From contig JBCBZW010000007.1 in the NCBI GenBank assembly GCA_039815145.1, positions 1,192-65,191 on the forward strand: a stretch of DNA of 64,000 bases. Direction: 5' to 3'. The first letter of the stretch is position 1. The number at the start of each line of letters is the position of its first letter. Positions 1 through 64,000 of this stretch are shown piece by piece. The notes below the pieces were generated by a model. The model worked only from the letters and a program-made list of their open reading frames with translations, ran no database searches and had not been told where the DNA came from. Position numbers and translations under genes: made by a program. The stretch comes from Pseudomonadota bacterium. GTDB taxonomy: Bacteria > Pseudomonadota > Gammaproteobacteria > Steroidobacterales > JBCBZW01.

Positions 1-131
1 TATGACCGTATAGGCGTCAAGCGGCCATGCCCTCTTCCTGCGGGCATCACCGATCGGCATTGCGAACGCCTGGTAGTGCAGGAAGTGAAACCGGGATCCA
101 CGGCACGAAGCGCGCGAGGCTCAAGCTTGTC

Positions 132-608
132 ATGGCAACGGCCAATCAAGTCTCCGACAAACGCCAGCTCAGTGGTCAGCGAGTGATCGCCCCGTGCGAG
201 GTCATCGCGGACACGGCGAACCCCTACGCCTGGAATCCCGTGCGCTGTGGCTACATGGTGCTGAACGTTCGCGGCGGTTGCCTCTACCTCGGCGAGGTGT
301 TCGATGACAAGGACATCGATACCATGTTCCCCCGGGATGGGCGCGGGCTCTTCACCAGCCTCACCCTGTGCGCCGAGAACGCCCCCGAGGTGGTGCTCGA
401 GAATGTGCATGTCGCCTTCAAACGCATCAACAAGCACGCCGATCGCGACGGCATCGTCTTCACATTTCTCGATCTATCGGAAGAACAGTTGGACACCCTG
501 TTACGCGCCATCGACACGCTGCCCAGGATCGGGCGCAAGGAGGAGGCCAGCGTACCCCTCGAGAAGGTCATCAGCTTGAACAAGTCCGATCGGCTGACGC
601 TGCTCTAG
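132..608 (+). CDS. PilZ-like domain protein (hypothetical; degenerate c-di-GMP motifs)
   Basis: ORF 27..608; internal ATG at 132 (MATANQ...) preferred. 'KRQLSGQRVIAPCEV', 'VLNVRGGCLYL' and the C-terminal 'GIVFTFLDLSEEQLDTLLRAI' follow the PilZ domain layout. Codon third positions are GC-rich like neighbouring genes. Confidence 0.45.
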   Translation: MATANQVSDKRQLSGQRVIAPCEVIADTANPYAWNPVRCGYMVLNVRGGCLYLGEVFDDKDIDTMFPRDGRGLFTSLTLCAENAPEVVLENVHVAFKRINKHADRDGIVFTFLDLSEEQLDTLLRAIDTLPRIGRKEEASVPLEKVISLNKSDRLTLL

Positions 609-765
609 GCGGATCTCGAGAACCCGCCTCGCCGCCAATCCCGTCTTTTGAGTGTCGTTGATCGGTGACATGAATTGCACTACGCTGTCTTCGTGTGGCG
701 ACATCGGGGGTTCACCTTAGCAATCCCTGCGCCACCGCCTCAGGGAGACCACTAGCAACACGCTC

Positions 766-3700
766 ATGGGAGACGATATGCGCAGGGACGCGTCACGGGG
801 AAGGTACGCCCAACTTCTGACTATCATATTCGTTAGCTTGGGCGTGGGGTCGCTGCAGGCGGCGGACGTGGACGGAGTGAAGTTTCTCGGGGATGAAACC
901 GACCGCAACGTCGGCATCTTCGTCGGCGGCGACGGCGACTTCAATGCCGACGGCGTCGACGATCTGGTCATCGCCGCCTGGAAGACGTCGAGCGACTCAG
1001 ACGGTCGCGTCTACGTGATCTACGGAGGCCAACCGGTCGATCCCGACTTCCGCCTCGGCGATCTGCTGGACGGCGACGGTACCCGGGGCATCGCGATCCA
1101 TCCCGACGATGCCCGAACGCGCGACCGCTTCGGTCGCTCCGCAGACTTCATCGGCGACATCAACGGGGATGGGGTGGATGACCTCATCGTCGGCTCCATC
1201 TACTCCGGCCGCACGGACATCGGCGACCTGCCCTACGACGCGGGCGAGGCCTACGTGATCTACGGTCGCGCCGGCGGCTTGCCGAACAACTTCAACGTCG
1301 GCGACCTGCTGGCGGAAAACGGCGGCGACGGCAGCGAGGGGTTCGTCATCCGCGGCTTTCGTCGCCAGGACGAGCTCGGCCGGTCCGTCAGCCGGGCTGG
1401 CGACCTCAACGGTGACGGGCTGCCGGATCTGGTGGTGGGCGCCCTGGTCGACACCTACATCTACGATGATCCCACCCCCGGCGACGGACCGGGTGAGGCC
1501 TACGTGATCTTCGGTCGGCCGGACAACGGCTTCCCCGCCGAGATCGAGGTCGAAACCCTGGTCAACGAGGGCGACGGCAGCGAGGGCTTCGTCGTTCGTG
1601 GGGTGAAGAACCTGGACCGCATGGGCGTGGTGGCGGAAGCCGGCGACGTCGACGGCGACGGTATCGGCGACCTCGTGCTGGGCGCCCTGTCCGGCGGGCG
1701 AGGGGTGTCCGGCGAGGTGTACGTCGTCTACGGCCGCAGCGATCCCTTCCCCGGCGTGTTGGAACTGGCCTCGCTCCTGCCCAGCAACGGCGGTAACGGC
1801 AGCGAAGGCTTCGTGGTGGTCGGTGCGACGCCCGGCGATCGCCTCGGCCTCGTCCACGGGGCTGGAGATATCAACGGCGATGGTTTCGACGACGTGCTCA
1901 TGGGCGGCTACCGAGCAGAACCCTTCGGCTTGATCGAGTCGGGGGCCGTCTACGTGATCTTCGGCACGCCCCGCGCGGTGCGTGGCCCGGCCTTCGATCT
2001 ACGCTCCCTGTTCCCCGCCAACGGCGGTGACGGCAGCCGCGGTTTCATCGTGCCGGGCAGCGATGCGGGCGATCGCCTGGCGTCCGTGAGCACGGCGGGT
2101 AACGTCAACGGCGATGACTTCGAGGACTTTATCGTCGGTTCCTTCCGTGGGGAGGAGGGCGGTGGCAACAACACCGCGGATGTCGGCGAGGCCTACCTGA
2201 TCCTCGGTCGCGCCATCTTTCCGCCCGTGTTCGTGCTCGACACCTTGCGACCGGAGTTTGCCGCCGACGGCAGCTCGGGCGCGGTGATCACGGGCGAAGA
2301 CGCAGGCGGGCGCCAGGGGCGAGCCCTCAGCACCGCAGGCGACATCGACGGTGACGGCTACGACGATGTCATCACCGGCGCCTGGCAAGCGGACGGCGAA
2401 GGCAACGGTCGCAGTTCGGACGATGCGGGCGAGGCCTACCTCACCTACGGACGACCGGGCCTGCAGCCCTCCACCCTCAAGGTGGCGGTGTACGACAACC
2501 CCTTCCCCAACCCGGTGGTCGGCGCCTGCGCGGGCCTTGCCGTGGAGCTGTTCGACGATGTGAACTTCGCCGACTCCCTCGGCACGCTGCCTGTGGCCGT
2601 CTACGAATCCCTGCCCGATGAGCAGGACAACCGCATCACGGCCATCAGCGTGCCCGCCGGGTTGCGCGTGTTGCTGTTCCGTAGTGACGACGTCTCCCTC
2701 AGTGCCGACCTCATCGTCACGGAAGACACGGTGCTCACCGGCGGCGACGACAACGCCGTCAGCGCCCTGGTGGTCGAATGCGCCGATCCGCTCGGGGTCC
2801 CTCAGCTCATCAATCCCGGGGATCAACGCAACGTGGTGGGCGATCGCATCAGCCTGACCATCGGCGTCGCCAACGCGGAACAGGGGCCCTTCACCTTCAC
2901 CGCCTCCGGCCTGCCACCGATCACGGGCATCAACCCGGTGACCGGTGCGATCGGCGGCCGCGTCTCGACCCCCGGTGTGTACCCGGTGACCGTGATGGCC
3001 ACCAACCGCTACGGCGGGGTCGGCGAGGTCTCCTTCCTCTGGGCCGTGGCCGATGCTTCGGACAACGTTCCGCCCACCTTGGTCGACCCGGGCCCACAGA
3101 CGGACTTCCTGGACGCGCCGGTGACCCTCCAGCTGCAGGGGGATGACGTGGACGGCGACGTGTTGACCTACACGGCCGCTCCCTTGCCCGAGGGGTTGCT
3201 CCTCGACCCGGCGACGGGGCTGATCACCGGGACGCCCACCCTCGAGCAATCGCTCACGGTCACCGCCACGGTCAGCGATCCGGGCGGCGCCAGCGCCTCG
3301 GTGACCTTCGCCTGGGATGTGGAGCTCGAACCCAACCTGCCGCCGACGCTCGAACAGCCGGCGGACCAGCGCACGGTGGTCGACGAGCCTGCCTCGCTGC
3401 AACTCGTGGCGAGCGACGGCAACGGCGATACGCTCACCTTCGCGGCCGAGGGGTTGCCCGAGGGGCTGAGCATCGATCCTGCGACGGGCTTGATCAGCGG
3501 CACGCCCACGAGCATCGGTGAGTTCATCGTGTCTGCCTCTGTCGCCGATACGCGCGATGGCAGTGATCAGGCGAGCTTCACGTGGCGCGTACTGGACGAT
3601 GAGGTGCTCATCGACACGGGCTTCGACGACGACGCCGATGGCTTTACCTACATCGACGATGCCTTCCGCGGCACCGACGAGCCGACCTACGCCGACGGCA

Positions 3701-4671
3701 CCTACGGCGCCGACAGTGGCTTCGACGGCGGTGGGCTCGAGGTGGTGACCGGTGGCATCGACGGCGATGACATCACGGGCATGTCGGGCGGTTGGACCCG
3801 AGGTTTCACCCTGGTGGAGCCGTCGGTGGTCTCGCTCACCTTACGCTACGAGTTGAACCACGCGGCTTCCCATGAGCCCGACGAGCTGGTCCAGGCCCTG
3901 GCCTCCATCGACGGCACCTTGCTCGGCGCTGACGGCAGCGATGTCATCGCAGAGCTGGTAGGACTCGACGGCAGTCCCGACGATGTCGACAGCACCGGCT
4001 GGCAGGTCTTCACGGCGACGGCGTCATTGCCCGCCGGCGAGCACGTGCTGACGCTGGGCATCTACCACAGCAAGAAGACCGTGGCCGACGAGATCTCGAG
4101 CGTGCGCTACGACGATGTGAGCCTGACCGTCGCGCCGGTGATCGTCGACGCCCGCTTCGACGGCGATAGCGATGGCTTCGCCTACGCCGACGATGTCTTC
4201 CGTGGCACCGACGCCCCGGCGTACGCGGACGGTGCCTACGAGAGCGACGGTGGCTTCGACGGCGGCGGCGTGGCCGTGACCACCGGCGGCATCGACGACG
4301 ACGACATCACGGGCATGTCCGGTGCCTGGTCGCGCGGCTTCAACCTCGCCGAGGCGTCGACGGTCACCCTGACCCTGCGCTACGAGCTCGTGCTGAGCGG
4401 GGAGCACGAGAGCGATGAGTTGGCGCAGGTGCTGGCTGCCGTCGACGGTGTGCTGGTGGGACGCGACGGTGGGGACGTCATCGATGAGCTCGTGGGGCCG
4501 AACGACGACGGTAGCCCGGATCTCACCACCGGCTGGCAGACCTTCAGCGTGACCCTGTCGCTCGGGGCGGGGGAGCACACGCTCTCGCTCGGCAGTTTCC
4601 ACAATGAGAAGACCTTTGCCGACGAGAGCGCCGAGGTGCGCTTCGACGATGTCCTGATCGTTCTCGATTAA
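766..4671 (+). CDS. Giant secreted integrin-like FG-GAP propeller / Ig-repeat protein (putative adhesin)
   Basis: 1301-aa ORF with a signal peptide (LLTIIFVSLGVGSLQA/AD). Seven 'GDxNGDGxDDxxxG' FG-GAP/Ca-binding repeats, each followed by 'GEAYV(I/V)(Y/F)G'. A beta/gamma-crystallin-like segment (KVAVYDNP...VLLFRSDD). Three 'LT(Y/F)xAxxLPEGLxxDPATGLIxGTP' He_PIG/cadherin-like repeats. Two tandem ~175-aa C-terminal copies. Confidence 0.85.
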   Translation: MGDDMRRDASRGRYAQLLTIIFVSLGVGSLQAADVDGVKFLGDETDRNVGIFVGGDGDFNADGVDDLVIAAWKTSSDSDGRVYVIYGGQPVDPDFRLGDLLDGDGTRGIAIHPDDARTRDRFGRSADFIGDINGDGVDDLIVGSIYSGRTDIGDLPYDAGEAYVIYGRAGGLPNNFNVGDLLAENGGDGSEGFVIRGFRRQDELGRSVSRAGDLNGDGLPDLVVGALVDTYIYDDPTPGDGPGEAYVIFGRPDNGFPAEIEVETLVNEGDGSEGFVVRGVKNLDRMGVVAEAGDVDGDGIGDLVLGALSGGRGVSGEVYVVYGRSDPFPGVLELASLLPSNGGNGSEGFVVVGATPGDRLGLVHGAGDINGDGFDDVLMGGYRAEPFGLIESGAVYVIFGTPRAVRGPAFDLRSLFPANGGDGSRGFIVPGSDAGDRLASVSTAGNVNGDDFEDFIVGSFRGEEGGGNNTADVGEAYLILGRAIFPPVFVLDTLRPEFAADGSSGAVITGEDAGGRQGRALSTAGDIDGDGYDDVITGAWQADGEGNGRSSDDAGEAYLTYGRPGLQPSTLKVAVYDNPFPNPVVGACAGLAVELFDDVNFADSLGTLPVAVYESLPDEQDNRITAISVPAGLRVLLFRSDDVSLSADLIVTEDTVLTGGDDNAVSALVVECADPLGVPQLINPGDQRNVVGDRISLTIGVANAEQGPFTFTASGLPPITGINPVTGAIGGRVSTPGVYPVTVMATNRYGGVGEVSFLWAVADASDNVPPTLVDPGPQTDFLDAPVTLQLQGDDVDGDVLTYTAAPLPEGLLLDPATGLITGTPTLEQSLTVTATVSDPGGASASVTFAWDVELEPNLPPTLEQPADQRTVVDEPASLQLVASDGNGDTLTFAAEGLPEGLSIDPATGLISGTPTSIGEFIVSASVADTRDGSDQASFTWRVLDDEVLIDTGFDDDADGFTYIDDAFRGTDEPTYADGTYGADSGFDGGGLEVVTGGIDGDDITGMSGGWTRGFTLVEPSVVSLTLRYELNHAASHEPDELVQALASIDGTLLGADGSDVIAELVGLDGSPDDVDSTGWQVFTATASLPAGEHVLTLGIYHSKKTVADEISSVRYDDVSLTVAPVIVDARFDGDSDGFAYADDVFRGTDAPAYADGAYESDGGFDGGGVAVTTGGIDDDDITGMSGAWSRGFNLAEASTVTLTLRYELVLSGEHESDELAQVLAAVDGVLVGRDGGDVIDELVGPNDDGSPDLTTGWQTFSVTLSLGAGEHTLSLGSFHNEKTFADESAEVRFDDVLIVLD

Positions 4672-4680
4672 GCGCCGACC

Positions 4681-5730
4681 TCAGCAGCCGCGCGCGTAGA
4701 ACCAGGTGTTCGGGGCGCCGTTGGGTGCCCAGGCGGGTATCCAGCCCGCGTGCCGGGTGTCGGGCGCGCCACCCTCGCATGGGCTGGCGTCGAGAATGTC
4801 GACGTGCAACCAGGTACTGCCGGCGAGGTCAGCAACTTCCTTGACCACCACGGGGCGCTCGCGGCGCCGGTCCAGGCGGAGCACCCGGCCGGCGCCCGGT
4901 CCGTCCGGCCACAGGAGTGCGTCCCAGTCGCCGGTCAGGTAGGTGAGTCGATCGGGTAGCAACTTACGCAGGGGCCAGTAGGTGCCCGCGGCGTCCGAAG
5001 GCAGCCAGGCGACCGCTTCCGGCACGGTGTCGTCGATGCGGATCGCATACCACCCCTGTGCCGTGTCCATCACGATCGCTGCTGCGAATTCATAGGTGGC
5101 TTCGCGGCTGGGTATCTCGTCCATCGAGCGCACGATCTTCACCACCGCGGCATCGCTCGCGGGCGCACTGCGCAGGGTGACGTGACCGCCGTGGGCCAGG
5201 GGTTCGAGATCCAGGAGTCCGCGCAAACGCAGGCGTTGCAAGCCGGCGTTGACTTCGCGTAGTGCCTCCGTCGCCTGCAGCGTGGCCAGCTGGGCCGCGA
5301 CCTGCGCGCCGGGCACCTCGTCGAAGCCCACGAGGCCGTTCTCCACGGAGGGATCGTGTAGGCGGCTGCCCTCGCAGGTGCTGACGAAGGCGCGGGTGGG
5401 CGTTTGCGGGTCGACGGTGGCGAAGATCAGGTACTGGCGACCGAGCAGGGCGGGGATGCCGCAGCCTGCACTACTCGCCGCGGTCACGAAGGCGATGTCC
5501 GTAGGGTCACCTTTGTAGGGGGCGACGCTGGGGTCGAGCGTTAGGGTGACCTGTCCCTCGTCGGGACTGCCGCCGAGCTCGGTGACGGTCGCGATCATCA
5601 CGATGTCGGCGGCGGCGAAGTACTCGCTCATCGGGCGCGGCGCGCAGCGGCAGGCGAGCGCCTGCGTCGCGATCATCATGAGGAGCGCTGCGACCGGCAA
5701 TCGAAGCGATGTGCTTTGCAAAGTAACCAT
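4681..5730 (-). CDS. Secreted TIMP/netrin-like 'CxC' N-terminal domain protein with SH3b-like C-terminal region
   Basis: ORF 4681..5739 (TTG). ATG at 5730 is preceded by GAGGG. The signal peptide ends 'TQALA' and is followed directly by 'CRCAPRPMSEYFAAADIVMIATVTEL', the pattern of bacterial TIMP-like proteins (mature N-terminal Cys-x-Cys). C-terminal 'GWYAIRIDD...VAWLP' looks SH3b-like. Confidence 0.7.
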   Translation of the reverse strand: MVTLQSTSLRLPVAALLMMIATQALACRCAPRPMSEYFAAADIVMIATVTELGGSPDEGQVTLTLDPSVAPYKGDPTDIAFVTAASSAGCGIPALLGRQYLIFATVDPQTPTRAFVSTCEGSRLHDPSVENGLVGFDEVPGAQVAAQLATLQATEALREVNAGLQRLRLRGLLDLEPLAHGGHVTLRSAPASDAAVVKIVRSMDEIPSREATYEFAAAIVMDTAQGWYAIRIDDTVPEAVAWLPSDAAGTYWPLRKLLPDRLTYLTGDWDALLWPDGPGAGRVLRLDRRRERPVVVKEVADLAGSTWLHVDILDASPCEGGAPDTRHAGWIPAWAPNGAPNTWFYARGC

Positions 5731-5742
5731 TGCCGTCAACCC

Positions 5743-6084
5743 TCAGCCGCCGAAGTCGCGCGCACGGCCGGTGCGACGCAGGGCCGCGACGGTCGTGCCG
5801 TCACAGTCCTCCAGGTTGGGTGCCTGCACGGAGCCGTCGCGGGCGACGGTGACGAGCACGGGGTTGGAGGTGAGCGACTTATACAAGGTGGCACCGTCTT
5901 GGATCCGCGCGCTGACGTAGAACACCAGTTGGTCCCAGGGCAGCACCTGCGTTGGGTCGTCGACCGAGCACACGATGACGTCGGGCGCGTCACCGAGCAT
6001 GCCCGCACGCGTCGGCGTGCTCAGGCTGAGCAGACTCGCCGCGATGGCGATGGTGATGGCGAGTGTCAATGGCCTGAAGCGCAT
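5743..6084 (-). CDS. Small secreted hypothetical protein
   Basis: ORF 5743..6099 (TTG). ATG at 6084 with AAGGAC 6 nt upstream. Signal peptide MRFRPLTLAITIAIAASLLSLSTPTRA. The stop TGA lies inside the SD region of the downstream TIMP-like gene, so this is a 2-gene operon. Confidence 0.55.
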   Translation of the reverse strand: MRFRPLTLAITIAIAASLLSLSTPTRAGMLGDAPDVIVCSVDDPTQVLPWDQLVFYVSARIQDGATLYKSLTSNPVLVTVARDGSVQAPNLEDCDGTTVAALRRTGRARDFGG

Positions 6085-6213
6085 GGCGATGTCCTTCAAC
6101 GTGGGAGTCCTTACAGGATAGGTCAGTTGCGCACTGGCGTGGTTCCCCAGCCGTCACGCCCCGGAGGGACTCGTGCGACAATCGGGCGCAGGGGATTACT
6201 AGTGGGGGACGCC

Positions 6214-8040
6214 ATGGGCAAGCAGATTACACGCCGGGATTTCTTGAACGGTACGCAGGTGGCCCTGGGCGCGAGCTTGCTGACGCCGTGGAGTGAGGTC
6301 TTCGGCGCGACTGGCCCGGGAGCTGCGTACCCGCCCGCGCGAACGGGCCTGCGCGGCACCCACGATGGCGCTTGGGAGACCATGCATGCGCGCGTGGCCG
6401 GCAAGCGTTGGCCGAGCGAGAAGCCCTCTGAGGCCTACGATCTGGTGATCGTCGGCGCCGGCATCAGCGGCCTGTCCGCTGCCTACTTCTACCGCCAGGC
6501 GCACCCGAAGGCACGCATTCTGATCCTCGACAATCACGACGACTTCGGTGGCCATGCGAAGCGCAACGAGTTTCGCATCCAGGGGCGCACGCGCATCGGC
6601 TATGGCGGCACGGAGGCGATCGACACACCATCGTCCTACTCGGCGATCGCCCGCCAGCTGCTGAAGGACATCGGCATCGACTTGCAGCGCTTCTACCAGT
6701 ACTTTCATCAGGACCTTTACGAGTCGATGGGGCTGGGTCACTCCATCATGTTCGACGCCGCCACCTACGGCGAGCGCAAGCTCGTCACCGGCTACGGGTC
6801 GCGGCCGTGGGAGGCCTTCGCCGCGGACACGCCGATGAATCCGCGCGCCCGAGCCGACCTGGTCCGCATCTTCACCGAAGAATGCGACTACCTGCCGGGA
6901 CTCTCCTACGAGGAGAAGTACGCGCGCCTCGCCAAGATCAGCTACCTGGATTTCCTGCGCGACCACGCCAAGGTGGACGAGCAGGTGCTGGGCATCTATC
7001 GCCAGTGGTTCCGCAGCTTCTACGGCTTGGGATCGAAGGACGTGCCGGCGCTGCTCATCAGTGAGTACGGCGACGGTGGCGGTCTGCCGGGCCTTACGCA
7101 CACGATGCCGCGGGTGGGTCATCGCGGCGATGAGCCCTACATCTTCCATTTCCCGGATGGCAACGCGTCCGTCGCCAGGTTGTTGGTGCGCGCGCTGCTT
7201 GCCGAGGCCGTTCCCGGCGAGACCATGGAGGATGTGGTGACCGCCGTGGTCGACTACGCGTCGTTGGATCGGCCCGGATCGGACCTGCGCTTGCGCCTCG
7301 AGAGCACGGTGACCAACGCCCAGCACACGGGCGATGAGAAGGCCGTGGACGTGACCTACGTGCACCATGGGGAGGCCACTACCGTGCGCGCGGGTCAATG
7401 CATCATGGCGTGCTACAACGCCGCGATCCCCTACCTGTGCCCGGAGCTGCCGGCGGCCCAGAAGGAGGGTCTGGCCTACAACGTGAAGGTGCCCCTCACC
7501 TACACCAAGGTGCTGATCAACAACTGGACGTCGTTCGTGAAGCAGGGCATCTCCTACGTCTACTTCACCAACGACTTCTACAAGCAGATCGAGCTCGACT
7601 ACCCCGTGAGCATGGGCGACTACGCCTTCGACGAGGGACCCGAGCAACCGATGATCGTGCATCTGTGCCACGTGCCCTACTTCGATGGCATCGAAGGGCC
7701 CGAGCAGTGGCGCGCCGGTCGTCGCCAGCTGCTGTCCACGTCCTTCGCCGACTTCGAGTTCCACGTGCGCGATCAGATGGACGCCGCCCTCGGCGCGGGC
7801 GGTTTCGATGCCGAGCGCGACATCGAGGCGATCACCGTCAATCGCTGGCCCCACGGTTACGCTTACAACCCGATCTACCTGTGGGAACCCGAGTGGCAGG
7901 ACCCCGCGGCGACCCCCTGGGCGATCGGGCGTCAGCGCTTCGGCCGCATCGCCATCGCCAACTCAGATGCCGGGGCGAGCTCGGACACGAACACGGCGAT
8001 CACCGAGGCCCACCGAGCGGTGGGTGAGCTGGTGGGCTGA
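6214..8040 (+). CDS. Tat-exported FAD/NAD(P)-binding oxidoreductase (spermidine-dehydrogenase-like)
   Basis: In-frame ATG at 6214 gives 'MGKQITRRDFLNGTQVALGASLL' (twin-arginine signal). Dinucleotide-binding 'DLVIVGAGISGLSAAYFY'. The upstream part of ORF 5716..8040 is an Arg/Gly-rich shadow extension. Confidence 0.8.
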   Translation: MGKQITRRDFLNGTQVALGASLLTPWSEVFGATGPGAAYPPARTGLRGTHDGAWETMHARVAGKRWPSEKPSEAYDLVIVGAGISGLSAAYFYRQAHPKARILILDNHDDFGGHAKRNEFRIQGRTRIGYGGTEAIDTPSSYSAIARQLLKDIGIDLQRFYQYFHQDLYESMGLGHSIMFDAATYGERKLVTGYGSRPWEAFAADTPMNPRARADLVRIFTEECDYLPGLSYEEKYARLAKISYLDFLRDHAKVDEQVLGIYRQWFRSFYGLGSKDVPALLISEYGDGGGLPGLTHTMPRVGHRGDEPYIFHFPDGNASVARLLVRALLAEAVPGETMEDVVTAVVDYASLDRPGSDLRLRLESTVTNAQHTGDEKAVDVTYVHHGEATTVRAGQCIMACYNAAIPYLCPELPAAQKEGLAYNVKVPLTYTKVLINNWTSFVKQGISYVYFTNDFYKQIELDYPVSMGDYAFDEGPEQPMIVHLCHVPYFDGIEGPEQWRAGRRQLLSTSFADFEFHVRDQMDAALGAGGFDAERDIEAITVNRWPHGYAYNPIYLWEPEWQDPAATPWAIGRQRFGRIAIANSDAGASSDTNTAITEAHRAVGELVG

Positions 8041-8048
8041 CCGAGCCG

Positions 8049-9437
8049 CTAGATAACCTTGGAGAAGCGCTGCGCGGTGGCGGCTTCGCGCAGGTAGCGG
8101 TCGAAGCACATGGCGATGGGGCGCAGGAGGAGCTGACCGCTGGCGGTTACCTCGATGTGCGCGTCCGTGAGGGTGACCAGGCCGTCGTCGGCCAGCGTTG
8201 CCAGGTCGCTCAGATCTTCCGCGAAGTACTCCGCGAAGGTGATCCCGTGATCGCGCTCGATGTCGCTGAAGCGTAGGTGCCCGTCGCACATCAGCGCCTG
8301 GATCACGTCGGCCCGCAGCACGTCATCGTTCGCCAGGGGCATGCCGCGCACGATGGGCAGGCGACCTGCGTTCACGGCCTCGCAGTACGCGTTGGTGTTC
8401 TTCTCGTTCTGGTAGAAGCTGTTGCCGACGTTACCGATGCCGCTCGCGCCGAGGCTGACCAGGTCACAGTGCGCGTGAGTGGAGTAGCCCTGGAAGTTGC
8501 GATGGAGATGACCCTCATCGCGGGCGCGCACCAGTTCGTCGTCGGCGAGGGCGAAGTGATCCATGCCGATGTACTCGTAGCCTGCATCGCACAGGCGCGA
8601 GATGGAGAGTTCCAGCAGGGCGAGCTTGTCCGCATCGCTCGGCAATTCGTCGGCGTTGATCAGCTCCTGGGCCTTGAACAGTTGCGGCATGTGGGCGTAG
8701 CTGTAGAGGGAGATGCGGTCGGGGCGGGCATCGATCACCGCGTCCAGCGTGTGGTCGAAGCGCGCGGCGGTTTGCAGGGGCAGGCCGTAGATGAGGTCTA
8801 CGGACACGGAGCGATAGCCTGTCGCGCGGGCCGCCTCGATCAGGGCGATCGTCTGATCGTAGGACTGCACCCGGTTGACGGCGCGCTGCACATCCGTATC
8901 GAAGTCCTGCACCCCGAGGCTCAGGCGGTTGAAGCCGAGGTCGGCGAGGGCGGCGATGCGCTCAGGCCCCACGGTGCGCGGGTCCACCTCGATGGAGCAT
9001 TGCAGGTGATCCGCGTCGGCGAAGGAGAAGTGCTCCCTGAGCTGGCCCATCAATAGCGTTAGCTGATCATCATCGTAGTAGGTCGGCGTACCGCCGCCGA
9101 GGTGCACCTGTTCCACCTGGCGGGTGTCCGCGTAGAGCGCGCCGTGCATGGCCGCCTCGCGCATCAGCGTGTCGAGATAGGCTGCGGCGCGCTTTTCGTT
9201 GCGCGTGACCACCTTGTTGCAGCCGCAGTAGTAGCAGAGCGATCGGCAAAAGGGCAGGTGCAGGTAGAGCGAGAGCGGGGCGGCGGCGCCCTGCGCATTG
9301 CTGGTGTGCGTGTAGCGTACGTAGTCTTCGCGCGTGAACGATTCGGTGAACTGTGGCGCCGTGGGGTAGGACGTGTAGCGCGGGCCACGTCCGCCGTGGC
9401 GGCGGATCAACTGAGCATCGAAGCGAACCTGGGTCAT
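8049..9437 (-). CDS. hemN: Oxygen-independent coproporphyrinogen III oxidase (radical SAM)
   Basis: 'GPRYTSYPTAPQF' and 'LYLHLPFCRSLCYYCGCN' (CxxxCxxC radical-SAM cluster). Start re-set to ATG 9437 (MTQVRFDAQLIRRHG). Confidence 0.9.
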   Translation of the reverse strand: MTQVRFDAQLIRRHGGRGPRYTSYPTAPQFTESFTREDYVRYTHTSNAQGAAAPLSLYLHLPFCRSLCYYCGCNKVVTRNEKRAAAYLDTLMREAAMHGALYADTRQVEQVHLGGGTPTYYDDDQLTLLMGQLREHFSFADADHLQCSIEVDPRTVGPERIAALADLGFNRLSLGVQDFDTDVQRAVNRVQSYDQTIALIEAARATGYRSVSVDLIYGLPLQTAARFDHTLDAVIDARPDRISLYSYAHMPQLFKAQELINADELPSDADKLALLELSISRLCDAGYEYIGMDHFALADDELVRARDEGHLHRNFQGYSTHAHCDLVSLGASGIGNVGNSFYQNEKNTNAYCEAVNAGRLPIVRGMPLANDDVLRADVIQALMCDGHLRFSDIERDHGITFAEYFAEDLSDLATLADDGLVTLTDAHIEVTASGQLLLRPIAMCFDRYLREAATAQRFSKVI

Positions 9438-9698
9438 GACCGAGTCAGTCCTTACGCGCAACGAGGGGAATGGCGCCATGCTATGTGCCCGCTCCATTCG
9501 CTCGACATTCGTAGATTTACCTACCGGCATGAAAGCGGAGGTGATTTATTGGTGGTGCGCAGTCGCTCGACGAGCTCGAAGTCGGGCCCTCGATTGAGGC
9601 TTCTACGTATAGCTGGGCGCGAGTGCGTTTTCCTACCATCGGCGCAGACCCACTAACGATAAAGCCGTCGATGGATCGGCGGCGATACAAGGCTCGCC

Positions 9699-10676
9699 AT
9701 GTCTACGCCAATCGCCCGAACGCGTGACGCCCTTGGGGAGTACCCCGCTGGGACCGTCACCAAGTCTCCCCTGTCCGCCGTCGGCGGCCTCCTGTTGCGC
9801 CCTAGAGGTGTTGTCCCCGCGGTGGAGTCGCTCGACGTCGATGCGATCATCGAAGAGGTCAAACGTCGCGGCGCGGTGATGTTGAAGGACTTCGCCTTTG
9901 ACGTCCCCGCCTTCGAACGCTTGTCGGATCGCTTCGCCTGCGAGTTCGTCGACAACCTCGGCAGCGGTTCCCTGCGCGAGACCGTGAACGGCGCGTCCGA
10001 CGGGACCATCCAGAATGTCGCCTACCGCTACGGCCAGGGGCGCCAGCGCACCTTCCCGCTGCCCCTGCACGCGGATCGCGCCTACGTGAAGTCCAAACCA
10101 CAGGCGATGTTCTTCTACTGCCAGCGCCCGGCCTCCCGTGGAGGCCAGACCACGGTGGCCGATGGCTTGAGCGTGTACGAGTGCCTGAGCGATCGAACCC
10201 GCGAGTTGTTCGATACCACGCGGGTGAAGTACATCCGCCACTATGGCGCCGACGAGTGGCCGTTGCTCTACCGCACCGCTGACTTGGATCAGGTGCGCGA
10301 GTACTGCGCCCGCAACGACATGACCCTGCGGGCCAACGCCGACGGCTCCATTCACACGGAGTTCGTCACCAGCGCGGTACCGCTCACGCGTTGGCAACGG
10401 CAACCGGCCTTCTGCAACAGCGTGCAGATCGGCTACTGGCAAGAACACACCCTGCAGCGAAAGATCAACTACGTACGCCTCGAGGATGATCGCGAGATCC
10501 CCGCAGCCGTGATGGCTGAGGTGGACGAGGTGAGCGCCGCGCTCACGGTCGAGGTGCCCTGGGCGAGCGGCGATCTGGTCATGGTGGATAACACCCGCAT
10601 GCTGCACGGTCGCCGTCGCTTCGATGACGAGCAGCGCGCCGTGCTGGTGCGTATGGCCGGGGAGGTGCACTGGTGA
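9699..10676 (+). CDS. TauD/TfdA-family Fe(II)/2-oxoglutarate dioxygenase
   Basis: 325 aa. 'PLPLHADRAY' (HxD iron ligands), 'FFYCQRPASRGGQTTVADG' and 'DNTRMLHGRRRF' (distal His/Arg) are typical of the clavaminate-synthase-like fold. Confidence 0.8.
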   Translation: MSTPIARTRDALGEYPAGTVTKSPLSAVGGLLLRPRGVVPAVESLDVDAIIEEVKRRGAVMLKDFAFDVPAFERLSDRFACEFVDNLGSGSLRETVNGASDGTIQNVAYRYGQGRQRTFPLPLHADRAYVKSKPQAMFFYCQRPASRGGQTTVADGLSVYECLSDRTRELFDTTRVKYIRHYGADEWPLLYRTADLDQVREYCARNDMTLRANADGSIHTEFVTSAVPLTRWQRQPAFCNSVQIGYWQEHTLQRKINYVRLEDDREIPAAVMAEVDEVSAALTVEVPWASGDLVMVDNTRMLHGRRRFDDEQRAVLVRMAGEVHW

Positions 10677-12184
10677 GCACCGTGTCGCCGTCCCTAACGA
10701 AAACGATAGATGAGGGAGTCCCTGCTGTGACGTCTTCGAATGCCGCTGAGTCCCTGCCCGCGTTTCGCTCGCCCACGGCGGGGGACATTCCCGGTCTGCT
10801 CCCGAGCACGACGGCGCCGGCGCCGCCCGCCCCGGTCGTGCAGCCGGACTACACGGCGGCACGCTCGATGCTGGACTTCATCGATCGCATGAGCGAACGC
10901 TTGCGCCCCGGCGCGCAGCGCTTCATCCAGGGCCTGGTGCCCGAGATCCGCGAGACCTATCGCGCCATGCACGTGGCCCTGGACCGCACCAGCGCCGATC
11001 TCGACGAAGTGCGCAGCGCCCTGGCCCTGCTGGCGGCGGGCACCGCACCCGAGCGAGCGGCAGGCGATGGTGCCGTGACGTTGCGAAGCGAACTCGCCGC
11101 GCCCGGCGAACCGCTGGATGACGACCTGGTGGAGGCGGCCTACGCGGGCATACTGACCCTCGCCGAGCGCCTGGGCGGCATGGGATCGGAACGCCTCGTT
11201 GAAGCGATCGAGACAATCGAGCTCGGGTTTCTGGCCCTGGAGAGCGCGTATCGCGAGCAGACCCAGCAGCTGGCCCAAGCGCGGGAGCGCTTGGCGCAGG
11301 GGTGGGCCAAGCGGGCCACGGCATTGCCTGGCCCGGACGACGCCCCGCCGCCGCCTGGCCTCGAGCAGATCAGCCAGTTCGGTCTCACGCCGGATCAGGT
11401 GAGCTTCTTCGAGGAGAACGGCTACGTCGGTCCCATCACGCTCTCCTCACCGCAGGAGATGGCGCGTATCCGACGCTGGATCGACCGCGCCGGTTTCTTG
11501 CACACGGCTTCCCCCATCTACGCCTCGGGATCTCCCCGCGGCTCGGCCGAGGCTCGCGATTGGCACCTGATCTACCCCGAGGTGCACGCGCTGTGCACCC
11601 ATCCGGCCATGGTGGCGGTGATGGAGGCGTTGCTCGGCCCGGATCTGCTCCTGTGGCGCTCCCAGTTCATGCGCAAGGAGGCAGGCGCGCCCGCCCTCGC
11701 GTGGCACCAGGACGGCTCCTTCCCTGGCGGCAAGATGATCCCAGCCTTGAACCCCGTGAAGACGGTCTCGGCCTGGCTCGCGATCGACTCGGCACAGGTG
11801 GATAACGGCTGCGTCTGGGTGGTGCCGGGCTCGCACAAGGGGGAGCTCGAGTACGAGCGTCGTGAGGCGAGCAAGGGGCAGGGCCTCTTCCATCGAGGCT
11901 TCGAAGTGCAGTACGCCATCCCCGAGGAGCAGGCCGTGCCCATGGTGCTCGAGCCGGGTCAGTTCATGGTCTTCGATTGCCAGACCCTGCACGGCTCCAG
12001 CCATAACCCTTCTCCCTGGCGTCGCCTGGGCCTCGCCGCGCGCTACACCAGCGCCGATGTGCGGGTGTACGAGGGGCAGGACGTGGACGGCCAGGGCTAC
12101 GCGCTCGACCGCTTCGGGTGCGTGCTCGTCGCCGGCGAAGATCGCTACGGCCACAACGTGATGGCGCAGGCCCCGAAGGCCTGA
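10673..12184 (+). CDS. PhyH (phytanoyl-CoA dioxygenase)-family oxygenase with ~240-aa unrecognised N-terminal extension
   Basis: GTG start overlaps the upstream TGA (GTGA, 10673-10676). C-terminal half has 'LTPDQVSFFEENGYVGP', 'WHQDGSF' and 'CQTLHGSSHNPS'. The N-terminal half is helical and Ala/Leu/Glu/Arg-rich with Pro-rich linkers. Confidence 0.75.
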   Translation: MSTVSPSLTKTIDEGVPAVTSSNAAESLPAFRSPTAGDIPGLLPSTTAPAPPAPVVQPDYTAARSMLDFIDRMSERLRPGAQRFIQGLVPEIRETYRAMHVALDRTSADLDEVRSALALLAAGTAPERAAGDGAVTLRSELAAPGEPLDDDLVEAAYAGILTLAERLGGMGSERLVEAIETIELGFLALESAYREQTQQLAQARERLAQGWAKRATALPGPDDAPPPPGLEQISQFGLTPDQVSFFEENGYVGPITLSSPQEMARIRRWIDRAGFLHTASPIYASGSPRGSAEARDWHLIYPEVHALCTHPAMVAVMEALLGPDLLLWRSQFMRKEAGAPALAWHQDGSFPGGKMIPALNPVKTVSAWLAIDSAQVDNGCVWVVPGSHKGELEYERREASKGQGLFHRGFEVQYAIPEEQAVPMVLEPGQFMVFDCQTLHGSSHNPSPWRRLGLAARYTSADVRVYEGQDVDGQGYALDRFGCVLVAGEDRYGHNVMAQAPKA

Positions 12185-12312
12185 GCTTTGATTAGGGCCC
12201 CTGGCAAAGGGTGGCTCCCCCGCGACGTCGAGGGGGCGAGCCCTCCGCGCGGTGCCCACCAAAACCGATAGGCCGGGCGCGCTCCCATCGAATAAGACAA
12301 AGGACGTGTCCC

Positions 12313-12651
12313 ATGCGCATGATGCTTTCTGCCGCGGCCCTCAGTGTGGCCGGTCTGCTTGCCGCGGGCAGTGCTTCCGCAGCCCTGTTCACCTACGACA
12401 ACAACGGCGGCACCTTCGGCAACGGCGGTTCCTTCAGCAACATCACCTCCACCTACGACGGCGCCAGCGAGCAGCTCACCTGGGTGGTCAGCGATGCCTC
12501 GCGCAATGGCCTGAGCATGGACGGCGCTTGGCTGGTGTTGAGCGACGGCCCGAACCCGAAGCGTGCAGACGTCAACGAGCTCGCCATCTTCTACATGGAC
12601 TTCGTGAACAACCGCATGGCCGTGTCAGGTGCGTGGCCCTTTTCATGGTGA
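12313..12651 (+). CDS. Small secreted hypothetical protein (Gly/Asn/Ser/Thr-rich)
   Basis: ATG 12313 with AAGGAC upstream. Signal peptide MRMMLSAAALSVAGLLAAGSASA/ALF. 112 aa, ending abruptly ('AVSGAWPFSW') 35 nt before the convergent gene. Confidence 0.5.
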   Translation: MRMMLSAAALSVAGLLAAGSASAALFTYDNNGGTFGNGGSFSNITSTYDGASEQLTWVVSDASRNGLSMDGAWLVLSDGPNPKRADVNELAIFYMDFVNNRMAVSGAWPFSW

Positions 12652-12685
12652 TGTCATCGCTCGTTTGGCGAGTAGGGAAGCCCCT

Positions 12686-14920
12686 TCAGGCGTTGCGCAG
12701 CTGCGGCGCGATCGGTAGCTCCCGCAAGCGCTTGCCCGTGGCGGCGAAGATCGCATTGGTCAGGGCGGGCGCCACGGCGGGTACGCCAGGTTCCCCCAAG
12801 CCGCCGGGGACATCTGCGCCGCGCAGGAAGTGCACCTCTTGCGTGGGCGCGTCCGCCAGCTTCAACAGGCGGTAGTCAGGGAAGTTGCGCTGCTGGATGC
12901 GGCCCTCGCGCACGGTGATCTCCCCGAACAGGGCAGCCGACAGGGCGAAGATCACCGAGCCGGTGATCTGCGCCCGAGCGGAGTCCGGGTTGATGACCAG
13001 GCCGCAATCGACGGCCGAGGTCACGCGATGCACCGTGACGTCGCCGCGCTCGTCGACGCTGGCTTCCGCCACCTGAGCAACGATGGTCTCGAAGCTCTTC
13101 ACCAGGGCCACGCCCCGCGCACGGCCGGGCGCCAGGGCGCTGCCCCATCCCGCGGCGTCGCCGGCCTTCTCCAGTACGGCGCGCATGCGTGGATCGCTCA
13201 GGTGGTCGAGGCGGAAGGCCAACGGATCCGCGCCGGCGGCGTGGGCCAGCTCGTCGATGAAGGACTCGTTGAAGAACCCGTGTTGGGTGAAGTCGACGGA
13301 GCGCCAGGCGCCGACGGCGATCGGGCTTGGACAGCGCACGCGGGCGATGTCGCGGGCGGGCACGTCGTAGGGCAGGGCGAAGGGCCGCTCCGAGTCGGGC
13401 ATACCGGCGTCGGTGTAGACGTAGCGGTTGACGAAGGCGCTGATGCGCCCGTCATCGCCCACGGCGCCCTGTAGCTTGGCGCTGATGGCGGGGCGATAGG
13501 TATCGTTGGTCATGTCGTTTTCGCGGGACCAGATCACCTTGACCGGCGCCGGTACGCGGGCTGCGATGCGAGCGGCGATGGTGACGTAGTCGAACTGCCC
13601 GCGACGGCCGAAGCCGCCCCCCAACAGGCGCTTGTGTACGGTCACCTGCGCCGGATCCAGGCCCAGCTCCTCGGCCACCGCATCCCTGGCGAAGGGGAAG
13701 TTCTGGTGGCCGACCCAGAGGTCCGCACCGTCCGGCCGGGCGTGCACCGTGCAGTTGAGGGGTTCCATGGTGGCGTGGGCCAGGTACGGCACCGCGTAGT
13801 CGGCTGCGAGCGCGGTGCCGGTGGCCATCGCGCTCGTCGCGTCACCCTCTCCATCGAGGGTCTGGAGCTTGCCTTGTTCGAGATCCTGCAGGTGTTGCGA
13901 ACGGATCTGTTCACTGGTGAGCGAGGGTTGGCCACCCTCCCAGCGAAGGGTCAGGTCCTGCAGGGCTTGGTTCGCCACCCAGTAGCCGTCGGCGACCACC
14001 GCCACCACGTCGCCGAGGTTGATGATGTCGCGAACGCCGGTCCGCGCGCGTGCCCGGGCGTCGTGCTCGATCACGGCGCGCGCATCGCGCACCTCGGGCA
14101 GGGCGATGGCGGCGTACACCATCCCCGGCACGGCGACGTCGATGCCGAACTGGGCGCTGCCATCCACCTTTGCGGACAGGTCCAGGCGCGTGACGGGCTG
14201 GCCGACCAGGGTGTAGTCGCTGGGCGCCTTGAGCGCCGGTTTGAGCGACGGGGAGTAGCGGGCCGCAGCGCTCGCCAACTCGCCGTAGGTGATCTGGCGG
14301 CCGCTGGGCGCGTGCATCACCTGGCTTGCCCGCGTGGTCAGTTGAGCGGGGTCGACCTCCCACAGGTCGGCCGCCGCTGCTACCAGCATCTCACGCGCAG
14401 CGGCGCCGGCGCGGCGCATGCCGTGATGGCCGGTCAAGCGAATGGCGGTGCTGCCCCCGGTGATCTGCCCGACCAGACCCTTGGCGATCTGCAGAAACGC
14501 AAAGTCGATCAGCGGGTACATGAAGCCGGGGATGGCGGGGGCCTCGCCGATGATGTAGCCGCGGCCGAGGTCGCTGTTGGTGTAGGCGTCAGTGGTCGGC
14601 GCGTCCTCGATGCTCACGGTCGCCCAATCCGCGTCGAGCTCTTCGGCTAGCATCTGCGCCAGGCCCGTACCCGCGCCCTGGCCCATCTCCGAGTGCGGGA
14701 TCAGGACGGTGAGCTGGTTGTCCGGCGTGAGCTTCACCCAGGTGTTGAGCAGCACCTGTTCACCCGCGGTGCTGCCCTCGCTGGTCATCTTCAGGCGGTT
14801 CGGCGCCAAGGTGATGCCGAGGGTCAGTCCGCCGCCGACGAGGCCCGCGGTGGCGAGGAAGCCGCGACGGGTCAGGCGCGCGAGCTTGCCTACGCCGGTG
14901 CCTTGCGCTTGCTCGCTCAT
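12686..14920 (-). CDS. Molybdopterin-binding hydroxylase large subunit (IorB / aldehyde oxidase-like), Tat signal
   Basis: Start re-set to ATG 14920: 'MSEQAQGTGVGKLARLTRRGFLATAGLVGGG' (twin-Arg). The rest matches xanthine dehydrogenase/aldehyde oxidase family beta subunits. ATGA overlap with the small subunit gene. Confidence 0.85.
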   Translation of the reverse strand: MSEQAQGTGVGKLARLTRRGFLATAGLVGGGLTLGITLAPNRLKMTSEGSTAGEQVLLNTWVKLTPDNQLTVLIPHSEMGQGAGTGLAQMLAEELDADWATVSIEDAPTTDAYTNSDLGRGYIIGEAPAIPGFMYPLIDFAFLQIAKGLVGQITGGSTAIRLTGHHGMRRAGAAAREMLVAAAADLWEVDPAQLTTRASQVMHAPSGRQITYGELASAAARYSPSLKPALKAPSDYTLVGQPVTRLDLSAKVDGSAQFGIDVAVPGMVYAAIALPEVRDARAVIEHDARARARTGVRDIINLGDVVAVVADGYWVANQALQDLTLRWEGGQPSLTSEQIRSQHLQDLEQGKLQTLDGEGDATSAMATGTALAADYAVPYLAHATMEPLNCTVHARPDGADLWVGHQNFPFARDAVAEELGLDPAQVTVHKRLLGGGFGRRGQFDYVTIAARIAARVPAPVKVIWSRENDMTNDTYRPAISAKLQGAVGDDGRISAFVNRYVYTDAGMPDSERPFALPYDVPARDIARVRCPSPIAVGAWRSVDFTQHGFFNESFIDELAHAAGADPLAFRLDHLSDPRMRAVLEKAGDAAGWGSALAPGRARGVALVKSFETIVAQVAEASVDERGDVTVHRVTSAVDCGLVINPDSARAQITGSVIFALSAALFGEITVREGRIQQRNFPDYRLLKLADAPTQEVHFLRGADVPGGLGEPGVPAVAPALTNAIFAATGKRLRELPIAPQLRNA

Positions 14921-15387
14921 GCGCCCAGTTCCCGGCGCTGCTTGGCGGCCGCGTGGATGGCGGGGCGCAGACGGTCGTAGGTGCCGCATCGACAGATGTT
15001 GGTGATGGCGGCGTCGATCTGCTCGTCCGAGGGCTCGGGGTGCTGGGCGAGCAACGCCTCCACCGCCATGATCATGCCGCTCTGGCAGTAGCCGCACTGG
15101 GGCACCTGATGGCTGAGCCAGGCCTCCTGCACCGCCGTGCGCGTGTCGAGCGAGCTGATGCCCTCGATCGTCGTGACCTGCGCGTTGGCGACTGCCTGCA
15201 CCGGGAGCACGCAGGTGCGCACAGCGTTGCCGTTCACGTGCATGGTGCACGCACCGCAGGCCGCGATGCCGCAGCCGAACTTGGTGCCCGTGAGGCCGAA
15301 GCGCTCGCGAACGGCCCAGAGCAAGGGCATCTGGGGGTCGCCGTCGAAGGAGACCGGGCGACCGTTCAGTTCGAAGGAAATCGACAT
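14917..15387 (-). CDS. (2Fe-2S)-binding small subunit of molybdo-hydroxylase (IorA-like)
   Basis: 156 aa. 'GCGIAACGACTMHVNG' and 'QCGYCQSGMIM...CRCGTY' are the two [2Fe-2S] motifs of this family. Confidence 0.9.
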   Translation of the reverse strand: MSISFELNGRPVSFDGDPQMPLLWAVRERFGLTGTKFGCGIAACGACTMHVNGNAVRTCVLPVQAVANAQVTTIEGISSLDTRTAVQEAWLSHQVPQCGYCQSGMIMAVEALLAQHPEPSDEQIDAAITNICRCGTYDRLRPAIHAAAKQRRELGA

Positions 15388-15414
15388 GCGGGCCTCTCCC
15401 GACGTGCTGAGGAT

Positions 15415-15434
15415 AAGCGGACGATAGTCCGTTT
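15415..15434. promoter_or_regulatory. Candidate TetR operator (imperfect palindrome) in divergent promoter region
   Basis: AAGCGGAC-GATA-GTCCGTTT (7/8 complementary half-sites), between the iorA-like start (15387) and the tetR-family start (15503). Confidence 0.4.
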
Positions 15435-15502
15435 AAGGTGGGTGATCAAGTCCTGGGGAACATCTTGCTGGAAGGGCTCGGCTCCCTCGTAGAATACGCG
15501 CC

Positions 15503-16117
15503 ATGCCTGCGACCGTGCCCACCCTCCCTTCGCTCCGCGCGTACGAGAGCTTGCCACCCGAACGAGCCGACGCGGCGGAGAACCGCCACGCGATCCTGCG
15601 CGCTGCGCAGGACTTGCTGCGTGAGCGGCCGCTGCAGGAGATCACCATGACTGACCTAGCAAGCGCTGCGGGCGTGGGTCAGGGCACCCTCTATCGCCGC
15701 TTCGAAAACAAGGCCATGTTGGCCAAGGCCCTGCTGCTCGAACGCCTCATGGCCCTCGATGCCGAGCTGCACGAACGCCGCGCCGCGGGCGATGCGCCGC
15801 GCCACCTATTGCATTGGTTCGTCGGTGATCTCGTGGAACTGGTGAGCTTGCAGGCCGATCTGGTGGCTGCCATCACCATGAAGGAGAACATGCTCGCCAA
15901 CTGGTGGACGCAGACGCCGCCGGCACGCTGGCTGGCGGCCGTCATGGCGATGCTGTACGACGCGGCGACCGGTGCATCTGGCGGCGAGGATTTCGCCTCC
16001 CTGGTGATGCCCGCCGTCATGGCCCTGGGCCCGGCCCACGGACGGCGTGAGGTGGCGACCGCCCGCGCACGCATCGCCCGCCTGGTCGATGCGATGCTCG
16101 CGCACCCGCAGGACTGA
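15503..16117 (+). CDS. TetR/AcrR-family transcriptional regulator
   Basis: N-terminal HTH 'ILRAAQDLLRERPLQEITMTDLASAAGVGQGTLYRRFENKAML'. Divergent from the Mo-hydroxylase operon. Confidence 0.85.
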   Translation: MPATVPTLPSLRAYESLPPERADAAENRHAILRAAQDLLRERPLQEITMTDLASAAGVGQGTLYRRFENKAMLAKALLLERLMALDAELHERRAAGDAPRHLLHWFVGDLVELVSLQADLVAAITMKENMLANWWTQTPPARWLAAVMAMLYDAATGASGGEDFASLVMPAVMALGPAHGRREVATARARIARLVDAMLAHPQD

Positions 16118-16119
16118 GC

Positions 16120-17424
16120 CTAGCGCGCGACCCTCACCTGGAGGGAGCGGTTGCTCGGCGGTGGCGGGACGTTCGGGGCGCGCAGAGTGATGGCATCGAT
16201 GCTGTACAGCTGTTCGAGCATCGCCAGGCTCGCCGCGGCTTCTGGTGCGCCGAGGTCCTGGTGGCCGAACAGCTCGCGCGTGGTGCGCTTGCCGTCGATG
16301 GCGCGCAGCAGGGCCAGCTTCTCGGGCGAGTTGCTGGTGGTGAAGGTCAGGCCCCCATGGTTCAGGACCAGCGCTTCGTCGCTAACGCTCGTGAGCTTGG
16401 CCGCAAGGCCCGCCCCCTCGTCGTCGATCCACGTGGGGCAAAGGTCGGGGTCGTCCACTCGCGCCGCCGTGTCCGGGCGGCGGGTGGCGTAGAAGATGTG
16501 GCGCCCGATCTGGCCGTATAGCAGCTCGCCGATGGCGTAGCGCGCGGCCGGCGGGAGCGCCTCGATGATCTCTAGCAGCGCAGGGTCCTGCACGTAGCTA
16601 CGCGGGTCGTACTGGTGGCGGGTGGTCGGGCTGCCGGGCGGTCCGGGGATGTGCAGATCATGACGGCCCATCCACTCGTAAACCTCAGGAATCGTATAGG
16701 CGCGATCCTGCTCGTGGAGGTAGAGGTCGTAGAGGCCGCTGTCGCCGAGTTGACCGACGCCGTCGTTGGTCGGTGCCACGTGTTCGCTGAAGCGTAGCCA
16801 ATGGTGGGGGTGTAGGGCCCTCAAGGTCTTGCGCAGGTTGTCCAGCTTGCCCTCGCGTGAGGGCGTCTGCGTGTTGACCAGGCGCATGAGCGCTTGCACC
16901 TGATAGTGCGCGGTGCGTCCGTACTGGCCGTAGACCATCAGCCCCATGCAGCCCTCGGGCGCGAGTACGCCGAGCAAGGCCCCGAGGCCCGCGTCGGGGT
17001 CCGCCAGGTGATGGAGGACGCCGCTGCAGTTGATGTAGTCGAAGTGGCCTAGGTCGTCGGCCTTCGCATCGAGCAGCGACCCGTGGATGAACTGGACGTT
17101 GTCGAGGCCGCGCGCCGCGAGCCGTTGTCGGGCCACCTCGATGCTGGCCGCGCTCAGGTCGAGGTGCACGATGCGCGAGGGCGAGTCGCGCAGCTGTTCG
17201 GCGAGGTAGACCGTGGAGTCGCCGGTGCCGCCGCCGGCGACCAGCACACCCATGCCGCTCGCAAGGTCGCGGGCGCCGCGGTAGCAGCGTGCGTTGATGC
17301 TCGCCAGGTGGTCCGTGGGGACCAGCTTCAGGCGCTGCTTTTCCTGCGCGGGATCGCGCGGCGGGTAGGGCAGGTCTTCGTACTGCTCGCGAACGTGGGG
17401 AAGGTAGTTCTGCCTGGCAGACAT
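16120..17424 (-). CDS. Class I SAM-dependent methyltransferase with C-terminal PqqD/RRE-like extension
   Basis: 434 aa. SAM motif I 'VLVAGGGTGDSTVYLAE', plus 'INCSGVLHHL'. C-terminal ~100 aa ('ALVLNHGGLTFTT..LALLRAIDGKRTTRELF...LAMLEQLYSIDAITL') resembles a PqqD-like winged helix. Confidence 0.8.
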   Translation of the reverse strand: MSARQNYLPHVREQYEDLPYPPRDPAQEKQRLKLVPTDHLASINARCYRGARDLASGMGVLVAGGGTGDSTVYLAEQLRDSPSRIVHLDLSAASIEVARQRLAARGLDNVQFIHGSLLDAKADDLGHFDYINCSGVLHHLADPDAGLGALLGVLAPEGCMGLMVYGQYGRTAHYQVQALMRLVNTQTPSREGKLDNLRKTLRALHPHHWLRFSEHVAPTNDGVGQLGDSGLYDLYLHEQDRAYTIPEVYEWMGRHDLHIPGPPGSPTTRHQYDPRSYVQDPALLEIIEALPPAARYAIGELLYGQIGRHIFYATRRPDTAARVDDPDLCPTWIDDEGAGLAAKLTSVSDEALVLNHGGLTFTTSNSPEKLALLRAIDGKRTTRELFGHQDLGAPEAAASLAMLEQLYSIDAITLRAPNVPPPPSNRSLQVRVAR

Positions 17425-17531
17425 GGCGGCGCCTCGTCGGTGCCGTGCGCGCCCATGTCCCTAAGCGGCGTGCGCACAAGATGATTGATCAGAGCGCCTG
17501 CCTCCAGGCACTCCGGCGAGCCCCGTGGCCT

Positions 17532-18104
17532 CTAGCGTGCGCCGTAGAGCGTATCCAGGGCTTCGCGGATGCGAGCTCCCCAGTAGGGCGCGCGTCGCGC
17601 GGCCTTCTGGCGGTTGTTGAGCGAGTCCCACGCGGGGTCCTCGGCCATGCGGGAGGTCACCTGGTAGAGGTTCAGCACGATGCGGCCGCTCTCATCCACC
17701 ACGAAGACGCCCGGCGTGCCCGACACGTTGTAGGACGCGGGCACGTCGCCGCCCTCGGGGAAGGCGATGAAGGAATAGCCTTGACGCTCCAGGTACTTCA
17801 GGGGGTCGCCGTCTTCGCGGTATGAGATGGCGAAGACGCGCAGGGGCTTCTCGCCCTGGTACTCCTCGAGCATGCTCTGCAGGTGCGGCATCAACGCCTT
17901 GCAGTAGGGACACCAGGTGGCCCAGAACAGCACGATGCTGGGGCCCTTCGGGTGTTCCTCGTGGAAGGCGTACTCCTGGCCGGTGGCGTCGGTCAGCCGC
18001 CAGTTCGGCGCATCGTTGGCGAAGGTGATCTGGGCACCGAGCAAGCCCACTAGCAGGGCGACGGTGAGCAGCAATGCGCGGGAGCGAGGGGCGATCGATG
18101 ACAT
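17532..18104 (-). CDS. TlpA/ResA-like periplasmic thiol:disulfide oxidoreductase (thioredoxin fold)
   Basis: ATG 18104 with AAGGACAAGGAAG upstream. Signal/anchor 'SRALLLTVALLVGLLGA'. Active site 'FWATWCPYCKALMP' (CxxC). Confidence 0.8.
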   Translation of the reverse strand: MSSIAPRSRALLLTVALLVGLLGAQITFANDAPNWRLTDATGQEYAFHEEHPKGPSIVLFWATWCPYCKALMPHLQSMLEEYQGEKPLRVFAISYREDGDPLKYLERQGYSFIAFPEGGDVPASYNVSGTPGVFVVDESGRIVLNLYQVTSRMAEDPAWDSLNNRQKAARRAPYWGARIREALDTLYGAR

Positions 18105-18210
18105 GGGCGCTTCCTTGTCCTTAAGCGGGGTCGGTGCTCTCGCCAATCGAGCGCACCCCATTGGTGACAGTGTCCGCGAGCCCGACGCCGGTTACAACGG
18201 TGGACGGCCG

Positions 18211-18678
18211 CTAGCCGACGGCGGCGGAGACTGGCTCCGGTCCCCCACGTCCGTACAGTTTCACCACGAGATTGGCCTCTAGCTGGGTGAGGCCGCAGTC
18301 GCGCATCAGCTGATCCGCGTCGCTGCCCTGCTGCGCGAGCAGGATCTCGCGGGAGAAATCGCGGCCGTCGGGCTGCTCCTGTGGCGTGGCGAGAGCCGCC
18401 GAGGGGCCGCGCTGGGGTCGCCGGCGCCGGTTGCGTCGCCGCGCTGGTGCCGCCTCGTTCGCCGCGGTCTCGCTCGGCGCGGCGGCGCTCGCCACCGCGA
18501 GTTCCGGCGTGAACGGTGCCGCGTGTTCTCGCAGTGGCCGCAGACGCGGGGCGATCACCAACAGCAGCACCAGGGTGCCGCAGAAGAAGCACAGGCTGGC
18601 GAGCACCAGGAGGCTGGCCGCGAGCAGCTCCGGCGTCAGTTGGGCGAGTAGCGATGAGGCGATCGCATCGTTGGGCAT
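18211..18678 (-). CDS. DUF2802-like membrane protein (flagellar-cluster associated)
   Basis: N-terminal TM 'LLAASLLVLASLCFFCGTLVLLLVIA'. C-terminal 'ILLAQQGSDADQLMRDCGLTQLEANLVVKLYG' is the helix-turn-helix-like tail that I recall as DUF2802. AAGGA SD. Confidence 0.65.
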   Translation of the reverse strand: MPNDAIASSLLAQLTPELLAASLLVLASLCFFCGTLVLLLVIAPRLRPLREHAAPFTPELAVASAAAPSETAANEAAPARRRNRRRRPQRGPSAALATPQEQPDGRDFSREILLAQQGSDADQLMRDCGLTQLEANLVVKLYGRGGPEPVSAAVG

Positions 18679-18690
18679 GGGGCGGTCCTT

Positions 18691-18891
18691 TCAGGCGTAT
18701 TCGTCGATGTGATGGGGAGCCTCGGGAGGCTCGCGATCGTGGTTCTTGCCGGTGTCGTCGTCGGTGGCGGCGGTACTTCGCGGCGGCGACTCGTCTTGCG
18801 CTGGTGGGGACTCGGGTTCTTCGCGCGCGCCCCGCCCCCCGCTCTCGCGACGTGGCAACACGGGATTCGTCACGCCGATGGAGCGGATCAT
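18691..18891 (-). CDS. Possible small acidic/Pro-rich disordered protein (66 aa)
   Basis: ORF 18691..18900 (GTG). ATG 18891 preceded by GAGGTGGGAG. Sits between fliA and the DUF2802 gene in the same orientation. No recognisable domain. Confidence 0.3.
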   Translation of the reverse strand: MIRSIGVTNPVLPRRESGGRGAREEPESPPAQDESPPRSTAATDDDTGKNHDREPPEAPHHIDEYA

Positions 18892-18936
18892 CGCTCCCAC
18901 CTCAGCAGCACTACCAGCAATATCATCGGAGCCTCC

Positions 18937-19743
18937 TCAGGGCGAGTCGCTCACCCATTCGGTTAGTCGAGTTCGTAGCCGTACCTTGGCTTGCTTGTGT
19001 ATCTGGGATACGCGGGATTCGGTGACGCCGAGCACCTCACCGATCTCGCGCAGGTTGAGTTCATCGTCGTAGTACAGCGCCATCACCAAGCGTTCGCGTT
19101 CGGGCAGGCGCTCAATCTCCTGCGCCAGCACCTTCACGAAGGTGGACTCCTGCAGGTGCTGCAAGGGTCCATCGTGGTCCTCGAGGATGGCTTGGGCGAG
19201 GGGCGGATCGTCGTTGATCATGCTGTCGAGGCTGGCGACGCGGGCGCAGGCCGCATCGCGCAGGAGCCGGTGGTAGTCGTCCAGCGGTATGTCCATGCGT
19301 TCGGCGACTTCACGATCGCTGACGTCGCGACCCTGCTCGTGCTCCATCTCCGATATCACCCGACTCATCTGGCGCAGCTGACGCCAGAGGGGACGGGGCG
19401 CCCAGTCCACTTTGCGCACCTCGTCGAGCATGGCGCCGCGGATGCGGATACCGGCGAAGGTGGTGAAGTTGGCGCCGCCTTCGGACGAGTAGTTTCGCGC
19501 TGCCTCGAGCAGGCCGATCATGCCCGCTTGGATCAGATCTTCGACGTCCACCGTGGGCGGCAGACGACCGAGCAGGTGGTAAGCGATTCGCTTCACCAGG
19601 CTCGCGTGCTGCAACACCAGGGCGTCACCCGTGAGCGCGACCGGCGCCTCTTGTGCGTCATCGTTAGGCGCTGGCGACTCGCTGTCGAGCGACGGACGGC
19701 CGCTCGGCAAGGCGCTATCTCCTTGTGCCAGGTCCATCGCCAC
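18937..19743 (-). CDS. fliA: Flagellar sigma factor sigma28
   Basis: Sigma70 regions 2-4: 'DLIQAGMIGLLEAARNY', 'ERLVMALYYDDELNLREIGEVLGVTESRVSQIHKQA'. The start is either GTG 19743 or ATG 19737. Confidence 0.92.
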   Translation of the reverse strand: MAMDLAQGDSALPSGRPSLDSESPAPNDDAQEAPVALTGDALVLQHASLVKRIAYHLLGRLPPTVDVEDLIQAGMIGLLEAARNYSSEGGANFTTFAGIRIRGAMLDEVRKVDWAPRPLWRQLRQMSRVISEMEHEQGRDVSDREVAERMDIPLDDYHRLLRDAACARVASLDSMINDDPPLAQAILEDHDGPLQHLQESTFVKVLAQEIERLPERERLVMALYYDDELNLREIGEVLGVTESRVSQIHKQAKVRLRTRLTEWVSDSP

Positions 19744-19746
19744 TTA

Positions 19747-20691
19747 TCAGACGGCCTCGGCCACGGCGGTCGTGGGCACACGGAGCAGGCGTTCAGCGAA
19801 GAACTCCGTATGCCCGCGTGAGCCCGCAGCAGGGCGCCACAGACTCACCTGCTGGGCGAGGTGGCGAAACGCCTGAGCGGCGCGGGAGGAGGGGTAGGCA
19901 TCGAGGACGTTGATCTGCTGCTGCACGGATTTGCGCAAGTACGGGTCGTGGGGGATGTTGCCAAAGTGGGTCACGGACACATCCAGGAAGCGCTCGCACA
20001 CCCGGGCGATCTTGGTGTAGAGCTGGTTGCCGTGTTCGGCGCCCGCGGTCATGTTGGTCAACACGCGGGCGTGATCCACCCGGTAGTCGCGGCTCAGCAC
20101 CTTGATCAGGGCGTAGGCGTCGGTGATGGACCCGGGGTCGTCGCACACGGTCACCACCACATCGCGCGCGGCTTGAGCGAAGCTGGCCACGTTTTCCGAC
20201 AAGCCCGCCGCCGTGTCGATGATGAGCACATCGACCGGACGGGTGAGCTCGCTGAAGGCGTGGATCAAGCCCGCGCTCTCGCGCGCATCGAGCAGGGCCA
20301 TGCGCTTGTTGCCCGAGGCGGCCGGCACCAGCGTCATGCCCCAGGGGCCCTCCACGAGCACATCCTCCAGGGAGCACTGGCCTTCGAGGACGTTGCTCAG
20401 GGTGTAGCGGGGGTGCAGGCCCAGGTGCACGTCGAGGTTCGCTAAGCCCAGGTCGGCGTCCAGCAGCATGACGCGCCTTCCGCTCATTGCACAGGCGACG
20501 CCGAGGTTGGCTGACACGGTGGTCTTGCCCACGCCGCCCTTGCCACTGGTGATGGCGATCACCTGCACCGGTTGGTTACTCGCCACGCGGCGCAGGCCGC
20601 TGGCCTGGTCTTCCTGCATCCAACCGCCGTCTTGCTGGGGTTGGCGAGGGGCGTGCTGGTCGTTCGGGTTGCTGTCGCTCGGGTCAGGCAC
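19747..20691 (-). CDS. fleN: MinD/ParA-type flagellar number regulator FleN/FlhG
   Basis: Deviant Walker A 'ITSGKGGVGKTTVSANL'. GTG start with GAGGTG SD, overlapping the flhF end by 8 nt. Confidence 0.92.
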   Translation of the reverse strand: MPDPSDSNPNDQHAPRQPQQDGGWMQEDQASGLRRVASNQPVQVIAITSGKGGVGKTTVSANLGVACAMSGRRVMLLDADLGLANLDVHLGLHPRYTLSNVLEGQCSLEDVLVEGPWGMTLVPAASGNKRMALLDARESAGLIHAFSELTRPVDVLIIDTAAGLSENVASFAQAARDVVVTVCDDPGSITDAYALIKVLSRDYRVDHARVLTNMTAGAEHGNQLYTKIARVCERFLDVSVTHFGNIPHDPYLRKSVQQQINVLDAYPSSRAAQAFRHLAQQVSLWRPAAGSRGHTEFFAERLLRVPTTAVAEAV

Positions 20692-22783
20692 TTTCTCGCA
20701 CCTCGTCGGTGTCGTCGATCTGATCGCGACATTCCATGTCGGCTTGGTGGAACACTTGGCTTACCAGGCTCAGGCGCTTACTTCGCGCCCAGTGCAGGTC
20801 TTCCGGCACGTTCTGACCATTGCTGGTGTAGGCCAGGGGCAGGCCGGTCTCGATCAGCGCGCCCAAGGCGGTGCCGGGTGCGCGTGCCTCGTCCATCTTG
20901 GTGAGGACGCAACCGGCGGGCTTGACGTCAGCGAAGCGCTCGATCGTGTCGAGCATCGTGCGTCGTTCCGTGTTGGCACACAGCGTAAGCAAGACTTGAA
21001 CGTTGGCACGTGACCTGGACAGCAAACTGAGCTCTTCAGCGAGACGTAGATCTCGTTGCCCCATGCCTGCCGTGTCGATCAGTACCAGCCGATGGCGCGC
21101 CAAGCGTCGCATCAACGCACTGAAAGTCTTGGGATCATCGGCCTGGAACAGGGGTACGCCGAGGATGCGAGCGAAGGTGTTGAGCTGCTCGTGGGCGCCG
21201 ACGCGGAAGGTGTCCGTGGTGATGAGGGCCAGGCGGTCACGGCCGTGCTTGAGGGCGAAGCGTGCGGCCAGCTTAGCCACACTCGTCGTTTTTCCGACGC
21301 CTGTGGGGCCAACCAGCGCCACCACACCGCCACGGTCGATCACCTCCTGGTCGAGGGTGCGCAGGCGCGCGTTCGCCTGGCCGGCGAGGGCGGGCCAGTC
21401 GACGGCCTCGTTGTTCTCGGCTGCTGCGTTGGCCAGTTCCTGCACGAGTGGATCGCTCATGCCCACGCGGTGCAGGGAGCGAAGGTACAGGCGCAGCGTC
21501 TGTTGGCGACCCGATTCCGGGGCACCTGCGCGCTGCTCGCTTCGCCCGCGGGCGCGTTCGGGACGGCGCCTGACCCCGGCCAGCACGCTCAGTAGGCCGT
21601 TGCCTTTGCCGTTCCCTGATGCGGCTGACGCTGAATCGGAGAGCTCGACCTGATCCTCACGCAGCTCATCGGGGTCCGCTTCGGCCTCGACCTCCGGAGT
21701 GGGTTCCGGGTAGTCCTCGATCTCGGCGTAGCGTTGGCGCGTGATACTCGGCCGACGGGGGCTGGGGAACGGTGCCGAGGAGGCGTCCGGCGCCGGGCGC
21801 GAGTAGGCCAGTTGTTGCGCGGTCATCGCCTCTTCGAAGGACTCGGGGGAGTCGTCGGCGAAGTCGTCCAGCTCCACCATGTCGTTACGCTCGTCGAAGC
21901 CGACGGTATCGCCGGCGCCGTGCTCGCCGGGAGCGTCCCAGTCGACCGTGTCACTGGGGGGCTCACGCTCCTCGTCGATCAGTGACAGTTCGACGGTAGC
22001 CTCCGGCCCTTCGCGCCATAGGGTCATGGCCACCGGGCGTGGCCCGAAGCCGTCGTCGAAGGCCTGCTCTACGCCGTCGCGGCCGCCGTGTCGCACGGCG
22101 GCGGTGGGCGGCGCAGTGGTCGGTGGCGGCTGCGTCGGCAGGAGAATCTCGGAGGATTCTGCCGCCGCTGCTGCCGGGCGCGGCGTGGCGCGTCGCTTCT
22201 TCTTGGCGGGTGCTTGTGCCGCAGCCTTGGTCGCCGTGCTCGGCTTGGCTGAGCCATTGGTTGAACTCTGGGCCGTGGCGCTGCGTCGCTTGGCCGTGCT
22301 CTTGCTGGCGCTTGCGGTCTTGCGCGTCGTGGTGCTCGTGCGCCGGGTACGTCGCGTGGTGCTGGTGCTGCTACTGGTGCTGGCGGTGCTCGCCTTGCGT
22401 CGTGCGGGCGGTTTTTCGGCGGCATCGTCCGCCGTCGCGGTGGCCCGCTTGGCCGTCGCGGTGGCCGGCTTCGCAGCGGCACTCGAGGACGGCGGCGAAG
22501 GCAATCGCAGGGACTTGCCATCGGAGCGTCGGGCTGGGCTCGGCGGTGCTTCCGGGCGTTCGGCGCTAGGTGCTGACGCGCCGTCGGCGGCCGCCTGGGC
22601 CTGCTCGGGGTTGGCGCCCAGGGCGTGATCGATCAGGCGCGGGTCGTAGTCCACCGCCGCGATGATCTCGATACCGCCAGGCACCTGCTGGTTGGAGAGG
22701 ATCACCGCGTCGGGACCTTGCTCGTCCCGAACCAGGCGGATGGCATGTTTCATGTCGCGGGCGACAAATCGCTTGATGTGCAT
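20684..22783 (-). CDS. flhF: Flagellar biosynthesis SRP-type GTPase FlhF, with greatly expanded low-complexity B-domain
   Basis: N-terminal 'MHIKRFVARDMKHAIRLVRDEQGPDAVILS'. C-terminal NG domain 'VALVGPTGVGKTTSVAKLA', 'IDTAGMGQRD', 'CVLTKMDEA'. About 370 aa of S/T/A/P/K/R-rich then acidic sequence lies between them. Confidence 0.9.
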   Translation of the reverse strand: MHIKRFVARDMKHAIRLVRDEQGPDAVILSNQQVPGGIEIIAAVDYDPRLIDHALGANPEQAQAAADGASAPSAERPEAPPSPARRSDGKSLRLPSPPSSSAAAKPATATAKRATATADDAAEKPPARRKASTASTSSSTSTTRRTRRTSTTTRKTASASKSTAKRRSATAQSSTNGSAKPSTATKAAAQAPAKKKRRATPRPAAAAAESSEILLPTQPPPTTAPPTAAVRHGGRDGVEQAFDDGFGPRPVAMTLWREGPEATVELSLIDEEREPPSDTVDWDAPGEHGAGDTVGFDERNDMVELDDFADDSPESFEEAMTAQQLAYSRPAPDASSAPFPSPRRPSITRQRYAEIEDYPEPTPEVEAEADPDELREDQVELSDSASAASGNGKGNGLLSVLAGVRRRPERARGRSEQRAGAPESGRQQTLRLYLRSLHRVGMSDPLVQELANAAAENNEAVDWPALAGQANARLRTLDQEVIDRGGVVALVGPTGVGKTTSVAKLAARFALKHGRDRLALITTDTFRVGAHEQLNTFARILGVPLFQADDPKTFSALMRRLARHRLVLIDTAGMGQRDLRLAEELSLLSRSRANVQVLLTLCANTERRTMLDTIERFADVKPAGCVLTKMDEARAPGTALGALIETGLPLAYTSNGQNVPEDLHWARSKRLSLVSQVFHQADMECRDQIDDTDEVRESA

Positions 22784-22792
22784 TTAGTGTTC

Positions 22793-24859
22793 TCAGGCTC
22801 CAACCGCGGCAACCATGCGCAGACGCTTGTCGTCCGGCACTTCGTTCACCGCCAGTACGTTCAGATTCGGTAGCTGGTGTCGCAACAGGCGCGATAGCCA
22901 ACTCCTGATCGTCGGGCTCACCAACACCACTGCCGGTTCGCCTGCCATCTCCTGGCGTTGGGCGGACTCGGCGAGGCTACGGTGCAGTCGCTCGGCGAGG
23001 TTCGGCTCGATGCCGCCGCCTTGTCCGCTCTGCAGGTTCTCTTGCAACATGCGTTCCAGTTTTGGCTCCAGCGTGATGACAGGCAGTTCTTCCCGCATTC
23101 CATTGATGCGTTGGACGATGGAACGCCCCATGGCGACCCGCACCATGGCCGCCAGAGCGGCGGGTTCTTGACTGCGCGGCGCGTGTTCCGCCATCGCTTC
23201 GGCGATTCTCTTGAAGTTGGTGATGGGGATGCGCTCGGCGAGTAACTCCTGCAGCGTGCGCACGAAGGCGCCCATGGACAGGGCCTTGGGCACCAGGTCC
23301 TCCACCAGCTTCGGTGAGCTTTGCGCCAGGCGGTCGAGGAGGTGTTGGGCCTCGTCGTAGCCGAAGAGCTCGTTGGCGTGCGTCGTCAAGATCTGTGTGA
23401 GGTGGGTGGCGACCACGGTGGCGGCATCGACCACGGAGTAGCCGAGGGTCTGGGCGCGTTCGCGCTCCGAGGGATCGATCCACACCGCGTCCAAGCCGAA
23501 GGCGGGCTCCTTGGTCTTTTGTCCGGGAATCGGCTTGACCGTGTCGTTCGGTGCGATGGCGAGTTCTTTGTTGGGGAAGATCTCGCCCTCACCGATCGGC
23601 ACGTCCAGGAGCTTGATCCGGTAAGCGTTGGGGTTGAGCTCGAGGTTGTCGCGGATGTGCACGGGCTGCACCAGGAAGCCCAGCTCCTGGGTGAACTTCT
23701 TGCGTACGCCCTTGATCTTGTTCATGAGCTCGCCGCCCTGGCGCTTGTCCACCATGCCGATCAGGCGGAAGCCCACCTCCAGACCCAGGGCATCGACATC
23801 GGACACATCGTCCCAGGACAGCTCCGGCGGTTTCGGCGCTTCCGTGGGAGCTTCCTGCTCGGCTGCGGCCGCTTGCTCCGCCGCGGTCGGCTGCCGATTG
23901 AGCAGCCATGCGCCGGTGCCACAGGCGGCGGCTAAACCTAAGAACACCACGTTTGGCATGCCGGGGATGAGCCCCAGCAGGCCGAGCACCCCAGCGGTGA
24001 CGCCGAGCGTGCGGGAGTTACCGAGCAGCTGCTTCACCACCTGCTCGCCCATGTCCTGGGAGCCGGACATGCGGGTGACGATGATGGCGACGGCGGTCGA
24101 GAGCAGCAACGAGGGGATCTGGGCCACCAGACCGTCGCCGATCGTGAGCAGTGTGTAGTACTCGAGCGCCTGGCCGAAGGGCATGCCGTGCTGGAGGGGG
24201 CCGATGGCGATGCCGCCGATGATGTTGATGAAGAGGATCAGGATGCCCGCGGTCGCATCGCCACGAACGAATTTGCTAGCACCGTCCATGGAGCCGTAGA
24301 AGTCTGCCTCCTGGCGAATTTCCTCGCGCCGCTGACGTGCTTCGTCCTGGGTGACCAGACCTGCGTTCAAGTCGGCGTCGATGGCCATCTGGCGACCGGG
24401 CATGGCGTCCAAGGTGAAGCGTGCGCTCACCTCCGAGATGCGCCCGGCGCCCTTGGTCACCACGATGAAGTTGATGATCACCAGGATGGCGAAGACCACC
24501 AGGCCCACGGCGAAGTTGCCGCCCACCACGAAGTCCCCGAAGGCCTCGATCACCCGGCCGGCGGCGCCCGTGCCATTGTGGCCGTTGAGCAGTACCACGC
24601 GGGTCGAGGCCACGTTGAGCGCGAGGCGCAGCAAGGTGGCGATCAACAGCACGGTCGGGAACACCCCGAGGTCCAGGGGGCGGTTGGCGTAGATCACCGC
24701 GAGGACGATCACCAGGGACAAGGTGATGTTGAAGGTGAACAGCAGATCCAGCGCCATGGGCGGCAGGGGCAGCACCATCATGCTGAGCATCAAGATCAGC
24801 AGAATCGGCACACCCGCGCCCTGGCGTAGCTGGCGGGCGACACGCTCGAGGAGTTCCAT
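22793..24859 (-). CDS. flhA: Flagellar export apparatus protein FlhA
   Basis: 688 aa, FHIPEP family. Eight TM segments followed by a cytoplasmic domain. 'GDGLVAQIPSLLLSTA' is typical. Confidence 0.95.
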   Translation of the reverse strand: MELLERVARQLRQGAGVPILLILMLSMMVLPLPPMALDLLFTFNITLSLVIVLAVIYANRPLDLGVFPTVLLIATLLRLALNVASTRVVLLNGHNGTGAAGRVIEAFGDFVVGGNFAVGLVVFAILVIINFIVVTKGAGRISEVSARFTLDAMPGRQMAIDADLNAGLVTQDEARQRREEIRQEADFYGSMDGASKFVRGDATAGILILFINIIGGIAIGPLQHGMPFGQALEYYTLLTIGDGLVAQIPSLLLSTAVAIIVTRMSGSQDMGEQVVKQLLGNSRTLGVTAGVLGLLGLIPGMPNVVFLGLAAACGTGAWLLNRQPTAAEQAAAAEQEAPTEAPKPPELSWDDVSDVDALGLEVGFRLIGMVDKRQGGELMNKIKGVRKKFTQELGFLVQPVHIRDNLELNPNAYRIKLLDVPIGEGEIFPNKELAIAPNDTVKPIPGQKTKEPAFGLDAVWIDPSERERAQTLGYSVVDAATVVATHLTQILTTHANELFGYDEAQHLLDRLAQSSPKLVEDLVPKALSMGAFVRTLQELLAERIPITNFKRIAEAMAEHAPRSQEPAALAAMVRVAMGRSIVQRINGMREELPVITLEPKLERMLQENLQSGQGGGIEPNLAERLHRSLAESAQRQEMAGEPAVVLVSPTIRSWLSRLLRHQLPNLNVLAVNEVPDDKRLRMVAAVGA

Positions 24860-26010
24860 CAGTCCTCATCCTCTCTAGGTGGGTCACCGGCGGTGACATC
24901 AGGTGGCAGCTCGATATCGGGTACGTCGGGCATGGGGATCTCGTAACGTCGCGCTCGGCGCAGGGCGTAGATGTAGGACAGCACCTGGGCGACGGCTTGG
25001 TAGAGGGCGCGCGGGATCTCCTCGCCGATGTCCGTGTGACGGTTGAGCGCCCGCGCCAGGGGTGGCGCTTCGAACAGCGGGACCCGATGTTCCTCGGCAA
25101 TCTCGCGAATGCGCGCGGCCACCATGTCCGTGCCCTTGGCAACCACCTTCGGTGCGCCCATGTCGTCTTCGTAGCGCAGGGCGACGGCGACGTGGGTCGG
25201 GTTGGTCACCACCACGTCCGCATGGGGCACCTCCTCCATCATCCGCCCGCGTGCCAGCTGCTGCTGCAACTGGCGAATTCGCGACTTCACTTCGGGGCGT
25301 CCGTCTGTCTCCTTCGCCTCATCGCGCACTTCCTTGAGGGTCATCTTCAGCTTGCGAGTGAAGTCCCAGAGCTGAAACGGCACGTCGATCGCGGCGATCA
25401 GGGCGAGGCTCGCGCTCAGCAGGAGTAGCGACAGGAGGCACAGCCGGATGGCGTTGCCAAGGGCCGTATTCACCGGTTGCATACTGAGGCCAACAATTTG
25501 GGGGGCGAGCTGATTCAGCAGCAGCACGGCGACACCGCCGACCAGCAGGAACTTCGCCATCGCTTTCATCAGCTCTACGAAGTTCTTCGGCGCGAAGAGA
25601 CGCTTGAAGCCCTTGATCGGGTCGAGCTTCTCGAGCTTGGGCTCGAGGGCCTTCAGGGTAAAGTTCCAGCCCCCTAGCATGATCGGGCCCACAAAGGCGG
25701 CGAAGGTGCAGAGCAGAAGAAACGGCGTGAGCGCCAGCAACCCTCGGATGATGTTGCCTTGAAGCGAGCGCATCAGATAGGTAGGGTCACCGAGCTGTGC
25801 CGCGCGGGGTGAGAATTGCTCGCGGAAGATGTCGAGGATGGTGTCCTGCAGGCCACCCCCAAAGAGCATCAAGCCCACCGCGCCCGCCATGGTGACGAGC
25901 ATGGTGGAGAGTTCCCGTGAGCGGGGGACGTTACCCTTCTCCCGTGCCTCGCGTAGGCGTTTCGGGGTTGGGTCTTCGGTTTTCTCCTGACCGTCTTCGT
26001 TCTCAGCCAT
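24859..26010 (-). CDS. flhB: Flagellar export switch protein FlhB
   Basis: 383 aa. 'EKTEDPTPKRLREAREKG' N-terminus and the autocleavage motif 'NPTH' (VVVTNPTHVAVAL). 1-nt overlap (TGATG) with flhA. Confidence 0.95.
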   Translation of the reverse strand: MAENEDGQEKTEDPTPKRLREAREKGNVPRSRELSTMLVTMAGAVGLMLFGGGLQDTILDIFREQFSPRAAQLGDPTYLMRSLQGNIIRGLLALTPFLLLCTFAAFVGPIMLGGWNFTLKALEPKLEKLDPIKGFKRLFAPKNFVELMKAMAKFLLVGGVAVLLLNQLAPQIVGLSMQPVNTALGNAIRLCLLSLLLLSASLALIAAIDVPFQLWDFTRKLKMTLKEVRDEAKETDGRPEVKSRIRQLQQQLARGRMMEEVPHADVVVTNPTHVAVALRYEDDMGAPKVVAKGTDMVAARIREIAEEHRVPLFEAPPLARALNRHTDIGEEIPRALYQAVAQVLSYIYALRRARRYEIPMPDVPDIELPPDVTAGDPPREDED

Positions 26011-26017
26011 GGTTGGT

Positions 26018-26199
26018 TAGCCTGGATTGTTCATGAGTCTTCGTCGCGAGGGCGACGAGACGCGGGAAAACACGGTGTGGCGCGCAGTGGAAGGCGCGCA
26101 GGCGTACTCGACAGTACGTTGAGCACCTGGAATGAGCACGCACCGTGTTTTCCCGTGTATCGGCGGCCGCAGCAGATGACTCATGAATAATCCAGGCTA
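26018..26199 (-). repeat. 182-bp multi-hairpin inverted-repeat element (MITE/REP-like, or a structured RNA) between fliR and flhB
   Basis: Terminal inverted repeats 26018-26039 / 26178-26199 (21/22 nt complementary). Inner perfect 15-bp pair 26063-26077 / 26141-26155. Additional local hairpins are present. Confidence 0.6.
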
Positions 26200-26979
26200 G
26201 GGTCGCAGGATCTCGGCGAGCAGCTGGAAGGACACCTCCAGCAGGTGTATCAGTGCGCCCTGCGTGGACGGCAGGCTGACCAGGATGATGGCGAAGCCCA
26301 TGACCAGGCTGATGGGGAAACCGATCGCAAACATGTTGAGCGACGGTGCCGCGCGCGAGATCACGCCGAAGGCGATGTTGACGATGAGCAGGGCGCTCAC
26401 GGCGGGCAGGGCGATCTGCAGGGCGCCGCCGAACATGGTGCTGGCGAAGGAGATCAACTCCCAGAGCAGATCCTGACCTGATTGCAGATTCTCGGGCACC
26501 ACCACGGGCATCGACTGAAAGCTCTGGGCGAGCACTTCCAGCAACATCAGGTGGCCGTTGATGGCGAGGTAGGTGAGCGTCGCCAGGATGAGGTAGAACT
26601 GGCTCAACACCGGCACGGATACGCCCCGTTCCGGATCCAGAAAGGTGGCGAAGCCGAGTCCCATGGACATGGCGGCGGTCTCGCCGGCCACCACCATGGC
26701 ATCGAACACCAGCTGCACCACGAAGCCGAGCAGCATGCCGATGAGCAGCTGCTGCCCCGTGAGCAGGAACCCCGCGGGGCTCATCAGCGGCACGTCGGGC
26801 ATCGGCGGTAGGGCGGGCCCGATCAGTGCGGTCAAGCTCACCACCAGCAGCAGCTTCACCCGCTGCGGAATGTTGCGACTGTTGAACAGCGGGGCGACGG
26901 CCACCAGCCCACCGATGCGCACGAACGGCCAGAAGTAGGCGTTCACCAACGCGAGCAGGAGGTCTTCGCTGAAGAACAT
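26197..26979 (-). CDS. fliR: Flagellar export apparatus protein FliR
   Basis: 260-aa polytopic protein beginning 'FWPFVRIGGLVAVAPLF', in the conserved fliPQR order. Confidence 0.92.
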   Translation of the reverse strand: MFFSEDLLLALVNAYFWPFVRIGGLVAVAPLFNSRNIPQRVKLLLVVSLTALIGPALPPMPDVPLMSPAGFLLTGQQLLIGMLLGFVVQLVFDAMVVAGETAAMSMGLGFATFLDPERGVSVPVLSQFYLILATLTYLAINGHLMLLEVLAQSFQSMPVVVPENLQSGQDLLWELISFASTMFGGALQIALPAVSALLIVNIAFGVISRAAPSLNMFAIGFPISLVMGFAIILVSLPSTQGALIHLLEVSFQLLAEILRP

Positions 26980-26991
26980 TCACGCGATGCC

Positions 26992-27267
26992 TTAGGTCAG
27001 CCCGAGGTAGCGCGGGATGTTCAGGAACAGGCGCTGGGTGAAGTCCACGATCACGTGCAGCATCCAGGGGCCGGCGATCAGGATGGTGATGCCGAGCACG
27101 ATCAGCTTCGGGATGAACGACAGGGTCATCTCCTGGATCTGCGTGGCGGCCTGGAACATGCCGATCAGCAGGCCCGCGGCGAGCGCCGAGAGCAGCATCG
27201 GCGCGGCCAGCATGGCAGTGGTCTGCAGCGCTCGTTGGGCGACGGCGATGACGGTTTCCGGATCCAT
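26992..27267 (-). CDS. fliQ: Flagellar export apparatus protein FliQ
   Basis: 91 aa, two TM segments. 'GLLIGMFQAATQIQEMTLSFIPK' is the conserved FliQ core. Confidence 0.92.
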   Translation of the reverse strand: MDPETVIAVAQRALQTTAMLAAPMLLSALAAGLLIGMFQAATQIQEMTLSFIPKLIVLGITILIAGPWMLHVIVDFTQRLFLNIPRYLGLT

Positions 27268-27270
27268 TCG

Positions 27271-28035
27271 CTACACCACGAAACTGATGGCGAGGGTTTC
27301 GACCAGCAGGGTCCACCCATCGACCAGCACGAACAGCATGATCTTGAAGGGCAGGGAGATGAGCATCGGGGAGAGCATCATCATGCCCATGGACATGAGC
27401 ACGCTGGAGACCACCAGGTCGATCACCAGGAAGGGGATGAACACCAGGAAGCCGATCTGAAAGGCGGTCTTGAGCTCGCTGGTCACGAAGGCGGGCACCA
27501 GCATGCGAAGCGGTACGTCCTGCGGCGTAGCGAACTGGCTGACGCCGCCGATGCGAGCGAAGGTGGCGAGATCGGTCTCGCGGGTCTGGCTCAACATGAA
27601 GTCGCGCAGGGGCGCGAGGGCGGCGGGCAGGGCCTGCTGGATCGGCATGCTGCCGTCGAGGTAAGGGCCTACACCTGTGCGCCAGGCCGTGTCTGCCACC
27701 GGGGCCATGATGAACAGGGTCAGGAACAGGGCGAGGCCGAGCAACACCTGGTTGGGCGGCGACTGGGCCGTGCCGAGGGCCTGGCGCAGGATGGCGAGGA
27801 CGATGATGATGCGGGTGAAGGACGTCATGCTGAGCACTACTGCGGGCAGCAGTGTCAGCAGGGTCATCAGCACCAGCACCTGGATGGTGAGCGAGTAGGT
27901 CTGCTCGCCATCGGCGCCGCCCACGGTAAGGGCTGGCAGGCCTGGGGCCTCCTGGGCTCCCACGGCGCTTGCCAGGAGCGTCAGGGCAAGGCCGAGCAAG
28001 GCTGCAAGTTGCTGTCGTCGTGGTGTCGATAGCAT
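27271..28035 (-). CDS. fliP: Flagellar export apparatus protein FliP
   Basis: 254 aa. 'MTSFTRIIIVLAILRQALG', 'FVTSELKTAFQIGFLVFIPFLVIDLVVSSVLMSMGMMM'. Confidence 0.95.
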   Translation of the reverse strand: MLSTPRRQQLAALLGLALTLLASAVGAQEAPGLPALTVGGADGEQTYSLTIQVLVLMTLLTLLPAVVLSMTSFTRIIIVLAILRQALGTAQSPPNQVLLGLALFLTLFIMAPVADTAWRTGVGPYLDGSMPIQQALPAALAPLRDFMLSQTRETDLATFARIGGVSQFATPQDVPLRMLVPAFVTSELKTAFQIGFLVFIPFLVIDLVVSSVLMSMGMMMLSPMLISLPFKIMLFVLVDGWTLLVETLAISFVV

Positions 28036-28044
28036 CGAGAAGGC

Positions 28045-28536
28045 TTACCTTTTCAATAGGCTGGCGAAGGGGCTTGCGGCGGCGGGTGCCACCGGCTCAG
28101 CGCTCGCGGGTGTCGCGTCGTCGCTTGCGGCTACCGCCGGGTCCAGTACGTGCAGGGTCTGCACGCGGCCCGGCGCTAGCCCGAGTACGAGTTGGGTGGA
28201 CCCCACCTGGACCAGCGCCACGCGCTCGCGGGCGCCCACGGGAAGCACGTCTAAGACCTGCAGCGCCCGACCGCCTCGCCTGGGTTGCAGGCGATGCAGC
28301 CGCCGCGACAACCACCCGAGGGCCACGATCACCAGCAGCACCAGGGCGAGGCTCGCCAGCAGCTGGGCCGAGCTGCCCGGGGTGAGGAGGTCATCGCCTG
28401 CCAGGGCGGGGACGGGCGTCGAGGATTCGGCGCCGGTATTCGCAAAGAGTGGCGTGGTGGCCGAGTCTCCCGGTGCTGCCGGCGGCTCGCTGGCAGGTGC
28501 CTGCTCGGTGCCTTGGCTGTCGCTTCCCTGCGCCAT
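28045..28536 (-). CDS. fliO: Flagellar protein FliO
   Basis: Single TM 'LLASLALVLLVIVALGWLSRRL', then 'LQVLDVLPVGARERVALVQVGSTQLVLG'. Sits in the fliN-fliO-fliP position. Confidence 0.75.
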   Translation of the reverse strand: MAQGSDSQGTEQAPASEPPAAPGDSATTPLFANTGAESSTPVPALAGDDLLTPGSSAQLLASLALVLLVIVALGWLSRRLHRLQPRRGGRALQVLDVLPVGARERVALVQVGSTQLVLGLAPGRVQTLHVLDPAVAASDDATPASAEPVAPAAASPFASLLKR

Positions 28537-28538
28537 GG

Positions 28539-29003
28539 TCAGGTCAGGCGACGGATGCGTTCACCCGCACTCACCACGTCGGTGAGACGGATGCCGAAGC
28601 GCTCGTTCACCATCACCGGCTCGCCCTGGGCCACCAGCGTGTCGTTGACCAACAGGGACATCGGCTGCGTTACCAGTTGATCGAGCTCGACCACCGAGCC
28701 GCGATTGAGCTTCAGCAGCTCGCGCAAACTCAAGCGCGTGCGGCCGACTTCCACGGTCAGGGTCACGGGCACGTCGAGGATCATCTCGAGCTTGAGATCC
28801 CCAGGGCCGTTGCGATCGCCCTGGTCGCGAAGCTCCTCGAAGGAAGCCGGTTCGCCTGCGAACGCCTCCTCCTCCTCGTCCTCCAGGACTTCGTCGGCGG
28901 TGCGCGCCTCCTCTTCTTCGGCACCCGCGGTTGCCTCATCCTCGGCGCGTGCGTCGTCCTCGTCGTCCTCTGGCAGATCTTCGGGGGCTGTCGATTCGTT
29001 CAT
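28539..29003 (-). CDS. fliN: Flagellar motor switch protein FliN
   Basis: C-terminal SpoA domain 'ILDVPVTLTVEVGRTRLSLRELLKLNRGSVVELD...LVNDTLVAQGEPV'. Very acidic N-terminal tail. Confidence 0.92.
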   Translation of the reverse strand: MNESTAPEDLPEDDEDDARAEDEATAGAEEEEARTADEVLEDEEEEAFAGEPASFEELRDQGDRNGPGDLKLEMILDVPVTLTVEVGRTRLSLRELLKLNRGSVVELDQLVTQPMSLLVNDTLVAQGEPVMVNERFGIRLTDVVSAGERIRRLT

Positions 29004-30001
29004 CGCTCCAACGCTCTCCTGGTGGTCTTCGGTAAGGCCGTGCGGTCGGCGACGGCGGAGAGCATCATTGCCTTACGCTCTCGTGAGGTGCCGATACGGC
29101 CGATGAACAGCGGTTGTTCGCCGGAGACGGCGGTGACGGTCTGATCGAATTCGACCTCCATCACGTCGCCGCTCTGCATGTCGATCATGTCGCGGAAGCT
29201 CGCCGGCACCTCGGCCAGGGACACCTGCACATCCAACTCCACGTCGAGCAGGGTTTCGCGGAGGGCTTCGCGCCACTCTTCAACGTGGTCGTCGGGACGG
29301 TACTCGGTGCCCGTGAGCCGCGCCTCGATGGGCTGCATCGTGGCGTGGGGAATGACGATGTTGATGGTGGCCTTCTGACTGGCGAATTCGACCTCGAAGC
29401 GCGAGGCGAGGAGCATCGTCGAGGAGGGCATCATCTCGAGGTAGCGAGCGTCGAACTCGAGGCTCTCCACGCTGACCTCGATGGGTTCCACTTCCTCCCA
29501 CGTCTTACTCAGGTCGGAGAGGATCAGCTCCTGACAGGTTTGCAGCAGCAGTCGCTCACTGCGCGTGAAGGCACGTTGCTGGGAGAGCACAGGTGGGCGA
29601 CAGGGGCCACCGAAGCGCGAGTCGACACCCAGGTAGAGGAAGGCCGTGTCCATCACCATCAGGGCCTTGCCCGGGAGGGGGGAAAGATCGAGCACGTGGA
29701 TCGCGCTCGGCACGCTCAGGCCTGAGGTGTAGTCGAGGTAGGACTCGCGGTAGAGCCCCGCGAAGCGCACCGCACCGAGGGCGGGGAACACGGACTTCAG
29801 CGACTCGGACAGGCGGGTCGCCAGGCGCTCGTTGATGCGCTCGAGCACCGGCCACTGGCCGGTCACGAGGTGGTCGTAGGCGGCGTAGTCGATGGGCACC
29901 ACCTGGCCGCGCGGACGCATACCCGTGTCGGTGGAGACGGAGCCGTCTTCGATACCCTCGAGCAGCGCTTCGGTCTCCTGCTCGGTGAGCAAGTCATTCA
30001 T
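29000..30001 (-). CDS. fliM: Flagellar motor switch protein FliM
   Basis: N-terminal CheY-P docking motif 'DLLTEQETEALL'. 333 aa. ATGA overlap with fliN. Confidence 0.92.
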   Translation of the reverse strand: MNDLLTEQETEALLEGIEDGSVSTDTGMRPRGQVVPIDYAAYDHLVTGQWPVLERINERLATRLSESLKSVFPALGAVRFAGLYRESYLDYTSGLSVPSAIHVLDLSPLPGKALMVMDTAFLYLGVDSRFGGPCRPPVLSQQRAFTRSERLLLQTCQELILSDLSKTWEEVEPIEVSVESLEFDARYLEMMPSSTMLLASRFEVEFASQKATINIVIPHATMQPIEARLTGTEYRPDDHVEEWREALRETLLDVELDVQVSLAEVPASFRDMIDMQSGDVMEVEFDQTVTAVSGEQPLFIGRIGTSRERKAMMLSAVADRTALPKTTRRALER

Positions 30002-30013
30002 GCGTCGACGGCC

Positions 30014-30511
30014 CTACTGCGCGACGAAGGAAGTGAAGTAGGCCTCTTCCACGGTCATACCGTCGACGTAGGGCTCCAGCACCGCTTGCACCTCCTCGAG
30101 CACCTTCATGCGCAGCATCTCCTTGGCGTCACGGGTGTTGACGTCGTCGCCGGCGTGGGTGGAGAACATCAGCAGCAGGTTGTTGCGGATCGCGGCCTTG
30201 TGCGTCTGCAAGGCGTCGATGACCTTCTGATCGCGGGCCATCAGTTCGATCGAGACCTGGAGAAAGTCGGCGTCGGCCCCCTCCAGGTTAGCGATAAGGG
30301 GCGGGTTCAGCGCGTGGTAGAGCGGTGGCGCGTCTACCACCTGCGCGGCGGCCCCATCGTCCGAAGGCATGCTGACCTTCGGCGGGAACACGATGGTGGT
30401 CACGATGTTGCTGACCGTGACGAGGGCGAAGATGCCCACCCCGGCGATCAACATGTCCATCATCTTGTTAGGGGGTTTCGGGGTATCTTCAGCGGCTTCT
30501 TCGTTTGCCAT
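30014..30511 (-). CDS. fliL: Flagellar basal-body-associated protein FliL
   Basis: ORF 30014..30523 (TTG). ATG 30511 with AGGA SD. Single TM 'MLIAGVGIFALVTVSNIV', then the FliL-type periplasmic domain. Confidence 0.85.
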   Translation of the reverse strand: MANEEAAEDTPKPPNKMMDMLIAGVGIFALVTVSNIVTTIVFPPKVSMPSDDGAAAQVVDAPPLYHALNPPLIANLEGADADFLQVSIELMARDQKVIDALQTHKAAIRNNLLLMFSTHAGDDVNTRDAKEMLRMKVLEEVQAVLEPYVDGMTVEEAYFTSFVAQ

Positions 30512-30553
30512 GGGTCCTGCCAAGGTTTGAGTGAATGCTCCGCTGCTGACACA

Positions 30554-30568
30554 GCAACATCCGTGCCA
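30554..30568 (-). promoter_or_regulatory. Sigma54 (-24/-12) promoter of the fliL operon
   Basis: The minus strand reads TGGCACGGATGTTGC (TGGCAC-N5-TTGC); the -12 element lies ~40 nt upstream of the fliL ATG. Confidence 0.6.
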
Positions 30569-30705
30569 CGCAGGTAATGCACGGCTTTTGGCAGGATTTC
30601 GGCGCTTGCGCCGTCAGGTGGTGGCGGCGCACTGGCGCATCGGTGTGACGCAGTTCACGCGGTGCCGGAAACCCGGCGCCTCGGGTGGCGTCGTCGTCAG
30701 GAAGC

Positions 30706-31092
30706 TCAGTCGCGGGGGGAGCTCAGGCGCAGCCGGATGGGGCCGCGGAAGCGGCCGGGGTCGACCACGCGCCCGCCTTGGAGAATCTCGAGTTCACCGC
30801 GTTGAGCGAGGCGCCTGGCCGCCTGGCGAACGGGCTCCATGTGCGCGCGCCAGGCGTCTTCGGCGTAGCGTTGGCGGGCCACCTCGCTCGGGCAGCAGCT
30901 CGCGCCCGCGCGGCGATTGCCCAGCAGCTCGAGGATGGCTTCCTCGAGCGACTCGGTCTCCCCGCCCGTGCCGCGGCCGCGACACGCCGCCGAGCAGTAG
31001 CGCACCTGCTCCCAGTCTCGCGCCCACTTACGCCGCCAGGAGAAGGGGCGACCGCAGGCGACGCAGATCTTGTCCGGCGGTGGCGCGGGCAT
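30706..31092 (-). CDS. DUF2256 zinc-ribbon + DUF3253 fusion protein (hypothetical)
   Basis: 'KICVACGRPFSWRRKWARDWEQVRYCSAACR' (C4 ribbon, recalled as DUF2256), followed by 'CCPSEVAR...WRAHMEPVRQAARRLAQRGELEILQGGRVVDP..FRGPIRLR' (recalled as DUF3253). Confidence 0.7.
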   Translation of the reverse strand: MPAPPPDKICVACGRPFSWRRKWARDWEQVRYCSAACRGRGTGGETESLEEAILELLGNRRAGASCCPSEVARQRYAEDAWRAHMEPVRQAARRLAQRGELEILQGGRVVDPGRFRGPIRLRLSSPRD

Positions 31093-31110
31093 AGGCGACG
31101 GACGGCTAGC

Positions 31111-31863
31111 TCAGGCGCTCGTCGACGAGGTGGGATGAGCGACCAGCATGTAGTTGATGATCAGCGAGTCGGTGAGGCTGAACTTGCGCGTGAGCGGGTT
31201 GACCCGCACGCCCTTGCGCTCGGTGACGGTGTAGCCGCTGTCCGTGAGCATGCCTTCGAGTTCGCGGGGCGTGGGGAACTTGCGCCAATCGTGGGTGCCA
31301 CGCGGTAGCCATCGCAGCACGTATTCGGCGCCCACGATGGCGCTGAGGAAGGAGATGGGATTGCGATTGATCGTTGATACGAACATCAGTCCATCGTCGC
31401 GGACGAGAGCGCAGCAGTGGGACATGAAGGCCGGCAGGTCGACCACGTGCTCGACCACCTCCATGTTCAGCACCACATCGTAGGGGGCCGCTGCGCGGGC
31501 CGTGAGCGCTTCCACCGAGCCGTGTTCGTAGCGCAGGTTGGCGGCGAGTTCGGGCGGTCGGTGACGCTCGGCGATTCGCACGTTGCGCTCCACCACGTCC
31601 ACCCCGTGGACCTCGGCGCCGAGGCGCGCCATGGCCTCGCTCAGCAGGCCGCCGCCACACCCGATGTCCAGCATGCGCACGCCCTTCAGCGGCGCTGCGC
31701 CCTCGGCGCGACCGCCCCGGTGTGCGCTCACCACGTCGCGGATGTAGTCCGTGCGCACGGTATTCAACTTATGCAGGGGCCAGAAGGGGCCGGTGGGGTC
31801 CCACCAGGTGTCGGCCAGCTGCTCGAACTTGGCCATCTCCCGCGGATCAGCGCTCGCTACCAT
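31111..31863 (-). CDS. ubiG: Ubiquinone biosynthesis O-methyltransferase
   Basis: 'FEQLADTWWDPTGPFWPLHKLNTVRTDYI', SAM motif 'VRMLDIGCGGGLLSEAMARLGAEVHGVD', 'VVLNMEVVEHV', 'GTHDWRKF'. Confidence 0.9.
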   Translation of the reverse strand: MVASADPREMAKFEQLADTWWDPTGPFWPLHKLNTVRTDYIRDVVSAHRGGRAEGAAPLKGVRMLDIGCGGGLLSEAMARLGAEVHGVDVVERNVRIAERHRPPELAANLRYEHGSVEALTARAAAPYDVVLNMEVVEHVVDLPAFMSHCCALVRDDGLMFVSTINRNPISFLSAIVGAEYVLRWLPRGTHDWRKFPTPRELEGMLTDSGYTVTERKGVRVNPLTRKFSLTDSLIINYMLVAHPTSSTSA

Positions 31864-31925
31864 CGCTCAGGTCTCCCGTTCGCGGCGAGGCAGACACAGC
31901 AGGGCTGCCGGCGCGCCGTCTGGCG

Positions 31926-31966
31926 GATAAAAAGAAGGCGCCGCGGCGTGGTCGCCGGGGCGCCTT
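31926..31966 (-). terminator. Rho-independent terminator (minus strand)
   Basis: Stem AAGGCGCC-G-CGGCG / CGCCG-GG-GGCGCCTT (31935-31966). On the minus strand it is followed by CTTTTTAT. Confidence 0.55.
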
Positions 31967-32143
31967 TAATGCTGTTACCGCCATAAAAAGCTATAACGCT
32001 AAGGAGTCACGACCTCGGCACAAGACCGGAAGTCGGAAAGGACGATACCTCGACAATAGCTAGACATCAACCAAAAAGTTTGCCGCTATCTGCGACAAAA
32101 CATGAACAGGCCTTAAGCGGTTTAGCTTCGCCAGTGCCGTCGC

Positions 32144-33088
32144 TCAGGGTTGTCCCAGTGCGAGCGAAACGGCGATCGCCGACCCGATGAGCAGACTGGA
32201 GACGAGGGCCGTCAACCGCAGGCGCAGGCCGAGGTAGTGCCCCGGCAGGCGTGCGCTGGCGCGCTCGAACGCGTGCCAGAGCAGAAAGCTCACGCCCAGC
32301 AGGGCCAGGCTGGCGGTGGCGCCGGTCTGCGCGTGGAGCATCAGCGCCGCCCAGCCGATCAGCGAGGGGATTACGCTCGCCACCAAACCGCGCGGCGCCG
32401 CCGGGTCGCGGCCGAGGGAATAGCCCCAATGGACGGCCCCCACGAAGCTGAAGATCACCGCCGCGTAAGCCACCAGGGCCAATCGGGCGAGTTCTTGTTG
32501 CGGGCCGAAGAAGCTGCCTCCGGCGCAGGCGAAGAAGGGGATCAAACCGGCATATCCGAGCAGGTCAGTGCGCCGCCGCAGGGCGCTGTCGGAAGCATCG
32601 ATGGCCGTCCCAGCGGGGGCTTGCGCAGGCGTCGCCAGCGCTTGGTCGAGGCTGCCCGCGGGGGCGGGCGTCGTCGGCGGCTCGTCGCCGTCTGCCGATG
32701 AGGTGTCGGGTGGGTTCGGTTCGGGCACCTCGGGGGTGGGGTCCGGCGATGCCGGTTCCTGCGTATTGTCATCGTCCACCGTCGCGGGCGTGCTGTCCTC
32801 CGGCGGCTCGGGTGCGTGGTCGCGCCGGTCCGCGATGTAGCGGGCCAGTTCCGGTTCGCCGCCGATGCAACGCTCGTCGATGAAGATCAGTGGCAGGGTG
32901 CCGTGTCCGCTGGACTGCTTCAGCTCCCGGTAGCGCTTGCGCTCCTCTTGGCTGGCCATCCCCACCACCTCCACCTCGAACGGCAGCTCGGCGCGGCGCA
33001 GGCGGGCCTCGACGGTTCGAATATCGGTGATGGCAGAGCGGTAGACCACCACCTTGGGAAGGGTGGGGAGGGGAGACGCTTCAGTCAT
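32144..33088 (-). CDS. Glutaredoxin-like (no CxxC) domain fused to a DUF3429 membrane domain
   Basis: ATG 33088. 'KVVVYRSAITDIRT...GTLPLIFIDERCIGGEPEL' is a Grx fold with the active-site Cys pair absent. A Pro/Glu/Asp/Thr linker follows, then 'LGYAGLIPFF...FSFVGAVHWG' (recalled as DUF3429). Confidence 0.7.
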   Translation of the reverse strand: MTEASPLPTLPKVVVYRSAITDIRTVEARLRRAELPFEVEVVGMASQEERKRYRELKQSSGHGTLPLIFIDERCIGGEPELARYIADRRDHAPEPPEDSTPATVDDDNTQEPASPDPTPEVPEPNPPDTSSADGDEPPTTPAPAGSLDQALATPAQAPAGTAIDASDSALRRRTDLLGYAGLIPFFACAGGSFFGPQQELARLALVAYAAVIFSFVGAVHWGYSLGRDPAAPRGLVASVIPSLIGWAALMLHAQTGATASLALLGVSFLLWHAFERASARLPGHYLGLRLRLTALVSSLLIGSAIAVSLALGQP

Positions 33089-33196
33089 AAAAACATGCTG
33101 CAAAACAGCGAAAACGCAGGACATCCAATGCCCTTGAAGCGTACGAGGCTATGTCGATAATGTCCACGTTCTAAGTTAGACGTTTGCGAGAAAGTT

Positions 33197-34264
33197 ATGA
33201 GTGACGGCTCACCCCCTTCGCCCCCTCACCACGAGCAGGATGACCCAGCGGCTGGGCACGACGAGGCGGCACCGAGCGGTGGTGAAGAGCGTCGTGGCTA
33301 CGGCATCGGCACCGTCTCACGGTTGACCGGTATCTCCACCCACACGCTCCGTGTTTGGGAGCGTCGCTACGGCGCGGTCGACGCGGAACGCTCCGACAGC
33401 GGTCGTCGTCTCTACTCGCGGCCGGACATCGAACGCCTCACCGTCATGAAGCACCTGGTGGACCGGGGCGAACCCATCGGCCACGTCGCCCGCCTCAGCC
33501 ACACGGAGCTGCAGGAGCGCCTCGCCGCCTACGAACAGCACGTGGCCAAGCGCGAGCAGCTCTCCAGCGCGCCCACGCGCACCGCCCTCATGGGCGAGAC
33601 CTTCCGCCTGATGGGCCTATCGGATCTGATGGGTTTGAACGTGGTGAGTCGGGAGGCCGACCTCGGTGCCTTCCGAGCCGATGTGAAGCGCCTGCGCCCC
33701 GAGGCGCTGGTGATCGAGCAGCCGACCATCGACCAGGACACGAAGGTACTGATCAGCGATCTGCGTCGCCTCTCCGGGGCCACTCGCGTGGTGCTGGTGT
33801 ACAACTTCGCGCGCACTAACGATTTGCAGGCCTTGAACGACGAGTGGACCGTGCTGATGCGGGCGCCGGTTACCGGTGCAGATCTCGCGCGCGCACTGCG
33901 CGATGTGGGGGGCGCGCCGTCGTCCCCGCGACCCGGTGCTCCGGCAGCGCCTGCTTCCCCGCATTACCCGGGCGAGCAGTCCGGCGAGATTCCGGCACGG
34001 CTCTACACGCGCGAGCAGCTCTCGCGCATGGCCACTCAGTCCACGACGGTGGAATGTGAGTGCCCTAAGCACCTGGTGGATCTGGTCGTCAGTCTGACGG
34101 CCTTCGAGTCCTACAGCGCGAGTTGCGAGAGCCGCAACCCCGCTGACGCCGCGCTTCATGCCTACCTGCATGAAACCACCGCACGTTCGCGGGAGATGAT
34201 CGAACAGGCCCTGCAGCGGGTGGTGATCGCCGAGGGCATCGACGTGGATGGCGACGCCTCCTAG
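33197..34264 (+). CDS. MerR-family regulator with atypical middle and Cys-containing C-terminal domains
   Basis: HTH 'YGIGTVSRLTGISTHTLRVWERRYGAVDAERSDSGRRLYSRPDIERL'. Then an alpha/beta-looking module, a Pro-rich linker and 'TTVECECPKHLVDLVVSLTAFESYSASCE'. Confidence 0.8.
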   Translation: MSDGSPPSPPHHEQDDPAAGHDEAAPSGGEERRGYGIGTVSRLTGISTHTLRVWERRYGAVDAERSDSGRRLYSRPDIERLTVMKHLVDRGEPIGHVARLSHTELQERLAAYEQHVAKREQLSSAPTRTALMGETFRLMGLSDLMGLNVVSREADLGAFRADVKRLRPEALVIEQPTIDQDTKVLISDLRRLSGATRVVLVYNFARTNDLQALNDEWTVLMRAPVTGADLARALRDVGGAPSSPRPGAPAAPASPHYPGEQSGEIPARLYTREQLSRMATQSTTVECECPKHLVDLVVSLTAFESYSASCESRNPADAALHAYLHETTARSREMIEQALQRVVIAEGIDVDGDAS

Positions 34265-34306
34265 GGGAGGATGTTGTTGTGGTTCGGGGCGCCGCTCGCG
34301 GGGGGC

Positions 34307-34393
34307 TCAGTAGGGCGTCGAGAACGTCGCGAAGATCGCGAGGACGCTGGCGCCGATCAGCCACAGGGTGCTTAGAATCTTGCCGCCTTGCAT
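34307..34393 (-). CDS. Candidate 28-aa hydrophobic small protein (not in ORF track)
   Basis: AGAAGGACCACACC-ATG; translation MQGGKILSTLWLIGASVLAIFATFSTPY*. One predicted TM helix. Lies 107 nt downstream of the fliK stop on the same strand. Confidence 0.35.
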   Translation of the reverse strand: MQGGKILSTLWLIGASVLAIFATFSTPY

Positions 34394-34500
34394 GGTGTGG
34401 TCCTTCTAGTTGTTAGGGGTGACCGGGCGCTAACAGCGCTGACATCCCTACAAGCGGCGACACCGCGCCCACTCCCTCACAAAAGTTCACTTTCCCGGCC

Positions 34501-35823
34501 TCAGGCGTAGAGGTCCAACTGACCTATGCTCGTGCGCCGAGTCGACACGCTGTCTACGGACAGGTCAGCGGTCTGAACGGCCGCGCCGTCCGCGCCTGTG
34601 ATCGGCGCTGAACGTTGGGCGCTAGCGCCATCATCGTGTTGAGCAGCCTGCTCGCCGCCACTGTGCTGACCGACGTTCGCATCCGCCAGCTGCAGCCCAC
34701 TCTGCGCCATCATTTCCCGCAGCCGTGGCAGGGCCTGTTCCACCGCTTCGCGGGTGGCGGCGTGTTGAGCGCCGAAGGTCGCACTCACCTCATCACCGCG
34801 CACGTTGAGCGTGATCTCGAGCGGTCCGAGTTCCGCGGGGTTCAAGCGCAGCTCAGCGCGGCCGATGCGAGCATCGGTGAGCCATTGGAGTCGTCCGCCC
34901 AACTCCTGCTGCCAGGCTTGGCTGCCAAGGGGCTGGGAGAGCTCGAAGCTCGTGGGGTTGCTGGAGGCGGTAGCGGTAGGCTCGACGGTGAACACGGTGG
35001 TGGGTGCGAGCGCTGCATTGATGGCGTTGGCGCCGGTCGCCGGTGCGGTCACCGTGGTGGCGCTGCCGCCTTGAGCACCCAGGGCCGGGGTGATGCCAAA
35101 GCCCTCCGGGCCGGTCCCCGAAAGGAGGCTCGATGAGAAGGCTGACCGTTCACCGAGCATCGGCCGTAGGCCATCGAAAAGCGCAGGTGCGCGCTCACCC
35201 TGACGCGCCGCCAGCGCCCCCGGGTCGCTCGAGCGTTGATCCCAGGCGCTGGTGCGACGGCCACCGTTCAAGACGTCGCTGCGCATGTTGCCAGGGGCTG
35301 CGTCGCCGCGAAGCTCACCCGCGCTGCGCAGCACCGCGCTACCGGTGCCAGGTGCCGCTGCGGCAGGTGCCGCCGGCGTGGCGATCCCCTGCACCGTGCC
35401 CACCACTGGGGACGGCGCGGTGGAGCGGTTAGCATCGCCGGGTACCGGCGAGGGTGCCGTCGCCGGCGTGGCTAGCGAATCCGTCTGCAATGCAACGTCA
35501 TTGGGGAGGATGTTTGCCGCCACGGCCGGCAAGCCTTGGCCGCCTTGCCCTATCGTTTCTTCGGACGCGAGCAGGGGCTCGCTCCGGGAGGTGGTGGCCT
35601 CGTCGGCGTCGTAGGCGCTTGATTCCTGACCCTGACCCGATGGCGGTTGTTCGCCCGTCCGGTCGCCTTCACTCGGCGTTTGTTGGCGTTCCTGCGCGAC
35701 CAGGTCACGGAACGAGGTGTTCTCGCCGGTGTCTGCCTCGGCCAGGGCCGGGTTGTCGGAGGTTTGCGGGCCGGAGAGTTTCGCCGGTGCGGCATTGAGC
35801 GGAGCGAGGATCGATGGAGTCAC
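34501..35823 (-). CDS. fliK: Flagellar hook-length control protein FliK
   Basis: Low-complexity Pro/Ala/Ser/Thr N-terminal region. C-terminal Flg_hook domain 'GRAELRLNPAELGPLEITLNVRGDEVSATFGAQHAATREAVEQALPRLREMM'. GTG start. Confidence 0.85.
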   Translation of the reverse strand: MTPSILAPLNAAPAKLSGPQTSDNPALAEADTGENTSFRDLVAQERQQTPSEGDRTGEQPPSGQGQESSAYDADEATTSRSEPLLASEETIGQGGQGLPAVAANILPNDVALQTDSLATPATAPSPVPGDANRSTAPSPVVGTVQGIATPAAPAAAAPGTGSAVLRSAGELRGDAAPGNMRSDVLNGGRRTSAWDQRSSDPGALAARQGERAPALFDGLRPMLGERSAFSSSLLSGTGPEGFGITPALGAQGGSATTVTAPATGANAINAALAPTTVFTVEPTATASSNPTSFELSQPLGSQAWQQELGGRLQWLTDARIGRAELRLNPAELGPLEITLNVRGDEVSATFGAQHAATREAVEQALPRLREMMAQSGLQLADANVGQHSGGEQAAQHDDGASAQRSAPITGADGAAVQTADLSVDSVSTRRTSIGQLDLYA

Positions 35824-35860
35824 GTGTCGGTTCCGTTGCGGCAGTATCCTCGCAATGGAA

Positions 35861-35875
35861 GCAAGTGCCGTGCCA
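35861..35875 (-). promoter_or_regulatory. Sigma54 (-24/-12) promoter upstream of fliK
   Basis: The minus strand reads TGGCACGGCACTTGC. It lies 3 nt after the fliJ stop codon and ~38 nt before the fliK start. Confidence 0.6.
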
Positions 35876-35878
35876 AGC

Positions 35879-36328
35879 TCAGGGCGAGGTCTTGCGTGCC
35901 GCGGCCATGCAAGCCAACTCGTCCAGTAGCTGTTGTTCGCGGGTCTCGTCTCGGCGCCTTATGAGGTCCTGTGCGCGATCCATCACGAGTTGCAGGCTAT
36001 CGGCGCGAGTGGTCGCCGCGCGCAGGGCTTGGCGCAGCTCGTTGGCCGCGCTGCGGGTTTGGGCGAGTTCTGTGCGTTGCTGTTCGATGGCCTGGTCCAG
36101 GCGTTCGAGAAAACACTCGAAATCGCGCAGGGCGGCCATCGAGCGGGCACCGACCTGTGCGCGGATCGGCCCCTGGTCGTAGCCGTCCCGAAAGGTCCGC
36201 AGTTGCGTGAGCATCTGCGTGCGCGACTGCACCTCGCGTTGCGCCTTGGCGAGGGCCTTCTCGGCCTGCAACTGTTGATGCTTGGCGAGGTCGGCGACGG
36301 GCGCCAGCCGCTGCGTTGATCGTGCCAT
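35879..36328 (-). CDS. fliJ: Flagellar export chaperone/stalk protein FliJ
   Basis: 149-aa coiled-coil protein in the fliI-fliJ-fliK position. 'LAPVADLAKHQQLQAEKALAKAQREVQ' is a typical FliJ start. Confidence 0.8.
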   Translation of the reverse strand: MARSTQRLAPVADLAKHQQLQAEKALAKAQREVQSRTQMLTQLRTFRDGYDQGPIRAQVGARSMAALRDFECFLERLDQAIEQQRTELAQTRSAANELRQALRAATTRADSLQLVMDRAQDLIRRRDETREQQLLDELACMAAARKTSP

Positions 36329-36350
36329 CTAGTGTTCTGTCAGCGGGAGC

Positions 36351-37799
36351 TTAGGCGCTGCGCGCCGCACTGACGGCGCGTAGGGCCGGGGCGCCACCGC
36401 CACCCCCAGCGTCAGCATCATTCGCCTGGGCCGGGACGGGAGCGGGTGCTGGGGTGGCAGGCGCGCTATCGAGGGCGCCCATCAACGCGGCCAGATCCGC
36501 TTTGGCCGTGTCGAAGTCGACCGGCTCGTTGAGTTCCTGGCTGAGGAAGCGTCGCATGTGGGGCCAGGCCGCGATGGCCTTGTCGAGCTCTGGGTCGGTG
36601 CCAGGGGCGTAGGCGCCGACGCGCACGAGGTCTTCGTTGCGCCGGTAGATGGCATAGAGTTCGCGGAAGCGGCGCACGAGGCGCTGCTGGTCCGCGTCCG
36701 TGATGTCGCTCATGCAGCGACTGATCGAGGACTCGATATCGATCGCGGGGTATAGGCCCGTGTCGGCGAGTTCGCGACTCAAGACGATATGGCCGTCGAG
36801 AATCGCCCGCGCACTGTCGACGATCGGATCGTTGTGATCATCACCTTCCGCCAGCACCGTGTAGATCGCCGTGAGTGAGCCGTCCGGGTGGGTGCCGTTG
36901 CCGCTGCGCTCCACCAGCTGGGGCAGACGGGCGAAGACCGACGGTGGATAGCCCTTGGTGGCAGGCGGTTCGCCCACCGCCAGGGCGATCTCGCGCTGGG
37001 CCTGGGCAAACCGGGTGAGCGAGTCCATCAGCAGCAGCACTCGCTTGCCCTGGTCGCGGAAGTGCTCGGCGATGGTGGTGGCGAGCCACGCGCCGTGCAT
37101 GCGCATGAGGGGGGAATGGTCGGCCGGCGTGGCGATCACCACCGCCCTTGCCAGGGCTTGCTCGCCGAGGATGTCCTCGACGAACTCGCGCACCTCACGA
37201 CCGCGTTCGCCGATGAGTCCGACCACGATGACATCCGCCGAGGTAAAGCGCGTCATCATGCCGAGGAGGCGACTCTTGCCCACGCCGCTGCCGGCGAACA
37301 GGCCAATGCGCTGGCCCCGCCCGATGGTGAGCAAGGCGTTGATCGACCGCACCCCGACACAGAGGGGTTCACGGATCGGCTGTCGCTCCAGGGGGTTGAT
37401 CGGTTCGCTGCGCGCGGCCCGGGTCTGCTTGGCGTTGATCGGTCCCAGGTCGTCGAGGGGGCGTCCAGCCCCGTCCAGGACACGGCCGAGGAGCTGCTCG
37501 CCAACGGCGATGCGGTAGGCCTCGGGCAACGGGATGACCCGCGCACCTGGGCCGATCCCGTGCACGTCGCCCGTAGGCATGAGGTAGAGACTCTCGCGCG
37601 CAAACCCCACGACCTCCGCCTGGATCTGCGCCCCGCTCGGGGCCACGATGCTGCAGCGACCGCCGACCTCGGCTTGGCAGCCGGACGCTTCCAGGGTGAG
37701 TCCCACCATGCGGTAGAGCACCCCTTCCACCACCGGCGCCGGGGTCTCATCGACCCGTTGCCGCGCTTCGCGCAGGGTGCGCATCAGCGCCCTCGACAT
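36351..37799 (-). CDS. fliI: Flagellum-specific ATPase FliI
   Basis: Start re-set to ATG 37799 (MSRALMRTL...). Walker A 'GLFAGSGVGKSRLLG', Walker B 'VLLLMDSLTRFA'. The upstream ORF extension is Arg-rich shadow sequence overlapping fliH. Confidence 0.95.
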   Translation of the reverse strand: MSRALMRTLREARQRVDETPAPVVEGVLYRMVGLTLEASGCQAEVGGRCSIVAPSGAQIQAEVVGFARESLYLMPTGDVHGIGPGARVIPLPEAYRIAVGEQLLGRVLDGAGRPLDDLGPINAKQTRAARSEPINPLERQPIREPLCVGVRSINALLTIGRGQRIGLFAGSGVGKSRLLGMMTRFTSADVIVVGLIGERGREVREFVEDILGEQALARAVVIATPADHSPLMRMHGAWLATTIAEHFRDQGKRVLLLMDSLTRFAQAQREIALAVGEPPATKGYPPSVFARLPQLVERSGNGTHPDGSLTAIYTVLAEGDDHNDPIVDSARAILDGHIVLSRELADTGLYPAIDIESSISRCMSDITDADQQRLVRRFRELYAIYRRNEDLVRVGAYAPGTDPELDKAIAAWPHMRRFLSQELNEPVDFDTAKADLAALMGALDSAPATPAPAPVPAQANDADAGGGGGAPALRAVSAARSA

Positions 37800-37837
37800 G
37801 CTGGGAGGCTTAGGAAGCGTGTTAGGGGGGAGTTTCT

Positions 37838-38545
37838 TCACGTAGCCGTGGTGGAGCCTTCGGCGCGCTCCTTGCGTGCGGCTTCCTCGTTGCGCTGCTC
37901 GCCGAAGACCCGGCTCACCAGCGCTCCAATGCGCGAGTCCAAGGTGGCGTCGATCAAGGAGTCGTCGCTCGTCACGCGGCAGCCGCCGCGAGCGATCAGC
38001 GGGTCTTCGACGATGGTCCACCGCTTCGTGCCCTGCTGGCGATCCTGCAGGCGATCGCGGATGAGGGCTGCGTCTTCCGGGTGCAGCTCCACGCGCACTT
38101 CCCGGTTAGCGATCGGTAACTGGCCGAGCGCGTCGCGCACCGTGCCGACGATCTCATCGGGGGAAGTCTTGAGTTCACGACGGATGATCTGCCGAGCCAT
38201 CGCCACCACCAGCGCGAGAATTTCCTTCTCCACCGAGGCCGTGACCTCTGCCAGCGGTTGACCCAGAGCATCGAGGAACGCCTCCAACCGCAGTGCTTCG
38301 CGGCGGTGCGCGGCGAGCAGGTCCTTGCGCACCTCGCGGGCCCCCTCCTCACGACCTTCCTGCAGACCTTGGGCGAAGGCCTCGTCATGGGCCTGCTTCT
38401 GGAGCGCTTCGAGTTCTCGCGCGGTTGGCAGGTGAGCGATCGCCGACGCCGCGATTGCCTCACTCACGGGTGGCGCCTGCCAGGGCACCGCCTCGTTGCT
38501 CTGCTCGGGGCTGAGCTTCTTCGCTGCCTTGCTAGACAAAGTCAT
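37838..38545 (-). CDS. fliH: Flagellar assembly protein FliH
   Basis: 235 aa, in the fliG-fliH-fliI position. The central Glu/Ala/Arg-rich helix and C-terminal 'GGCRVTSDDSLIDATLDSRI' are typical. Confidence 0.85.
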   Translation of the reverse strand: MTLSSKAAKKLSPEQSNEAVPWQAPPVSEAIAASAIAHLPTARELEALQKQAHDEAFAQGLQEGREEGAREVRKDLLAAHRREALRLEAFLDALGQPLAEVTASVEKEILALVVAMARQIIRRELKTSPDEIVGTVRDALGQLPIANREVRVELHPEDAALIRDRLQDRQQGTKRWTIVEDPLIARGGCRVTSDDSLIDATLDSRIGALVSRVFGEQRNEEAARKERAEGSTTAT

Positions 38546-39524
38546 CGCCTCCGGAGCCGATCAGGATCTGCCCTTCATCGGCAAGTCGCTTGGCGACGTC
38601 GAGGATCGCCTTCTGCGCTTCCTCCACCTCCGTGATGCGCACGGGACCTTGGGTGGAGAGGTCGTCGCGCAGCATGTCGCCGGCGCGCTTGGACATGTTG
38701 TCGAAGATGAGGTCCTGAATCTCCTGATCCGCGCCCTTGAGGGCGATGATCAACTGTTCATTGGTGACTTCACGCAGCAGCGTTTGCATGCCACGGCCCT
38801 GGATGCGCAGGAGGGTTTCGAAGGAGAACATCTGCTCTTCCACCTCGCTCGCCATGTCGTCGTCGGCTTCGCGCAGGTACTCGATGATCTCCGTGCTGAC
38901 GTCGGCGCCGAGCACGTTCAGGATGTTGGCGGCGACCTTGACCCCGGCCACACTGGCCTTCAGATCGTGCTTCTGTTCGCTGCTGCGCGCGTTGACGATG
39001 GTCTCGAGCTCGTTGAGCACGGACTCACCGACCTCTTCGAGCGTGGCGATGCGCAAGATGACTTCCTTGCGCAACTCCGTGGGCATGTCGCTCATGATCT
39101 CGGTGGCCTGGGCCTGATCGAGGTGAGCGAGGACGATCGCCATGATCTGCGGATGCTCCTCCAGGATCATCTCGCGGATCTCGCGCGTGTCCATCCAACG
39201 CAGGGCGTCGAGGCCACGGCTCTGGCCCTCGTCGAGCACCCGGTTGACCAGGCCGCGGGCGTTGGACTCGCCCACCGCCTCGGTGATCAGGCGCGTGATG
39301 TACTCGCGTGTGCTGGGCGCGATACGCGCCTGGCGATCGACCTCGTCGGAGAAGGCCTCGACCACCGTGCCGAGGTTGGTCCGCGACACCTGCTCCATGC
39401 GCGCCATGGCGGAGGCGATCTTCTCCACCGCCGCCGGCGCCATCTTGCGAAGGATCGCAGCTGCATCTCGCTCCTCGAGCGACATCAGCAGGATTGCGGC
39501 CCTTTCGCTACCGTCGAGTTCCAT
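38532..39524 (-). CDS. fliG: Flagellar motor switch protein FliG
   Basis: 330 aa. 'GSERAAILLMSLEERDAAAILRKM', 'MFSFETLLRI', and the C-terminal torque helix 'RAGDMLRDDL'. Confidence 0.95.
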   Translation of the reverse strand: MELDGSERAAILLMSLEERDAAAILRKMAPAAVEKIASAMARMEQVSRTNLGTVVEAFSDEVDRQARIAPSTREYITRLITEAVGESNARGLVNRVLDEGQSRGLDALRWMDTREIREMILEEHPQIMAIVLAHLDQAQATEIMSDMPTELRKEVILRIATLEEVGESVLNELETIVNARSSEQKHDLKASVAGVKVAANILNVLGADVSTEIIEYLREADDDMASEVEEQMFSFETLLRIQGRGMQTLLREVTNEQLIIALKGADQEIQDLIFDNMSKRAGDMLRDDLSTQGPVRITEVEEAQKAILDVAKRLADEGQILIGSGGDDFV

Positions 39525-39533
39525 ACGCTGAAC

Positions 39534-41210
39534 TTATCCCTCGACCCATGCTTCGACGATCTTCGCCGTGCGGTCGGGGTGCTTCTGCGCGAAGTCACGC
39601 GCCTCGGTGATCTGCGCCTGGTGGTCGATCCGTGCGGGCGCCGCAGCCTCATCCACATCGGCGCCTTCTGCGCCGATCGCCGCTTGGCCGTAGGCGCCCG
39701 CGGCGGCCACAGCAACCTGAGGCGGTGCCGTCATGAGCTTGGTGATCATCGGGCGGATCGTGGTGAAGAAGAGGGCCACCACGAACAGGGCGCCGAGCGC
39801 CTGGCGGGCGAGGTCGATGATCAGCGGTGACTGCCACCACGGGGCGGGGATCGGCTCCTCGTAGGTCATGGGCTTGAAGGGGAGCTCCTTGATCGTCAGC
39901 GAATCACCGCGCGCTTCGTCGAAGGTGACGGCGTCGCGAATGAGCGCTTCGATGCTGGCGATCTCTTCGGGGCTGAAGCGGGCTTGGCTGACCGGGGCCG
40001 CCGCGGCAGCGTCGTCGCCGGCGTCTGCGGGCGCATCGCTCGCGGTGTTTTCACTCTCGGGAGCTGGGCGTGGGGTAAGTTGGTCGAGCATGACCGAGAT
40101 CGTCAGGCGCTTGAGTGTACCGATCGGTTGCCTGATCACCTCGTAGATCTCGCCCGGCTCGCGGTTGGTGGTCACGCTGCGTGAGGCGAGGCCGCGCCCC
40201 GCGTTGGCGGCGGCCGTCGCATCGGCGCCATCGCCACCGTTTCCATCCGCCTCCACTTCGTTGTTGGTGGGGATCGGGGAATTGGTGAGTCCGCCGGGCA
40301 CGCCTGTCGGTTGCGGTTGACCGTTAGGTGACTCGGTGAACTGCTCTCGGGTACCGATCACCACAGCTTCTGTGGGGCGACGCTCCGTGCGGTCGATCTG
40401 CGTGAAGTCGATTTCCGAGGAGACGGTGACCGTGTAGTGTTCAGCGCCCAGCGTGCGACTGAGCATCTCGCGAATGTGGTCTTCCTTCTCGCTCTCGAGT
40501 GCGCGCTGGAACCGCGTCTGCTTGTTACTCATGTCCATCGCGGCGTCGCCGTTGACCTGGTCCGAGATCATGCGTCCGTTGGCCACCACGGTGACGTTCT
40601 CGGGCATGAGCAGGGGCACTGCATTGGCCACCAGATGCACGATGGAGCGCGCCAGCTCACGGTCGGCTTGGCGGTCCGGTGAAAGACCCACCGTGATGGC
40701 GGCCGTGGTGTCCATACGCGGGCGAACGAACACGCTCTTGTCAGGGGAGGAGATGTGCACCACCGCGTTGTTGACGCCGTAGAGGTTGTTGAGCGTGCGC
40801 GCCAGCTCCACTTCCAGGTGGCAGTTCAGGGCCTGCTCCTCAACGCTGAGCGATTGACTCATGGAGCCGCTGCCGGGGATCGCGCTGCAATCGCGATGAT
40901 CGCCGGAGAGCACCAATCCCTCCACCAGCATGTTCTTAGCGCGAGCGTAGTCGTCGACCGGCACCGTGAGCCGATCGCCCTCGTCGGCGACGTCGATGCC
41001 AGCGGCCTTCAGCATCTGCTGGGCTTCGCCCATGTTAGGCATCGGTGGTAGGGCCGTGTGCATGGGGCGCTGCATCCACAGCACGGCGGTGACGCCGAGG
41101 GCGACGCTGGCGGCCATCGCCAGCAGCATGATCGCCTGGCGCAGGCCGGGAACGCTGTCGATCCCTTGAAGGAGCTGAGGCAGCTGGTTGTCGTCGGGCT
41201 TGCTCGCCAT
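39534..41210 (-). CDS. fliF: Flagellar MS-ring protein FliF
   Basis: 558 aa. N-terminal TM 'AIMLLAMAASVALGVTAVLW', YscJ/FliF ring-building motifs, C-terminal TM, and a FliG-binding tail. Confidence 0.95.
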   Translation of the reverse strand: MASKPDDNQLPQLLQGIDSVPGLRQAIMLLAMAASVALGVTAVLWMQRPMHTALPPMPNMGEAQQMLKAAGIDVADEGDRLTVPVDDYARAKNMLVEGLVLSGDHRDCSAIPGSGSMSQSLSVEEQALNCHLEVELARTLNNLYGVNNAVVHISSPDKSVFVRPRMDTTAAITVGLSPDRQADRELARSIVHLVANAVPLLMPENVTVVANGRMISDQVNGDAAMDMSNKQTRFQRALESEKEDHIREMLSRTLGAEHYTVTVSSEIDFTQIDRTERRPTEAVVIGTREQFTESPNGQPQPTGVPGGLTNSPIPTNNEVEADGNGGDGADATAAANAGRGLASRSVTTNREPGEIYEVIRQPIGTLKRLTISVMLDQLTPRPAPESENTASDAPADAGDDAAAAAPVSQARFSPEEIASIEALIRDAVTFDEARGDSLTIKELPFKPMTYEEPIPAPWWQSPLIIDLARQALGALFVVALFFTTIRPMITKLMTAPPQVAVAAAGAYGQAAIGAEGADVDEAAAPARIDHQAQITEARDFAQKHPDRTAKIVEAWVEG

Positions 41211-41300
41211 GGTGTCCTACTGGTGAGGCCGTCGGGCGAGAGAGACGCCCGGGCGGCAGTGTGATCGAGGCATGAACCTAGGGAAATTCATCGCATCCGA

Positions 41301-41642
41301 TTAGAGCGGCATGTTCATGATTTCCTGGTAGGCGTCGACGAGCTTGTTGCGTACCTCGGTCATGGCTTTGAAGGAGATGTCCGCCTTCTGCAGGGCCACC
41401 ATCACCTCGCCGAGTTCCATCTGGGGATCGCCCATCTCGAAGCGCTCCACCATATTGCCCGCCCCCATCTGGGTCGAGTTGACGGCGTCGATGGAGGCCT
41501 TGAGCATGGCGCCGAAGTCGACGGCGCCGGCGGCGCCTGGCACCTCGCCGTTCAGGCCCTGCGCTTGCGGCGCCACAGCGGCGCCGGCGCGGGCGGTCAG
41601 GGCCTGCATCTGGGTCATCAGTTCGTTGATTCGAGTATCCAT
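41301..41642 (-). CDS. fliE: Flagellar hook-basal body protein FliE
   Basis: 113 aa. C-terminal 'EVMVALQKADISFKAMTEVRNKLVDAYQEIMNM' is the FliE signature. Confidence 0.9.
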   Translation of the reverse strand: MDTRINELMTQMQALTARAGAAVAPQAQGLNGEVPGAAGAVDFGAMLKASIDAVNSTQMGAGNMVERFEMGDPQMELGEVMVALQKADISFKAMTEVRNKLVDAYQEIMNMPL

Positions 41643-41709
41643 CGGGACCTTCGTCTCTCGGTTGATTTGGGTCAGGCCGCGCTCGCGTGCGCGGTGGCCT
41701 GCTTATCTA

Positions 41710-41724
41710 GCAAGCTATGTGCCA
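41710..41724 (-). promoter_or_regulatory. Sigma54 (-24/-12) promoter of fliE(-fliFGHIJ)
   Basis: The minus strand reads TGGCACATAGCTTGC. The -24 box lies in the last fleR codons, and the fleR TAG stop (41715-41717) sits between the two boxes. Confidence 0.6.
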
Positions 41725-43130
41725 CTCGCACCGCTAACGTCCACGCCTTGCTCTCGCATCTTCTGCAGTTTGTGACGCAGTGTGCGAACTGCGACGCCCA
41801 ACTGCTCCGCCGCTTCCTTCCGCGTGCGTGTACTGGCGATGACTTGCAGGATTCTTTGCTGCTCGACGACCTCCATGTCGGCCTTGAGCTCGCCCACCCG
41901 CGACGCGGGCACCGCCGGCGTCAAGACACCGTCGTCGACGCCCTCGACGTTCAGATCCTGCGCCGTGATTTCGTCACCGCTGCAGAGGATCAGGGTGCGA
42001 TTGGCGAGGTTGTCGAGCTCGCGCACGTTGCCGGGCCAGTCGTATTGGCAGAGAAAGTGCTCCGCGCAGGGCGATAGGCGAGGCGCCGCCCGGCCGTCGG
42101 CATGACGCAGGAGCATGTGTCGGAATAGCGGCAGGATGTCCTCGCGGCGCTCGCGCAGGGGGCTCAAGGGGATCGGCATCACGGAGAGGCGGTAGTAGAG
42201 ATCCTCACGGAAGCGACCGGCCGAGACTTCGCCGCGCAGCTCGCGGTTGGTGGTGGCGATGATGCGCACGTCGAGGCGCAGCATGCGCCGTCCTCCGACA
42301 CGCTCCACCTCGCTCTCCTGCAGCACGCGAAGGAGCTTCGGCTGCAGGCTCAGGGGCATCTCGGAGATTTCATCCAGCAGCAGGGTGCCGCCCTGGGCTT
42401 GTTCGAACTTGCCGGGCGTGGCCTGGGTGGCGCCGGTGAAGGCGCCCTTCTCGTGACCGAACAACATGGCCTCGAGCATGGACTCGGGAATCGCAGCGCA
42501 GTTGATGGCCACGAAGGGCTGGTCCGCGCGCGGCGACTGAGCGTGGATGTAGCGGGCGATGACTTCCTTGCCTGTGCCACTCTCGCCGGAGAGCAGCACG
42601 GTGGCGTTGCTCACCGCCACGCGCTTGGCGATGGCGCGGGTCTTGAGGCTGTTGGCCGCGCGGGCGATCGGCGCATCGTCGTCACTGTCGTCCGCCATCG
42701 GCACGACGGCGGGCTGGGGACTGCGCAGGCGGTCGATTCGTTGGAGCAGCGTATCGACGTCAAAGCCCTTGCGCAGATAGTCTGACGCGCCATCGCGCAT
42801 CGCCTCGACCGCACGTTCTATCGAGCCGTACGCCGTCATCAGGATGACGGGCAATTGGGGGTTGCGGCGGCGGATGCGACGCAGCAGTTCGTGGCCGTCC
42901 ATGTTGGGCATCTGCACGTCCGTCAACACGGCGTCTACCGGCGCATCGCCGATGGCGGCGAGGGCTTGCCGCCCATCGGCAACGCCGCGCACGGTGATCC
43001 CCGTGTCCAGGAGCGTGGTCTCCAGGGCTTCGCGCATCTCCGCATCGTCCTCCACCACCAACAGGTGGAGGTGGCGCTGGCGCGCGGCTTCCGCCGCGGC
43101 GGGAGGCAGGGGCGTCGAGTCAGCCAGCAT
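41715..43130 (-). CDS. fleR: Sigma54-dependent response regulator FleR (REC-AAA+-HTH)
   Basis: Start re-set to ATG 43130 (MLADSTPL...). REC 'HLLVVEDDAEMREALE...DAVLTDVQMPNMDG'. 'SGESGTGKE', 'GAFTGA', and a C-terminal Fis-type HTH. Confidence 0.9.
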   Translation of the reverse strand: MLADSTPLPPAAAEAARQRHLHLLVVEDDAEMREALETTLLDTGITVRGVADGRQALAAIGDAPVDAVLTDVQMPNMDGHELLRRIRRRNPQLPVILMTAYGSIERAVEAMRDGASDYLRKGFDVDTLLQRIDRLRSPQPAVVPMADDSDDDAPIARAANSLKTRAIAKRVAVSNATVLLSGESGTGKEVIARYIHAQSPRADQPFVAINCAAIPESMLEAMLFGHEKGAFTGATQATPGKFEQAQGGTLLLDEISEMPLSLQPKLLRVLQESEVERVGGRRMLRLDVRIIATTNRELRGEVSAGRFREDLYYRLSVMPIPLSPLRERREDILPLFRHMLLRHADGRAAPRLSPCAEHFLCQYDWPGNVRELDNLANRTLILCSGDEITAQDLNVEGVDDGVLTPAVPASRVGELKADMEVVEQQRILQVIASTRTRKEAAEQLGVAVRTLRHKLQKMREQGVDVSGASGT

Positions 43131-44361
43131 CGTGGGCCTCCGCGGAGTGCTGTGCAGCGAGCAGGCGAGCGACTGCCTCGGCGCGGGCATGGGGTAGTTC
43201 GAGCACGACGCGAGCGCCCACGCCAGGCGGGGAGTCGTCGACGTAGGCGCGTCCCCCGTGACCTTCGGCGACGCTGCGGACCACCGCAAGGCCGAGGCCC
43301 GTGCCGTTGTTGCGGGTGGTGAAGAAGGGTTCGAAGACGCGTTGGCGCAGGGCAGGGTCGATGCCCGCGCCCTGATCCGTCACGGTGAACCGCACCTGAC
43401 CCGCTCGTTCGTCGATGCAGGCCTCCAGGGTGACGAGCGCATGCTCATCCATGGCTAAGGCGTTCTCTAGGAGATTGGTCAGCGCTCCGGTCAGGGCACG
43501 GCGATTGCCGAGGACGTACGCGCTCTGCGCCGGCGCCGTCACCTGGACGCGCGATGCACGCTCGGCGGGCAAGCTGCCGACGGCCCCTTCGGTCAGGGCG
43601 TCCACTGGCAGCGGCGTGCTACCCCCCTGGTTGCCGCGGGCGAAGCAGAGCATGTCCTCGATCATGTTCTCGAGGTGCTTCAGGCGCGCGATAACCCGCT
43701 GGGTGAACACGGCCGCGTTGCCGTGCATCGGCATGCGCCGCAGCTGAGAGGCGTAGAGGATGGCTGTGGCCAGGGGTGTGCGGGCCTGGTGCGCGAGGCG
43801 CGCCATCATCTCGCCCATGGCGGAGAGGCGCTCCTGGCGTTGCACGATGGCCTGCAACTCGCGGGTCTCGGTGACATCGGTGAGCAACATGATCATGCCG
43901 CCCTCGCCGCTCAGGGGACGCACGGAGACGCTGAGCCGTCGACCATCGGCCAGGGCGAGTTCGCCGCCACCGTCCTCACTGGTCGCCGCCAGGGTGGCGA
44001 GGATGTCGTCCCAGCGCTGACCGGCGAGGTCGATGCCGAAGAGCTCGCGCGCGCCGTCGTTGTGCTCTTGCACGCGGCTGTTCGCATCCAGCACGAGTAC
44101 GGCGCCCGGCAGCGCTGCCAGCAGGCCACTCAAGCGACTGGCGAGGCGTTCGGTCTTGGCCAGCTGTGCGAGACGATCGCTGCGGGCTTTGGTCAGCTGC
44201 TCGCCGAGCACGCCGACGCGCTGCTGCAGCTGGCCGTAGGAACGCTCGAGTCGAGCGGAGGTTTCGGTGAAGGCGACGAAGGCAGCGGCCAGTTCAGGCG
44301 GCGTGCCGCGACTCTCGACCAGGCTGGTGTTGCCGTCGATAGGGGAGGGATTGGCGCTCAT
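43120..44361 (-). CDS. fleS: Soluble PAS-containing sensor histidine kinase FleS
   Basis: No TM segment. H-box 'MARLAHQARTPL', N/G boxes 'NLLENA', 'DQGAGI', 'GTGLGL'. 11-nt overlap with fleR. Confidence 0.85.
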   Translation of the reverse strand: MSANPSPIDGNTSLVESRGTPPELAAAFVAFTETSARLERSYGQLQQRVGVLGEQLTKARSDRLAQLAKTERLASRLSGLLAALPGAVLVLDANSRVQEHNDGARELFGIDLAGQRWDDILATLAATSEDGGGELALADGRRLSVSVRPLSGEGGMIMLLTDVTETRELQAIVQRQERLSAMGEMMARLAHQARTPLATAILYASQLRRMPMHGNAAVFTQRVIARLKHLENMIEDMLCFARGNQGGSTPLPVDALTEGAVGSLPAERASRVQVTAPAQSAYVLGNRRALTGALTNLLENALAMDEHALVTLEACIDERAGQVRFTVTDQGAGIDPALRQRVFEPFFTTRNNGTGLGLAVVRSVAEGHGGRAYVDDSPPGVGARVVLELPHARAEAVARLLAAQHSAEAHDAG

Positions 44362-44366
44362 GGGGC

Positions 44367-45509
44367 TTAGTCGGTGGCGGTGCCGGTCGAACGAACGCTG
44401 TGCTTGCGCATCTTCTCGACAAGGGTGGTCCGACGCATCTTCAGCAGGCGTGCTGCCCGGGCGACGACGCCGTCGGATTCATCGAGGGCCTGGCGGATGA
44501 GGTCGAGCTCGATGTTGGTGAGGTAGTGCTTGAGGTCCAGCCCGCCGGGAGGCAGGCGGACATCGCCCTGGTTGCCATCGTCGTCGAGGGCGCCGTCGAG
44601 GCCCGGGTGCGAAGCGGTGGCGTTCAGGTAACGTGCGGGCAGGTGATGGGGTTCGATGATGCTGCTCGGATGCACGATGGCTAAGCGTTCCGTCAGGTTT
44701 GCCAGCTCGCGGATGTTGCCGGGCCAGGGGTAGTCGGCGAGGATCGCGAGGGTCTCCGGGGCGAAGGCGATGCGCGAGGCGCCCGCAGACTCGTTGCGGG
44801 CGATCAGCGCGTCTGCCAGCTCGGGCAAGTCGCCGATCCGCTCGAGCAGGGGTGGTGTCTCGATGGGGAACACGTTCAAGCGGTAGAACAGATCCTCGCG
44901 GAAGCGGCCGAGTTCGATGGCGGCTTCGAGGTCGCGGTGGGTGGCGGCGATGATGCGAACGTTGCAGGGCTGGCTCGTGTTGCTGCCCACGCGCTCGAAG
45001 CAACGCTCGGCCAGCACTCGCAGGAGCTTCACCTGCATGTTGAGATCCATGTCGCCGATCTCATCCAGAAACAGGGTGCCGCCCTCGGCCAACTCGAAGC
45101 GCCCCTTACGGTTGGTGATCGCGCCGGTGAAAGCACCCTTCTCGTGGCCGAAGAGTTCGCTCTCCATCAATTCGGAGGGAATGGCGCCACAGTTCACGGG
45201 CACGAAGGGTCCACTGGCGCGCGAGGAGAGCTCATGCACGTTGCGTGCGATGAGCTCCTTGCCCGTGCCCGACTCGCCGAGGATCAATACGTTCGTGTCG
45301 TGACGAGCCACCTGATCGATCAGGCGATGCACTTGCTGCATGCCCCTGGACGACCCGCAGGGCCGGAATCGACCGCGGTGTCCTAAGGTGGTGGCGTTGA
45401 CAGGGGCGGGGTTGGCGAGAGCCGGTGCTGGCGTCAGGGGAGCGGCGTCCAGCGCGCTCGAGTCGACGGCTAGGGCAGGGGCGGCGGCAGCGTTGTGGGT
45501 CGGTGACAT
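44367..45509 (-). CDS. fleQ: FleQ/FlrA-like sigma54 enhancer-binding protein lacking an N-terminal receiver-like domain
   Basis: ATG 45509 (ORF track GTG 45518). AAA+ '[18 protein letters not shown]', 'GAFTGA', C-terminal HTH. Only ~50 aa precede the AAA+ core, and an in-frame TGA lies at 45594-45596. Confidence 0.85.
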
Positions 45510-45858
45510 GGAGTCCACGTCCTCCTGGATCCAGTGGTGGTGCAGTCCGATTTCGCTTCGGCGCTTTGCGGTGTGCGCTGGATCCGTAGCGCGTCAACAA
45601 TCCGTCCGTTCCTCACCGTTGGATGACGTTATAGCAAGTGGGTGACGGCTCTCCCCGTGAATGGGTTCACAGTTCCCTCACACGTTCGGTCAAATGGCCA
45701 GCGCAGCGGCGGCCGGCCGACTCCTAAGTGACTGAAAAGGGTGTGGACTGGCGCACACGGGGCCGCCAGGGAGGGCGGCATTAGGTGGGGCTGCTAAGGG
45801 CCTGGGGAGCCCTATCGACACGCGGCGCTGGGGGCGCCGGGAGGCAGGCGCGCTCGGC

Positions 45859-46788
45859 TCAGGCGAGGCCGTTGGCGATCGAGTCGTCGCGGGCTCGCGA
45901 GAGGACGGCGCCAAGGCGGGACTGATCGATCGACAAGCGCAGGAACACAGGGCGTGCCAGAAGCGATTGTGAGGCCTGACGCGCTTCTTCCTCTTCCGAG
46001 CCGACGATCTCACCGGTGTCCGGATCCACACCGTACAGGCGCGTGGAGCGCTGCATCGCCTCGTAGAGCACGACCGACGCCTGCACGATGTCGACGAGAT
46101 CCGGCTCGGTCGGGCTGCGCGAGTGATCGAGGTGCTCCTCGGCGGCGGCCGCTTGCTCGGCGGAGAACCCCCAGGATTCGATGATCACGCGGCCGATCGC
46201 ACCGTGCCATTCACCTAACATATGCGCTAGCATGTCGCGGTCGGCGAGCACTTCGGATTGATCGCAGGCCCGCATGCAGATGTAGAGCTTGCCCACGTTG
46301 TGGAGCAGGCCGGCAAGCATCGCCTCGTCGGCGTTGAAGCGCTCGGTCACGCGCGCGATGATGAACGCCAGACTCGCGACGTCCGCCCCTTCGCGGCAGA
46401 TCGCGCGAACCTCGCGACGCATCGCAGCCGCCTTCTTGGACTGGAACATCTGATGGATGGCGGCGGACATGGCGGCGTTGCGGACCATGTTGAAGCCAAG
46501 GCGCAGGATGGCCGTGCGCAGGTCGGTCACCGCGCGCACGCCGCGCGAGATCAGCGCGGAGTTGGACATCTGCAGCAGGCGTGCCGCGAGGCCCTGGTCG
46601 GTGGAGATCAGTTTCGCCAGCCGTTCCGGCCCGCAACCCTCATCAGCAAGCGCCTGGCGGATCTTGATGATGTTGTCCGGAAAGGACGGCAGGTTGAGCT
46701 CACCGCGGTTGATCTCTTCCGTCAGGTATTCGAGGAAGAGCAGTGCTGCGTTGCCGGACGCTTCTACGACTCTCGCGTCGTGCGCCAT
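45859..46788 (-). CDS. HDOD-domain signalling protein
   Basis: ATG 46788 with GGAGGA SD. 'LPSFPDNIIKIRQAL...LAKLISTDQGLAARLLQMSNSAL...TDLRTAILRLGFNMVRN', 'AGLLHNVGKL' (HDOD pattern). Confidence 0.8.
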   Translation of the reverse strand: MAHDARVVEASGNAALLFLEYLTEEINRGELNLPSFPDNIIKIRQALADEGCGPERLAKLISTDQGLAARLLQMSNSALISRGVRAVTDLRTAILRLGFNMVRNAAMSAAIHQMFQSKKAAAMRREVRAICREGADVASLAFIIARVTERFNADEAMLAGLLHNVGKLYICMRACDQSEVLADRDMLAHMLGEWHGAIGRVIIESWGFSAEQAAAAEEHLDHSRSPTEPDLVDIVQASVVLYEAMQRSTRLYGVDPDTGEIVGSEEEEARQASQSLLARPVFLRLSIDQSRLGAVLSRARDDSIANGLA

Positions 46789-46943
46789 GGAGTCCTCCGA
46801 ATCGCTGATCGGCCCGCACGGCATCCGTGTGCCGGGGCCGACGTGCCCGTTAAGTCAACGTGCAGTGTAGGAGGGCGCGAAGGGAGATTCGTGGGCCTGG
46901 TTCTCAATCCGCCGCGCGTCGATCGGGCGCTGGCGAAGGCCGA

Positions 46944-47549
46944 TTAGTCGAGGTGCAGTTGGCGCGGGAGTCGCCGGTACCATTCGCCGTTTTCGGCGAT
47001 GTTGGCCGCAGGTTCGAAGATGTTGCACGTGGTCATGTGGTCAGCGTAGACGTGCACGGTGATGGCGGCGCGATCGTCCTCGGCATTGGCGATCGTGTGG
47101 TACTCGTGCGGCGGTATCAGACTCCCCGCGGAGCCGGCGCACGCCTGCATGCACCCGCGCGGCTCGAAGCGACAGAATTCGTCCTTGCGCTCCATGCACT
47201 CGTACTGCTCCACCTCGATACAGCCCTGCCACACGCCCTCCACGCACCACATGCCGCAGTGATCGTGAATAGGGGTGCGCTGACCGGCGCCCCAGGTCAT
47301 CGCGATCACCGCGTAACCGAGTTCGTCACTCCTGTGCATGAGGCGCCTGGCGTAGCGATCGTCCGGTGCCTCGGCGAACTCGTCGGGCACCTGACCGGCG
47401 TGACGACGGACGAATTCGGCGAGCACGGTGCGCACCGCTGGCACCACGCGATGCGGATCGCCGTTGCCATTGCGCACGGCCGCGTCGAGCCCCTGGCGCA
47501 ACTCGTCTGCGCAGAGGTGTTGGGGAACGGTGTCGCTGTCGATTGCCAT
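46944..47549 (-). CDS. Cysteine-dioxygenase type I-like cupin (thiol dioxygenase family)
   Basis: 201 aa. 'GQRTPIHDHCGMWCVEGVWQG' and 'LIPPHEYHTIAN' are cupin metal-ligand motifs arranged as in CDO/3-mercaptopropionate dioxygenases. Confidence 0.7.
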   Translation of the reverse strand: MAIDSDTVPQHLCADELRQGLDAAVRNGNGDPHRVVPAVRTVLAEFVRRHAGQVPDEFAEAPDDRYARRLMHRSDELGYAVIAMTWGAGQRTPIHDHCGMWCVEGVWQGCIEVEQYECMERKDEFCRFEPRGCMQACAGSAGSLIPPHEYHTIANAEDDRAAITVHVYADHMTTCNIFEPAANIAENGEWYRRLPRQLHLD

Positions 47550-47564
47550 GGCGGGAAGTGTAGT

Positions 47565-49193
47565 TCAGTCAGACAGGAACGGTAAGTGCACCCGTTCCAG
47601 GGTGGCGTCCAGTGTGTAGCGCGGTCGCTTGCGCAGGGGCTGATCGTCGACCAGGGCGCGCAGGCTGCGCCCCTCATCGATGTAGCCGTACTGCCAGAAT
47701 CGTGGCGCGCCGTGCACCCGGCGCGTTTGCATCGCTCGCATGCTCTGCAGCACGTGGGGCGTATCGCGCACGGCGGTGACCCCTAGCGCGCCGAGGCTGA
47801 AGATCCATGCGAGGCCCAGCATCGCGCTGGTGGCGGGCAGCGAGTAGCGGCGCGCGGGCTGCGCGCGGCGATCCTGCTCGCGGCCGTAGGGCGCCAGCAT
47901 GTCGTTGAATTCACACAGGGCGAAGCCCGCCAGGGTAGCCAGCCAGAGTTGTGTGTACGCCGGTACCAGGACGCCGCTGACCAGGGCGTGCACGGCGCCG
48001 GCGAGCAGGCTGGCAGCGACCGCGGGGCGAACGACGGACGTGGTGCGCGCCGCCGGCAGCAGACGCCACCACGCGACAGCGCCCGCCAGCGCCAGGCCCA
48101 ACAGCACGATGGTGGCGGGGAGGCCCCACTCCACCGCCAGCTGCGCCACGAGGTTGTGGGGATGACCACGCTCGCCCACGGCCGCGAAATGCATGGGCCC
48201 GATGCCGAGGGTCGGATTGGCCAGGATGAGTTCGGCCGACTCGAGCAGCAACACCAGCCGTCCCTCGTTGGCACCGGCGGTGCCCACCTGCCCGCCGAGC
48301 CGCGCCATCCCCACCACTGCTTCGGAATCCCGCGTAGGCAGTTCGAACAACGCGAAGGCGAGGGCGAATCCGACCAGGGCGCAGGCCACCTGCAGGGCGC
48401 ACCAGGGCCGCGCCTTGGGTGTGAGGAGGGCGCTGAAGACGAGCGCCACGCCCACTCCCATCAGCGTGCCGCGGCCGCTGATACCGAAGGCCACGGCCCA
48501 CCACAGGCTGGCTGCGAGCAGGCTGCCGGCGCGCACCCAGGGTGAGCGGAACATGAGCGCGGGGAGGACGCACAGGGGCAGCGTCAGCGTCAGCCAATGC
48601 CCGAAGAAGCGCTTGTGACCAAGCCCCACGAAGAGCTCGGTGACCTCCAGTTGCACGGTCGTTAGCCACGCGAGGTAGGCTCCCGCCGATCGCAGCAGGT
48701 ACAGCCCGATCATCGTCAACACCATGACCGCGAACCAGCGGCGTGCGGCCGGCAATACCGGACGCAAGGCGCCCGCCACCGTGATGGCGTAGAGCCCCAG
48801 GGCGAGCAGCAGGGCCAACTCGGTGAAGGCGTGGCGAGGGGACTCGGCATTCAGCGAAGAGGCGATGCCGAGGATGAGCACGAGGGCCAGGGCGACCAAG
48901 GCCGTCCTGGGCACGGCGGCGATCTCCGCGGCGACGTGGCGCCGAAGATCTGGCGACAGCGCGTAGGCGGCCGCGTTCACCACCATCAGCAACAGCTGTA
49001 GGTAGCGCTTCTGATCGAATTCGCTGAGCGGCAGGGGCAGTTGGATCAGGGGCGCGAGGACGAGCAGGGCCGCACAAAACGCCAGCAGGCCGACGCCCAC
49101 GGCGGCCTCCGGCGCCAGGGCGAGGCGGGCAGGTGATGAGAAGGACTCGTTCACGGCAGTCTCCGCCGGGCGTGGCTCGACGTGGGCACTCAT
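47565..49193 (-). CDS. Wzy_C / O-antigen-ligase-family polytopic membrane protein (possible O-oligosaccharyltransferase)
   Basis: ATG 49193 (MSAHVEP...). At least 10 TM segments. 'GHPHNLVAQLAVEWGLPATIVLLGLA' matches the Wzy_C 'H-x-H-N...G' loop. Has a C-terminal soluble tail. Confidence 0.65.
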   Translation of the reverse strand: MSAHVEPRPAETAVNESFSSPARLALAPEAAVGVGLLAFCAALLVLAPLIQLPLPLSEFDQKRYLQLLLMVVNAAAYALSPDLRRHVAAEIAAVPRTALVALALVLILGIASSLNAESPRHAFTELALLLALGLYAITVAGALRPVLPAARRWFAVMVLTMIGLYLLRSAGAYLAWLTTVQLEVTELFVGLGHKRFFGHWLTLTLPLCVLPALMFRSPWVRAGSLLAASLWWAVAFGISGRGTLMGVGVALVFSALLTPKARPWCALQVACALVGFALAFALFELPTRDSEAVVGMARLGGQVGTAGANEGRLVLLLESAELILANPTLGIGPMHFAAVGERGHPHNLVAQLAVEWGLPATIVLLGLALAGAVAWWRLLPAARTTSVVRPAVAASLLAGAVHALVSGVLVPAYTQLWLATLAGFALCEFNDMLAPYGREQDRRAQPARRYSLPATSAMLGLAWIFSLGALGVTAVRDTPHVLQSMRAMQTRRVHGAPRFWQYGYIDEGRSLRALVDDQPLRKRPRYTLDATLERVHLPFLSD

Positions 49194-49282
49194 GGTAGCG
49201 CGCTTACCTGACAGCAAGTAGGCCACGGAGCTTGGCACGTGCCCCGTGGGCATGCCGCCCAATCAGGTCACAGCTATCGCAC

Positions 49283-49304
49283 GCGCGCTTGGCGCCAGGC
49301 GCGC
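49283..49304 (-). terminator. GC-rich hairpin immediately 3' of gdh (terminator-like, no U-tract)
   Basis: GCGCGCTTGGC/GCCAGGCGCGC is a near-perfect 22-bp palindrome (10/11) located 5 nt after the gdh TAA. Confidence 0.3.
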
Positions 49305-49308
49305 GCCC

Positions 49309-52300
49309 TTACAGGCGTGCCAGCTTTCGAATCTCCTGCGCGGCCACCGTCAGGGTGGAGAAGTCCGGTTCGCCGGATTCGCTGATCTCGAGGATGATCC
49401 GTTGCACCCGGGCGAGGCCCGTCCGATTGCGACCGCCCCACTGCTCCAGCGCGCTCGCGCAGGGCAGCCGATCACCGCCGCAGTTCACCACCACGTGGCG
49501 AACCAGTTCCGCCTGCAGCGAGTACACGGTGTCGCGCAGGCTCTGGCGAGCGATCGCCTGCCAGCGCCCGGCGATGTGCAGCTGCTCTACTGCGTCGCGC
49601 AGCCAGTCAGCACCGGCCAGGCCGCCCACCTGGAAGTACAGCTCGGACATTGCGCTGACGTCCATGTTCGCTTCGGTGGCGATGTCCACGATGTCGAACG
49701 CGCAGGGCAGGGGGCCCAGGGCTGCCATGGCGCGCGCCGTCTCCACGGGCACGTCCAGTCGCTCGTAGCCCTGAACCGCTTGATCGTAGGCGTAGCGCTC
49801 CCGTTGCGTGAGCACCTTGGGCAGGGTGTCGCGCACGGCGCGGATGCCTTGGTGGTAGCGGTCGATGATGCGGCCGATATCGAGTTCACCGCGTTGCCGC
49901 TCGAGCAGCCAATAGGTGGATTGGCGAAGCACGCGGGTGATGGTGAGCAGCATCGAGTACTGGGTGGTGGCGTGGGTCTCGTTATCGAGGGCCTCCACCG
50001 CCGACCACACCGGGCGCAGGTCCAGGCTGAACAAGGCCGCCGCGTAGGCCTGGGCGACGGCGCCGGCATCGGCGCCCGTGTCGTCCATGGTGCGATGGGC
50101 GAAGGTGGGGCCCATGCGATTGATCAGGTCGTTGGTGATCTGGGTGGCGATGATTTCGCGGGCGAGGGGGTGTTCGGTCAGCCGTGCTCCCGCGAGCTCC
50201 ACCAGCTGCGCCGGGAAATAGGCCTTCAGTTCCTCCGCCAGGTGCGGATCTTCGGGGGCCGTCGAGTCGATCAACGCGCCGTAGAGGTGCATCTTGGCGT
50301 AGGACACCAGCACGGAGAGTTCCGGCCGGGTCAGGCCGCGCCCCAGCTTGTTGCGGGCAGTCACCTCTTCCTCATCCGGGAGGAATTCCAGGGCGCGTGA
50401 GAGTTCTCGCTCGCGCTCGAGACTGCGCATCAGGTGCACGTGCTCGCGGAAGCGCTCGGAGGCGATCAATTCCGTCAAGCTGATGGCTTGGGTCTGACGG
50501 TAGTTGCTCTCGAGGACCAGCGTGGCGACATCGTCGGTCATCTGCGCCAGCACGCCCTCGCGCTGGGAGCAGGACACGTCCCCTTCCTTCACCAGGAGGT
50601 CGAGGAGGATCTTGATGTTGACCTCGTGGTCCGAGCAGTCGACGCCGCCCGCGTTATCGATGAAGTCCGTGTTGATGAAGCCGCCCGCGTGGGCGAATTC
50701 GATGCGCGCACGTTGTGTGAGGCCGAGGTTGCCGCCTTCGCCCACCACCTTGCAGCGCAGATCCTTGGCGTTCACCCGTACCGCATCGTTGGTGCGATCG
50801 CCCGCATCCACGTGGCTCTCATCGCTGGCTTTCACGTAGGTGCCGATGCCGCCGTTCCAGAGCAACTGCACGCGCATCTTCAAGATGGCGCGAATCAGGG
50901 CATCGGGCGTGAGTTCCTCGTCCTCCAGGTCGAGCATGGCGCGGGCCTCGCTCGGCAGGCGGATCGACTTCGAGCCGCGGGAGAACACACCGCCGCCGCT
51001 CGAGAGCAGGGTCTGGTCGTAGTCCTCCCAGGTGGAGCGGGGGAGCTTGAACAGGCGTTCGCGCTCGGCGTAGCTGCGCGCCGCGTCGGGCTCCGGGTCG
51101 AGGAAGATGTGCAAGTGGTTGAAGGCCGCCTGCAGGCGAATGTGTGGCGACAGCAGCATGCCGTTGCCGAAGACGTCGCCGGACATGTCGCCGATGGCCG
51201 CTACGGTGAAGGGCTCGCGTTGCGTGTCCACGCCCTCTTCACGGAAGTGGCGCTTGACCGCTTCCCAGGCGCCGCGCGCCGTGATGCCCATCTTCTTGTG
51301 GTCGTAGCCGACGGAGCCACCGGACGCGAAGGCATCGCCTAGCCAGAACCGGTAGCTCGCGGCCACCTCATTGGCGATGTCCGAGAAGGTGGCCGTGCCT
51401 TTGTCGGCGGCCACCACCAGGTAGGAGTCGGGCTCGTCGAGGCACACCGTGTCCTGCGGCGCGACGGTCTCGCCGCCGACGATATTGTCCGTCAGGTCGA
51501 GCAGGCCGCGGATAAAGAGCCGGTAGCATGCGATGCCCTCGGCCATCAACGCCTCGCGATCGCCCTCGGGCAGGCGCTTGGCGACGAAACCGCCTTTGGC
51601 ACCGGTCGGCACGATCACCGTATTCTTGACCTTCTGCGCCTTCATCAGGCCCAGGATCTCGGTGCGGAAGTCCTCGCGGCGATCGGACCAGCGCAGGCCC
51701 CCACGAGCCACCTTGGACGTGCGCAGGTGCACGCCCTCCACGCGCGGGGAGTACACGAAGATCTCGAACATCGGTCGCGGCTCGGGGAGGTCCGGGATTT
51801 GCGCTGGATCGAGCTTGAAGGACATGTACTCGAGGGGCTTACCGTCCTCGCCCCGCTGGTAGAAGTTCGTGCGCAGAGTGGCCATGACCACGGCGTAGAA
51901 GGCGCGCACGATGCGATCTTCATCGGCGCTCGCGATACCGTCGAGGGCCTTCTCCAGGGTGTGCGCGTGCTCGGTGGCGGCCTGCTCATCGCGCCCAGCC
52001 GGATCCAGGCGGGCGTGGAACAGGGCCACGAGCGCGGCGGCCAGGTGGGCGTACTCGCCGAGCACCTCCTCCATGTAGCTCTGGCTGAAGGGCAGGCCGG
52101 TCTGCAGCAAATAGCGGCAATAGGCGCGCAGCAGTGCGGTGTCACGCCAATTCAGGCGCGCGCGCAGGACCAGGGCGTTGAAGCCGTCGTTCTCCACCGC
52201 GCCGCGCCACACGGCGCGAGCGACATCGCGGAAGATGTCTTGCACGTCCTCGATGCGCTCGGGCGCCTCGCGGCAACGCATGTCGAAGTCCTGGATCCAC

Positions 52301-54171
52301 ACGCAGGTCTTGCCGTCGTCCAGTTCTAGTTTGTAGGGACGTTCGCTCACCACGTGCAGGGCCAGGTTTTCGAGGGCCGGCAGCACGTTCGACAGGGAGA
52401 TCGGCGAGAAAGGACGGATCAGCTTCAGGTGGATGTGTTCACGCGGGGCGTCGGCCGGGCGATACAAGGTGATGTCTACGTTGCGCTTGCTCGAGTCGAG
52501 GGCCAGCATGCGCTCGATGTCGTCTGCGGCCGTCTGCGCGCCGGCATCTTCCGTGTAGGCAGCCGGGAACGCGGAGGCGAAGCGCCGGGTCAGCGCGATG
52601 CCGCGCCGCTCGCCGTAGCGCTCGCTCAGGGCTTCGCGCAGGTGATCGTCCCAGGTTTTGGTAACGCGCTCGATGTTCTCCTGCAGCCAGCGCAGCTGGA
52701 TCTTGCCGTCCTGGGTGGGGTCGATGCGCACCACCGTGTAGACGCGGGCCAGGGCGGATTCGGACAGGGTGACCTGAGACTCCAGGGATTCGCCGCCGAG
52801 CCCCTCCAGCATCAAGGCCTCGAGCTTCTCGCGCACGTCCGTGTTGAACTTCTCGCGCGGAATGAACACCAGGCAGGCGATAAAGCGGCGGAACAAGTCG
52901 CGGCGGATGAACAGCCGCGTCAGCTGACGTTCCTGCAAGTTACGAATACTGTTCGCTATCCGCGAGAGGTCCTCGATGCTCGCCTGTAGCAGCTCATCGC
53001 GCGGGTGGGTCTGCAGCACGTGCAGCAGCGTGCGCCCCGCGTGGCTCGCGCGGGTGAGCTCTGCGCGCTGCAGGATCTGCTCCATCTTCAGGCGCACGAG
53101 GGGGATGGCGAGGGCGTCGGTGTAGTAGACGGAGGCGGTGAACAGGCCCAGGAAGCGATGCTCGCCCACCACGCGGCCGGCGGGGTCGTACTGTTTGACA
53201 CCGATGTAGTCGAGGCGTCCGGCGCGGTGGATCGTCGAGACCGTGTCGGCCTTGGTGATGATCAGGGGCTCGCGGCTGCGCAGGTGATGGCGCAGCACGC
53301 GAGCGAACTCCGGCGGGCGGTGGCTGAGGCGGCTATCCGGGCGCAGGATGCCGAGGCCCGTCGACTCGATCGGCACCAGGGTCTCGTTGCCGTCCACGTC
53401 CTCCAGGCGGTACTCACGGTAGCCGAGGAAGGTGAAGTTGCGCCGGTTCATCCACTGCAGGAAGGCGAGGGACTCCTGCAGGATCTGGTCCGGCACCGGC
53501 GGCGCGTCGCTTCCGAGGCCGTCGCGCGCATCGGTCAGGCGGTCGCGCATGGCGCGCCAGTCGTCGATGGACAGGCGCAGGTCCCCCACGCCCTCGCTGA
53601 TGCTGGCGAGCAGGGTCACGAGCTGACGGGTGTCCGCGTCGCGATCGAGCTGCATGTGCACCAGGGATTCGCGATGGCTGCCGGCGGGCGGCTCCTCCTC
53701 CTCGGAAACAAAGCGCACCAGCTCGCCTTGGGCGGTGCGCTCCACCTCGTACACCGGGTGCACGGTCATACGCAGGCTGAGGCCGCACTGCTGCACTGCG
53801 AGGGCCAGGGTGCTGACCAGAAACGGCATATCGTCGCTGATCAGCTCCACCACCAGGCGTGGGGCGGGCGTGGTCCAGCCGTGCTCCGTGCGATTCGGGG
53901 CGTAGACGCGGAACTTCGGGTTCTGGCCTCGCCGATGGCTCACGTACTGGAGGTGAGCGAGGGCGGCGGCGGCGAGCTGCTCCGTGTCGTTCTCGCGCAG
54001 GTCGTCGGGCGCGGCGTTCTCGTAGTAGCGATAGACGAAGCTAGCGACGTCGATCGCCTTCGGCAGGGTGAACCCTGACTCGAGGGCGACCGCGTGAGCC
54101 ACGATCTCCTCCAAGACGCCGGTCATGATGTCGGTCGGACGCCTTACGGTGGCGGTGTATGACTCACTCAT
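49309..54171 (-). CDS. gdhB: Large NAD-specific glutamate dehydrogenase (Bac_GDH, ~180 kDa class)
   Basis: 1620 aa. Catalytic core 'VIVPTGAKGGFV', 'LVVAADKGTATFSD', 'GGSVGYDHKKMGITARGAWE', 'GDMSGDVFGNGML'. Confidence 0.92.
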   Translation of the reverse strand: MSESYTATVRRPTDIMTGVLEEIVAHAVALESGFTLPKAIDVASFVYRYYENAAPDDLRENDTEQLAAAALAHLQYVSHRRGQNPKFRVYAPNRTEHGWTTPAPRLVVELISDDMPFLVSTLALAVQQCGLSLRMTVHPVYEVERTAQGELVRFVSEEEEPPAGSHRESLVHMQLDRDADTRQLVTLLASISEGVGDLRLSIDDWRAMRDRLTDARDGLGSDAPPVPDQILQESLAFLQWMNRRNFTFLGYREYRLEDVDGNETLVPIESTGLGILRPDSRLSHRPPEFARVLRHHLRSREPLIITKADTVSTIHRAGRLDYIGVKQYDPAGRVVGEHRFLGLFTASVYYTDALAIPLVRLKMEQILQRAELTRASHAGRTLLHVLQTHPRDELLQASIEDLSRIANSIRNLQERQLTRLFIRRDLFRRFIACLVFIPREKFNTDVREKLEALMLEGLGGESLESQVTLSESALARVYTVVRIDPTQDGKIQLRWLQENIERVTKTWDDHLREALSERYGERRGIALTRRFASAFPAAYTEDAGAQTAADDIERMLALDSSKRNVDITLYRPADAPREHIHLKLIRPFSPISLSNVLPALENLALHVVSERPYKLELDDGKTCVWIQDFDMRCREAPERIEDVQDIFRDVARAVWRGAVENDGFNALVLRARLNWRDTALLRAYCRYLLQTGLPFSQSYMEEVLGEYAHLAAALVALFHARLDPAGRDEQAATEHAHTLEKALDGIASADEDRIVRAFYAVVMATLRTNFYQRGEDGKPLEYMSFKLDPAQIPDLPEPRPMFEIFVYSPRVEGVHLRTSKVARGGLRWSDRREDFRTEILGLMKAQKVKNTVIVPTGAKGGFVAKRLPEGDREALMAEGIACYRLFIRGLLDLTDNIVGGETVAPQDTVCLDEPDSYLVVAADKGTATFSDIANEVAASYRFWLGDAFASGGSVGYDHKKMGITARGAWEAVKRHFREEGVDTQREPFTVAAIGDMSGDVFGNGMLLSPHIRLQAAFNHLHIFLDPEPDAARSYAERERLFKLPRSTWEDYDQTLLSSGGGVFSRGSKSIRLPSEARAMLDLEDEELTPDALIRAILKMRVQLLWNGGIGTYVKASDESHVDAGDRTNDAVRVNAKDLRCKVVGEGGNLGLTQRARIEFAHAGGFINTDFIDNAGGVDCSDHEVNIKILLDLLVKEGDVSCSQREGVLAQMTDDVATLVLESNYRQTQAISLTELIASERFREHVHLMRSLERERELSRALEFLPDEEEVTARNKLGRGLTRPELSVLVSYAKMHLYGALIDSTAPEDPHLAEELKAYFPAQLVELAGARLTEHPLAREIIATQITNDLINRMGPTFAHRTMDDTGADAGAVAQAYAAALFSLDLRPVWSAVEALDNETHATTQYSMLLTITRVLRQSTYWLLERQRGELDIGRIIDRYHQGIRAVRDTLPKVLTQRERYAYDQAVQGYERLDVPVETARAMAALGPLPCAFDIVDIATEANMDVSAMSELYFQVGGLAGADWLRDAVEQLHIAGRWQAIARQSLRDTVYSLQAELVRHVVVNCGGDRLPCASALEQWGGRNRTGLARVQRIILEISESGEPDFSTLTVAAQEIRKLARL

Positions 54172-54235
54172 CCGTCAGCCTTTTTACTTGCCCGCGCGAT
54201 GGTTCAGGTCGCCAGGAGTCAGGGTTTACACGATC

Positions 54236-55465
54236 TCAGTCGGCCAGGGCCAGGTCAGCGATCACACCGGCGAGGAACCGGCACGCTTCGCCGCCGGTGC
54301 AGGCTCGGTGATCGAAGGTCAGCGACAGGGGAATCACCCGGTGTGCCTCGATACCGCCCATCACCGCGACGACATCGTGACGCACGCCGCCGGTGCCGAG
54401 GATGGCCACGCACGGCGGCACCACCACCGGCGTCGCGTAGCGACCGGCCAACATGCCGAAGTTCGACAGCATGATCGTGGGATCGCGCATGTCGTCGGGG
54501 GAGATGCTGCGCTCGCGGGTGGCCACCTTGAGGCGGTTCACGTCCTCACGCAGTGCCAGCGCGCTCTTGCCATCGACGCCGCGGATCACCGGGACGATGA
54601 GCCCCTGGGGCCCGTCGACCGCCATCGCCACGTCCACGCGGGAGTGCAGCGTGCGGGTGAGCTGCTCGCCGTCGTACCAGGCGTTCATGGCGGGTTCGGC
54701 GGCAACGCCGGCGGCGATCGCACGCAGAACGCGGGCGGTGATGTCCTCGCCCGGACGCCACGCGTGGATGTCGGCGTCGTCGAAGATCGTGCACTCCATG
54801 ACCTCGTTGCGAGAGCGGGTCATGCTGTGGGTCATGGCGCGACGCGGGCCCCGCAGGGGATCGATCACCGTCTCGCCGCTCGCCGGTGCGAGGCTCGGCG
54901 CGGCCGCCGGCGCGGGCGGTGCGGCGGCAGGCGAGGCCGCCGGCGCCGGTGCAGCGCCGGCGTGGCGTTGCAGGTCGGTCTGGGTGATCTGGCCGTTGCG
55001 CCCGGTGGCGGTGACGGTGGTGAGGTCGATACCGAGGCGGGCGGCTTCGGCGCGGATCGACGGCATCGCCTTGATCCGACCGCGCGCGCCGCGGCGACCG
55101 CGACCGGCCACGGCCGTCTCCTGCACCACCTCATCGCTAGTCGGCACGTTGCCGACCACCGTCGCGCTGTCATCGCGCGCCGCTTCGGCCTCGGGTGCTT
55201 CGGCGGGCGGCGCATCGTTGGCCGCTTCGCCGTCGAGGCGGAAGTCGACCAGCGGCTTGCCGGTCTCCACCATCTCACCCTCGGCCGCGTAGAGCTTGGC
55301 GATCGTGCCCGTGTAGGGCGCGGGCACGTCCACCACGGCCTTGGCCGTCTCCACCGACACCATCAGCGAGTCGGCGGTGATCGCATCGCCCTCACTCACG
55401 TGCCACTTCACGATCTCGGCCTCGGGCAAGCCTTCGCCCAGGTCCGGCAGATTGAAGGTCTTCAC
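54236..55465 (-). CDS. 2-oxoacid dehydrogenase E2 (dihydrolipoamide acyltransferase; branched-chain type likely)
   Basis: Lipoyl domain 'LMVSVETAKAVVDVPAPYTG', E3/E1-binding 'IKAMPSIRAEAARLGIDL', catalytic 'LSLTFDHRACTGGEA' (DHRxxxG). Confidence 0.9.
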   Translation of the reverse strand: MKTFNLPDLGEGLPEAEIVKWHVSEGDAITADSLMVSVETAKAVVDVPAPYTGTIAKLYAAEGEMVETGKPLVDFRLDGEAANDAPPAEAPEAEAARDDSATVVGNVPTSDEVVQETAVAGRGRRGARGRIKAMPSIRAEAARLGIDLTTVTATGRNGQITQTDLQRHAGAAPAPAASPAAAPPAPAAAPSLAPASGETVIDPLRGPRRAMTHSMTRSRNEVMECTIFDDADIHAWRPGEDITARVLRAIAAGVAAEPAMNAWYDGEQLTRTLHSRVDVAMAVDGPQGLIVPVIRGVDGKSALALREDVNRLKVATRERSISPDDMRDPTIMLSNFGMLAGRYATPVVVPPCVAILGTGGVRHDVVAVMGGIEAHRVIPLSLTFDHRACTGGEACRFLAGVIADLALAD

Positions 55466-55470
55466 GGCCT

Positions 55471-56448
55471 CTAGTCCTCCAGCGTATCGCGCACGGCGTC
55501 GACGATTCGCTCGACGCTCGGCAGGTAATCCATCTCACGCCGGAACAGTGGCATGACCGTGTCGTAACCCGTGACCCGACGCATCGGCGCCTTGAGCGAG
55601 TAGATGCCCTCTTCGGCCACCAGCGCGGCGATCTCCGAGGCCACGCCGCAGGTGCGCGGGGCTTCGGCCACCACGACGATGCGCCCGGTCTTGTCCAGGG
55701 ACTCGAGGATCGTGTCCGTGTCCATCGGGCTAATGGTGGCGAGGTCGATCACTTCACAGCTCACGCCGTCTGCCTCGAGTTGCTTGGCAGCTTTCATCGT
55801 CTCGAGGGTCATCGCACCCCAGCTGACCAGGGTGACGTCCGTGCCTTCGCGCAGGATGAAGCAGGTGTCCAGCGGCAGCGCCTCGCCGTTGTCCTCCACC
55901 TCTTGCTTGACGGCGCGGTAGATGCGCTTCGGCTCCAGGAACACGACTGGATCGGGGTCGCGAATCGCGGCCAGCAGCAGGCCGTAGGCGCGTGACGGGG
56001 ACGCGGGGATCACCACGCGGATGCCCGGCATGTGGGCGAACATCGCCTCGGTGCTCTCCGAATGGTGCTCCGGCGCGTGGATGCCGCCGCCGTAGGGCGC
56101 GCGCAGCACCATCGGGCAGTGCAGGCGTCCGCGCGTGCGGTGGCGCAGGCGGCCGGCGTGGCTGATCAGCTGGTCCACGGCGGGGTAGATGAAGCCCGTG
56201 AACTGGATCTCCGCCACCGGGCGCATGCCCTGGGCTGCCATGCCGACGGACATGCCGGCGATCATGTTCTCGGCGAGGGGCGTGTCCATCACGCGCTCCT
56301 TACCGAATGTTTGCTGTAGGCCCGCGGTGGCGCGGAATACGCCGCCGTTCACGCCCACGTCTTCGCCCAGCATCAGCACGCTGGGATCGCGCTCCATCTC
56401 GTGGCGCATGGCCATGGTGAGCGCTTCGATGAGGGTTACCCGTGCCAT
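55471..56448 (-). CDS. 2-oxoacid dehydrogenase E1 beta subunit
   Basis: Start re-set to ATG 56448: 'MARVTLIEALTMAMRHEMERDPSVLMLGEDVG'. The upstream portion of ORF 55471..57150 is out-of-frame shadow over E1 alpha. Confidence 0.92.
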   Translation of the reverse strand: MARVTLIEALTMAMRHEMERDPSVLMLGEDVGVNGGVFRATAGLQQTFGKERVMDTPLAENMIAGMSVGMAAQGMRPVAEIQFTGFIYPAVDQLISHAGRLRHRTRGRLHCPMVLRAPYGGGIHAPEHHSESTEAMFAHMPGIRVVIPASPSRAYGLLLAAIRDPDPVVFLEPKRIYRAVKQEVEDNGEALPLDTCFILREGTDVTLVSWGAMTLETMKAAKQLEADGVSCEVIDLATISPMDTDTILESLDKTGRIVVVAEAPRTCGVASEIAALVAEEGIYSLKAPMRRVTGYDTVMPLFRREMDYLPSVERIVDAVRDTLED

Positions 56449-56450
56449 CG

Positions 56451-57536
56451 TCAGTGCCCTCCGCTTTCGCCGCGGTCGTAGCGCTTGGCGTATTCGCGCT
56501 GCTCGACCAGCGAGTGGGGCGGGGTCTCGTACATGTAATCGAACATGGAGTCGACCGTGGGCATGGGCGTGTCGAGGTAAACGGCTACCTCGGACTCGAT
56601 CTCCCGCGTGCACTGCTCGCTGATAGCCTTCTCGGCCGACTCGTCGAGCAGGCCCTCGTTCTCGAGGAACTTGCGGTAGCGCTTGAGCGGCTCGAGCTTC
56701 CAGGCCTGCTCCACCTCTTCCGGTGGGCGGTAGCGGCTGGCGTCGTCCGCCGTGGTGTGGTCGCTCAGGCGGTAGGTGACCGCCTCCACCAGAGAAGCGC
56801 CTTCGCCGCGACGGGCGCGGGATAGGGCCTGGCCGAGGGCTTCGCGCACGGCGAAGACGTCGTTGCCGTCCACCTGGATGCCGGGGATGCCGGCGGCGAA
56901 GGCCTTTTGCGCCAGGGTGCGAGCGGCGGTCTGCAACTCGATGGGCACAGAGATGGCCCATTTGTTGTTCACCACCACGAACACCACGGGCAGCTTCTGC
57001 GCGCCGGCCAGGTTCATGGCCTCGTAGAAGGCGCCCTCGGAGGTGCCGCCATCGCCGATCACGGCGACGGCACAGCGCGGCTCGCGGCGCAGCTTGAAGG
57101 CCATGGCCGCACCCGCGGCATGCAGGCACTGGGTGGCGATGGGCACACACCAGGGAAAGTCGTGGCGCGGGCCGGAAAAGTCGTTACCGCGCTCATCGCC
57201 GCCCCAGTACTGGAGCACTTCCGACATCTTTACACCGCGCCACAGCTGAGCGCCGTACTCGCGGTACATGGGCGCGAACACATCTTCCGCTTCCATCGCC
57301 GAGCCAATGCCGACGTGGGCCGCTTCGTGGCCGAGGCAGGAGGCGTAGGTGCCGAGCTTGCCCGTGCGCTGCAGGTTGATGGCCTTGGTGTCGAACTGGC
57401 GGGTCAGCACCATCATTCGGTACAGGCGCATCAGTTCGTCTTGATCGTTGGCGAAGGCGGGCAGGGGGCCGTTTACGTTGCCGTCCGGATCGAGGATCTG
57501 GACATACTTCACGTCGTAGGAAGCGATGGTCTTCAA
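56451..57536 (-). CDS. 2-oxoacid dehydrogenase E1 alpha subunit (ThDP-binding)
   Basis: 361 aa. ThDP motif 'GDGGTSEGAFYEAMNLAGAQKLPVVFVVVNN'. Confidence 0.92.
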   Translation of the reverse strand: MKTIASYDVKYVQILDPDGNVNGPLPAFANDQDELMRLYRMMVLTRQFDTKAINLQRTGKLGTYASCLGHEAAHVGIGSAMEAEDVFAPMYREYGAQLWRGVKMSEVLQYWGGDERGNDFSGPRHDFPWCVPIATQCLHAAGAAMAFKLRREPRCAVAVIGDGGTSEGAFYEAMNLAGAQKLPVVFVVVNNKWAISVPIELQTAARTLAQKAFAAGIPGIQVDGNDVFAVREALGQALSRARRGEGASLVEAVTYRLSDHTTADDASRYRPPEEVEQAWKLEPLKRYRKFLENEGLLDESAEKAISEQCTREIESEVAVYLDTPMPTVDSMFDYMYETPPHSLVEQREYAKRYDRGESGGH

Positions 57537-57737
57537 AGGTTCTCCTTCCGCGGTGCACCGGTCGTCCGTGCCGGCTCGCGTGTACTGTTCGGGCGCCGCT
57601 CAAGCCTGGCGCGCGCCGGCGGCAGCTGAGGGCGATGTCCCTGCTGCGGCACAGCGTATTCTCGTGGGTGCGGGGGCAGTAGCTGACTGTCTTCCGGCGC
57701 GCGCGATTATACCGATTGCAACGGCCTTACGCGCGCC

Positions 57738-57751
57738 GAAAAGCGCTTTTC
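57738..57751. promoter_or_regulatory. Perfect 14-bp palindrome in the divergent E1alpha / kynA control region
   Basis: GAAAAGCGCTTTTC. It directly abuts an 8-bp inverted repeat CGGCGCGC (57695-57702) / GCGCGCCG (57731-57738) that flanks an AT-rich 28-nt spacer. Confidence 0.35.
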
Positions 57752-57869
57752 TTTACCCTTTCTCACGTCTCGTGGGCAGGCATGAACGGCAGCGTTTAGA
57801 ATGGCGCACCGCCGCAGATGCGCCGGCGCTGGACGCCGGCCCTCCCATCGCCCTGAGGACGCTGTCGAT

Positions 57870-58736
57870 ATGACCGATTCGTCGCCGCCAGACAACGGTG
57901 AAGACCCGCAGGAACTCGAAGCGGGCATCGAGCGCGACCTGCGCGATCGCCTCACCTACACGGGCTACCTGCGCCTGGATCTGCTGCTCAACGCGCAGCT
58001 GCCCCTGAGCGATCCCCAGCACCACGACGAGATGCTGTTCATCGTTCAGCACCAGGTGTCCGAGCTGTGGATGAAGCTGATCCTGCACGAGCTCGACGCC
58101 GCCATCGCCCATGTGGCCGAGGACAACCCCGGCCCCGCGCTGAAGAACCTCTCGCGCGTGGTCCAGGTGCAGCGCCAGCTGTTCAACCAATGGGCCGTGC
58201 TGGAGACCCTCACGCCCTCCGAGTACACGGAGTTCCGCACGGTCCTCGGCAACTCGTCAGGGTTCCAATCGGCGCAGTTCCGGGCCCTGGAGTTCGTCCT
58301 CGGGCGCAAGCGTGCGGCCTACCTCGACGTGTTCCGTCACGACGAGCCGACCCACGCCGAGCTCAGTGCGCGCCTCGCGGCACCGTCGCTCTACGACGTG
58401 TACCTGCACTACCTGGCCCGTCGCGGTCACGCGATCCCCAAGGACGTGCTCGAGCGTGACCTCACCGAGATCCACCAGGCCGACACGCGCGTGGTGGACG
58501 TGCTGGAGACGGTTTACGGCGCGCGCGACGAGCATTGGGAGGCCTACGAGATGTCCGAGAAGCTGGTGGACGTGGAGCACCATTTCTCGCTCTGGCGCTT
58601 CCGCCACATGAAGACCGTCGAGCGCATCATCGGCTTCAAGCGCGGCACCGGTGGATCGTCCGGCGTGCAGTACCTGCGCTCGGGTGTGGACATGCGCTTG
58701 TTCCCGGAGCTCATCGACGTGCGCACCCGCCTGTAG
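57870..58736 (+). CDS. kynA: Tryptophan 2,3-dioxygenase
   Basis: ATG 57870 with GAGGAC SD. 'LTYTGYLRLDLLLNAQ', 'HDEMLFIVQHQVSELWMKL', 'SGFQSAQFR', 'HHFSLWRFRHMKTVERIIG.KRGTGGSSG'. Confidence 0.9.
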   Translation: MTDSSPPDNGEDPQELEAGIERDLRDRLTYTGYLRLDLLLNAQLPLSDPQHHDEMLFIVQHQVSELWMKLILHELDAAIAHVAEDNPGPALKNLSRVVQVQRQLFNQWAVLETLTPSEYTEFRTVLGNSSGFQSAQFRALEFVLGRKRAAYLDVFRHDEPTHAELSARLAAPSLYDVYLHYLARRGHAIPKDVLERDLTEIHQADTRVVDVLETVYGARDEHWEAYEMSEKLVDVEHHFSLWRFRHMKTVERIIGFKRGTGGSSGVQYLRSGVDMRLFPELIDVRTRL

Positions 58737-58765
58737 GGGCGGCGTGAACGAGAAGGAGACGGACC

Positions 58766-59413
58766 GTGGTGAAGCTGTACACCTACTGGCGCTCGAGCGC
58801 GGCCTACCGCCTGCGCATCGCCCTGAACTTGAAGGGCATCGCCTTCGAGTCCGTGAGCGTCAATCTGGCGCCCGCGGTGTCGGAGCAGCATTCCCCCGCC
58901 TACGCCCAGATCAACGTGGAAGGGCGCGTGCCCGCCCTCGAGATCGATGGGCAGACGCTCACCCAGTCCCTGGCAATCCTGGACTACCTGGAGGAGCGTT
59001 ACCCGGATCCTCCCCTGCTGCCCACCGAGCCCTTGGCGCGGGCGCGGGCGCGGGCGCTCGCGCAGCTCGTCGCCTGCGATATCCACCCGCTGAACAACGT
59101 CGCCGTGCTCGGGTACCTAAAGAAGGAGCTAGGATCCGACGCCGACGCGGTCAACGCGTGGTACCAACACTGGATTCACCGCGGCTTTGCGCCCCTCGAG
59201 TCGCGGCTGGCCGCGGCAGGGCAGCCGTTCTGCGCCGGCGAGCAGCCGGGGCTCGCCGATTGCGTGCTCGTGCCGCAGGTGTACAACGCCGTGCGCTTTG
59301 CTTGCGATATGGCGGCCTACCCGACGATACGGGCCATCAACGAGCGTTGCCTTGCGCTTCCCGCCTTCGATGCGGCGCGCCCAGAGGTGCAGCCGGACGC
59401 GACGCCGTCGTAG
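58766..59413 (+). CDS. maiA: Maleylacetoacetate isomerase (zeta-class GST)
   Basis: GTG start. 'KLYTYWRSSAAYRLRIALNLKG', 'QINVEGRVPALEIDGQTLTQSLAILDYLEERYP'. Confidence 0.85.
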   Translation: MVKLYTYWRSSAAYRLRIALNLKGIAFESVSVNLAPAVSEQHSPAYAQINVEGRVPALEIDGQTLTQSLAILDYLEERYPDPPLLPTEPLARARARALAQLVACDIHPLNNVAVLGYLKKELGSDADAVNAWYQHWIHRGFAPLESRLAAAGQPFCAGEQPGLADCVLVPQVYNAVRFACDMAAYPTIRAINERCLALPAFDAARPEVQPDATPS

Positions 59414-59424
59414 GTCGACGCCGA

Positions 59425-62232
59425 TCACTCGTCCTGGCGGTACAGCACGGCCCACGGCGAGCGCATCACATCGCCGCGAACCTCTAGCGGAAACGGCGCG
59501 ATAGGCGTCGGCGCAAAGGGCTCGCAGCCGTAGGCATGACACTGGCGACCCCCGCCGTAGCGCACGGTCATGGTGTTGTCGCGGTAGTCGTAGGTGCCCC
59601 AGGTCTCCACCTGCAGCCCGGCCATGTAGCTCACCTCCATCTGCTGGAAGGTGCCGTCGCCCATGAGCTCCACGTACACCTCGACGCCGCCTTGCCCCTC
59701 ACCGGCCCAGGCACCCACGACCCGCGCTCTGGTCGGTGGTTTGACCGTGGGGATGTCGTCGTCGGGCGGGATGATCGTTGGGATTCCGTCATCGTCGCTG
59801 TTGGCGCCGCCGCCGCTGCCGCCACCTGATCCGCCGCCCGTGGGCTTGGGCTTGTTGGTGTCGGCCAGGCGCTGCGTGCGCCGCACCTGCACGATCTCGC
59901 CCACGGCCTGGCCACCGCCGCCGATGAGGGATTTGATCCACAGGCTGTCGGGCTGGGCAGGGTTGGCGAGGATCATGTAAGGGATGCGCCCCAGCAGCTT
60001 CTCGCCGCTCGCATCGAAAGTGAGGATGCTCAACATCGGCAGCAGGCGGTTGTCGAGCTCAACGAGGAAGTTCCAGTCCCGGGCCTCGGCCGGCAACGCC
60101 TCCTTGTCGGTGACCAGCGCCGCCACCCCATCGGCTACGGGTTGGCCGATGGCGAAGATCGGCGTGTCATCGTCCACGCTCGCCCAAACCCCGGCGAGCT
60201 TGTCGATGGTGAGCTGACGCGCGCCGTCGAAGCCCGCCGCGACTTCCCATTGGGGCGCAACACCGCGCACCGTCGCCCGCGCCACGTGGGTCTCGCCCGA
60301 GAGGTTCTCGGCGATGGCCCAGGTGGTGTAGTCGCCGTTCGGCACCTCGCTCATGATCAGTTCAAGGCCGTTCTTCCACGGCATCTGCACGCCGCGTCGC
60401 AGGGACGGCTCCTGCTCGCCGTCGGGGATGAACTCGTAGAGCAGGGTGACCTGGTCCGTCGGCTGGGGCTTCACGCCCCGCGGCACCACGCGCCCGTCCT
60501 TCATCTCCACCAGCAGGGCGATGCCGTCGGTTTTCCACGTCATTAGGTTGAAGGAGATCACGGCCTGGTGGCGACCGAGTTCGCTGTTCTCAAACTCGGC
60601 GAGGATGGAGACGCTCTGGCCCTCGCCCAGCTGCGCCTCGCTGGCGTCGAGGGTGGCGAAGCCGTAGGTCTCGCCGTTGCTGATGGTGTAGGTCGCCGGC
60701 ATCACCTCCATCTCGAGGGTGGCCGTATTACCCTTGAACACGGGCACCAGCAGTTCGGCCGCATCGCCGCTGGCGGCGAGCTTCTCCTCCAGGAAGCGCG
60801 AGTCGGTCATGTAGCCGCGACTCAAGATCAGATTCCCTTTCTCCTCGGGGCTGTAGCGGCCCGTCAGGCCCTGCACCCAAAGCAGGTTGTTGCCCTCCAC
60901 CTTCAGGCGCAGGGTGGTGCTATCGAGCATCGACGTCGTGGTGCGCTGCTGGCCGTTGCTGGCATCCACGTACTGGAAGTAGCTGATCTTGGGCGGCGCG
61001 CTCTGGCTGCCCTGGTGGCGATGCACGGCCTTGAGTAGCCGCGGCCAGCTGCTGCTGGCGCCGAAGCGGGTCTGCTCATAGGCGGGGTTGTAGGTCCCTG
61101 CGCTCGGGGGGGCGTAGATCGACATGCCGTGGCTGAGGCGATGGCGCAGGGAGTTGCGGCTGTCGACCACGGCGCTGTCCATCGCGTCGACTAGCTGCTG
61201 GAACTCCGCCTGGGCGGGGAACTGCTCGCCCAGAATTACCCGCGAGCGCTTCACCAGATCCAGGAGATCGGAGCTCGACAGCGCGTTCTGGGCCTGCTTG
61301 CGGTTGGTGTCCTTGCCCTGGGGGTTGAAGCTGTCGGCCCAGAAGATGGAGCGGGTGAGGCTGGTCCAGTGCTGGCGTGCCGTAGGCCCGATGCGGTTGG
61401 TCAGGGCGTCGATCGCGCCCTTCACCTGCTCCATCTGGCTGAGGTCGATGGCGGATTGGGTCGCCACCCGTTCGCCCACCTTCTCGGTGTGTTCGCCGTA
61501 GCGACGCACGATGTTCTGGGCCAGGCGCTTGGGGCCGGCCGTGGATTCGGCGAAGGCCGGCAGCAGCACATCGTAGGGCCAGCCGTAGCCGGGCTCCACG
61601 GCCTGCGAGGCCACCATGAAGCGGGCGAAGTCCGCCACCTCGTAGGCGATCTCCACCTGTGCCATGAGGCACATGTCGAAGCCGATGAGATCGAGCTTGC
61701 GCCCTTGGGGAATGGCGTTCGTGAGCGCCTGGCGCAGCTCTGGGAGGCTAAGGTTGTCGTGGGATTGGCCGGTGCCGGCGTCCTCGTCGTCGGCCATGCC
61801 CTGCCAACCGCCGCCGTGGTCCCACATCACCAAACCGTAGCGTTTGGCGGGGTAGTTGCCCACGCTGTACTGGATGAATTTCTCGAGGTTGCGCGGGTCG
61901 CCCGTGTTGATCTCGCCCAGGCGCTTGATCTCCTCGGAGGCGAGGGTGCCGCGTTCCTGGTTCGGGCGCATGCGCAGGATGCGGGCGTCGGTCCAGTCGC
62001 CGAGACCGTCCGTGTACTCCTTGGCGCGATCGATGAGGACGATGATCTCCACGCCCTGCTCGGGCATGCCGGCCTCGATTTCGTCGAGGTCGATGAGTGC
62101 GGCCTCCTCGAGGTTGTTGTCTGCCGCCATGTAGATCATCAGGGTCCAGTCGGCAGGCGCGGCCGTGGCGGCGCCGAGGACGCAGCTTGCCAACAGGGCG
62201 AGCGGACCTAATACATTCGATAAGCGAGTCAT
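59425..62232 (-). CDS. Clostripain-family (peptidase C11)-like secreted/lipoprotein protease with ~500-aa uncharacterised C-terminal region
   Basis: 935 aa. 'LLASC' lipobox-like signal. 'WTLMIYMAADNNLEEAAL.DL.E', catalytic His 'VMWDHGGGWQG' and Cys 'IGFDMCLMAQVE'. A GGGSGGGSGGG linker precedes the last ~115 aa. Confidence 0.8.
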   Translation of the reverse strand: MTRLSNVLGPLALLASCVLGAATAAPADWTLMIYMAADNNLEEAALIDLDEIEAGMPEQGVEIIVLIDRAKEYTDGLGDWTDARILRMRPNQERGTLASEEIKRLGEINTGDPRNLEKFIQYSVGNYPAKRYGLVMWDHGGGWQGMADDEDAGTGQSHDNLSLPELRQALTNAIPQGRKLDLIGFDMCLMAQVEIAYEVADFARFMVASQAVEPGYGWPYDVLLPAFAESTAGPKRLAQNIVRRYGEHTEKVGERVATQSAIDLSQMEQVKGAIDALTNRIGPTARQHWTSLTRSIFWADSFNPQGKDTNRKQAQNALSSSDLLDLVKRSRVILGEQFPAQAEFQQLVDAMDSAVVDSRNSLRHRLSHGMSIYAPPSAGTYNPAYEQTRFGASSSWPRLLKAVHRHQGSQSAPPKISYFQYVDASNGQQRTTTSMLDSTTLRLKVEGNNLLWVQGLTGRYSPEEKGNLILSRGYMTDSRFLEEKLAASGDAAELLVPVFKGNTATLEMEVMPATYTISNGETYGFATLDASEAQLGEGQSVSILAEFENSELGRHQAVISFNLMTWKTDGIALLVEMKDGRVVPRGVKPQPTDQVTLLYEFIPDGEQEPSLRRGVQMPWKNGLELIMSEVPNGDYTTWAIAENLSGETHVARATVRGVAPQWEVAAGFDGARQLTIDKLAGVWASVDDDTPIFAIGQPVADGVAALVTDKEALPAEARDWNFLVELDNRLLPMLSILTFDASGEKLLGRIPYMILANPAQPDSLWIKSLIGGGGQAVGEIVQVRRTQRLADTNKPKPTGGGSGGGSGGGANSDDDGIPTIIPPDDDIPTVKPPTRARVVGAWAGEGQGGVEVYVELMGDGTFQQMEVSYMAGLQVETWGTYDYRDNTMTVRYGGGRQCHAYGCEPFAPTPIAPFPLEVRGDVMRSPWAVLYRQDE

Positions 62233-63161
62233 CGACTGGATCCTCCGTCTTGCTCAGCCCAGGGATCGCTCGGCGTATCTCCCCACGGGTCGCCACCGCC
62301 GCTTTCGGGCGCACCGTCGGCCGCCCATGGATCGGCGCTGCTGTCCGCGGGTTTGTCGCCCAGCATCGCCTGGGCTTCCTCGTGGCCGTCGGCGGCGGCC
62401 TGCTCCAGCCACTGGGTGGCGGCCGCGTCATCGCGGGGGATGCCATCGCCTGCGCGCAGGAGGCGGGCGAGGCGCACCATGGCTTCGGTGTTGCCCTGGT
62501 CGGCGGCGGTCCAGTACCAGCGAGCCGCCTCTTCCATGCTGCGCTCCACGCCCGTGCCCTTGGCGTAGAAGCTGCCCATGTTGAGTTGGGCGATCGGATT
62601 GCCGGCGCCGGCTGCGAAGCGCATGTGCTCCACCGCTTTCTGTAGGTCGACGGTGATGCCGCCGTCGCCGGTGCTCAGGTAGTAGCCGAGCTGGGCGTGG
62701 GCATCGACGTAGCCCTGGCTGGCGGCCTTCTCGTGCCACCCGAAGGCCTTCTTCTCGTCCTTGGCCACGCCGTCACCCTGCTCCAAGGCGAGGCCGAGGT
62801 AGTACTGGCTCGGCGCGTCGCCCATCTGCGCGGCGCGCTCGTAGTACCACACGGCACTTTCGCGGTTGCGCGGGAAGGCGTTGATGCCGTTGATCGTGGA
62901 GGTGCTGCCCTGCCAGTACGCGTGGCCGAGGAGGCGGTGGGCGTGCACATCGCCCTTGCTGGCCTCGGCGTTCAGCACGTCGATGGGGGTGGGGCTGCGC
63001 TGGGCGTCGCCGATCTCCACCGTGGACGCGCCGTCTTCGAAGACCTTGATGATCAGCTTGCTGTCACGGAACTCGCTGGTGGTGGTGGACATCGGGCCCG
63101 GCGCGCAGGCGCCAAGGGTGAGCGAGATCGCAGCCAGCAGGGCTGAAAAGACGCGGGACAT
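62229..63161 (-). CDS. Sel1-repeat (TPR-like) lipoprotein
   Basis: ATG 63161 with GAGGAA SD. Lipobox 'LTLGAC'. At least 5 Sel1 repeats ('A..WYERAAQMGDAPSQYYLGLALEQG', 'AFGWHEKAASQGYVDAHAQLG', and others). ATGA overlap with the C11 gene. Confidence 0.8.
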   Translation of the reverse strand: MSRVFSALLAAISLTLGACAPGPMSTTTSEFRDSKLIIKVFEDGASTVEIGDAQRSPTPIDVLNAEASKGDVHAHRLLGHAYWQGSTSTINGINAFPRNRESAVWYYERAAQMGDAPSQYYLGLALEQGDGVAKDEKKAFGWHEKAASQGYVDAHAQLGYYLSTGDGGITVDLQKAVEHMRFAAGAGNPIAQLNMGSFYAKGTGVERSMEEAARWYWTAADQGNTEAMVRLARLLRAGDGIPRDDAAATQWLEQAAADGHEEAQAMLGDKPADSSADPWAADGAPESGGGDPWGDTPSDPWAEQDGGSSR

Positions 63162-63427
63162 GGTCGAATTCCTCAAGGCGAAACCGTCGTTAGCCCCTTA
63201 GGCGCAAGCGCCCCGAATATCGGCTCACTCCCCCTGAGACGCCGGAGGTTGGGCATTTGACGTAAGGACCAACGGGTTCCTTCCTCGCAGCTCGAGGACA
63301 TTCGTCCGATCTGCCCCCACGCACGTCCCGCTCGATCAGCGGCGAGGCAATCGCCTCGATGCCGTCGCTCCTCCTAACAGGCTCCGCTAGGCCGATCAGC
63401 AACAACAACAAGCACAAGGAGATCAAC

Positions 63428-64000
63428 ATGGCGGTCAAACTGCGTTGGATGACAGCGACCTTCGCGGGCGTGCTACTCGCCCAGGGTGCGATGGCGTCCA
63501 TCACCGAAGTGGACTACTTCTCGCTCGCGGGTACCGAACTCATCGACTTCGAGGGACTCCCCGGGGGCACGGCACCCGGCGTCAACTACGACGCCCTCAT
63601 CGACCTGGACGGCGCGACCTTCGGCGAGCGCTTCGACGGCCAGACGCTGGGCTTCAACGGCAACTCCGATGTGCTCTCTGGCACGCCGGCGGGAGGGTCC
63701 CTGTCGCTCGTCGCGGGCGATCCGAACCAGAACTTGAACATCTTCGAGCACAGCGGTTCGAACGTGCTCACGGGCCTGGGTCCGCTGGAGTTCCCCGACT
63801 TCAACGCCATCGGCGAAGGCGCCGTGTCGATCCTGTTCGACAACGATCAGTCGGAGTTCGGATTCCTCTCCGTCGGCGGCAACCTAGGCGGCGCTACCTT
63901 CGAGTTCTGGGGGCGCGACGGCAGCCTCATCGACACCTTGACCCCGATGGGACTGGGCACGGACTTCTTTGGCTTCACCACCACCGACGGGCTGCAGACG
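63428..64000 (+). CDS. Secreted hypothetical protein, 5' partial view (runs off the window; absent from ORF track)
   Basis: AAGGAG-N6-ATG at 63428. Signal peptide MAVKLRWMTATFAGVLLAQGAMA. The frame stays open for 191 codons to the window end, with GC-rich third positions. 'ELIDFEGLPGG' resembles the N-termini of PEP-CTERM-type exoproteins. Confidence 0.6.
   Translation, partial: MAVKLRWMTATFAGVLLAQGAMASITEVDYFSLAGTELIDFEGLPGGTAPGVNYDALIDLDGATFGERFDGQTLGFNGNSDVLSGTPAGGSLSLVAGDPNQNLNIFEHSGSNVLTGLGPLEFPDFNAIGEGAVSILFDNDQSEFGFLSVGGNLGGATFEFWGRDGSLIDTLTPMGLGTDFFGFTTTDGLQT

Follow-up and report, generated by a model that had tools for sequence, protein, structure and literature searches.

A gene in the 64,000-nt stretch of DNA analyzed here (all of which we call the window) encodes an exported protein whose N-terminal domain is, as judged from profile and fold comparisons, a true homologue of the animal N-TIMP domain. 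We refer to this gene as gene B and consider the homology solid. We further propose, with a probability of roughly 45%, that the protein acts as an envelope-anchored metalloprotease inhibitor of the TIMP style. Gene B belongs to a real and unstudied family, with 13 clusters of close homologues and ∼55 full-length clusters at 50% identity. Members occur in MAGs of Gammaproteobacteria, Gemmatimonadota and Acidobacteriota, and the family has members in at least three sediment-bacterial phyla.

Organization of the locus

Gene B lies downstream of a second small gene, gene A, with 12 nt from the stop of A to the start of B (Table 1). The junction, GGCTGAGGG, contains the TGA of gene A, and the ATG of gene B follows ∼10 nt beyond. 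Because only 12 nt separate the two genes, they are likely co-transcribed in the window genome. A scan of positions 4500–6400 gave no promoter-like or terminator-like sites. On its other side, gene B converges on a gene at 766..4671 that encodes a 1301-aa protein with FG-GAP, He_PIG and PKD domains, and the stop-to-stop distance is 9 nt. These readings bear out several elements of the original prediction, namely a signal peptide followed by a C-x-C mature start, a terminal ARGC, a 113-aa secreted protein encoded upstream with its stop inside the Shine–Dalgarno sequence of gene B, and convergence of the pair with a giant adhesin gene.

The translation of gene B begins with MVTLQSTSLRLPVAALLMMIATQALA, continues from the predicted cleavage site with CRCAPRPMSEYFAAADIVMIATVTEL, contains GWYAIRIDDTVPEAVAWLP internally and ends in FYARGC. 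Public annotation of an identical protein (P0001, 332 aa) begins at Met18 of gene B and, with its start placed there, lacks a usable signal peptide. The family alignment favors the ATG at 5730 over the Met18 start. A TTG at 5739 is an alternative start codon. No match to gene B was obtained by tblastn against 72,556 plasmids.

Table 1. Positions of gene A, gene B and their features in the window
Feature	Position	Strand	Basis and remarks
Gene B	4681..5730	minus	ORF and translation; ATG start, 349 aa; stop codon 4681–4683
Signal peptide of gene B, residues 1–26, MVTLQSTSLRLPVAALLMMIATQALA	5653..5730	minus	Sequence reading; predicted signal peptidase I cut after A-L-A
N-TIMP-like OB-fold domain, residues 27–135	5326..5652	minus	Profile against PDB, Foldseek, invariant cysteines
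Cys27-Arg28-Cys29	codons 5652–5644	minus	Start of N-domain
SSAGCG ridge with Cys90	Cys90 codon 5463–5461	minus	N-domain
Cys119	5376–5374	minus	N-domain
Linker alpha-helix, residues 141–165	5236..5310	minus	DSSP on model; preceded by conserved F-x-D-V-P
Tandem SH3-like beta-barrel module, residues 166–349, ending ARGC	4684..5235	minus	Domain model, pLDDT 92.2
Cys318	4779–4777	minus	Invariant in family
Terminal Cys349	4686–4684	minus	Invariant in family
A/B junction	5731..5748	minus	Direct sequence reading; gene A TGA stop (5745–5743) within GAGGG Shine–Dalgarno-like sequence
Gene A	5743..6084	minus	113 aa; small exported protein with its own signal peptide (ending STPTRA, followed by GMLGD)

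The N-terminal domain resembles TIMPs in sequence and predicted fold

When a profile of the N-domain was compared with 177,635 PDB sequences, TIMPs were the only proteins retrieved. All 15 matches were TIMP-1, TIMP-2 or TIMP-3, and the best was TIMP-2 (E = 4.4e-9, 39.8 bits). Profile positions 1–94 aligned with TIMP residues 1–102, starting at the first mature residue, and the family cysteines fell in register with Cys1, Cys3, Cys72 and Cys101 of TIMP-2. A profile of the full-length family likewise matched TIMPs only (E = 1.8e-5). In 37 diverse relatives, none of Cys1, Cys3, Cys64 and Cys93 (mature numbering) varies, and the SSAxCG ridge is likewise kept. Gene B is ∼25% identical to TIMP-2 over 105 columns, and the two share the ridge T-x-x-S-S-A-x-C-G (TAPSSAVCG in TIMP-2), followed by a Y-L-I-hydrophobic strand.

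The AlphaFold model of the gene B protein (pLDDT 88.3, pTM 0.80) points the same way. In a Foldseek comparison with the PDB, the best 8 matches and 14 of the best 15 were TIMP-1 or TIMP-2, the remaining one being the NTR domain of PCOLCE. The top TIMP-1/2 matches had E values of 6e-5 to 3.5e-3, a probability of 1.00 and an rmsd of 2.6–4.1 Å over ∼100–110 columns. Agrin NtA, C5 C345C and meteorin NTR came after the TIMPs.

Pfam family models gave a more graded picture. At E ≤ 0.1, the TIMP model (PF00965) matched the N-domains of 16 of the 37 relatives (best 7.8e-6), and two relatives searched singly scored 19.0 and 17.8 bits, below the gathering threshold of 23.1 bits. The gene B protein and its isolated N-domain gave no match to PF00965 even at E ≤ 10. 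The NTR model (PF01759) did not match the gene B protein and was matched weakly by two of the 37 relatives (best E = 0.0093); the N-domain holds four cysteines only, versus the six-cysteine NTR pattern. Searches of Pfam and NCBIfam with the gene A and gene B proteins returned nothing useful. The TIMP/NTR fold originally predicted for this protein thus failed to appear in a Pfam search of gene B itself, whereas the profile-to-PDB search, the modeled structure with its fold search and the sub-threshold TIMP matches in relatives all agree with it.

The likeness to the N-domain of animal TIMP-1 to -4 (MEROPS I35) extends to several features. In both cases a Cys-x-Cys mature N-terminus comes straight after a signal peptide, the fold is of the OB/NTR type with its five-stranded barrel, and the cysteines of gene B are homologous to those of the TIMP pairs Cys1–Cys70/72 and Cys3–Cys99/101. 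From this correspondence we infer disulfides Cys27–Cys90 and Cys29–Cys119. There are differences as well. Gene B is bacterial, and cysteines at the positions of the third N-TIMP disulfide (Cys13–Cys124) are absent from the family alignment. It lacks the C-terminal subdomain of TIMPs, with its three more disulfides; this is replaced in residues 141–349 by a helix and tandem SH3-like barrels. Finally, residue 2 is a near-invariant Arg in the gene B family and Thr or Ser in TIMPs.

Predicted cleavage by signal peptidase I would leave Cys1 exposed

TIMP-style inhibition would call for a free N-terminal cysteine, and a predicted signal peptidase I cut would expose Cys1 (Cys27) of gene B. The cleavage site was read from sequence rules and features, not from a dedicated predictor such as SignalP. 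Small residues occupy positions –3 and –1 immediately ahead of Cys1 in 56/60 relatives, and a hydrophobic signal-peptide core is present in 58. The mature N-terminus reads C-R-C in 55 of the 60, and residue 2 is basic in 57. The pattern exceeds chance, given the recurrence of C-x-C after a small-x-small site, the invariance of the four N-domain cysteines and the restriction of the PDB matches to TIMPs. In five relatives (P0012, P0029, P0030, P0031 and P0037), C-x-C is preceded by additional residues or by a leader of the lipoprotein type, which would block a TIMP-type N-terminus unless further processed.

Gene B might alternatively be a lipoprotein, in which Cys27 serves as a lipid-modified membrane anchor and no N-terminus is free. 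In favor of this, a permissive PROSITE-style lipobox pattern is matched by 16 of the 60 relatives, and all of the exceptions named above other than P0012 have lipoprotein-like leaders further upstream. Yet none of the 60 has the strict lipobox [LVI][ASTVI][GAS]C, Ala rather than Leu occupies position –3 in 49, and 30 have D, E, Q, W or H at position –2. The sequence Q-A-L-A-C of gene B itself misses even the permissive pattern, and a lipidated Cys1 would be incompatible with the conserved disulfide to Cys90. We regard a lipid anchor at Cys27 as extremely improbable.

An exposed and invariant C-x-C could also bind metal or take part in redox chemistry, and the protein would then be a metal chaperone or a thiol-disulfide protein of the periplasm. 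A thioredoxin-like gene is indeed present in the window, 12 kb from gene B. However, both cysteines have invariant distal partners at the positions expected from TIMPs, the domain is confidently modeled as a TIMP fold, and clustering of neighbors revealed no recurrent metal-handling or redox genes beside the family. A metal or redox role seems to us quite improbable.

The C-terminal half comprises predicted SH3-like barrels

The linker helix lies in a conserved setting (F136, V139, P140, V144 and L148). The tandem SH3-like module beyond it is present in thousands of exported proteins without a TIMP-like head, and its signature consists of invariant Trp residues, a conserved Cys pair and the final residues W-F-Y-S-R-G-C. 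A Cys318–Cys349 disulfide probably staples the module. Clustering the neighbors of 39 loci that have the C-terminal module alone gave no recurrent neighbor.

Fold searches with the module returned SH3b repeats of cell-wall hydrolases and tandem Tudor domains as best matches, all non-significant. The SH3b matches (E = 0.005–0.06, the best 0.005–0.016) were to YrvJ, staphylococcal autolysin repeats, an NlpC/P60 SH3b domain and phage endolysin binding domains. The SH3_3 model (PF08239), which describes cell-wall-binding repeats of peptidoglycan hydrolases, did not match the gene B protein and stayed below its cut-off of 27 bits in relatives (19 bits for P0101, 24.8 bits for L033). An earlier description of this half, modeled as two SH3-like barrels, as SH3b-like is weakly favored.

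Gene A is a neighbor rather than a partner

The gene A protein has no match in Pfam. Its family comprises 45 homologue clusters at 55–77% identity, with two invariant cysteines. Under the original prediction, genes A and B could be a protease-inhibitor module made of two conserved secreted proteins, or B could be a functional partner of the adhesin on which it converges. The 12-nt spacing and likely co-transcription are in keeping with a module, and the A-B-adhesin order appears ancestral: in a syntenic sister genome, gene A (77% identity) and the adhesin are kept and B is reduced to a frameshifted ∼150-nt 3' stump, which indicates that the order was already present in the common ancestor of the two genomes. 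But the same comparison shows B to be dispensable in the sister genome, since it has been lost there with A and the adhesin retained. Moreover, no gene A homologue was found among seven B-family loci searched or recovered in a clustering of 28 loci, and an intact B was missing from 4/4 independent contexts of A, whose family is found in unrelated surroundings without B. The module is refuted at the level of co-occurrence. As for the adhesin, no such neighbor recurs in the 28-locus clustering. In a single distant relative (L006), an FG-GAP/invasin gene lies at a distance of 4.6 kb, which would be in line with a partnership. We give hardly any credence to either the module or the adhesin partnership, and by the distribution of homologues gene A is an unrelated neighbor of B, not its conserved partner.

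Metzincin genes are sporadic near the family

The window contains no metalloprotease gene and no real gene with HExxH. Neighbors of gene B within it encode HemN, PhyH, a molybdopterin oxidoreductase, a methyltransferase, the thioredoxin-like protein and flagellar export proteins. Among ∼45 loci of relatives, metzincin genes were seen in three lineages. In one, an MMP-like protein of 949 aa is encoded convergently, 34 nt from the TIMP-like gene (L013, at 11108–13957, L015 and L016, the loci being mutually 93–94% identical). In the second, a reprolysin-like protein is encoded 1.1 kb upstream on the same strand (L109, at 41–1825, and L111), and in the third a leishmanolysin-like protein is encoded 5.4 kb away (L026). 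A control set of loci of similar size also gave one metzincin match. Because the occurrences are sporadic and the control set has one too, enrichment of metzincins near the B family is not established. We take these neighbors as the sole indirect hint at tight-binding metzincin inhibition and rejected them as proof of function, given the three lineages only, the high identity among the MMP-like loci and the control match.

A four-helix membrane protein is the recurrent neighbor of the family

Clustering of 28 B-family loci revealed a single recurrent neighbor, a ∼155-aa protein with four transmembrane helices (4-TM) and no protease signature. Its gene lies directly upstream of the B-family gene, often overlapping it, in 17 of the 28 loci. 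In the reverse direction, a TIMP-SH3 gene was found immediately downstream in 22 of 30 loci retrieved via the 4-TM protein. The most conserved motifs of the 4-TM protein, QY..R.N and EFWPxFLP....GFPHGLE, both map to predicted periplasm-facing loops. By HMM search, neither the 64-kb window nor the loci of its closest relatives contain a 4-TM gene. We also considered whether the 4-TM protein might itself be a protease. His-Gly is invariant in it and a Glu nearly so, yet it has no known metalloprotease motif or Pfam match, and we rejected this idea.

This association, with conserved loops predicted to face the periplasm, speaks for a different reading, in which the TIMP/NTR head is a non-inhibitory binding module and the protein is a periplasmic subunit of an envelope complex with the 4-TM protein, perhaps a sensor, a scaffold or a tether to the cell wall. 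The partner would be encoded elsewhere or lost in the clade of the window. Many NTR-fold domains are binding modules and not inhibitors, which counts against an inhibitory role for gene B, and non-inhibitory NTR domains are among its fold matches. That Cys1 is unexposed in five relatives and that no protease is found among the recurrent neighbors fit this reading too. On the other hand, the similarity is TIMP-specific, both in the PDB sequence matches and in Pfam (16 relatives matching TIMP versus two matching NTR). The NTR modules that share the fold of the gene B head (PF01759: netrins, PCOLCE, sFRPs and complement C3/C4/C5 C345C; also agrin NtA and meteorin) are mostly binding modules, but unlike gene B they are internal or C-terminal domains and have no free Cys1. 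A binding module would have no obvious need for a cut exactly before Cys1 together with a conserved ridge, which inhibition needs, and the window clade functions without an adjacent membrane partner. We consider a purely binding role possible but unlikely. Binding and inhibition are not mutually exclusive.

Proposed function and relation to known systems

For an envelope-anchored inhibitor, we envisage the following. The gene B protein has the architecture of a Sec-exported envelope protein, and signal peptidase I would cut after A-L-A, so that the mature chain starts with Cys-Arg-Cys. The head has an OB/NTR fold and keeps SSAxCG as the reactive ridge. Of the three N-TIMP disulfides it would keep two, one joining Cys1 to the Cys of SSAxCG and the other joining Cys3 to the Cys of CxGSR. 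A 25-residue helix connects this head to the tandem SH3-like module. The target would be a zinc endopeptidase of the metzincin type. The wedge made by Cys1 and the ridge would slot into its active-site cleft, and Cys1 would chelate the zinc through its free alpha-amino group and its carbonyl. The near-invariant Arg2 would fill the S1' pocket, which would imply that the target tolerates a basic residue at P1'; among metzincins, ulilysin/LysargiNase and mirolysin prefer Arg or Lys there. The inhibitor would be tethered through its SH3-like module to the envelope, to peptidoglycan or to a membrane partner, and the protein might shield the surface of its own cell or set the timing of a secreted protease. 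We infer both the target class and the envelope anchoring. The features that inhibition needs would all be found in gene B, namely an exposed Cys1 (predicted), the ridge disulfides (proposed by homology) and the SSAxCG ridge.

TIMPs are regarded as animal proteins. A broader proposal is that zinc chelation by a free N-terminal Cys is a native bacterial mechanism, with envelope-tethered N-TIMP proteins of invariant Cys-Arg-Cys tip, usually encoded in one operon with the small four-helix membrane protein, controlling bacterial metzincins (MMP-like or reprolysin-like) with an unusual basic-P1' specificity. We put this forward tentatively and consider it rather doubtful. If true, animal TIMPs would owe their inhibitory domain either to invention in bacteria or to an exchange in the distant past, and the bacterial envelope would have a new inhibitor-membrane protein system. 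The combination of a TIMP-SH3 protein with a four-helix membrane protein would in itself be a new putative pairing. If gene B does inhibit, it would serve as a bacterial model in which to study how TIMPs evolved, inhibitor engineering would gain a scaffold whose S1' residue differs (Arg), and there would be a lead on envelope self-protection in sediment bacteria that secrete many peptidases.

Other bacterial inhibitors serve in periplasmic or outer-membrane self-protection against secreted metzincins, as do the serralysin inhibitors (Pseudomonas AprI and Erwinia Inh, MEROPS I38) and Tannerella potempin A. AprI and Inh insert their N-terminus into the protease active site. Unlike gene B, these inhibitors and potempin A have unrelated folds or sequences and are encoded beside their protease. 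Potempin A has an OB-like barrel, and its mechanism is bilobal instead of relying on zinc chelation by the N-terminus (PMC9890683).

A bacterial precedent is the Mtz/Tim pair of Listeria monocytogenes, in which a metzincin is genetically linked to an exported TIMP-like lipoprotein that acts on the cell envelope (PMC8235301). Tim is TIMP-like by predicted structure and 'not in sequence', and it is cleaved by, and always paired with, its protease; the authors of that study came across no previous report of TIMP-like proteins in bacteria (PMC8235301). Some B relatives resemble Tim in that a lipoprotein leader precedes the TIMP-like head, and metzincin neighbors occur in a few. Gene B differs from Tim in showing TIMP homology at the sequence level, in its predicted signal peptidase I site at Cys1 and in having no adjacent protease. 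In the searchable literature, Tim is the one bacterial case called TIMP-like, and that by predicted structure; the likeness of gene B lies at the level of sequence.

Gene B does not stand alone among bacterial sequences. A word-indexed search with the N-domain profile gave three proteins, which shows that further bacterial TIMP-like proteins exist, not their number. Other bacterial TIMP-like heads are carried on other surface anchors, either an LPXTG sortase signal or C-terminal membrane helices, a variety that fits a surface-tethered inhibitor. One of these proteins exceeds the Pfam TIMP threshold.

Start site and arrangement of genes A and B

Gene B, which encodes the TIMP-like protein, lies directly downstream of gene A, which encodes a small exported protein. 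The gene B product starts MVTLQSTSLRLPVAALLMMIATQALA, then CRCAPRPMSEYFAAADIVMIATVTEL, contains an internal GWYAIRIDDTVPEAVAWLP and ends in WFYARGC. Alignment of the family favors the ATG at 5730 as its start; an alternative TTG three codons upstream is too near the ribosome-binding site. An identical protein (P0001) has been deposited as a 332-aa 'hypothetical protein' from a Pseudomonadota MAG, and its public annotation begins at Met18, with loss of the functional signal peptide. The TGA stop of gene A falls within GGCTGAGGG, ∼10 nt upstream of the gene B ATG. The stop of gene B lies 9 nt from that of a convergent gene for an FG-GAP/He_PIG/PKD surface protein (adhesin), which forces the two transcripts either to overlap or to use a common terminator region. 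The adhesin has two tandem copies of a ∼190-residue domain at its C-terminal end (FDDDADGFTYIDDAFRGTDEPTYADG... and FDGDSDGFAYADDVFRGTDAPAYADG...). All statements of the original prediction about the sequence of genes A and B (ORFs, translations, stop overlap and convergence with the adhesin gene) were correct.

Coordinates of features discussed in the text (window positions unless a fetched locus of a relative, L-number, or protein residues are named)
Feature	Position	Strand	Remarks
Gene B	5730-4681	-	349 aa counted from ATG
Gene B signal peptide (predicted)	5653-5730	-	
Gene A	6084-5743	-	113 aa; own signal peptide
FG-GAP/He_PIG/PKD surface protein	766-4671	+	1301 aa
FAD/NAD-binding oxidoreductase	6214-8040	+	608 aa
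Flagellar export cluster	19747-26010	-	
Single long helix	residues 141-165 of gene B protein		AlphaFold model
Two SH3-like barrels	residues 166-349 of gene B protein		domain model, pLDDT 92
4-TM gene, examples	L003:7549-8004; L013:9540-10013; L026:9534-10010		14 other loci in addition
949-aa secreted MMP-like protein	L013:11108-13957; L015:4585-7437; L016:5125-7977		convergent, 34 nt from TIMP-like gene
Reprolysin-like metzincin	L109:41-1825; L111:2-1822		HEFGHNIGQKH ... SVMNY; Pfam Reprolysin_5 E∼1e-3
Matrixin	L033:8365-9486		Peptidase_M10, E=1.3e-10, above threshold
Module-only protein	L033:9719-10501		same strand as matrixin
Gene B remnant	L076:5579-5714		frameshifted, ∼150 nt

The N-domain is homologous to TIMPs

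Profile searches of PDB sequences, a fold search and Pfam TIMP matches in relatives bear out the earlier reading of the gene B N-domain as TIMP-like. When the gene B sequence alone was searched against PDB sequences, TIMP-2 ranked top without reaching significance (E=0.54), with Cys27 aligned to TIMP Cys1. A profile from 13 relatives found TIMP-2 at E=1.8e-5, and one from 37 diverse N-domains at E=4.4e-9; all 15 matches of the latter were to TIMP-1, -2 or -3, each aligned over the full stretch between Cys1 and Cys101. All 37 relatives retain the four N-domain cysteines. Their counterparts in TIMP-2, Cys1, Cys3, Cys72 and Cys101, pair in two disulfides on either side of the inhibitory ridge, and the same bonds are predicted here. 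The ridge itself is kept (VTAASSAGCGI in gene B versus YTAPSSAVCGV in TIMP-2). The TIMP/NTR profile check suggested earlier drew a blank for gene B, whose protein had no useful match, TIMP or otherwise, in Pfam or NCBIfam. Of 37 relatives' N-domains, 16 matched Pfam TIMP at E≤0.1 (best 7.8e-6), and just two matched Pfam NTR.

Structure prediction recovered the anticipated TIMP/NTR fold. With an AlphaFold model of the gene B protein (pLDDT 88.3, pTM 0.80), the top eight Foldseek matches in the PDB, and 14 of the top 15, were TIMP-1/2 (probability 1.00). The exception was the PCOLCE NTR domain; agrin NtA, C5 C345C and meteorin NTR followed. We are highly confident of homology to the N-TIMP domain and treat it as established. 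In contrast to N-TIMP, the third disulfide is absent, and the protein lacks the C-domain of animal TIMPs.

The mature protein is predicted to start with cysteine

Among 60 family members with intact N-termini, the first three residues at the C-x-C are C-R-C in 55, C-K-C in two, C-L-C in two and C-S-C in one. Small residues occupy positions –3 and –1 immediately before the first Cys in 56/60, a hydrophobic core lies shortly upstream in 58/60, and a strict lipobox occurs in none of the 60. These features predict that the mature gene B protein starts with Cys, as TIMPs must. Ala is found at position –3 in 49/60, and one of D, E, Q, W and H at –2 in 30/60; signal peptidase I sites typically look like this, lipoboxes do not. 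Five of the 60 relatives (P0012, P0029, P0030, P0031 and P0037) are exceptions. Cleavage of P0012 probably occurs ∼15 residues earlier than the first Cys, and the other four have lipoprotein-like leaders plus linkers ahead of C-x-C. In all five, Cys1 would not be exposed unless trimmed further; Listeria Tim is trimmed by its own protease (PMC8235301).

A widespread SH3-like module

Beyond the N-domain, a helix leads to a tandem SH3-like module. No significant fold match for this module was found in either fold library. The best matches in both were SH3b cell-wall-binding repeats (YrvJ, staphylococcal autolysin repeats, an NlpC/P60 protein and phage endolysins) at a non-significant E=0.005-0.06; tandem Tudor domains were also among the non-significant matches. 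Two relatives gave sub-threshold SH3_3 matches. Cys318 and the final residue, Cys349, are invariant in the family alignment and presumably disulfide-bonded. An exhaustive profile search with the family returned 5,490 proteins at E≤0.001. The full architecture (TIMP-SH3) accounts for at least about 55 clusters; the remaining matches among the 150 listed were mostly ∼150-400 aa proteins matched solely via the C-terminal module, and those read consist of a signal peptide plus the module. The module is thus far commoner than the full architecture.

Neighboring genes and a possible inhibitory role

Directly upstream of the TIMP-SH3 gene, and often overlapping it, 17 of 28 loci encode a ∼155-aa protein predicted to have four membrane helices (4-TM protein). 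Conversely, a TIMP-SH3 gene lies immediately downstream in 22 of the 30 metagenome loci that were found via the 4-TM protein and have enough downstream sequence. The 4-TM protein matches no Pfam family; its invariant motifs, QY..R.N and EFWPxFLP....GFPHGLE, map to two loops predicted to be periplasmic by the positive-inside rule. The main rival to an inhibitor would have the gene B protein complexed with this membrane protein in a non-inhibitory binding role. The 4-TM gene is absent from the entire 64-kb window and from the loci of gene B's closest relatives, where the upstream gene encodes a cyclophilin or a glyoxalase-like protein, or there is none. We consider this binding role less probable than inhibition, alongside which it could also hold.

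No metalloprotease gene is present within the 64-kb window. Near relatives, metzincin genes occur in three lineages, L013, L015 and L016 (93-94% identical) being counted as one. The N-terminal domain of their 949-aa protein is MMP-like (AFQAWGDV, FGPGSGILGFAG, HEFGHYSNLAHS and a TMYP Met-turn); the protein also carries NIDO domains and matches Pfam Peptidase_M10 below threshold (E=0.0013). In L109 and L111, genes for a reprolysin-like protein, a short-chain dehydrogenase, the 4-TM protein and the TIMP-SH3 protein lie on the same strand, with the reprolysin-like gene upstream of the others, at a distance of 1.1 kb and separated by the dehydrogenase; the TIMP-SH3 gene of L111 is apparently reduced to its C-terminal part. 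L026 encodes a leishmanolysin-like protein 5.4 kb away. Because one metzincin also turned up in a similarly sized control set, these neighbors are suggestive and enrichment is not established. The control case is a bona fide matrixin (L033) with a module-only protein, lacking a TIMP-like head, encoded directly downstream; from this pair, the SH3-like module itself might be linked to metzincins.

We put the probability that the gene B protein is a TIMP-style metalloprotease inhibitor at roughly 45%. The protein carries signals for export, to the periplasm or the cell surface, and is predicted to begin Cys-Arg-Cys. In TIMP complexes, residue 2 is directed into the S1' pocket. This residue is Thr/Ser in animal TIMPs, unlike the near-invariant Arg/Lys of the gene B family, so the target is predicted to tolerate a basic side chain at P1'. 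Judging from homology, the N-terminal wedge, locked by disulfides, would insert into a metzincin's active-site cleft, where the α-amino and carbonyl groups of Cys1 would chelate the zinc, which is how TIMPs act (PMC9890683). The SH3-like module may anchor the inhibitor, either on the wall or on the membrane partner. The observations themselves cover homology, fold, conservation and export signals, from which cleavage site, disulfide bonds, anchoring, target and inhibition are deduced. Fold and mechanism are already known from TIMPs; the novelty lies in a bacterial TIMP homologue, recognizable at sequence level, that has this architecture, Arg2 at its tip and a membrane protein as partner, of which we found no description in the searchable literature.

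Genes A and B do not form a conserved module

Genes A and B had been proposed as a two-gene secreted inhibitor operon, perhaps linked to the adhesin. Co-occurrence did not support this: no gene A homologue was found in the first seven gene B-family loci fetched, and no A-like neighbor emerged when 28 loci were clustered all against all. The gene A family (45 clusters, 55-77% identity) is strongly conserved, with two invariant cysteines and the signature PDVLVCSVDDP..V.PWDQLVFYVSAR...LYKSLTSNPVLVTV...NL.DCDG in mature exported proteins of ∼85 residues; it has no Pfam match. Its members elsewhere lie without B beside unrelated genes (Ser/Thr kinase and NMT1-type protein; DJ-1/PfpI; gamma-glutamyl transpeptidase). 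The sister MAG GCA_039193195.1 (L076) has the syntenic order PhyH, TauD, flavoprotein oxidoreductase, A (77% identical to the window's), a 417-bp gap and FG-GAP adhesin. In that gap is a remnant of the gene B 3' end, corresponding to the last ∼45 codons (tblastn residues 305-329 and 331-349; DNA alignment). This remnant at a syntenic locus indicates that the order A-B-adhesin is ancestral to the two genomes and that B later decayed in the sister genome, with A and the adhesin retained. Beyond these two genomes, the adhesin is not a recurrent neighbor of the gene B family. We therefore reject a conserved A+B module. The divergent neighbor of gene A encodes an oxidoreductase with a twin-arginine-type leader (MGKQITRRDFLNG...), which is syntenic with the PhyH and TauD genes in the sister genome.

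Distribution and other bacterial TIMP-like heads

Full-length gene B family members come only from MAGs and metagenomes, and span Gammaproteobacteria (Woeseiaceae, Wenzhouxiangellaceae, Oceanococcaceae and Pseudomonadales), Gemmatimonadota/Longimicrobiales and Acidobacteriota. A search of plasmids with gene B gave no match. Three other TIMP-like proteins from metagenomes (P0158, P0159 and P0160; 179-200 aa) show CSC or CKC after the signal peptide and differ in their anchors, which are an LPATG sortase signal at the end of P0160 and hydrophobic, basic C-terminal tails in P0158 and P0159. P0159 exceeds Pfam TIMP's own threshold (30.9 bits). Since TIMP-like heads occur on these other anchors, they constitute a wider, uncharacterized group in bacteria. 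The Listeria case was the only one found in the searchable literature on bacterial TIMP-like proteins, and its authors found no earlier record (PMC8235301). Elsewhere in the window, and unrelated to the TIMP-like protein, is a flagellar export cluster encoding a MinD/ParA-like ATPase, an SRP54-type GTPase (FlhF-like), FlhA (FHIPEP) and FlhB.

Follow-up and report, generated by a model that had tools for sequence, protein, structure and literature searches.

The halogenases CytC3 and SyrB2 and their clade are the textbook model for the choice between halogenation and hydroxylation in Fe/2-oxoglutarate (2OG) enzymes. In Fe/2OG halogenases, Ala or Gly replaces the carboxylate ligand of the metal (HxA/G), which makes room for the halide. 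Both enzymes depend on a carrier protein and, to our knowledge, all characterised members of the clade require a substrate that is tethered to one. Literature searches turned up nothing specific on hydroxylases within the SyrB2 clade.

The DNA that we analysed (the window, 64,000 nucleotides from a gammaproteobacterial contig) contains two adjacent oxygenase genes. In both sequence and fold, the catalytic half of the second, gene 2, comes closest to CytC3 (PDB 3gja) and SyrB2 (PDB 2fct). The three proteins have in common WHQ, the distal His, the 2OG-binding Arg and a C-terminal G-x-D-x-YGHN. However, CytC3 and SyrB2 have WHQA where gene 2 has WHQD, placing Asp329 at the halogenase Ala position; no halogenase has the 217-residue N-terminal module of gene 2; and gene 2, unlike these carrier-protein-dependent enzymes, has no carrier protein or NRPS nearby.

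Nearest to gene 2 by sequence is a sister clade of uncharacterised PhyH proteins of 375-389 aa (P0010-P0014; loci L007, L008 and, in a Blastocatellia MAG, L063), with 43-51% identity over the catalytic domain. These proteins share HQD and the C-terminal motif with gene 2, but they lack the N-terminal bundle and are instead extended at the C-terminus by about 100 residues. Their genes are always found in a lipid cassette of ACP, KS, KS and an LpxL-like acyltransferase, which is absent at gene 2; we found nothing specific in the literature on this ACP-KS-KS-PhyH cassette either. In outline, AspH and other 2OG oxygenases with accessory helical domains have a similar architecture, in which the catalytic part is joined to a helical part. 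However, the helical part of AspH consists of TPR repeats, its oxygenase is of a different subfamily, and neither sequence nor fold relates it to the bundle of gene 2.

The gene pair and its linkage

Gene 1 (9699-10676, plus strand; 325 aa, NCBI MEO0421380.1) is, judged by its sequence, an At3g21360/SqoD-like member of the TauD/TfdA family. The Pfam TauD profile (PF02668) matched residues 39-319 with 125.2 bits against a gathering cut-off of 27 (5.8e-36), spanning profile positions 16-266 of 267. The metal ligands are H124, D126 and H303 (nucleotides 10068-10070, 10074-10076 and 10605-10607), and the ligand strings reported in the first-pass annotation, LHADRAY and MLHGRRRF, were located at residues 123-129 and 301-308. 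In 13 homologues, H124, H303, R305, R313 and R318 are invariant. The best solved relatives were At3g21360 (PDB 1y0z; 1.8e-14) and MaSqoD (PDB 9yut; 5e-12). The HxD/E...H triad is common to all three proteins and aligns among them, with the 2OG-binding Arg following the distal His, but the likeness is distant (49-57 bits; 48.8 bits for SqoD). The SqoD pocket has a neutral sulfonate site with Gln120 and a sugar-binding Trp253 (PMC12951627). Trp253 aligns with the invariant W247 of gene 1, whereas Gln120 aligns, in the HMMER alignment, with the invariant Tyr129, and no sulfoquinovose pathway genes lie near gene 1. Given the change of Gln120 to Tyr129 and only distant similarity, we rejected an assignment of gene 1 as the sulfoquinovose dioxygenase SqoD.

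Gene 2 (10727-12184, plus strand; 485 aa from a GTG, NCBI MEO0421381.1) encodes a PhyH oxygenase with an N-terminal orphan domain; the longest ORF containing it runs from 10673 to 12184 on the plus strand (503 aa). Both proteins have a complete metal and 2OG site, in agreement with their earlier description as two Fe(II)/2OG oxygenases. The two genes point in the same direction and are probably co-transcribed, each with its own ribosome-binding site. As previously noted, hemN lies upstream in divergent orientation; its probable start is at about 9437 on the minus strand, since the homologue at the related locus L093 begins where the alignment has residue 32 of the ORF in the window. The intergenic region between hemN and gene 1 (9438-9698) contained no sigma-70-like promoter, FNR-like box or Rfam match. 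A riboswitch candidate (ZMP/ZTP, E = 0.63) lay inside a coding region and was discarded as a chance match. A weak terminator-like hairpin (12167-12183, plus strand; 6 pairs, broken T-run) overlaps the gene 2 stop codon, but it is only suggestive as a terminator given that such sites are no more frequent than expected from shuffled sequence. The gene that follows (12314-12651) had been taken for a small secreted protein; an ORF is indeed present, but it is a truncated N-terminal part of a PEP-CTERM protein, 231 aa long in the relative L002.

The earlier observation that the operon contains no transporter, regulator or NRPS/PKS held, and no carrier protein lies beside the gene pair either. There is no PP-binding gene in the first 29 kb of the window or in the loci L001-L006. 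For both proteins, PADLOC returned no match to a defence system, and Pfam and NCBIfam returned matches to the catalytic domains only.

A TauD gene adjoins the gene 2 homologue in four of the five distinct contexts in which the N-domain family occurs: the window together with L093; L002/L003; L001; and L005, where the TauD gene is on the opposite strand and convergent. Thus the pairing that had been proposed from the window alone recurs in related genomes. We conclude that the link is real but not obligate, because most TauD homologues (48-60% identity) are solitary, without a PhyH gene, and the PhyH lineage of L004/L006 has no TauD gene on its short, 6-kb contigs. It may therefore be that each enzyme works on its own. 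In the closest relative, L002/L003, a 5-nt deletion in the PhyH gene parts the two halves of the active site, and therefore the PhyH gene is dispensable there.

These unpaired genes would also be expected if the two oxygenases were functionally unrelated neighbours whose adjacency reflects the shared ancestry of a few related gammaproteobacterial genomes, and the pair loci are all confined to a small number of high-GC environmental MAGs or metagenomes of Pseudomonadota. However, flanking genes differ between the contexts, and adjacency persists despite their complete replacement (hemN, FAD oxidase, PepQ, solute-binding protein) and even where, at no more than 50-58% identity, TauD has been turned round with respect to PhyH. 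We therefore regard mere neighbourhood as unlikely, though it deserves to be kept in mind.

Near the members of the N-domain family we found neither a carrier protein nor an acyl-activating enzyme nor any lipid gene, and the neighbouring genes at these loci follow no consistent theme; they encode PepQ, a Glu/Asp-type solute-binding protein, an FAD oxidase, a TPR-GGDEF protein, a glycosyltransferase and a 393-aa protein with no family matches. The gene for the Glu/Asp-type solute-binding protein precedes the PhyH gene at L005. Elsewhere, a TauD homologue of 49% identity adjoins a PUFA-type PKS and sulfotransferases.

The N-terminal module of gene 2

The N-terminal part of gene 2 is a lineage-restricted module: a conserved helical domain of about 215 residues that is new to the sequence and fold databases searched. 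It begins with a disordered tail (aa 1-40, 10727-10846; pLDDT 35-50), in which a Pro/Ala-rich stretch accompanies the motif FRSPTAGDIPGL (aa 13-24, nucleotides 10763-10798). The pattern FRxPxxxDIPGL is kept in every homologue having its N-terminus, even at only about 35% N-domain identity. A helical bundle follows (aa 41-200, 10847-11326; helices 42-56, 61-104, 132-150 and 155-195), acidic and with a pair of roughly 40-residue helices as its framework, and is joined to the catalytic domain by a Pro-rich linker (aa 201-217, 11327-11377; LPGPDDAPPPPGLEQISQ) that has a pLDDT of 54-72 and varies among homologues. All three segments are on the plus strand.

The N-domain is conserved in 7 homologues, and its alignment has 21 invariant columns. 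Invariant residues of the bundle are, in its first half, M81, D86, A90-D91-L92, E94, G113-D-G115, V117 and L119 and, in its second half, Y139, L145, S154, R156, E162, I164-E165, L169, L171 and E172. Six invariant carboxylates (D86, D91, E94, E162, E165 and E172) form a stripe. In AF2 models, the bundle had a pLDDT of about 90 both within the full-length protein and alone, and the two-domain model reached a pTM of 0.79. By contrast, the GDGxVTL block had a pLDDT of 83 in the full-length model and 47 when the domain was modelled alone.

The first-pass annotation had described a helical N-terminal region with Pro-rich segments that matched nothing recognised, and our searches bear this out for the first ~215-235 residues. 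The N-domain had no match in Pfam or NCBIfam, its profile found nothing below E = 0.3 among PDB sequences, and a fold search gave no significant match to solved folds. Against 1.84e9 representative proteins, the profile recovered its own family alone; two other matches, P0086 (FN3 repeats) and P0087 (HAMP-like repeats), were repeat artefacts. The domain occurs in no genome among the GTDB species representatives, where the best matches were 43% identical and confined to the catalytic domain, and a metagenome scan with it added one locus. In all, the family comprises about ten sequences among 15 billion proteins and is known only from uncultured bacteria; it includes full-length members that are 55-67% identical to gene 2. 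We also considered the bundle as a degenerate carrier protein and rejected this, since hhalign gave a probability of 0.2% when the sister cassette's 133-aa ACP was the target.

2OG oxygenases that modify proteins typically have additional helical domains. Gene 2 might therefore be a protein or peptide hydroxylase, whose bundle would recognise a protein, as the TPR domain of AspH does, or whose DIPGL tail would serve as substrate or as autoinhibitory pseudo-substrate. A disordered tail with a strongly conserved short linear motif (D-I-P-G-L, with an X-Pro-Gly site) fits this idea, as does the presence of PhyH-family enzymes acting on peptides among the PDB matches (ThoJ, 6zyk, 5e-16). However, the closest characterised relatives take small tethered amino acids rather than proteins, AF2 leaves the tail outside the active site with a pLDDT of about 35, and no candidate substrate protein is conserved beside gene 2. 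On balance, we consider a protein or peptide hydroxylase decidedly unlikely.

The catalytic domain and the start of gene 2

The catalytic double-stranded beta-helix domain of gene 2 (aa 218-485, 11378-12181, plus strand) is CytC3/SyrB2-like. Pfam PhyH (PF05721) matched it with 115.7 bits against a cut-off of 22 (4.6e-33) over profile positions 1-211 of 213. This match is limited to residues 246-451 of the 503-aa ORF, and the PhyH motifs WHQDGSF and LHGSSHNPS are present, as had been reported. The key residues are H327-Q-D329 (nucleotides 11705-11713), H422 (11990-11992) and R433; H327, H422 and R433 do not vary across 22 sequences, and D329 is present in all full-length homologues. The C-terminal clade motif reads GEDRYGHN. 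Besides ThoJ, sequence matches in the PDB included CytC3 (1.5e-34) and SyrB2 (2.7e-25), and Foldseek matched SyrB2 at 2e-21.

Because its H327-Q-D329 retains the Asp that is missing from halogenases, gene 2 is predicted to be of the hydroxylase type. Assignment as a CytC3- or SyrB2-like halogenase would agree with the name given by JGI to several homologues and with TIGR01762 as the best NCBIfam match. Yet that match, at 130.8 bits, is well under the curated cut-off of 226.3, Asp329 occupies the halogenase Ala/Gly position, 84 of 97 relatives have HQD, and a carrier protein is absent nearby; halogenation is thus very improbable.

The first-pass annotation had gene 2 start within gene 1, the two being translationally coupled through a GTGA overlap. 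The tetranucleotide does exist (10673-10676), but gene 2 probably does not begin there. At L002, a TAA ends the overlap frame after 12 codons, and at L001 and L093 the TauD stop is TAG, without an overlapping GTG. All three loci instead have a spacer of 34-52 nt with an AAGGAG-type Shine-Dalgarno sequence and a GTG aligned to 10727 of the window. The corresponding spacer in the window (10677-10726, plus strand; 50 nt) contains GAGGGAG at 10712-10718, 8 nt ahead of GTG 10727, and the NCBI annotation of the identical protein MEO0421381.1 is 485 aa long. From this sequence comparison, gene 2 likely starts at GTG 10727, 54 nt downstream of the overlap GTG. Because three related loci keep the spacer, the Shine-Dalgarno sequence and the GTG, we take gene 2 to be 485 aa long, and coupling through the overlap is unsupported.

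The N-terminal region itself is, on sequence grounds, translated and under purifying selection, with a dN/dS of 0.06 relative to L002 (an 86% relative) and an in-frame GC3 of 0.85, so the extension that had been proposed stood up against non-translation. That the real product is a standard 270-aa PhyH enzyme, as the absence of the domain from a 56% identical relative (P0009, 294 aa) and from all more distant relatives might suggest, is scarcely credible given these values, the invariant motifs in 7 homologues, the conserved Shine-Dalgarno sequence and GTG at the 5' end, and the confident AF2 fold.

A proposed role for the two oxygenases

We somewhat favour the explanation that the two genes form a cytoplasmic oxygenase module, in which a TauD/TfdA enzyme and a PhyH hydroxylase-type enzyme with a lineage-restricted N-module act on the same or successive substrates. 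With Fe(II), 2-oxoglutarate and O2, each enzyme would introduce a hydroxyl group at an unactivated C-H bond, and the two would share a metabolite or handle successive intermediates. The substrate may be a small acyl/lipid-like or amino-acid-derived molecule; this is weakly suggested, by analogy, by the sister clade's cassette, the PUFA-type PKS beside a TauD homologue and the solute-binding protein at L005.

The N-domain may pack against the catalytic domain via the invariant GDGxVTL loop and could be an oligomerisation or docking module, perhaps assuming the positioning role that the carrier protein has in the closest relatives. These suggestions come from the shape of the model and the pLDDT differences alone, as fold matches were not significant. 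More doubtful again is a bolder version, namely that the N-module is a built-in substrate-delivery or docking device that replaces the carrier protein. In this version, the stripe of six invariant carboxylates, with the GDGxVTL loop, might be a binding site for a metal, a positively charged ligand or another protein. Equally doubtful is that a protein is the target of hydroxylation, perhaps the X-Pro-Gly tail of the enzyme itself.

The catalytic domains of both genes are of known enzyme kinds, and what is new is the domain architecture of gene 2. With so tiny a family and uncultured hosts, it is a curiosity rather than a major lead. Nevertheless, if the carrier protein has been replaced, gene 2 would represent the first hydroxylase lineage in the CytC3/SyrB2 clade to work without a carrier, and a new mode of substrate presentation. 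As a natural Asp-bearing relative outside a carrier context and with a private helical domain, it could reveal how a substrate is positioned carrier-free, and it could also show the native hydroxylase scaffold of the clade.

The oxygenase gene pair and the start of gene 2

Both oxygenase genes of the first-pass annotation were found, together with all the ligand strings it quoted. Gene 1 (9699-10676, +; 325 aa) matched Pfam TauD at 5.8e-36 over nearly the whole profile, and the longest ORF of gene 2 (10673-12184, +; 503 aa) matched Pfam PhyH at 4.6e-33, the match being confined to residues 246-451 of that ORF. The composition of the pair (GC 0.62-0.70, GC3 0.84-0.87) is in line with its surroundings. 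The radical-SAM hemN gene lies upstream on the opposite strand, as had been described, and further upstream are genes for an FAD oxidoreductase, whose sequence suggests a Tat-type signal, and a large FG-GAP/He_PIG protein. Between these last two sit genes for a 118-aa protein (5743-6099, -), which has a hydrophobic, signal-peptide-like N-terminus and a counterpart in the related locus L002 (6365-6706), and an adjoining 352-aa protein (4681-5739, -), which resembles it at the N-terminus and matches no Pfam family. Downstream, the pair is followed by a gene remnant and, on the opposite strand, by an aldehyde-oxidase-type molybdoenzyme pair; this side also holds a TetR gene, a methyltransferase and, from ~18 kb onward, a flagellar gene cluster. 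In agreement with the earlier reading, the genes flanking the pair in the window include no NRPS/PKS, transporter or dedicated regulator, and none encodes a carrier protein. FNR-like palindromes (TTGATNNNNATCAA, ≤2 mismatches) number 18 in the whole window versus 5.9 expected (e.g., at 20549, 22773, 24219 and 24780); they fall mostly within flagellar coding regions, the hemN/TauD intergenic region has none, and codon composition is a possible source of the excess.

The downstream gene (12314-12651, +), previously taken to encode a small secreted protein, is actually the remnant of a PEP-CTERM protein gene. Over the first ~104 residues it matches a PEP-CTERM protein of L002 (231 aa; 13869-14564); past that point the two diverge, and the ORF ends immediately ahead of the convergent molybdoenzyme gene, a layout that suggests shortening by rearrangement.

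The GTGA overlap of the two ORFs, preceded by GGAGG, had been read as translational coupling; comparative evidence speaks against its use as the start of gene 2. TauD ends in TAG both in locus L001 (67% identical protein), without an overlapping GTG, and in L093 (about 79%), while L002 (86%) keeps GTGA, but a TAA closes the overlap frame 12 codons on. In each of these loci a spacer of 34-52 nt with an AAGGAG-type Shine-Dalgarno site leads to a GTG, the product of which aligns from residue 19 of the window's long ORF. Because of these loci, a GAGGGAG found 8 nt before GTG 10727 in the window, and the NCBI entry for the identical protein (485 aa, MEO0421381.1, adjoining the TauD protein MEO0421380.1), we count gene 2 from 10727. 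This leaves 50 nt between the genes, which are probably co-transcribed, with coupling by overlap unsupported. Translational coupling and the identity of the downstream gene are thus the two points of the first-pass description that did not hold.

Linkage of the two oxygenases

The first-pass annotation paired the two oxygenases, and related loci bear this out. PhyH genes with the N-terminal domain (N-domain) were seen in five distinct contexts: opposite-strand hemN, then TauD and PhyH (window and L093); FAD oxidase, TauD, PhyH and a TPR-GGDEF protein (L002/L003); PepQ, TauD and PhyH (L001); a Glu/Asp-type binding protein and PhyH with a convergent, 50% identical TauD homologue downstream (L005); and PhyH without TauD on 6-kb contigs, adjoining a 393-aa protein and a glycosyltransferase (L004/L006). 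TauD thus adjoins PhyH in four of the five. That the two stay together although their flanks are unrelated and TauD is inverted in one case speaks for a functional link. Conversely, TauD homologues at 48-60% identity stand alone or neighbour PUFA-type PKS genes and sulfotransferases; since most lack a PhyH partner, PhyH seems to be an occasional addition to a broader TauD family.

The 393-aa protein (L004 1899-3080, -; L006 1758-2939, -) has no Pfam or NCBIfam family match, is divergent from the TauD-less PhyH and adjoins the glycosyltransferase, which is of Caps_synth type. In the closest relative, L002 (11115-11300) and L003 (2434-2620), PhyH has lost 5 nt (GCAAG) compared with the window, and the frameshift parts the HxD half of the active site from the distal-His half. 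As the same deletion is present in two independent assemblies, this is probably a real pseudogene.

Catalytic domains and clues to substrate

The best solved relatives of the gene 2 catalytic half are the carrier-protein-dependent halogenases CytC3 (1.5e-34) and SyrB2 (2.7e-25) by sequence, and a fold search concurred (SyrB2, 2e-21). The top NCBIfam model, TIGR01762 'chlorinating enzyme', gave 130.8 bits, below its cut-off of 226.3. Both halogenases have WHQA where gene 2 has WHQD, and with the carboxylate ligand present gene 2 would be expected to be a hydroxylase. Distal His422, Arg433 and a clade-specific C-terminal GEDRYGHN motif are also conserved. HQD was seen in 84/97 matches within GTDB loci, so a hydroxylase in this clade is unsurprising in itself. 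Halogenase-type motifs do occur among relatives: WHFG in P0015 (317 aa), and WHRA, WHQT and WHRA in three tandem paralogues of a Leptolyngbyaceae MAG (L013 9015-11786).

The nearest catalytic-only clade (43-51% identical) is always found in a cassette, seen in a Blastocatellia MAG and metagenomes (L007 3857-9096; L008; L063 6007-13041), that encodes an ACP of 133 aa together with two ketosynthases and an LpxL-like acyltransferase, the HQD-type PhyH, which is extended at its C-terminus, and also a sulfatase-family protein and a phosphodiesterase. A literature search returned no function for this cassette, which resembles a lipid-tailoring pathway. The cassette and the halogenase relatives jointly point to an ancestry of gene 2 on acyl or aminoacyl substrates tethered to a carrier. 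None of the N-domain family members in the loci compared has a carrier gene nearby. We therefore favour, with low confidence, an acyl/lipid-like or amino-acid-derived small molecule as substrate.

For gene 1, the best solved relatives were At3g21360 (1.8e-14) and PDB 9yut (5e-12), the sulfoquinovose dioxygenase MaSqoD (PMC12951627). The MaSqoD metal triad aligns with that of gene 1, as does its sugar-contacting Trp with invariant W247, but its sulfonate-binding Gln120 aligns with invariant Tyr129. This substitution and the distant similarity (48.8 bits) rule out a SqoD assignment. In L092 (1-9878), a 49% identical TauD homologue lies directly 3' of PUFA-synthase-like PKS genes and is followed by a sulfotransferase, which suggests a long-chain product that is hydroxylated and then sulfated.

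The N-terminal domain of gene 2

The extra N-terminal region reported earlier is real. It is present in seven other sequences (P0002, P0003 and P0004-P0008, P0003 being the frameshifted L002/L003 product), with full-length identities to the window protein of 55-86%; the N-domain by itself is 34-82% identical, with 21 invariant columns. Across its 217 codons dN/dS is 0.06 (versus the 86% relative), and GC3 is 0.85 in frame compared to 0.75 and 0.55 in the other frames. AlphaFold2 (22-sequence alignment; mean pLDDT 79.9, pTM 0.79) left residues 1-36 disordered and placed four helices (42-56, 61-104, 132-150 and 155-195; pLDDT about 90), then a Pro-rich linker, before the catalytic domain. The helices were unchanged when the N-domain was modelled by itself, whereas pLDDT of the invariant GDGxVTL (113-119) was 83 in the full-length model and 47 in the N-domain alone, which suggests that this segment may lie at the interdomain interface. 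Conservation also extends to the tail motif FRxPxxxDIPGL, to Y139, to an S154-x-R156 turn and to six carboxylates that are invariant in helices 2 and 4.

The first reading recognised nothing in this region, and wider searches agree. Pfam and NCBIfam held no match; a profile run against 1.84 billion representative proteins retrieved its own family, a fragment (P0085), two artefacts caused by repeats and nothing more; and the profile matched no PDB sequence. Foldseek against PDB and BFVD, the check that had been proposed, found nothing significant (best E = 0.08), its matches being elongated bundles of a generic kind, several of which are dimerisation modules. Comparison with the sister-cassette ACP showed no relationship. 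None of 185,579 GTDB species representatives has the domain, and 241 million metagenome records, when scanned, yielded a single additional locus. A role in oligomerisation or docking is suggested. Gene 2 is a known kind of enzyme with a new architecture, in a very small family of uncultured Pseudomonadota.

Follow-up and report, generated by a model that had tools for sequence, protein, structure and literature searches.

The flagellar export genes studied here raise the question of why one junction of a tightly packed operon is occupied by a long, strongly self-complementary sequence, and whether this sequence has any role in the expression of the gene that follows it. The window, meaning the whole stretch of 64,000 nucleotides that was analysed, contains fliR, flhB and flhA (Table 1), as well as fliQ and fliP, which lie upstream of fliR on the same minus strand and likewise exceed their NCBIfam equivalog cut-offs. 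The window FlhB corresponds to MEO0421394.1, and its N-terminus (MAENEDGQEKT) is conserved in relatives. The spacer between fliR and flhB is 186 nt long, whereas the other junctions between fliM and flhA lie between an overlap of 4 nt and a gap of 12 nt, in keeping with the tight packing remarked upon in an earlier note made from the sequence alone. Read along the operon strand, the junction is ...CGA CCC TAG, then CCTGGATTATTCATGAGTC ... GACTCATGAACAATCCAGG, then CTAA CCAACC ATG, which places the flhB AUG approximately 6-7 nt 3' of the flhB-side flanking repeat. The sole ORF running across the insert is a mechanical, out-of-frame one that overlaps fliR and fliQ.

The earlier note described a 182-bp multi-hairpin element wedged exactly between the fliR stop and the flhB start. 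Its structural part stands. The terminal arms (26018-26039 and 26178-26199) differ at one of 22 positions, the inner 15-mer pair (26063-26077 and 26141-26155) is perfect, the small local hairpins are found in the sequence, the gene boundaries place the fliR stop (26197-26199) within the right arm, and the flhB ATG lies 7 nt beyond the end of the left arm. A 22-nt arm pair with one difference was never reproduced by shuffles of the window. After extension, the terminal arms reach 25 nt with 92% complementarity and the inner pair 28 nt with 86%. The extent of the element had to be revised, as the arms were drawn 3 nt too long on each side: the outer TAG/CTA belong to 4-bp flanking repeats (26017-26020 and 26197-26200), and the mobile unit is 176 bp long (26021-26196). 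Its termini are given as CCTGGATTRTTCATGAGTC, and its two 19-nt TIRs agree at 18 of 19 positions. The flanking repeats of this copy are imperfect (CTAG versus CTAA, identical at three of four positions). The unit has no coding capacity and no transposase gene, and no comparable second element was found in the 64-kb window, where it is present as a single copy.

Table 1. Coordinates of the genes and of the features of the putative MITE at the fliR-flhB junction (positions in the window)
Feature	Position	Strand	Remarks
fliR	26197-26979	-	260 aa, upstream gene; NCBIfam equivalog cut-off passed
fliR stop codon TAG	26197-26199	-	Read on the + strand as CTA
flhB	24859-26010	-	383 aa, downstream gene; NCBIfam equivalog cut-off passed
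flhA	22793-24859	-	NCBIfam equivalog cut-off passed; overlaps flhB
Putative MITE body, TIR to TIR	26021-26196 (176 bp)	-	TIR register common to family members and full-length ISs, and alignment gap against the sister MAG
fliR-side TIR, CCTGGATTATTCATGAGTC on the operon strand	26178-26196	-	Identical to the family consensus
flhB-side TIR, CCTGGATTGTTCATGAGTC read inward on the + strand	26021-26039	+	Plasmid IS comparison and sequence
4-bp flanking repeat CTAG, fliR side	26197-26200	-	Its TAG is the fliR stop; CCCTAG also at the empty site of the sister MAG
4-bp flanking repeat CTAA (TTAG on the + strand), flhB side	26017-26020	-	Three of four positions as in the other copy
Upper hairpin	26063-26155	-	Perfect 15-bp inner pair (26063-26077 / 26141-26155) around a non-palindromic tip with small GC-rich hairpins
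Ends expected to bound the cognate IS1380-family element			CCTGGATTATTCATGAG

The long-range stem suspected in the earlier note is borne out by folding of the minus-strand RNA (26220-25990), which gave one long hairpin with an MFE of -107.4 kcal/mol, compared with -70.5 +/- 4.5 kcal/mol for 200 shuffles (z = -8.1). The predicted stem is continuous over 11 + 10 bp at its base and exceeds 60 bp overall, and it brings the stop codon and the AUG within 7 nt and one helix end of each other. A search of Rfam with the window region and 20 related loci returned nothing above the gathering score. The best match, MIR918 (36.8 bits against a gathering score of 268), was discarded as a generic match to long hairpins.

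Since this genome is a MAG, the hairpin might have been a chimera produced by the assembler, an explanation to which we give hardly any credence. The independent Logan assembly of SRR22824269 reproduces both junctions exactly, flank and 41 nt of the element included. Its contigs stop approximately 41 nt inside each arm, so that the central ~97 nt of the element lie beyond them and come from one assembly only, which is what speaks for an artefact. Against it, besides the two exact junctions, the hairpin is imperfect and its tip non-palindromic, unlike fold-back chimeras, and its termini are genuine transposon ends accompanied by target repeats, as set out below. There are no self-complementary 31-mers in the element, yet the Logan contigs break there; these breaks could result from branching on other copies with the same subterminal 30-mers, or from a drop of coverage over the hairpin. 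In that assembly, positions 1154-1193 of L012 correspond to 26157-26196 of the window, and positions 1-40 of L001 to 26021-26059.

The comparison of fliR-flhB junctions in related genomes, proposed in the earlier note, proved informative, as the hairpin is missing from all of them. The closest relative found was the sister MAG GCA_039193195.1, the FlhB of which shares a 90%-identity cluster with the window FlhB and the operon of which is 84-86% identical at the nucleotide level. Its junction reads CCCTAG followed by CGGTCACCCGTC-ATG, which is a 12-nt gap with the CTAG target present, and in a pairwise alignment 184 nt of the window junction face 10 nt of the sister MAG. An independent Logan contig of the sister relative (L050) has a 12-nt junction identical to that of the sister MAG contig (L049). 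In three relatives at a greater distance (73-76% FlhB identity), fliR and flhB are 12, 12 and 21 nt apart (L013-L016). As the sister MAG and these three relatives all have short gaps, the hairpin was gained in the lineage of the window, and, judged from the sequences compared, the insertion is young and lineage-specific. Compared with the sister MAG, the spacer from the element to the flhB AUG is shorter by 6 nt, and the downstream repeat departs from the upstream one at a single position, so that the precise form of the ancestral junction is a reconstruction that we infer.

The sister MAG carries a terminus of the same type at a second locus, where CTAG is followed directly by CCTGGATTATTCATGAGCC, 120 nt from the end of a contig. 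Together with the breaks of the Logan contigs, this second terminus suggests repeated DNA. In L049 (20102-20224; JBCCWS010000013.1, ~125,800-125,922), an ATG (MDDVTTAQ...) is found ~85 nt past CTAG and CCTGGATTATTCATGAGCC, after which the contig ends. The full-length autonomous IS of the lineage may begin here, with this terminus and the ATG. No plasmid match was obtained by BLAST with the L049 tail.

In order to follow the termini beyond this lineage, we scanned genome and metagenome collections with the 20-mer GCCTGGATTNTTCATGAGTC, and matches were obtained at 30 loci, in Aminicenantes, Acidobacteriota, Chloroflexota, Cyanobacteria, Eubacteriales and unclassified contigs. TA lies directly 5' of the match (YTAG-CCTGG, the hyphen marking the boundary) in 17 of the 30, where approximately 2 would be expected by chance; this excess, the partner arms located 90-260 nt away in many cases, and the perfect repeats argue that the loci are not chance matches. 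The elements so defined are short (90-260 bp) and occur in metagenome, genome and viral contigs of many phyla. Seven complete elements have perfect flanking repeats, CTAG/CTAG in L011, L028, L033, L035 and L039, and TTAG/TTAG in L019 and L020. As TTAG is non-palindromic, these repeats are true 4-bp duplications located outside the TIR. The viral contigs contributed one genuine element, of 185 bp (L039); their three other matches were all one unrelated sequence and were set aside. Of the 20 matches for which the locus is a whole contig, seven lie at most 300 nt from a contig end, compared with 3.9 expected, a further indirect hint of repetitiveness.

The ORFs flanking the metagenome copies are unrelated genes of the hosts, encoding glutamine synthetase-like, TolC-like, thioredoxin-reductase-like, ankyrin and BNR proteins, and no transposase was found among them. 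No similarity could be detected between the interior of the window element (26060-26156) and the other elements, the common part being the termini. Differing interiors with common termini are usual for groups of MITEs served by related transposases.

Full-length ISs with these ends were found on plasmids. BLAST of the element against plasmids identified 16 Streptomyces plasmids matching the flhB-side arm, and in every case examined an annotated IS1380-family transposase lies approximately 150-175 nt upstream of the match. The transposase of this IS was assigned to Pfam DDE_Tnp_1_4 (PF13701) at 2e-87. An alignment of four full copies showed that the left end of this IS is YTAR followed by CCTCGNGCTTTCAYGAG and its right end GACTCATGAACGATCGAGG followed by YTAR, the flanking repeats being CTAA/CTAA, CTAG/CTAG, CTAA/CTAA and TTAG/TTAG. 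The flhB-side arm (TIR plus the next 7 nt) matches the right end of the Streptomyces IS at 23 of 26 positions, above the 15/26 by which the two ends of that IS match each other. A 1623-bp IS with an annotated IS1380-family transposase and CTAG/CTAG repeats is present on the Lichenicola cladoniae plasmid NZ_CP053709.1, bounded by CTAG then CCTGGATAATTCATGAGCC and by CCCTGACGAATTATCCGGG then CTAG; its end is identical to the window terminus at 17 of 19 positions. All five full-length copies thus have CC ends and 4-bp YTAR repeats. CC ends are also present in the window copy, the repeats of which agree at three of four positions. In the window itself, no IS1380-family transposase was detected (best tblastn E = 2.4).

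An IS1182-family transposase near one of the matches was considered as a parent and rejected, as it belongs to an insertion nested in the tail of the IS1380 element. This nested element, with ends GACCCTGTTGGCGAATCC...GGATTCGCCAACAGGGTC, was seen on the Streptomyces sp. NBC_00271 plasmid NZ_CP108071.1 (L042 ~700-2470, L044 250-2030). Its site is the 3' untranslated tail of an IS1380-family element, and an IS110-family gene adjoins it, forming an IS pile-up.

IS1380-family elements duplicate 4-5 bp of their target (ISfinder). For IS1247, a member of this family, inverted repeats of 16 and 13 bp and a 5-bp direct repeat have been described (PMC3281130), and the DDE_Tnp_1_4 transposases of the family are prokaryotic relatives that serve as an outgroup to piggyBac (PMC10813416). 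The window element resembles these ISs in its CC-starting termini, homologous over 19-26 nt (17/19 to 23/26), and in its 4-bp flanking repeats of the YTAR form, which here agree at three of four positions. [quoted passage not shown]

Our initial reading of the termini was another one, namely an IS630/Tc1-mariner-type MITE with a TA duplication at CTAG and the termini GCCTGG...CCAGGC. IS630 elements target CTAG and duplicate TA, and the window copy alone fits TA-GCCTGG...CCAGGC-TA perfectly, CTAG being palindromic and this register therefore formally possible for that copy. It was rejected on account of the other copies, since the non-palindromic repeats TTAG/TTAG (L019, L020, L048) and CTAA/CTAA (L045, L047) can be read as 4-bp duplications only, and since the same termini end ISs encoding an IS1380-family transposase (DDE_Tnp_1_4). 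Moreover, no IS630-type transposase was seen to adjoin any copy. We consider the TA-duplicating alternative very unlikely.

We therefore conclude, with high confidence, that the hairpin element is a non-autonomous IS1380-type MITE inserted in the CTAG that overlaps the fliR stop. The earlier suggestion of a MITE/REP-like insertion thereby holds in its first half, for which the shared termini, the 4-bp duplications of elements elsewhere, the IS1380 ends and the empty site all speak, and fails in its second. REP/BIME sequences do resemble the window element in being intergenic, palindromic and co-transcribed. REPs, which are mobilised by RAYT (tyrosine-type, IS200/IS605-like) transposases, are units of approximately 35 nt without TIRs or target duplications. 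The window element, unlike them, is bounded by 19-bp TIRs and 4-bp flanking repeats, and its ends are of the IS1380 type. The predicted RNA hairpin is the inverted-repeat architecture of the transposon itself.

The proposed history of the junction is short. An IS1380-type transposase acting in trans would have inserted the element at a CTAG made of the last C of fliR codon 260 and the TAG stop. The 4-bp target would have been duplicated, so that the upstream copy restored the fliR stop and the other, which is CTAA today, came to lie ahead of the flhB AUG. Since the target duplication rebuilds the stop, fliR and flhB would have remained intact and the insertion could survive in a tightly packed, essential operon. 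The exact wedging of the element between stop and start is thereby explained without invoking a function, because the CTAG target overlaps the fliR stop, which is restored by the duplication. In this DNA of 67% G+C, YTAR sites are rare, with 109 in 64 kb where base composition predicts ~440, which leaves stop codons among the few tolerated targets. Counted separately over the whole window, the four forms are ~3-8-fold rarer than expected (observed/expected: CTAG 44/196, CTAA 25/89, TTAG 34/107, TTAA 6/49).

We then considered what the insertion would mean for the expression of flhB, beginning with transcription. A very stable hairpin within an operon could be an intrinsic terminator or attenuator, or the element could act as a mobile promoter for flhB, and its interior does contain, at 26152-26159 on the minus strand, GCCGATAC, which matches the sigma-28 -10 box GCCGATAA at 7 of 8 positions. 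There is, however, no acceptable -35 box at 11-12 nt spacing to GCCGATAC, the sigma-28 candidate having 6 mismatches overall, and no sigma-70-like or sigma-54 promoter was matched in the element. Nor was a terminator-like site detected within 26011-26200, where the stem is followed by CUAACCAACCAUG without a U-tract; flhB and flhA overlap, and the operon requires read-through. A transcriptional role of either kind is highly improbable. As neither terminator nor promoter was found, the element is presumably co-transcribed in the fliLMNOPQR-flhBA mRNA.

Co-transcription would place a hairpin of approximately 180 nt in the operon mRNA, with the weak SD-like AGG of flhB buried in it as a side effect. 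The sole AGG of this kind lies in the 3' arm, within the flhB-side TIR, 11-13 nt upstream of the flhB AUG, as the earlier note had pointed out when it stated that the left arm covers the only SD-like stretch, and it is 90% paired. The AUG itself lies in an A/C-rich stretch that is approximately half open in the predicted fold. Partition-function folding of a 421-nt transcript gave, for flhB positions -20 to -8, a mean unpaired probability of 0.10 with the element in place, of 0.52 when a ribosome footprint was set on the fliR UAG, and of 0.37 for the modelled empty site. Translation of flhB would then probably proceed by ribosomes arriving from fliR and melting the lower stem, or by SD-independent initiation at the unstructured A/C-rich region around the AUG. 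The long double-stranded stem may also be a substrate of RNase III, by analogy with Correia elements.

These values bear on the second proposal of the earlier note, according to which the stem strictly couples the translation of flhB to that of fliR. In its domesticated form, the hairpin, whatever its origin, would now be retained for hiding the flhB RBS until a ribosome ending at the fliR UAG opens the lower stem. The opening of the SD zone from 0.10 to 0.52 agrees with this proposal, as does the close juxtaposition of stop and AUG by the predicted stem; furthermore, the 12-nt gaps and weak SDs of the relatives indicate that coupling was probably the ancestral mode. Folding is thus consistent with the claim, and signs of selection, conservation or compensatory change were looked for and none found. 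The element is missing from three further relatives and also from the sister MAG, the operon of which is 84-86% identical in nucleotides; the pairing is that of the transposon's TIR, which is also found in unrelated contexts; and the lone difference between the arms (A versus G at TIR position 9) leaves an uncompensated A.C mismatch. Any hairpin MITE inserted at a stop codon would produce the same arrangement automatically. A domesticated coupling switch, which would set the FliR:FlhB ratio or make FlhB synthesis conditional, is therefore unlikely.

In a more elaborate version, the MITE hairpin would have been co-opted as a structural coupler, holding the fliR stop beside the flhB start and masking the flhB RBS, so that FlhB would be made only by ribosomes finishing FliR or after RNase III processing. 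This is very unlikely, and if it were true it would represent a translational coupling device built by a transposon in a flagellar export operon, acting on FlhB, the export-gate switch protein. A regulatory role of the hairpin is possible but unsupported, and we retain the young MITE insertion as the explanation of this junction.

Other short hairpin elements offer points of comparison. [quoted passage not shown] 2008) as an element approximately 180-235 bp long and located within an operon, with predicted RNA hairpins of approximately -98 to -130 kcal/mol (PMC3184786). As far as the summaries go, it resembles the window element as a MITE that left the operon in which it lies undestroyed, the hairpin energy here being -107 kcal/mol, and it differs by other, 21-bp TIRs, by 9-bp direct repeats, by its A+T-rich sequence and by belonging to another transposon family. 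In Neisseria, co-transcribed hairpins of Correia elements are cut by RNase III, and in Yersinia, RNA hairpins of ERIC elements alter mRNA decay (PMC10969869, PMC2649163). Both are short, TIR-bearing and co-transcribed, as is predicted for the window element, and may be the best functional analogy for a 180-nt hairpin in an operon mRNA, although their sequences and transposase family are other ones. Correia elements in addition carry promoter and IHF sites, and such sites were not found in the window element.

The striking structure between fliR and flhB is thus best read as a mobile-element insertion, its placement arising from the choice of a YTAR target, here a stop codon, and from survivorship. 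In the comparison, MITEs that combine IS1380-type ends with 4-bp YTAR duplications emerge as a group spread across many phyla; a limited literature search turned up no published description of such a group. The junction is also a natural case of two essential, translationally coupled genes of flagellar export that put up with 174 additional nucleotides of strong structure between the stop of one and the start of the other. In a motile organism, the locus would be a convenient natural test of how far a hairpin can replace physical adjacency in translational coupling.

Several further observations were made on loci with the same termini. A subgroup of the TIR family in Aminicenantes, Acidobacteriota and others (L006 3186-3433 on the minus strand, L009, L020 2172-2360 and L025 2959-3138; in part also L003, L005, L007/L024, L022 and L030) has a conserved interior, GAGTCGAGnnGCTGCAGATGCGAGGC ... 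GAAGCTGTACT..AGTACTGCGA ... ACGAAGCAG..GATTGGCTCACCC, that folds as a long hairpin. Compensatory changes are seen in 11 of 33 pairs of this hairpin among four sequences, and it matched no Rfam family. In L006, L007 and L009 the element ends 9-20 nt ahead of a start codon, always in the same orientation, and the subgroup element may be a mobile 5' leader.

At L031 (640-730), two tandem units of approximately 40 nt consist of a TIR pair without interior (GCCTGGATTATTCATGAGTCGATTTTATGAATATTTCAGGC, followed by a diverged second unit), and represent the family in a minimal, solo-hairpin form. The terminus was also matched in intergenic DNA on plasmids of Latilactobacillus and Lactiplantibacillus (L051 2500-2524, ATAG followed by CCTGGATTAATTATGAGTC) and of Rhizobium sullae (L053 2502-2524, CTAG followed by CCCGGCTTATTCATGAGGG). 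No annotated transposase was found near either match, and both probably represent the same family in Bacillota and Alphaproteobacteria, as further MITEs or as solo ends.
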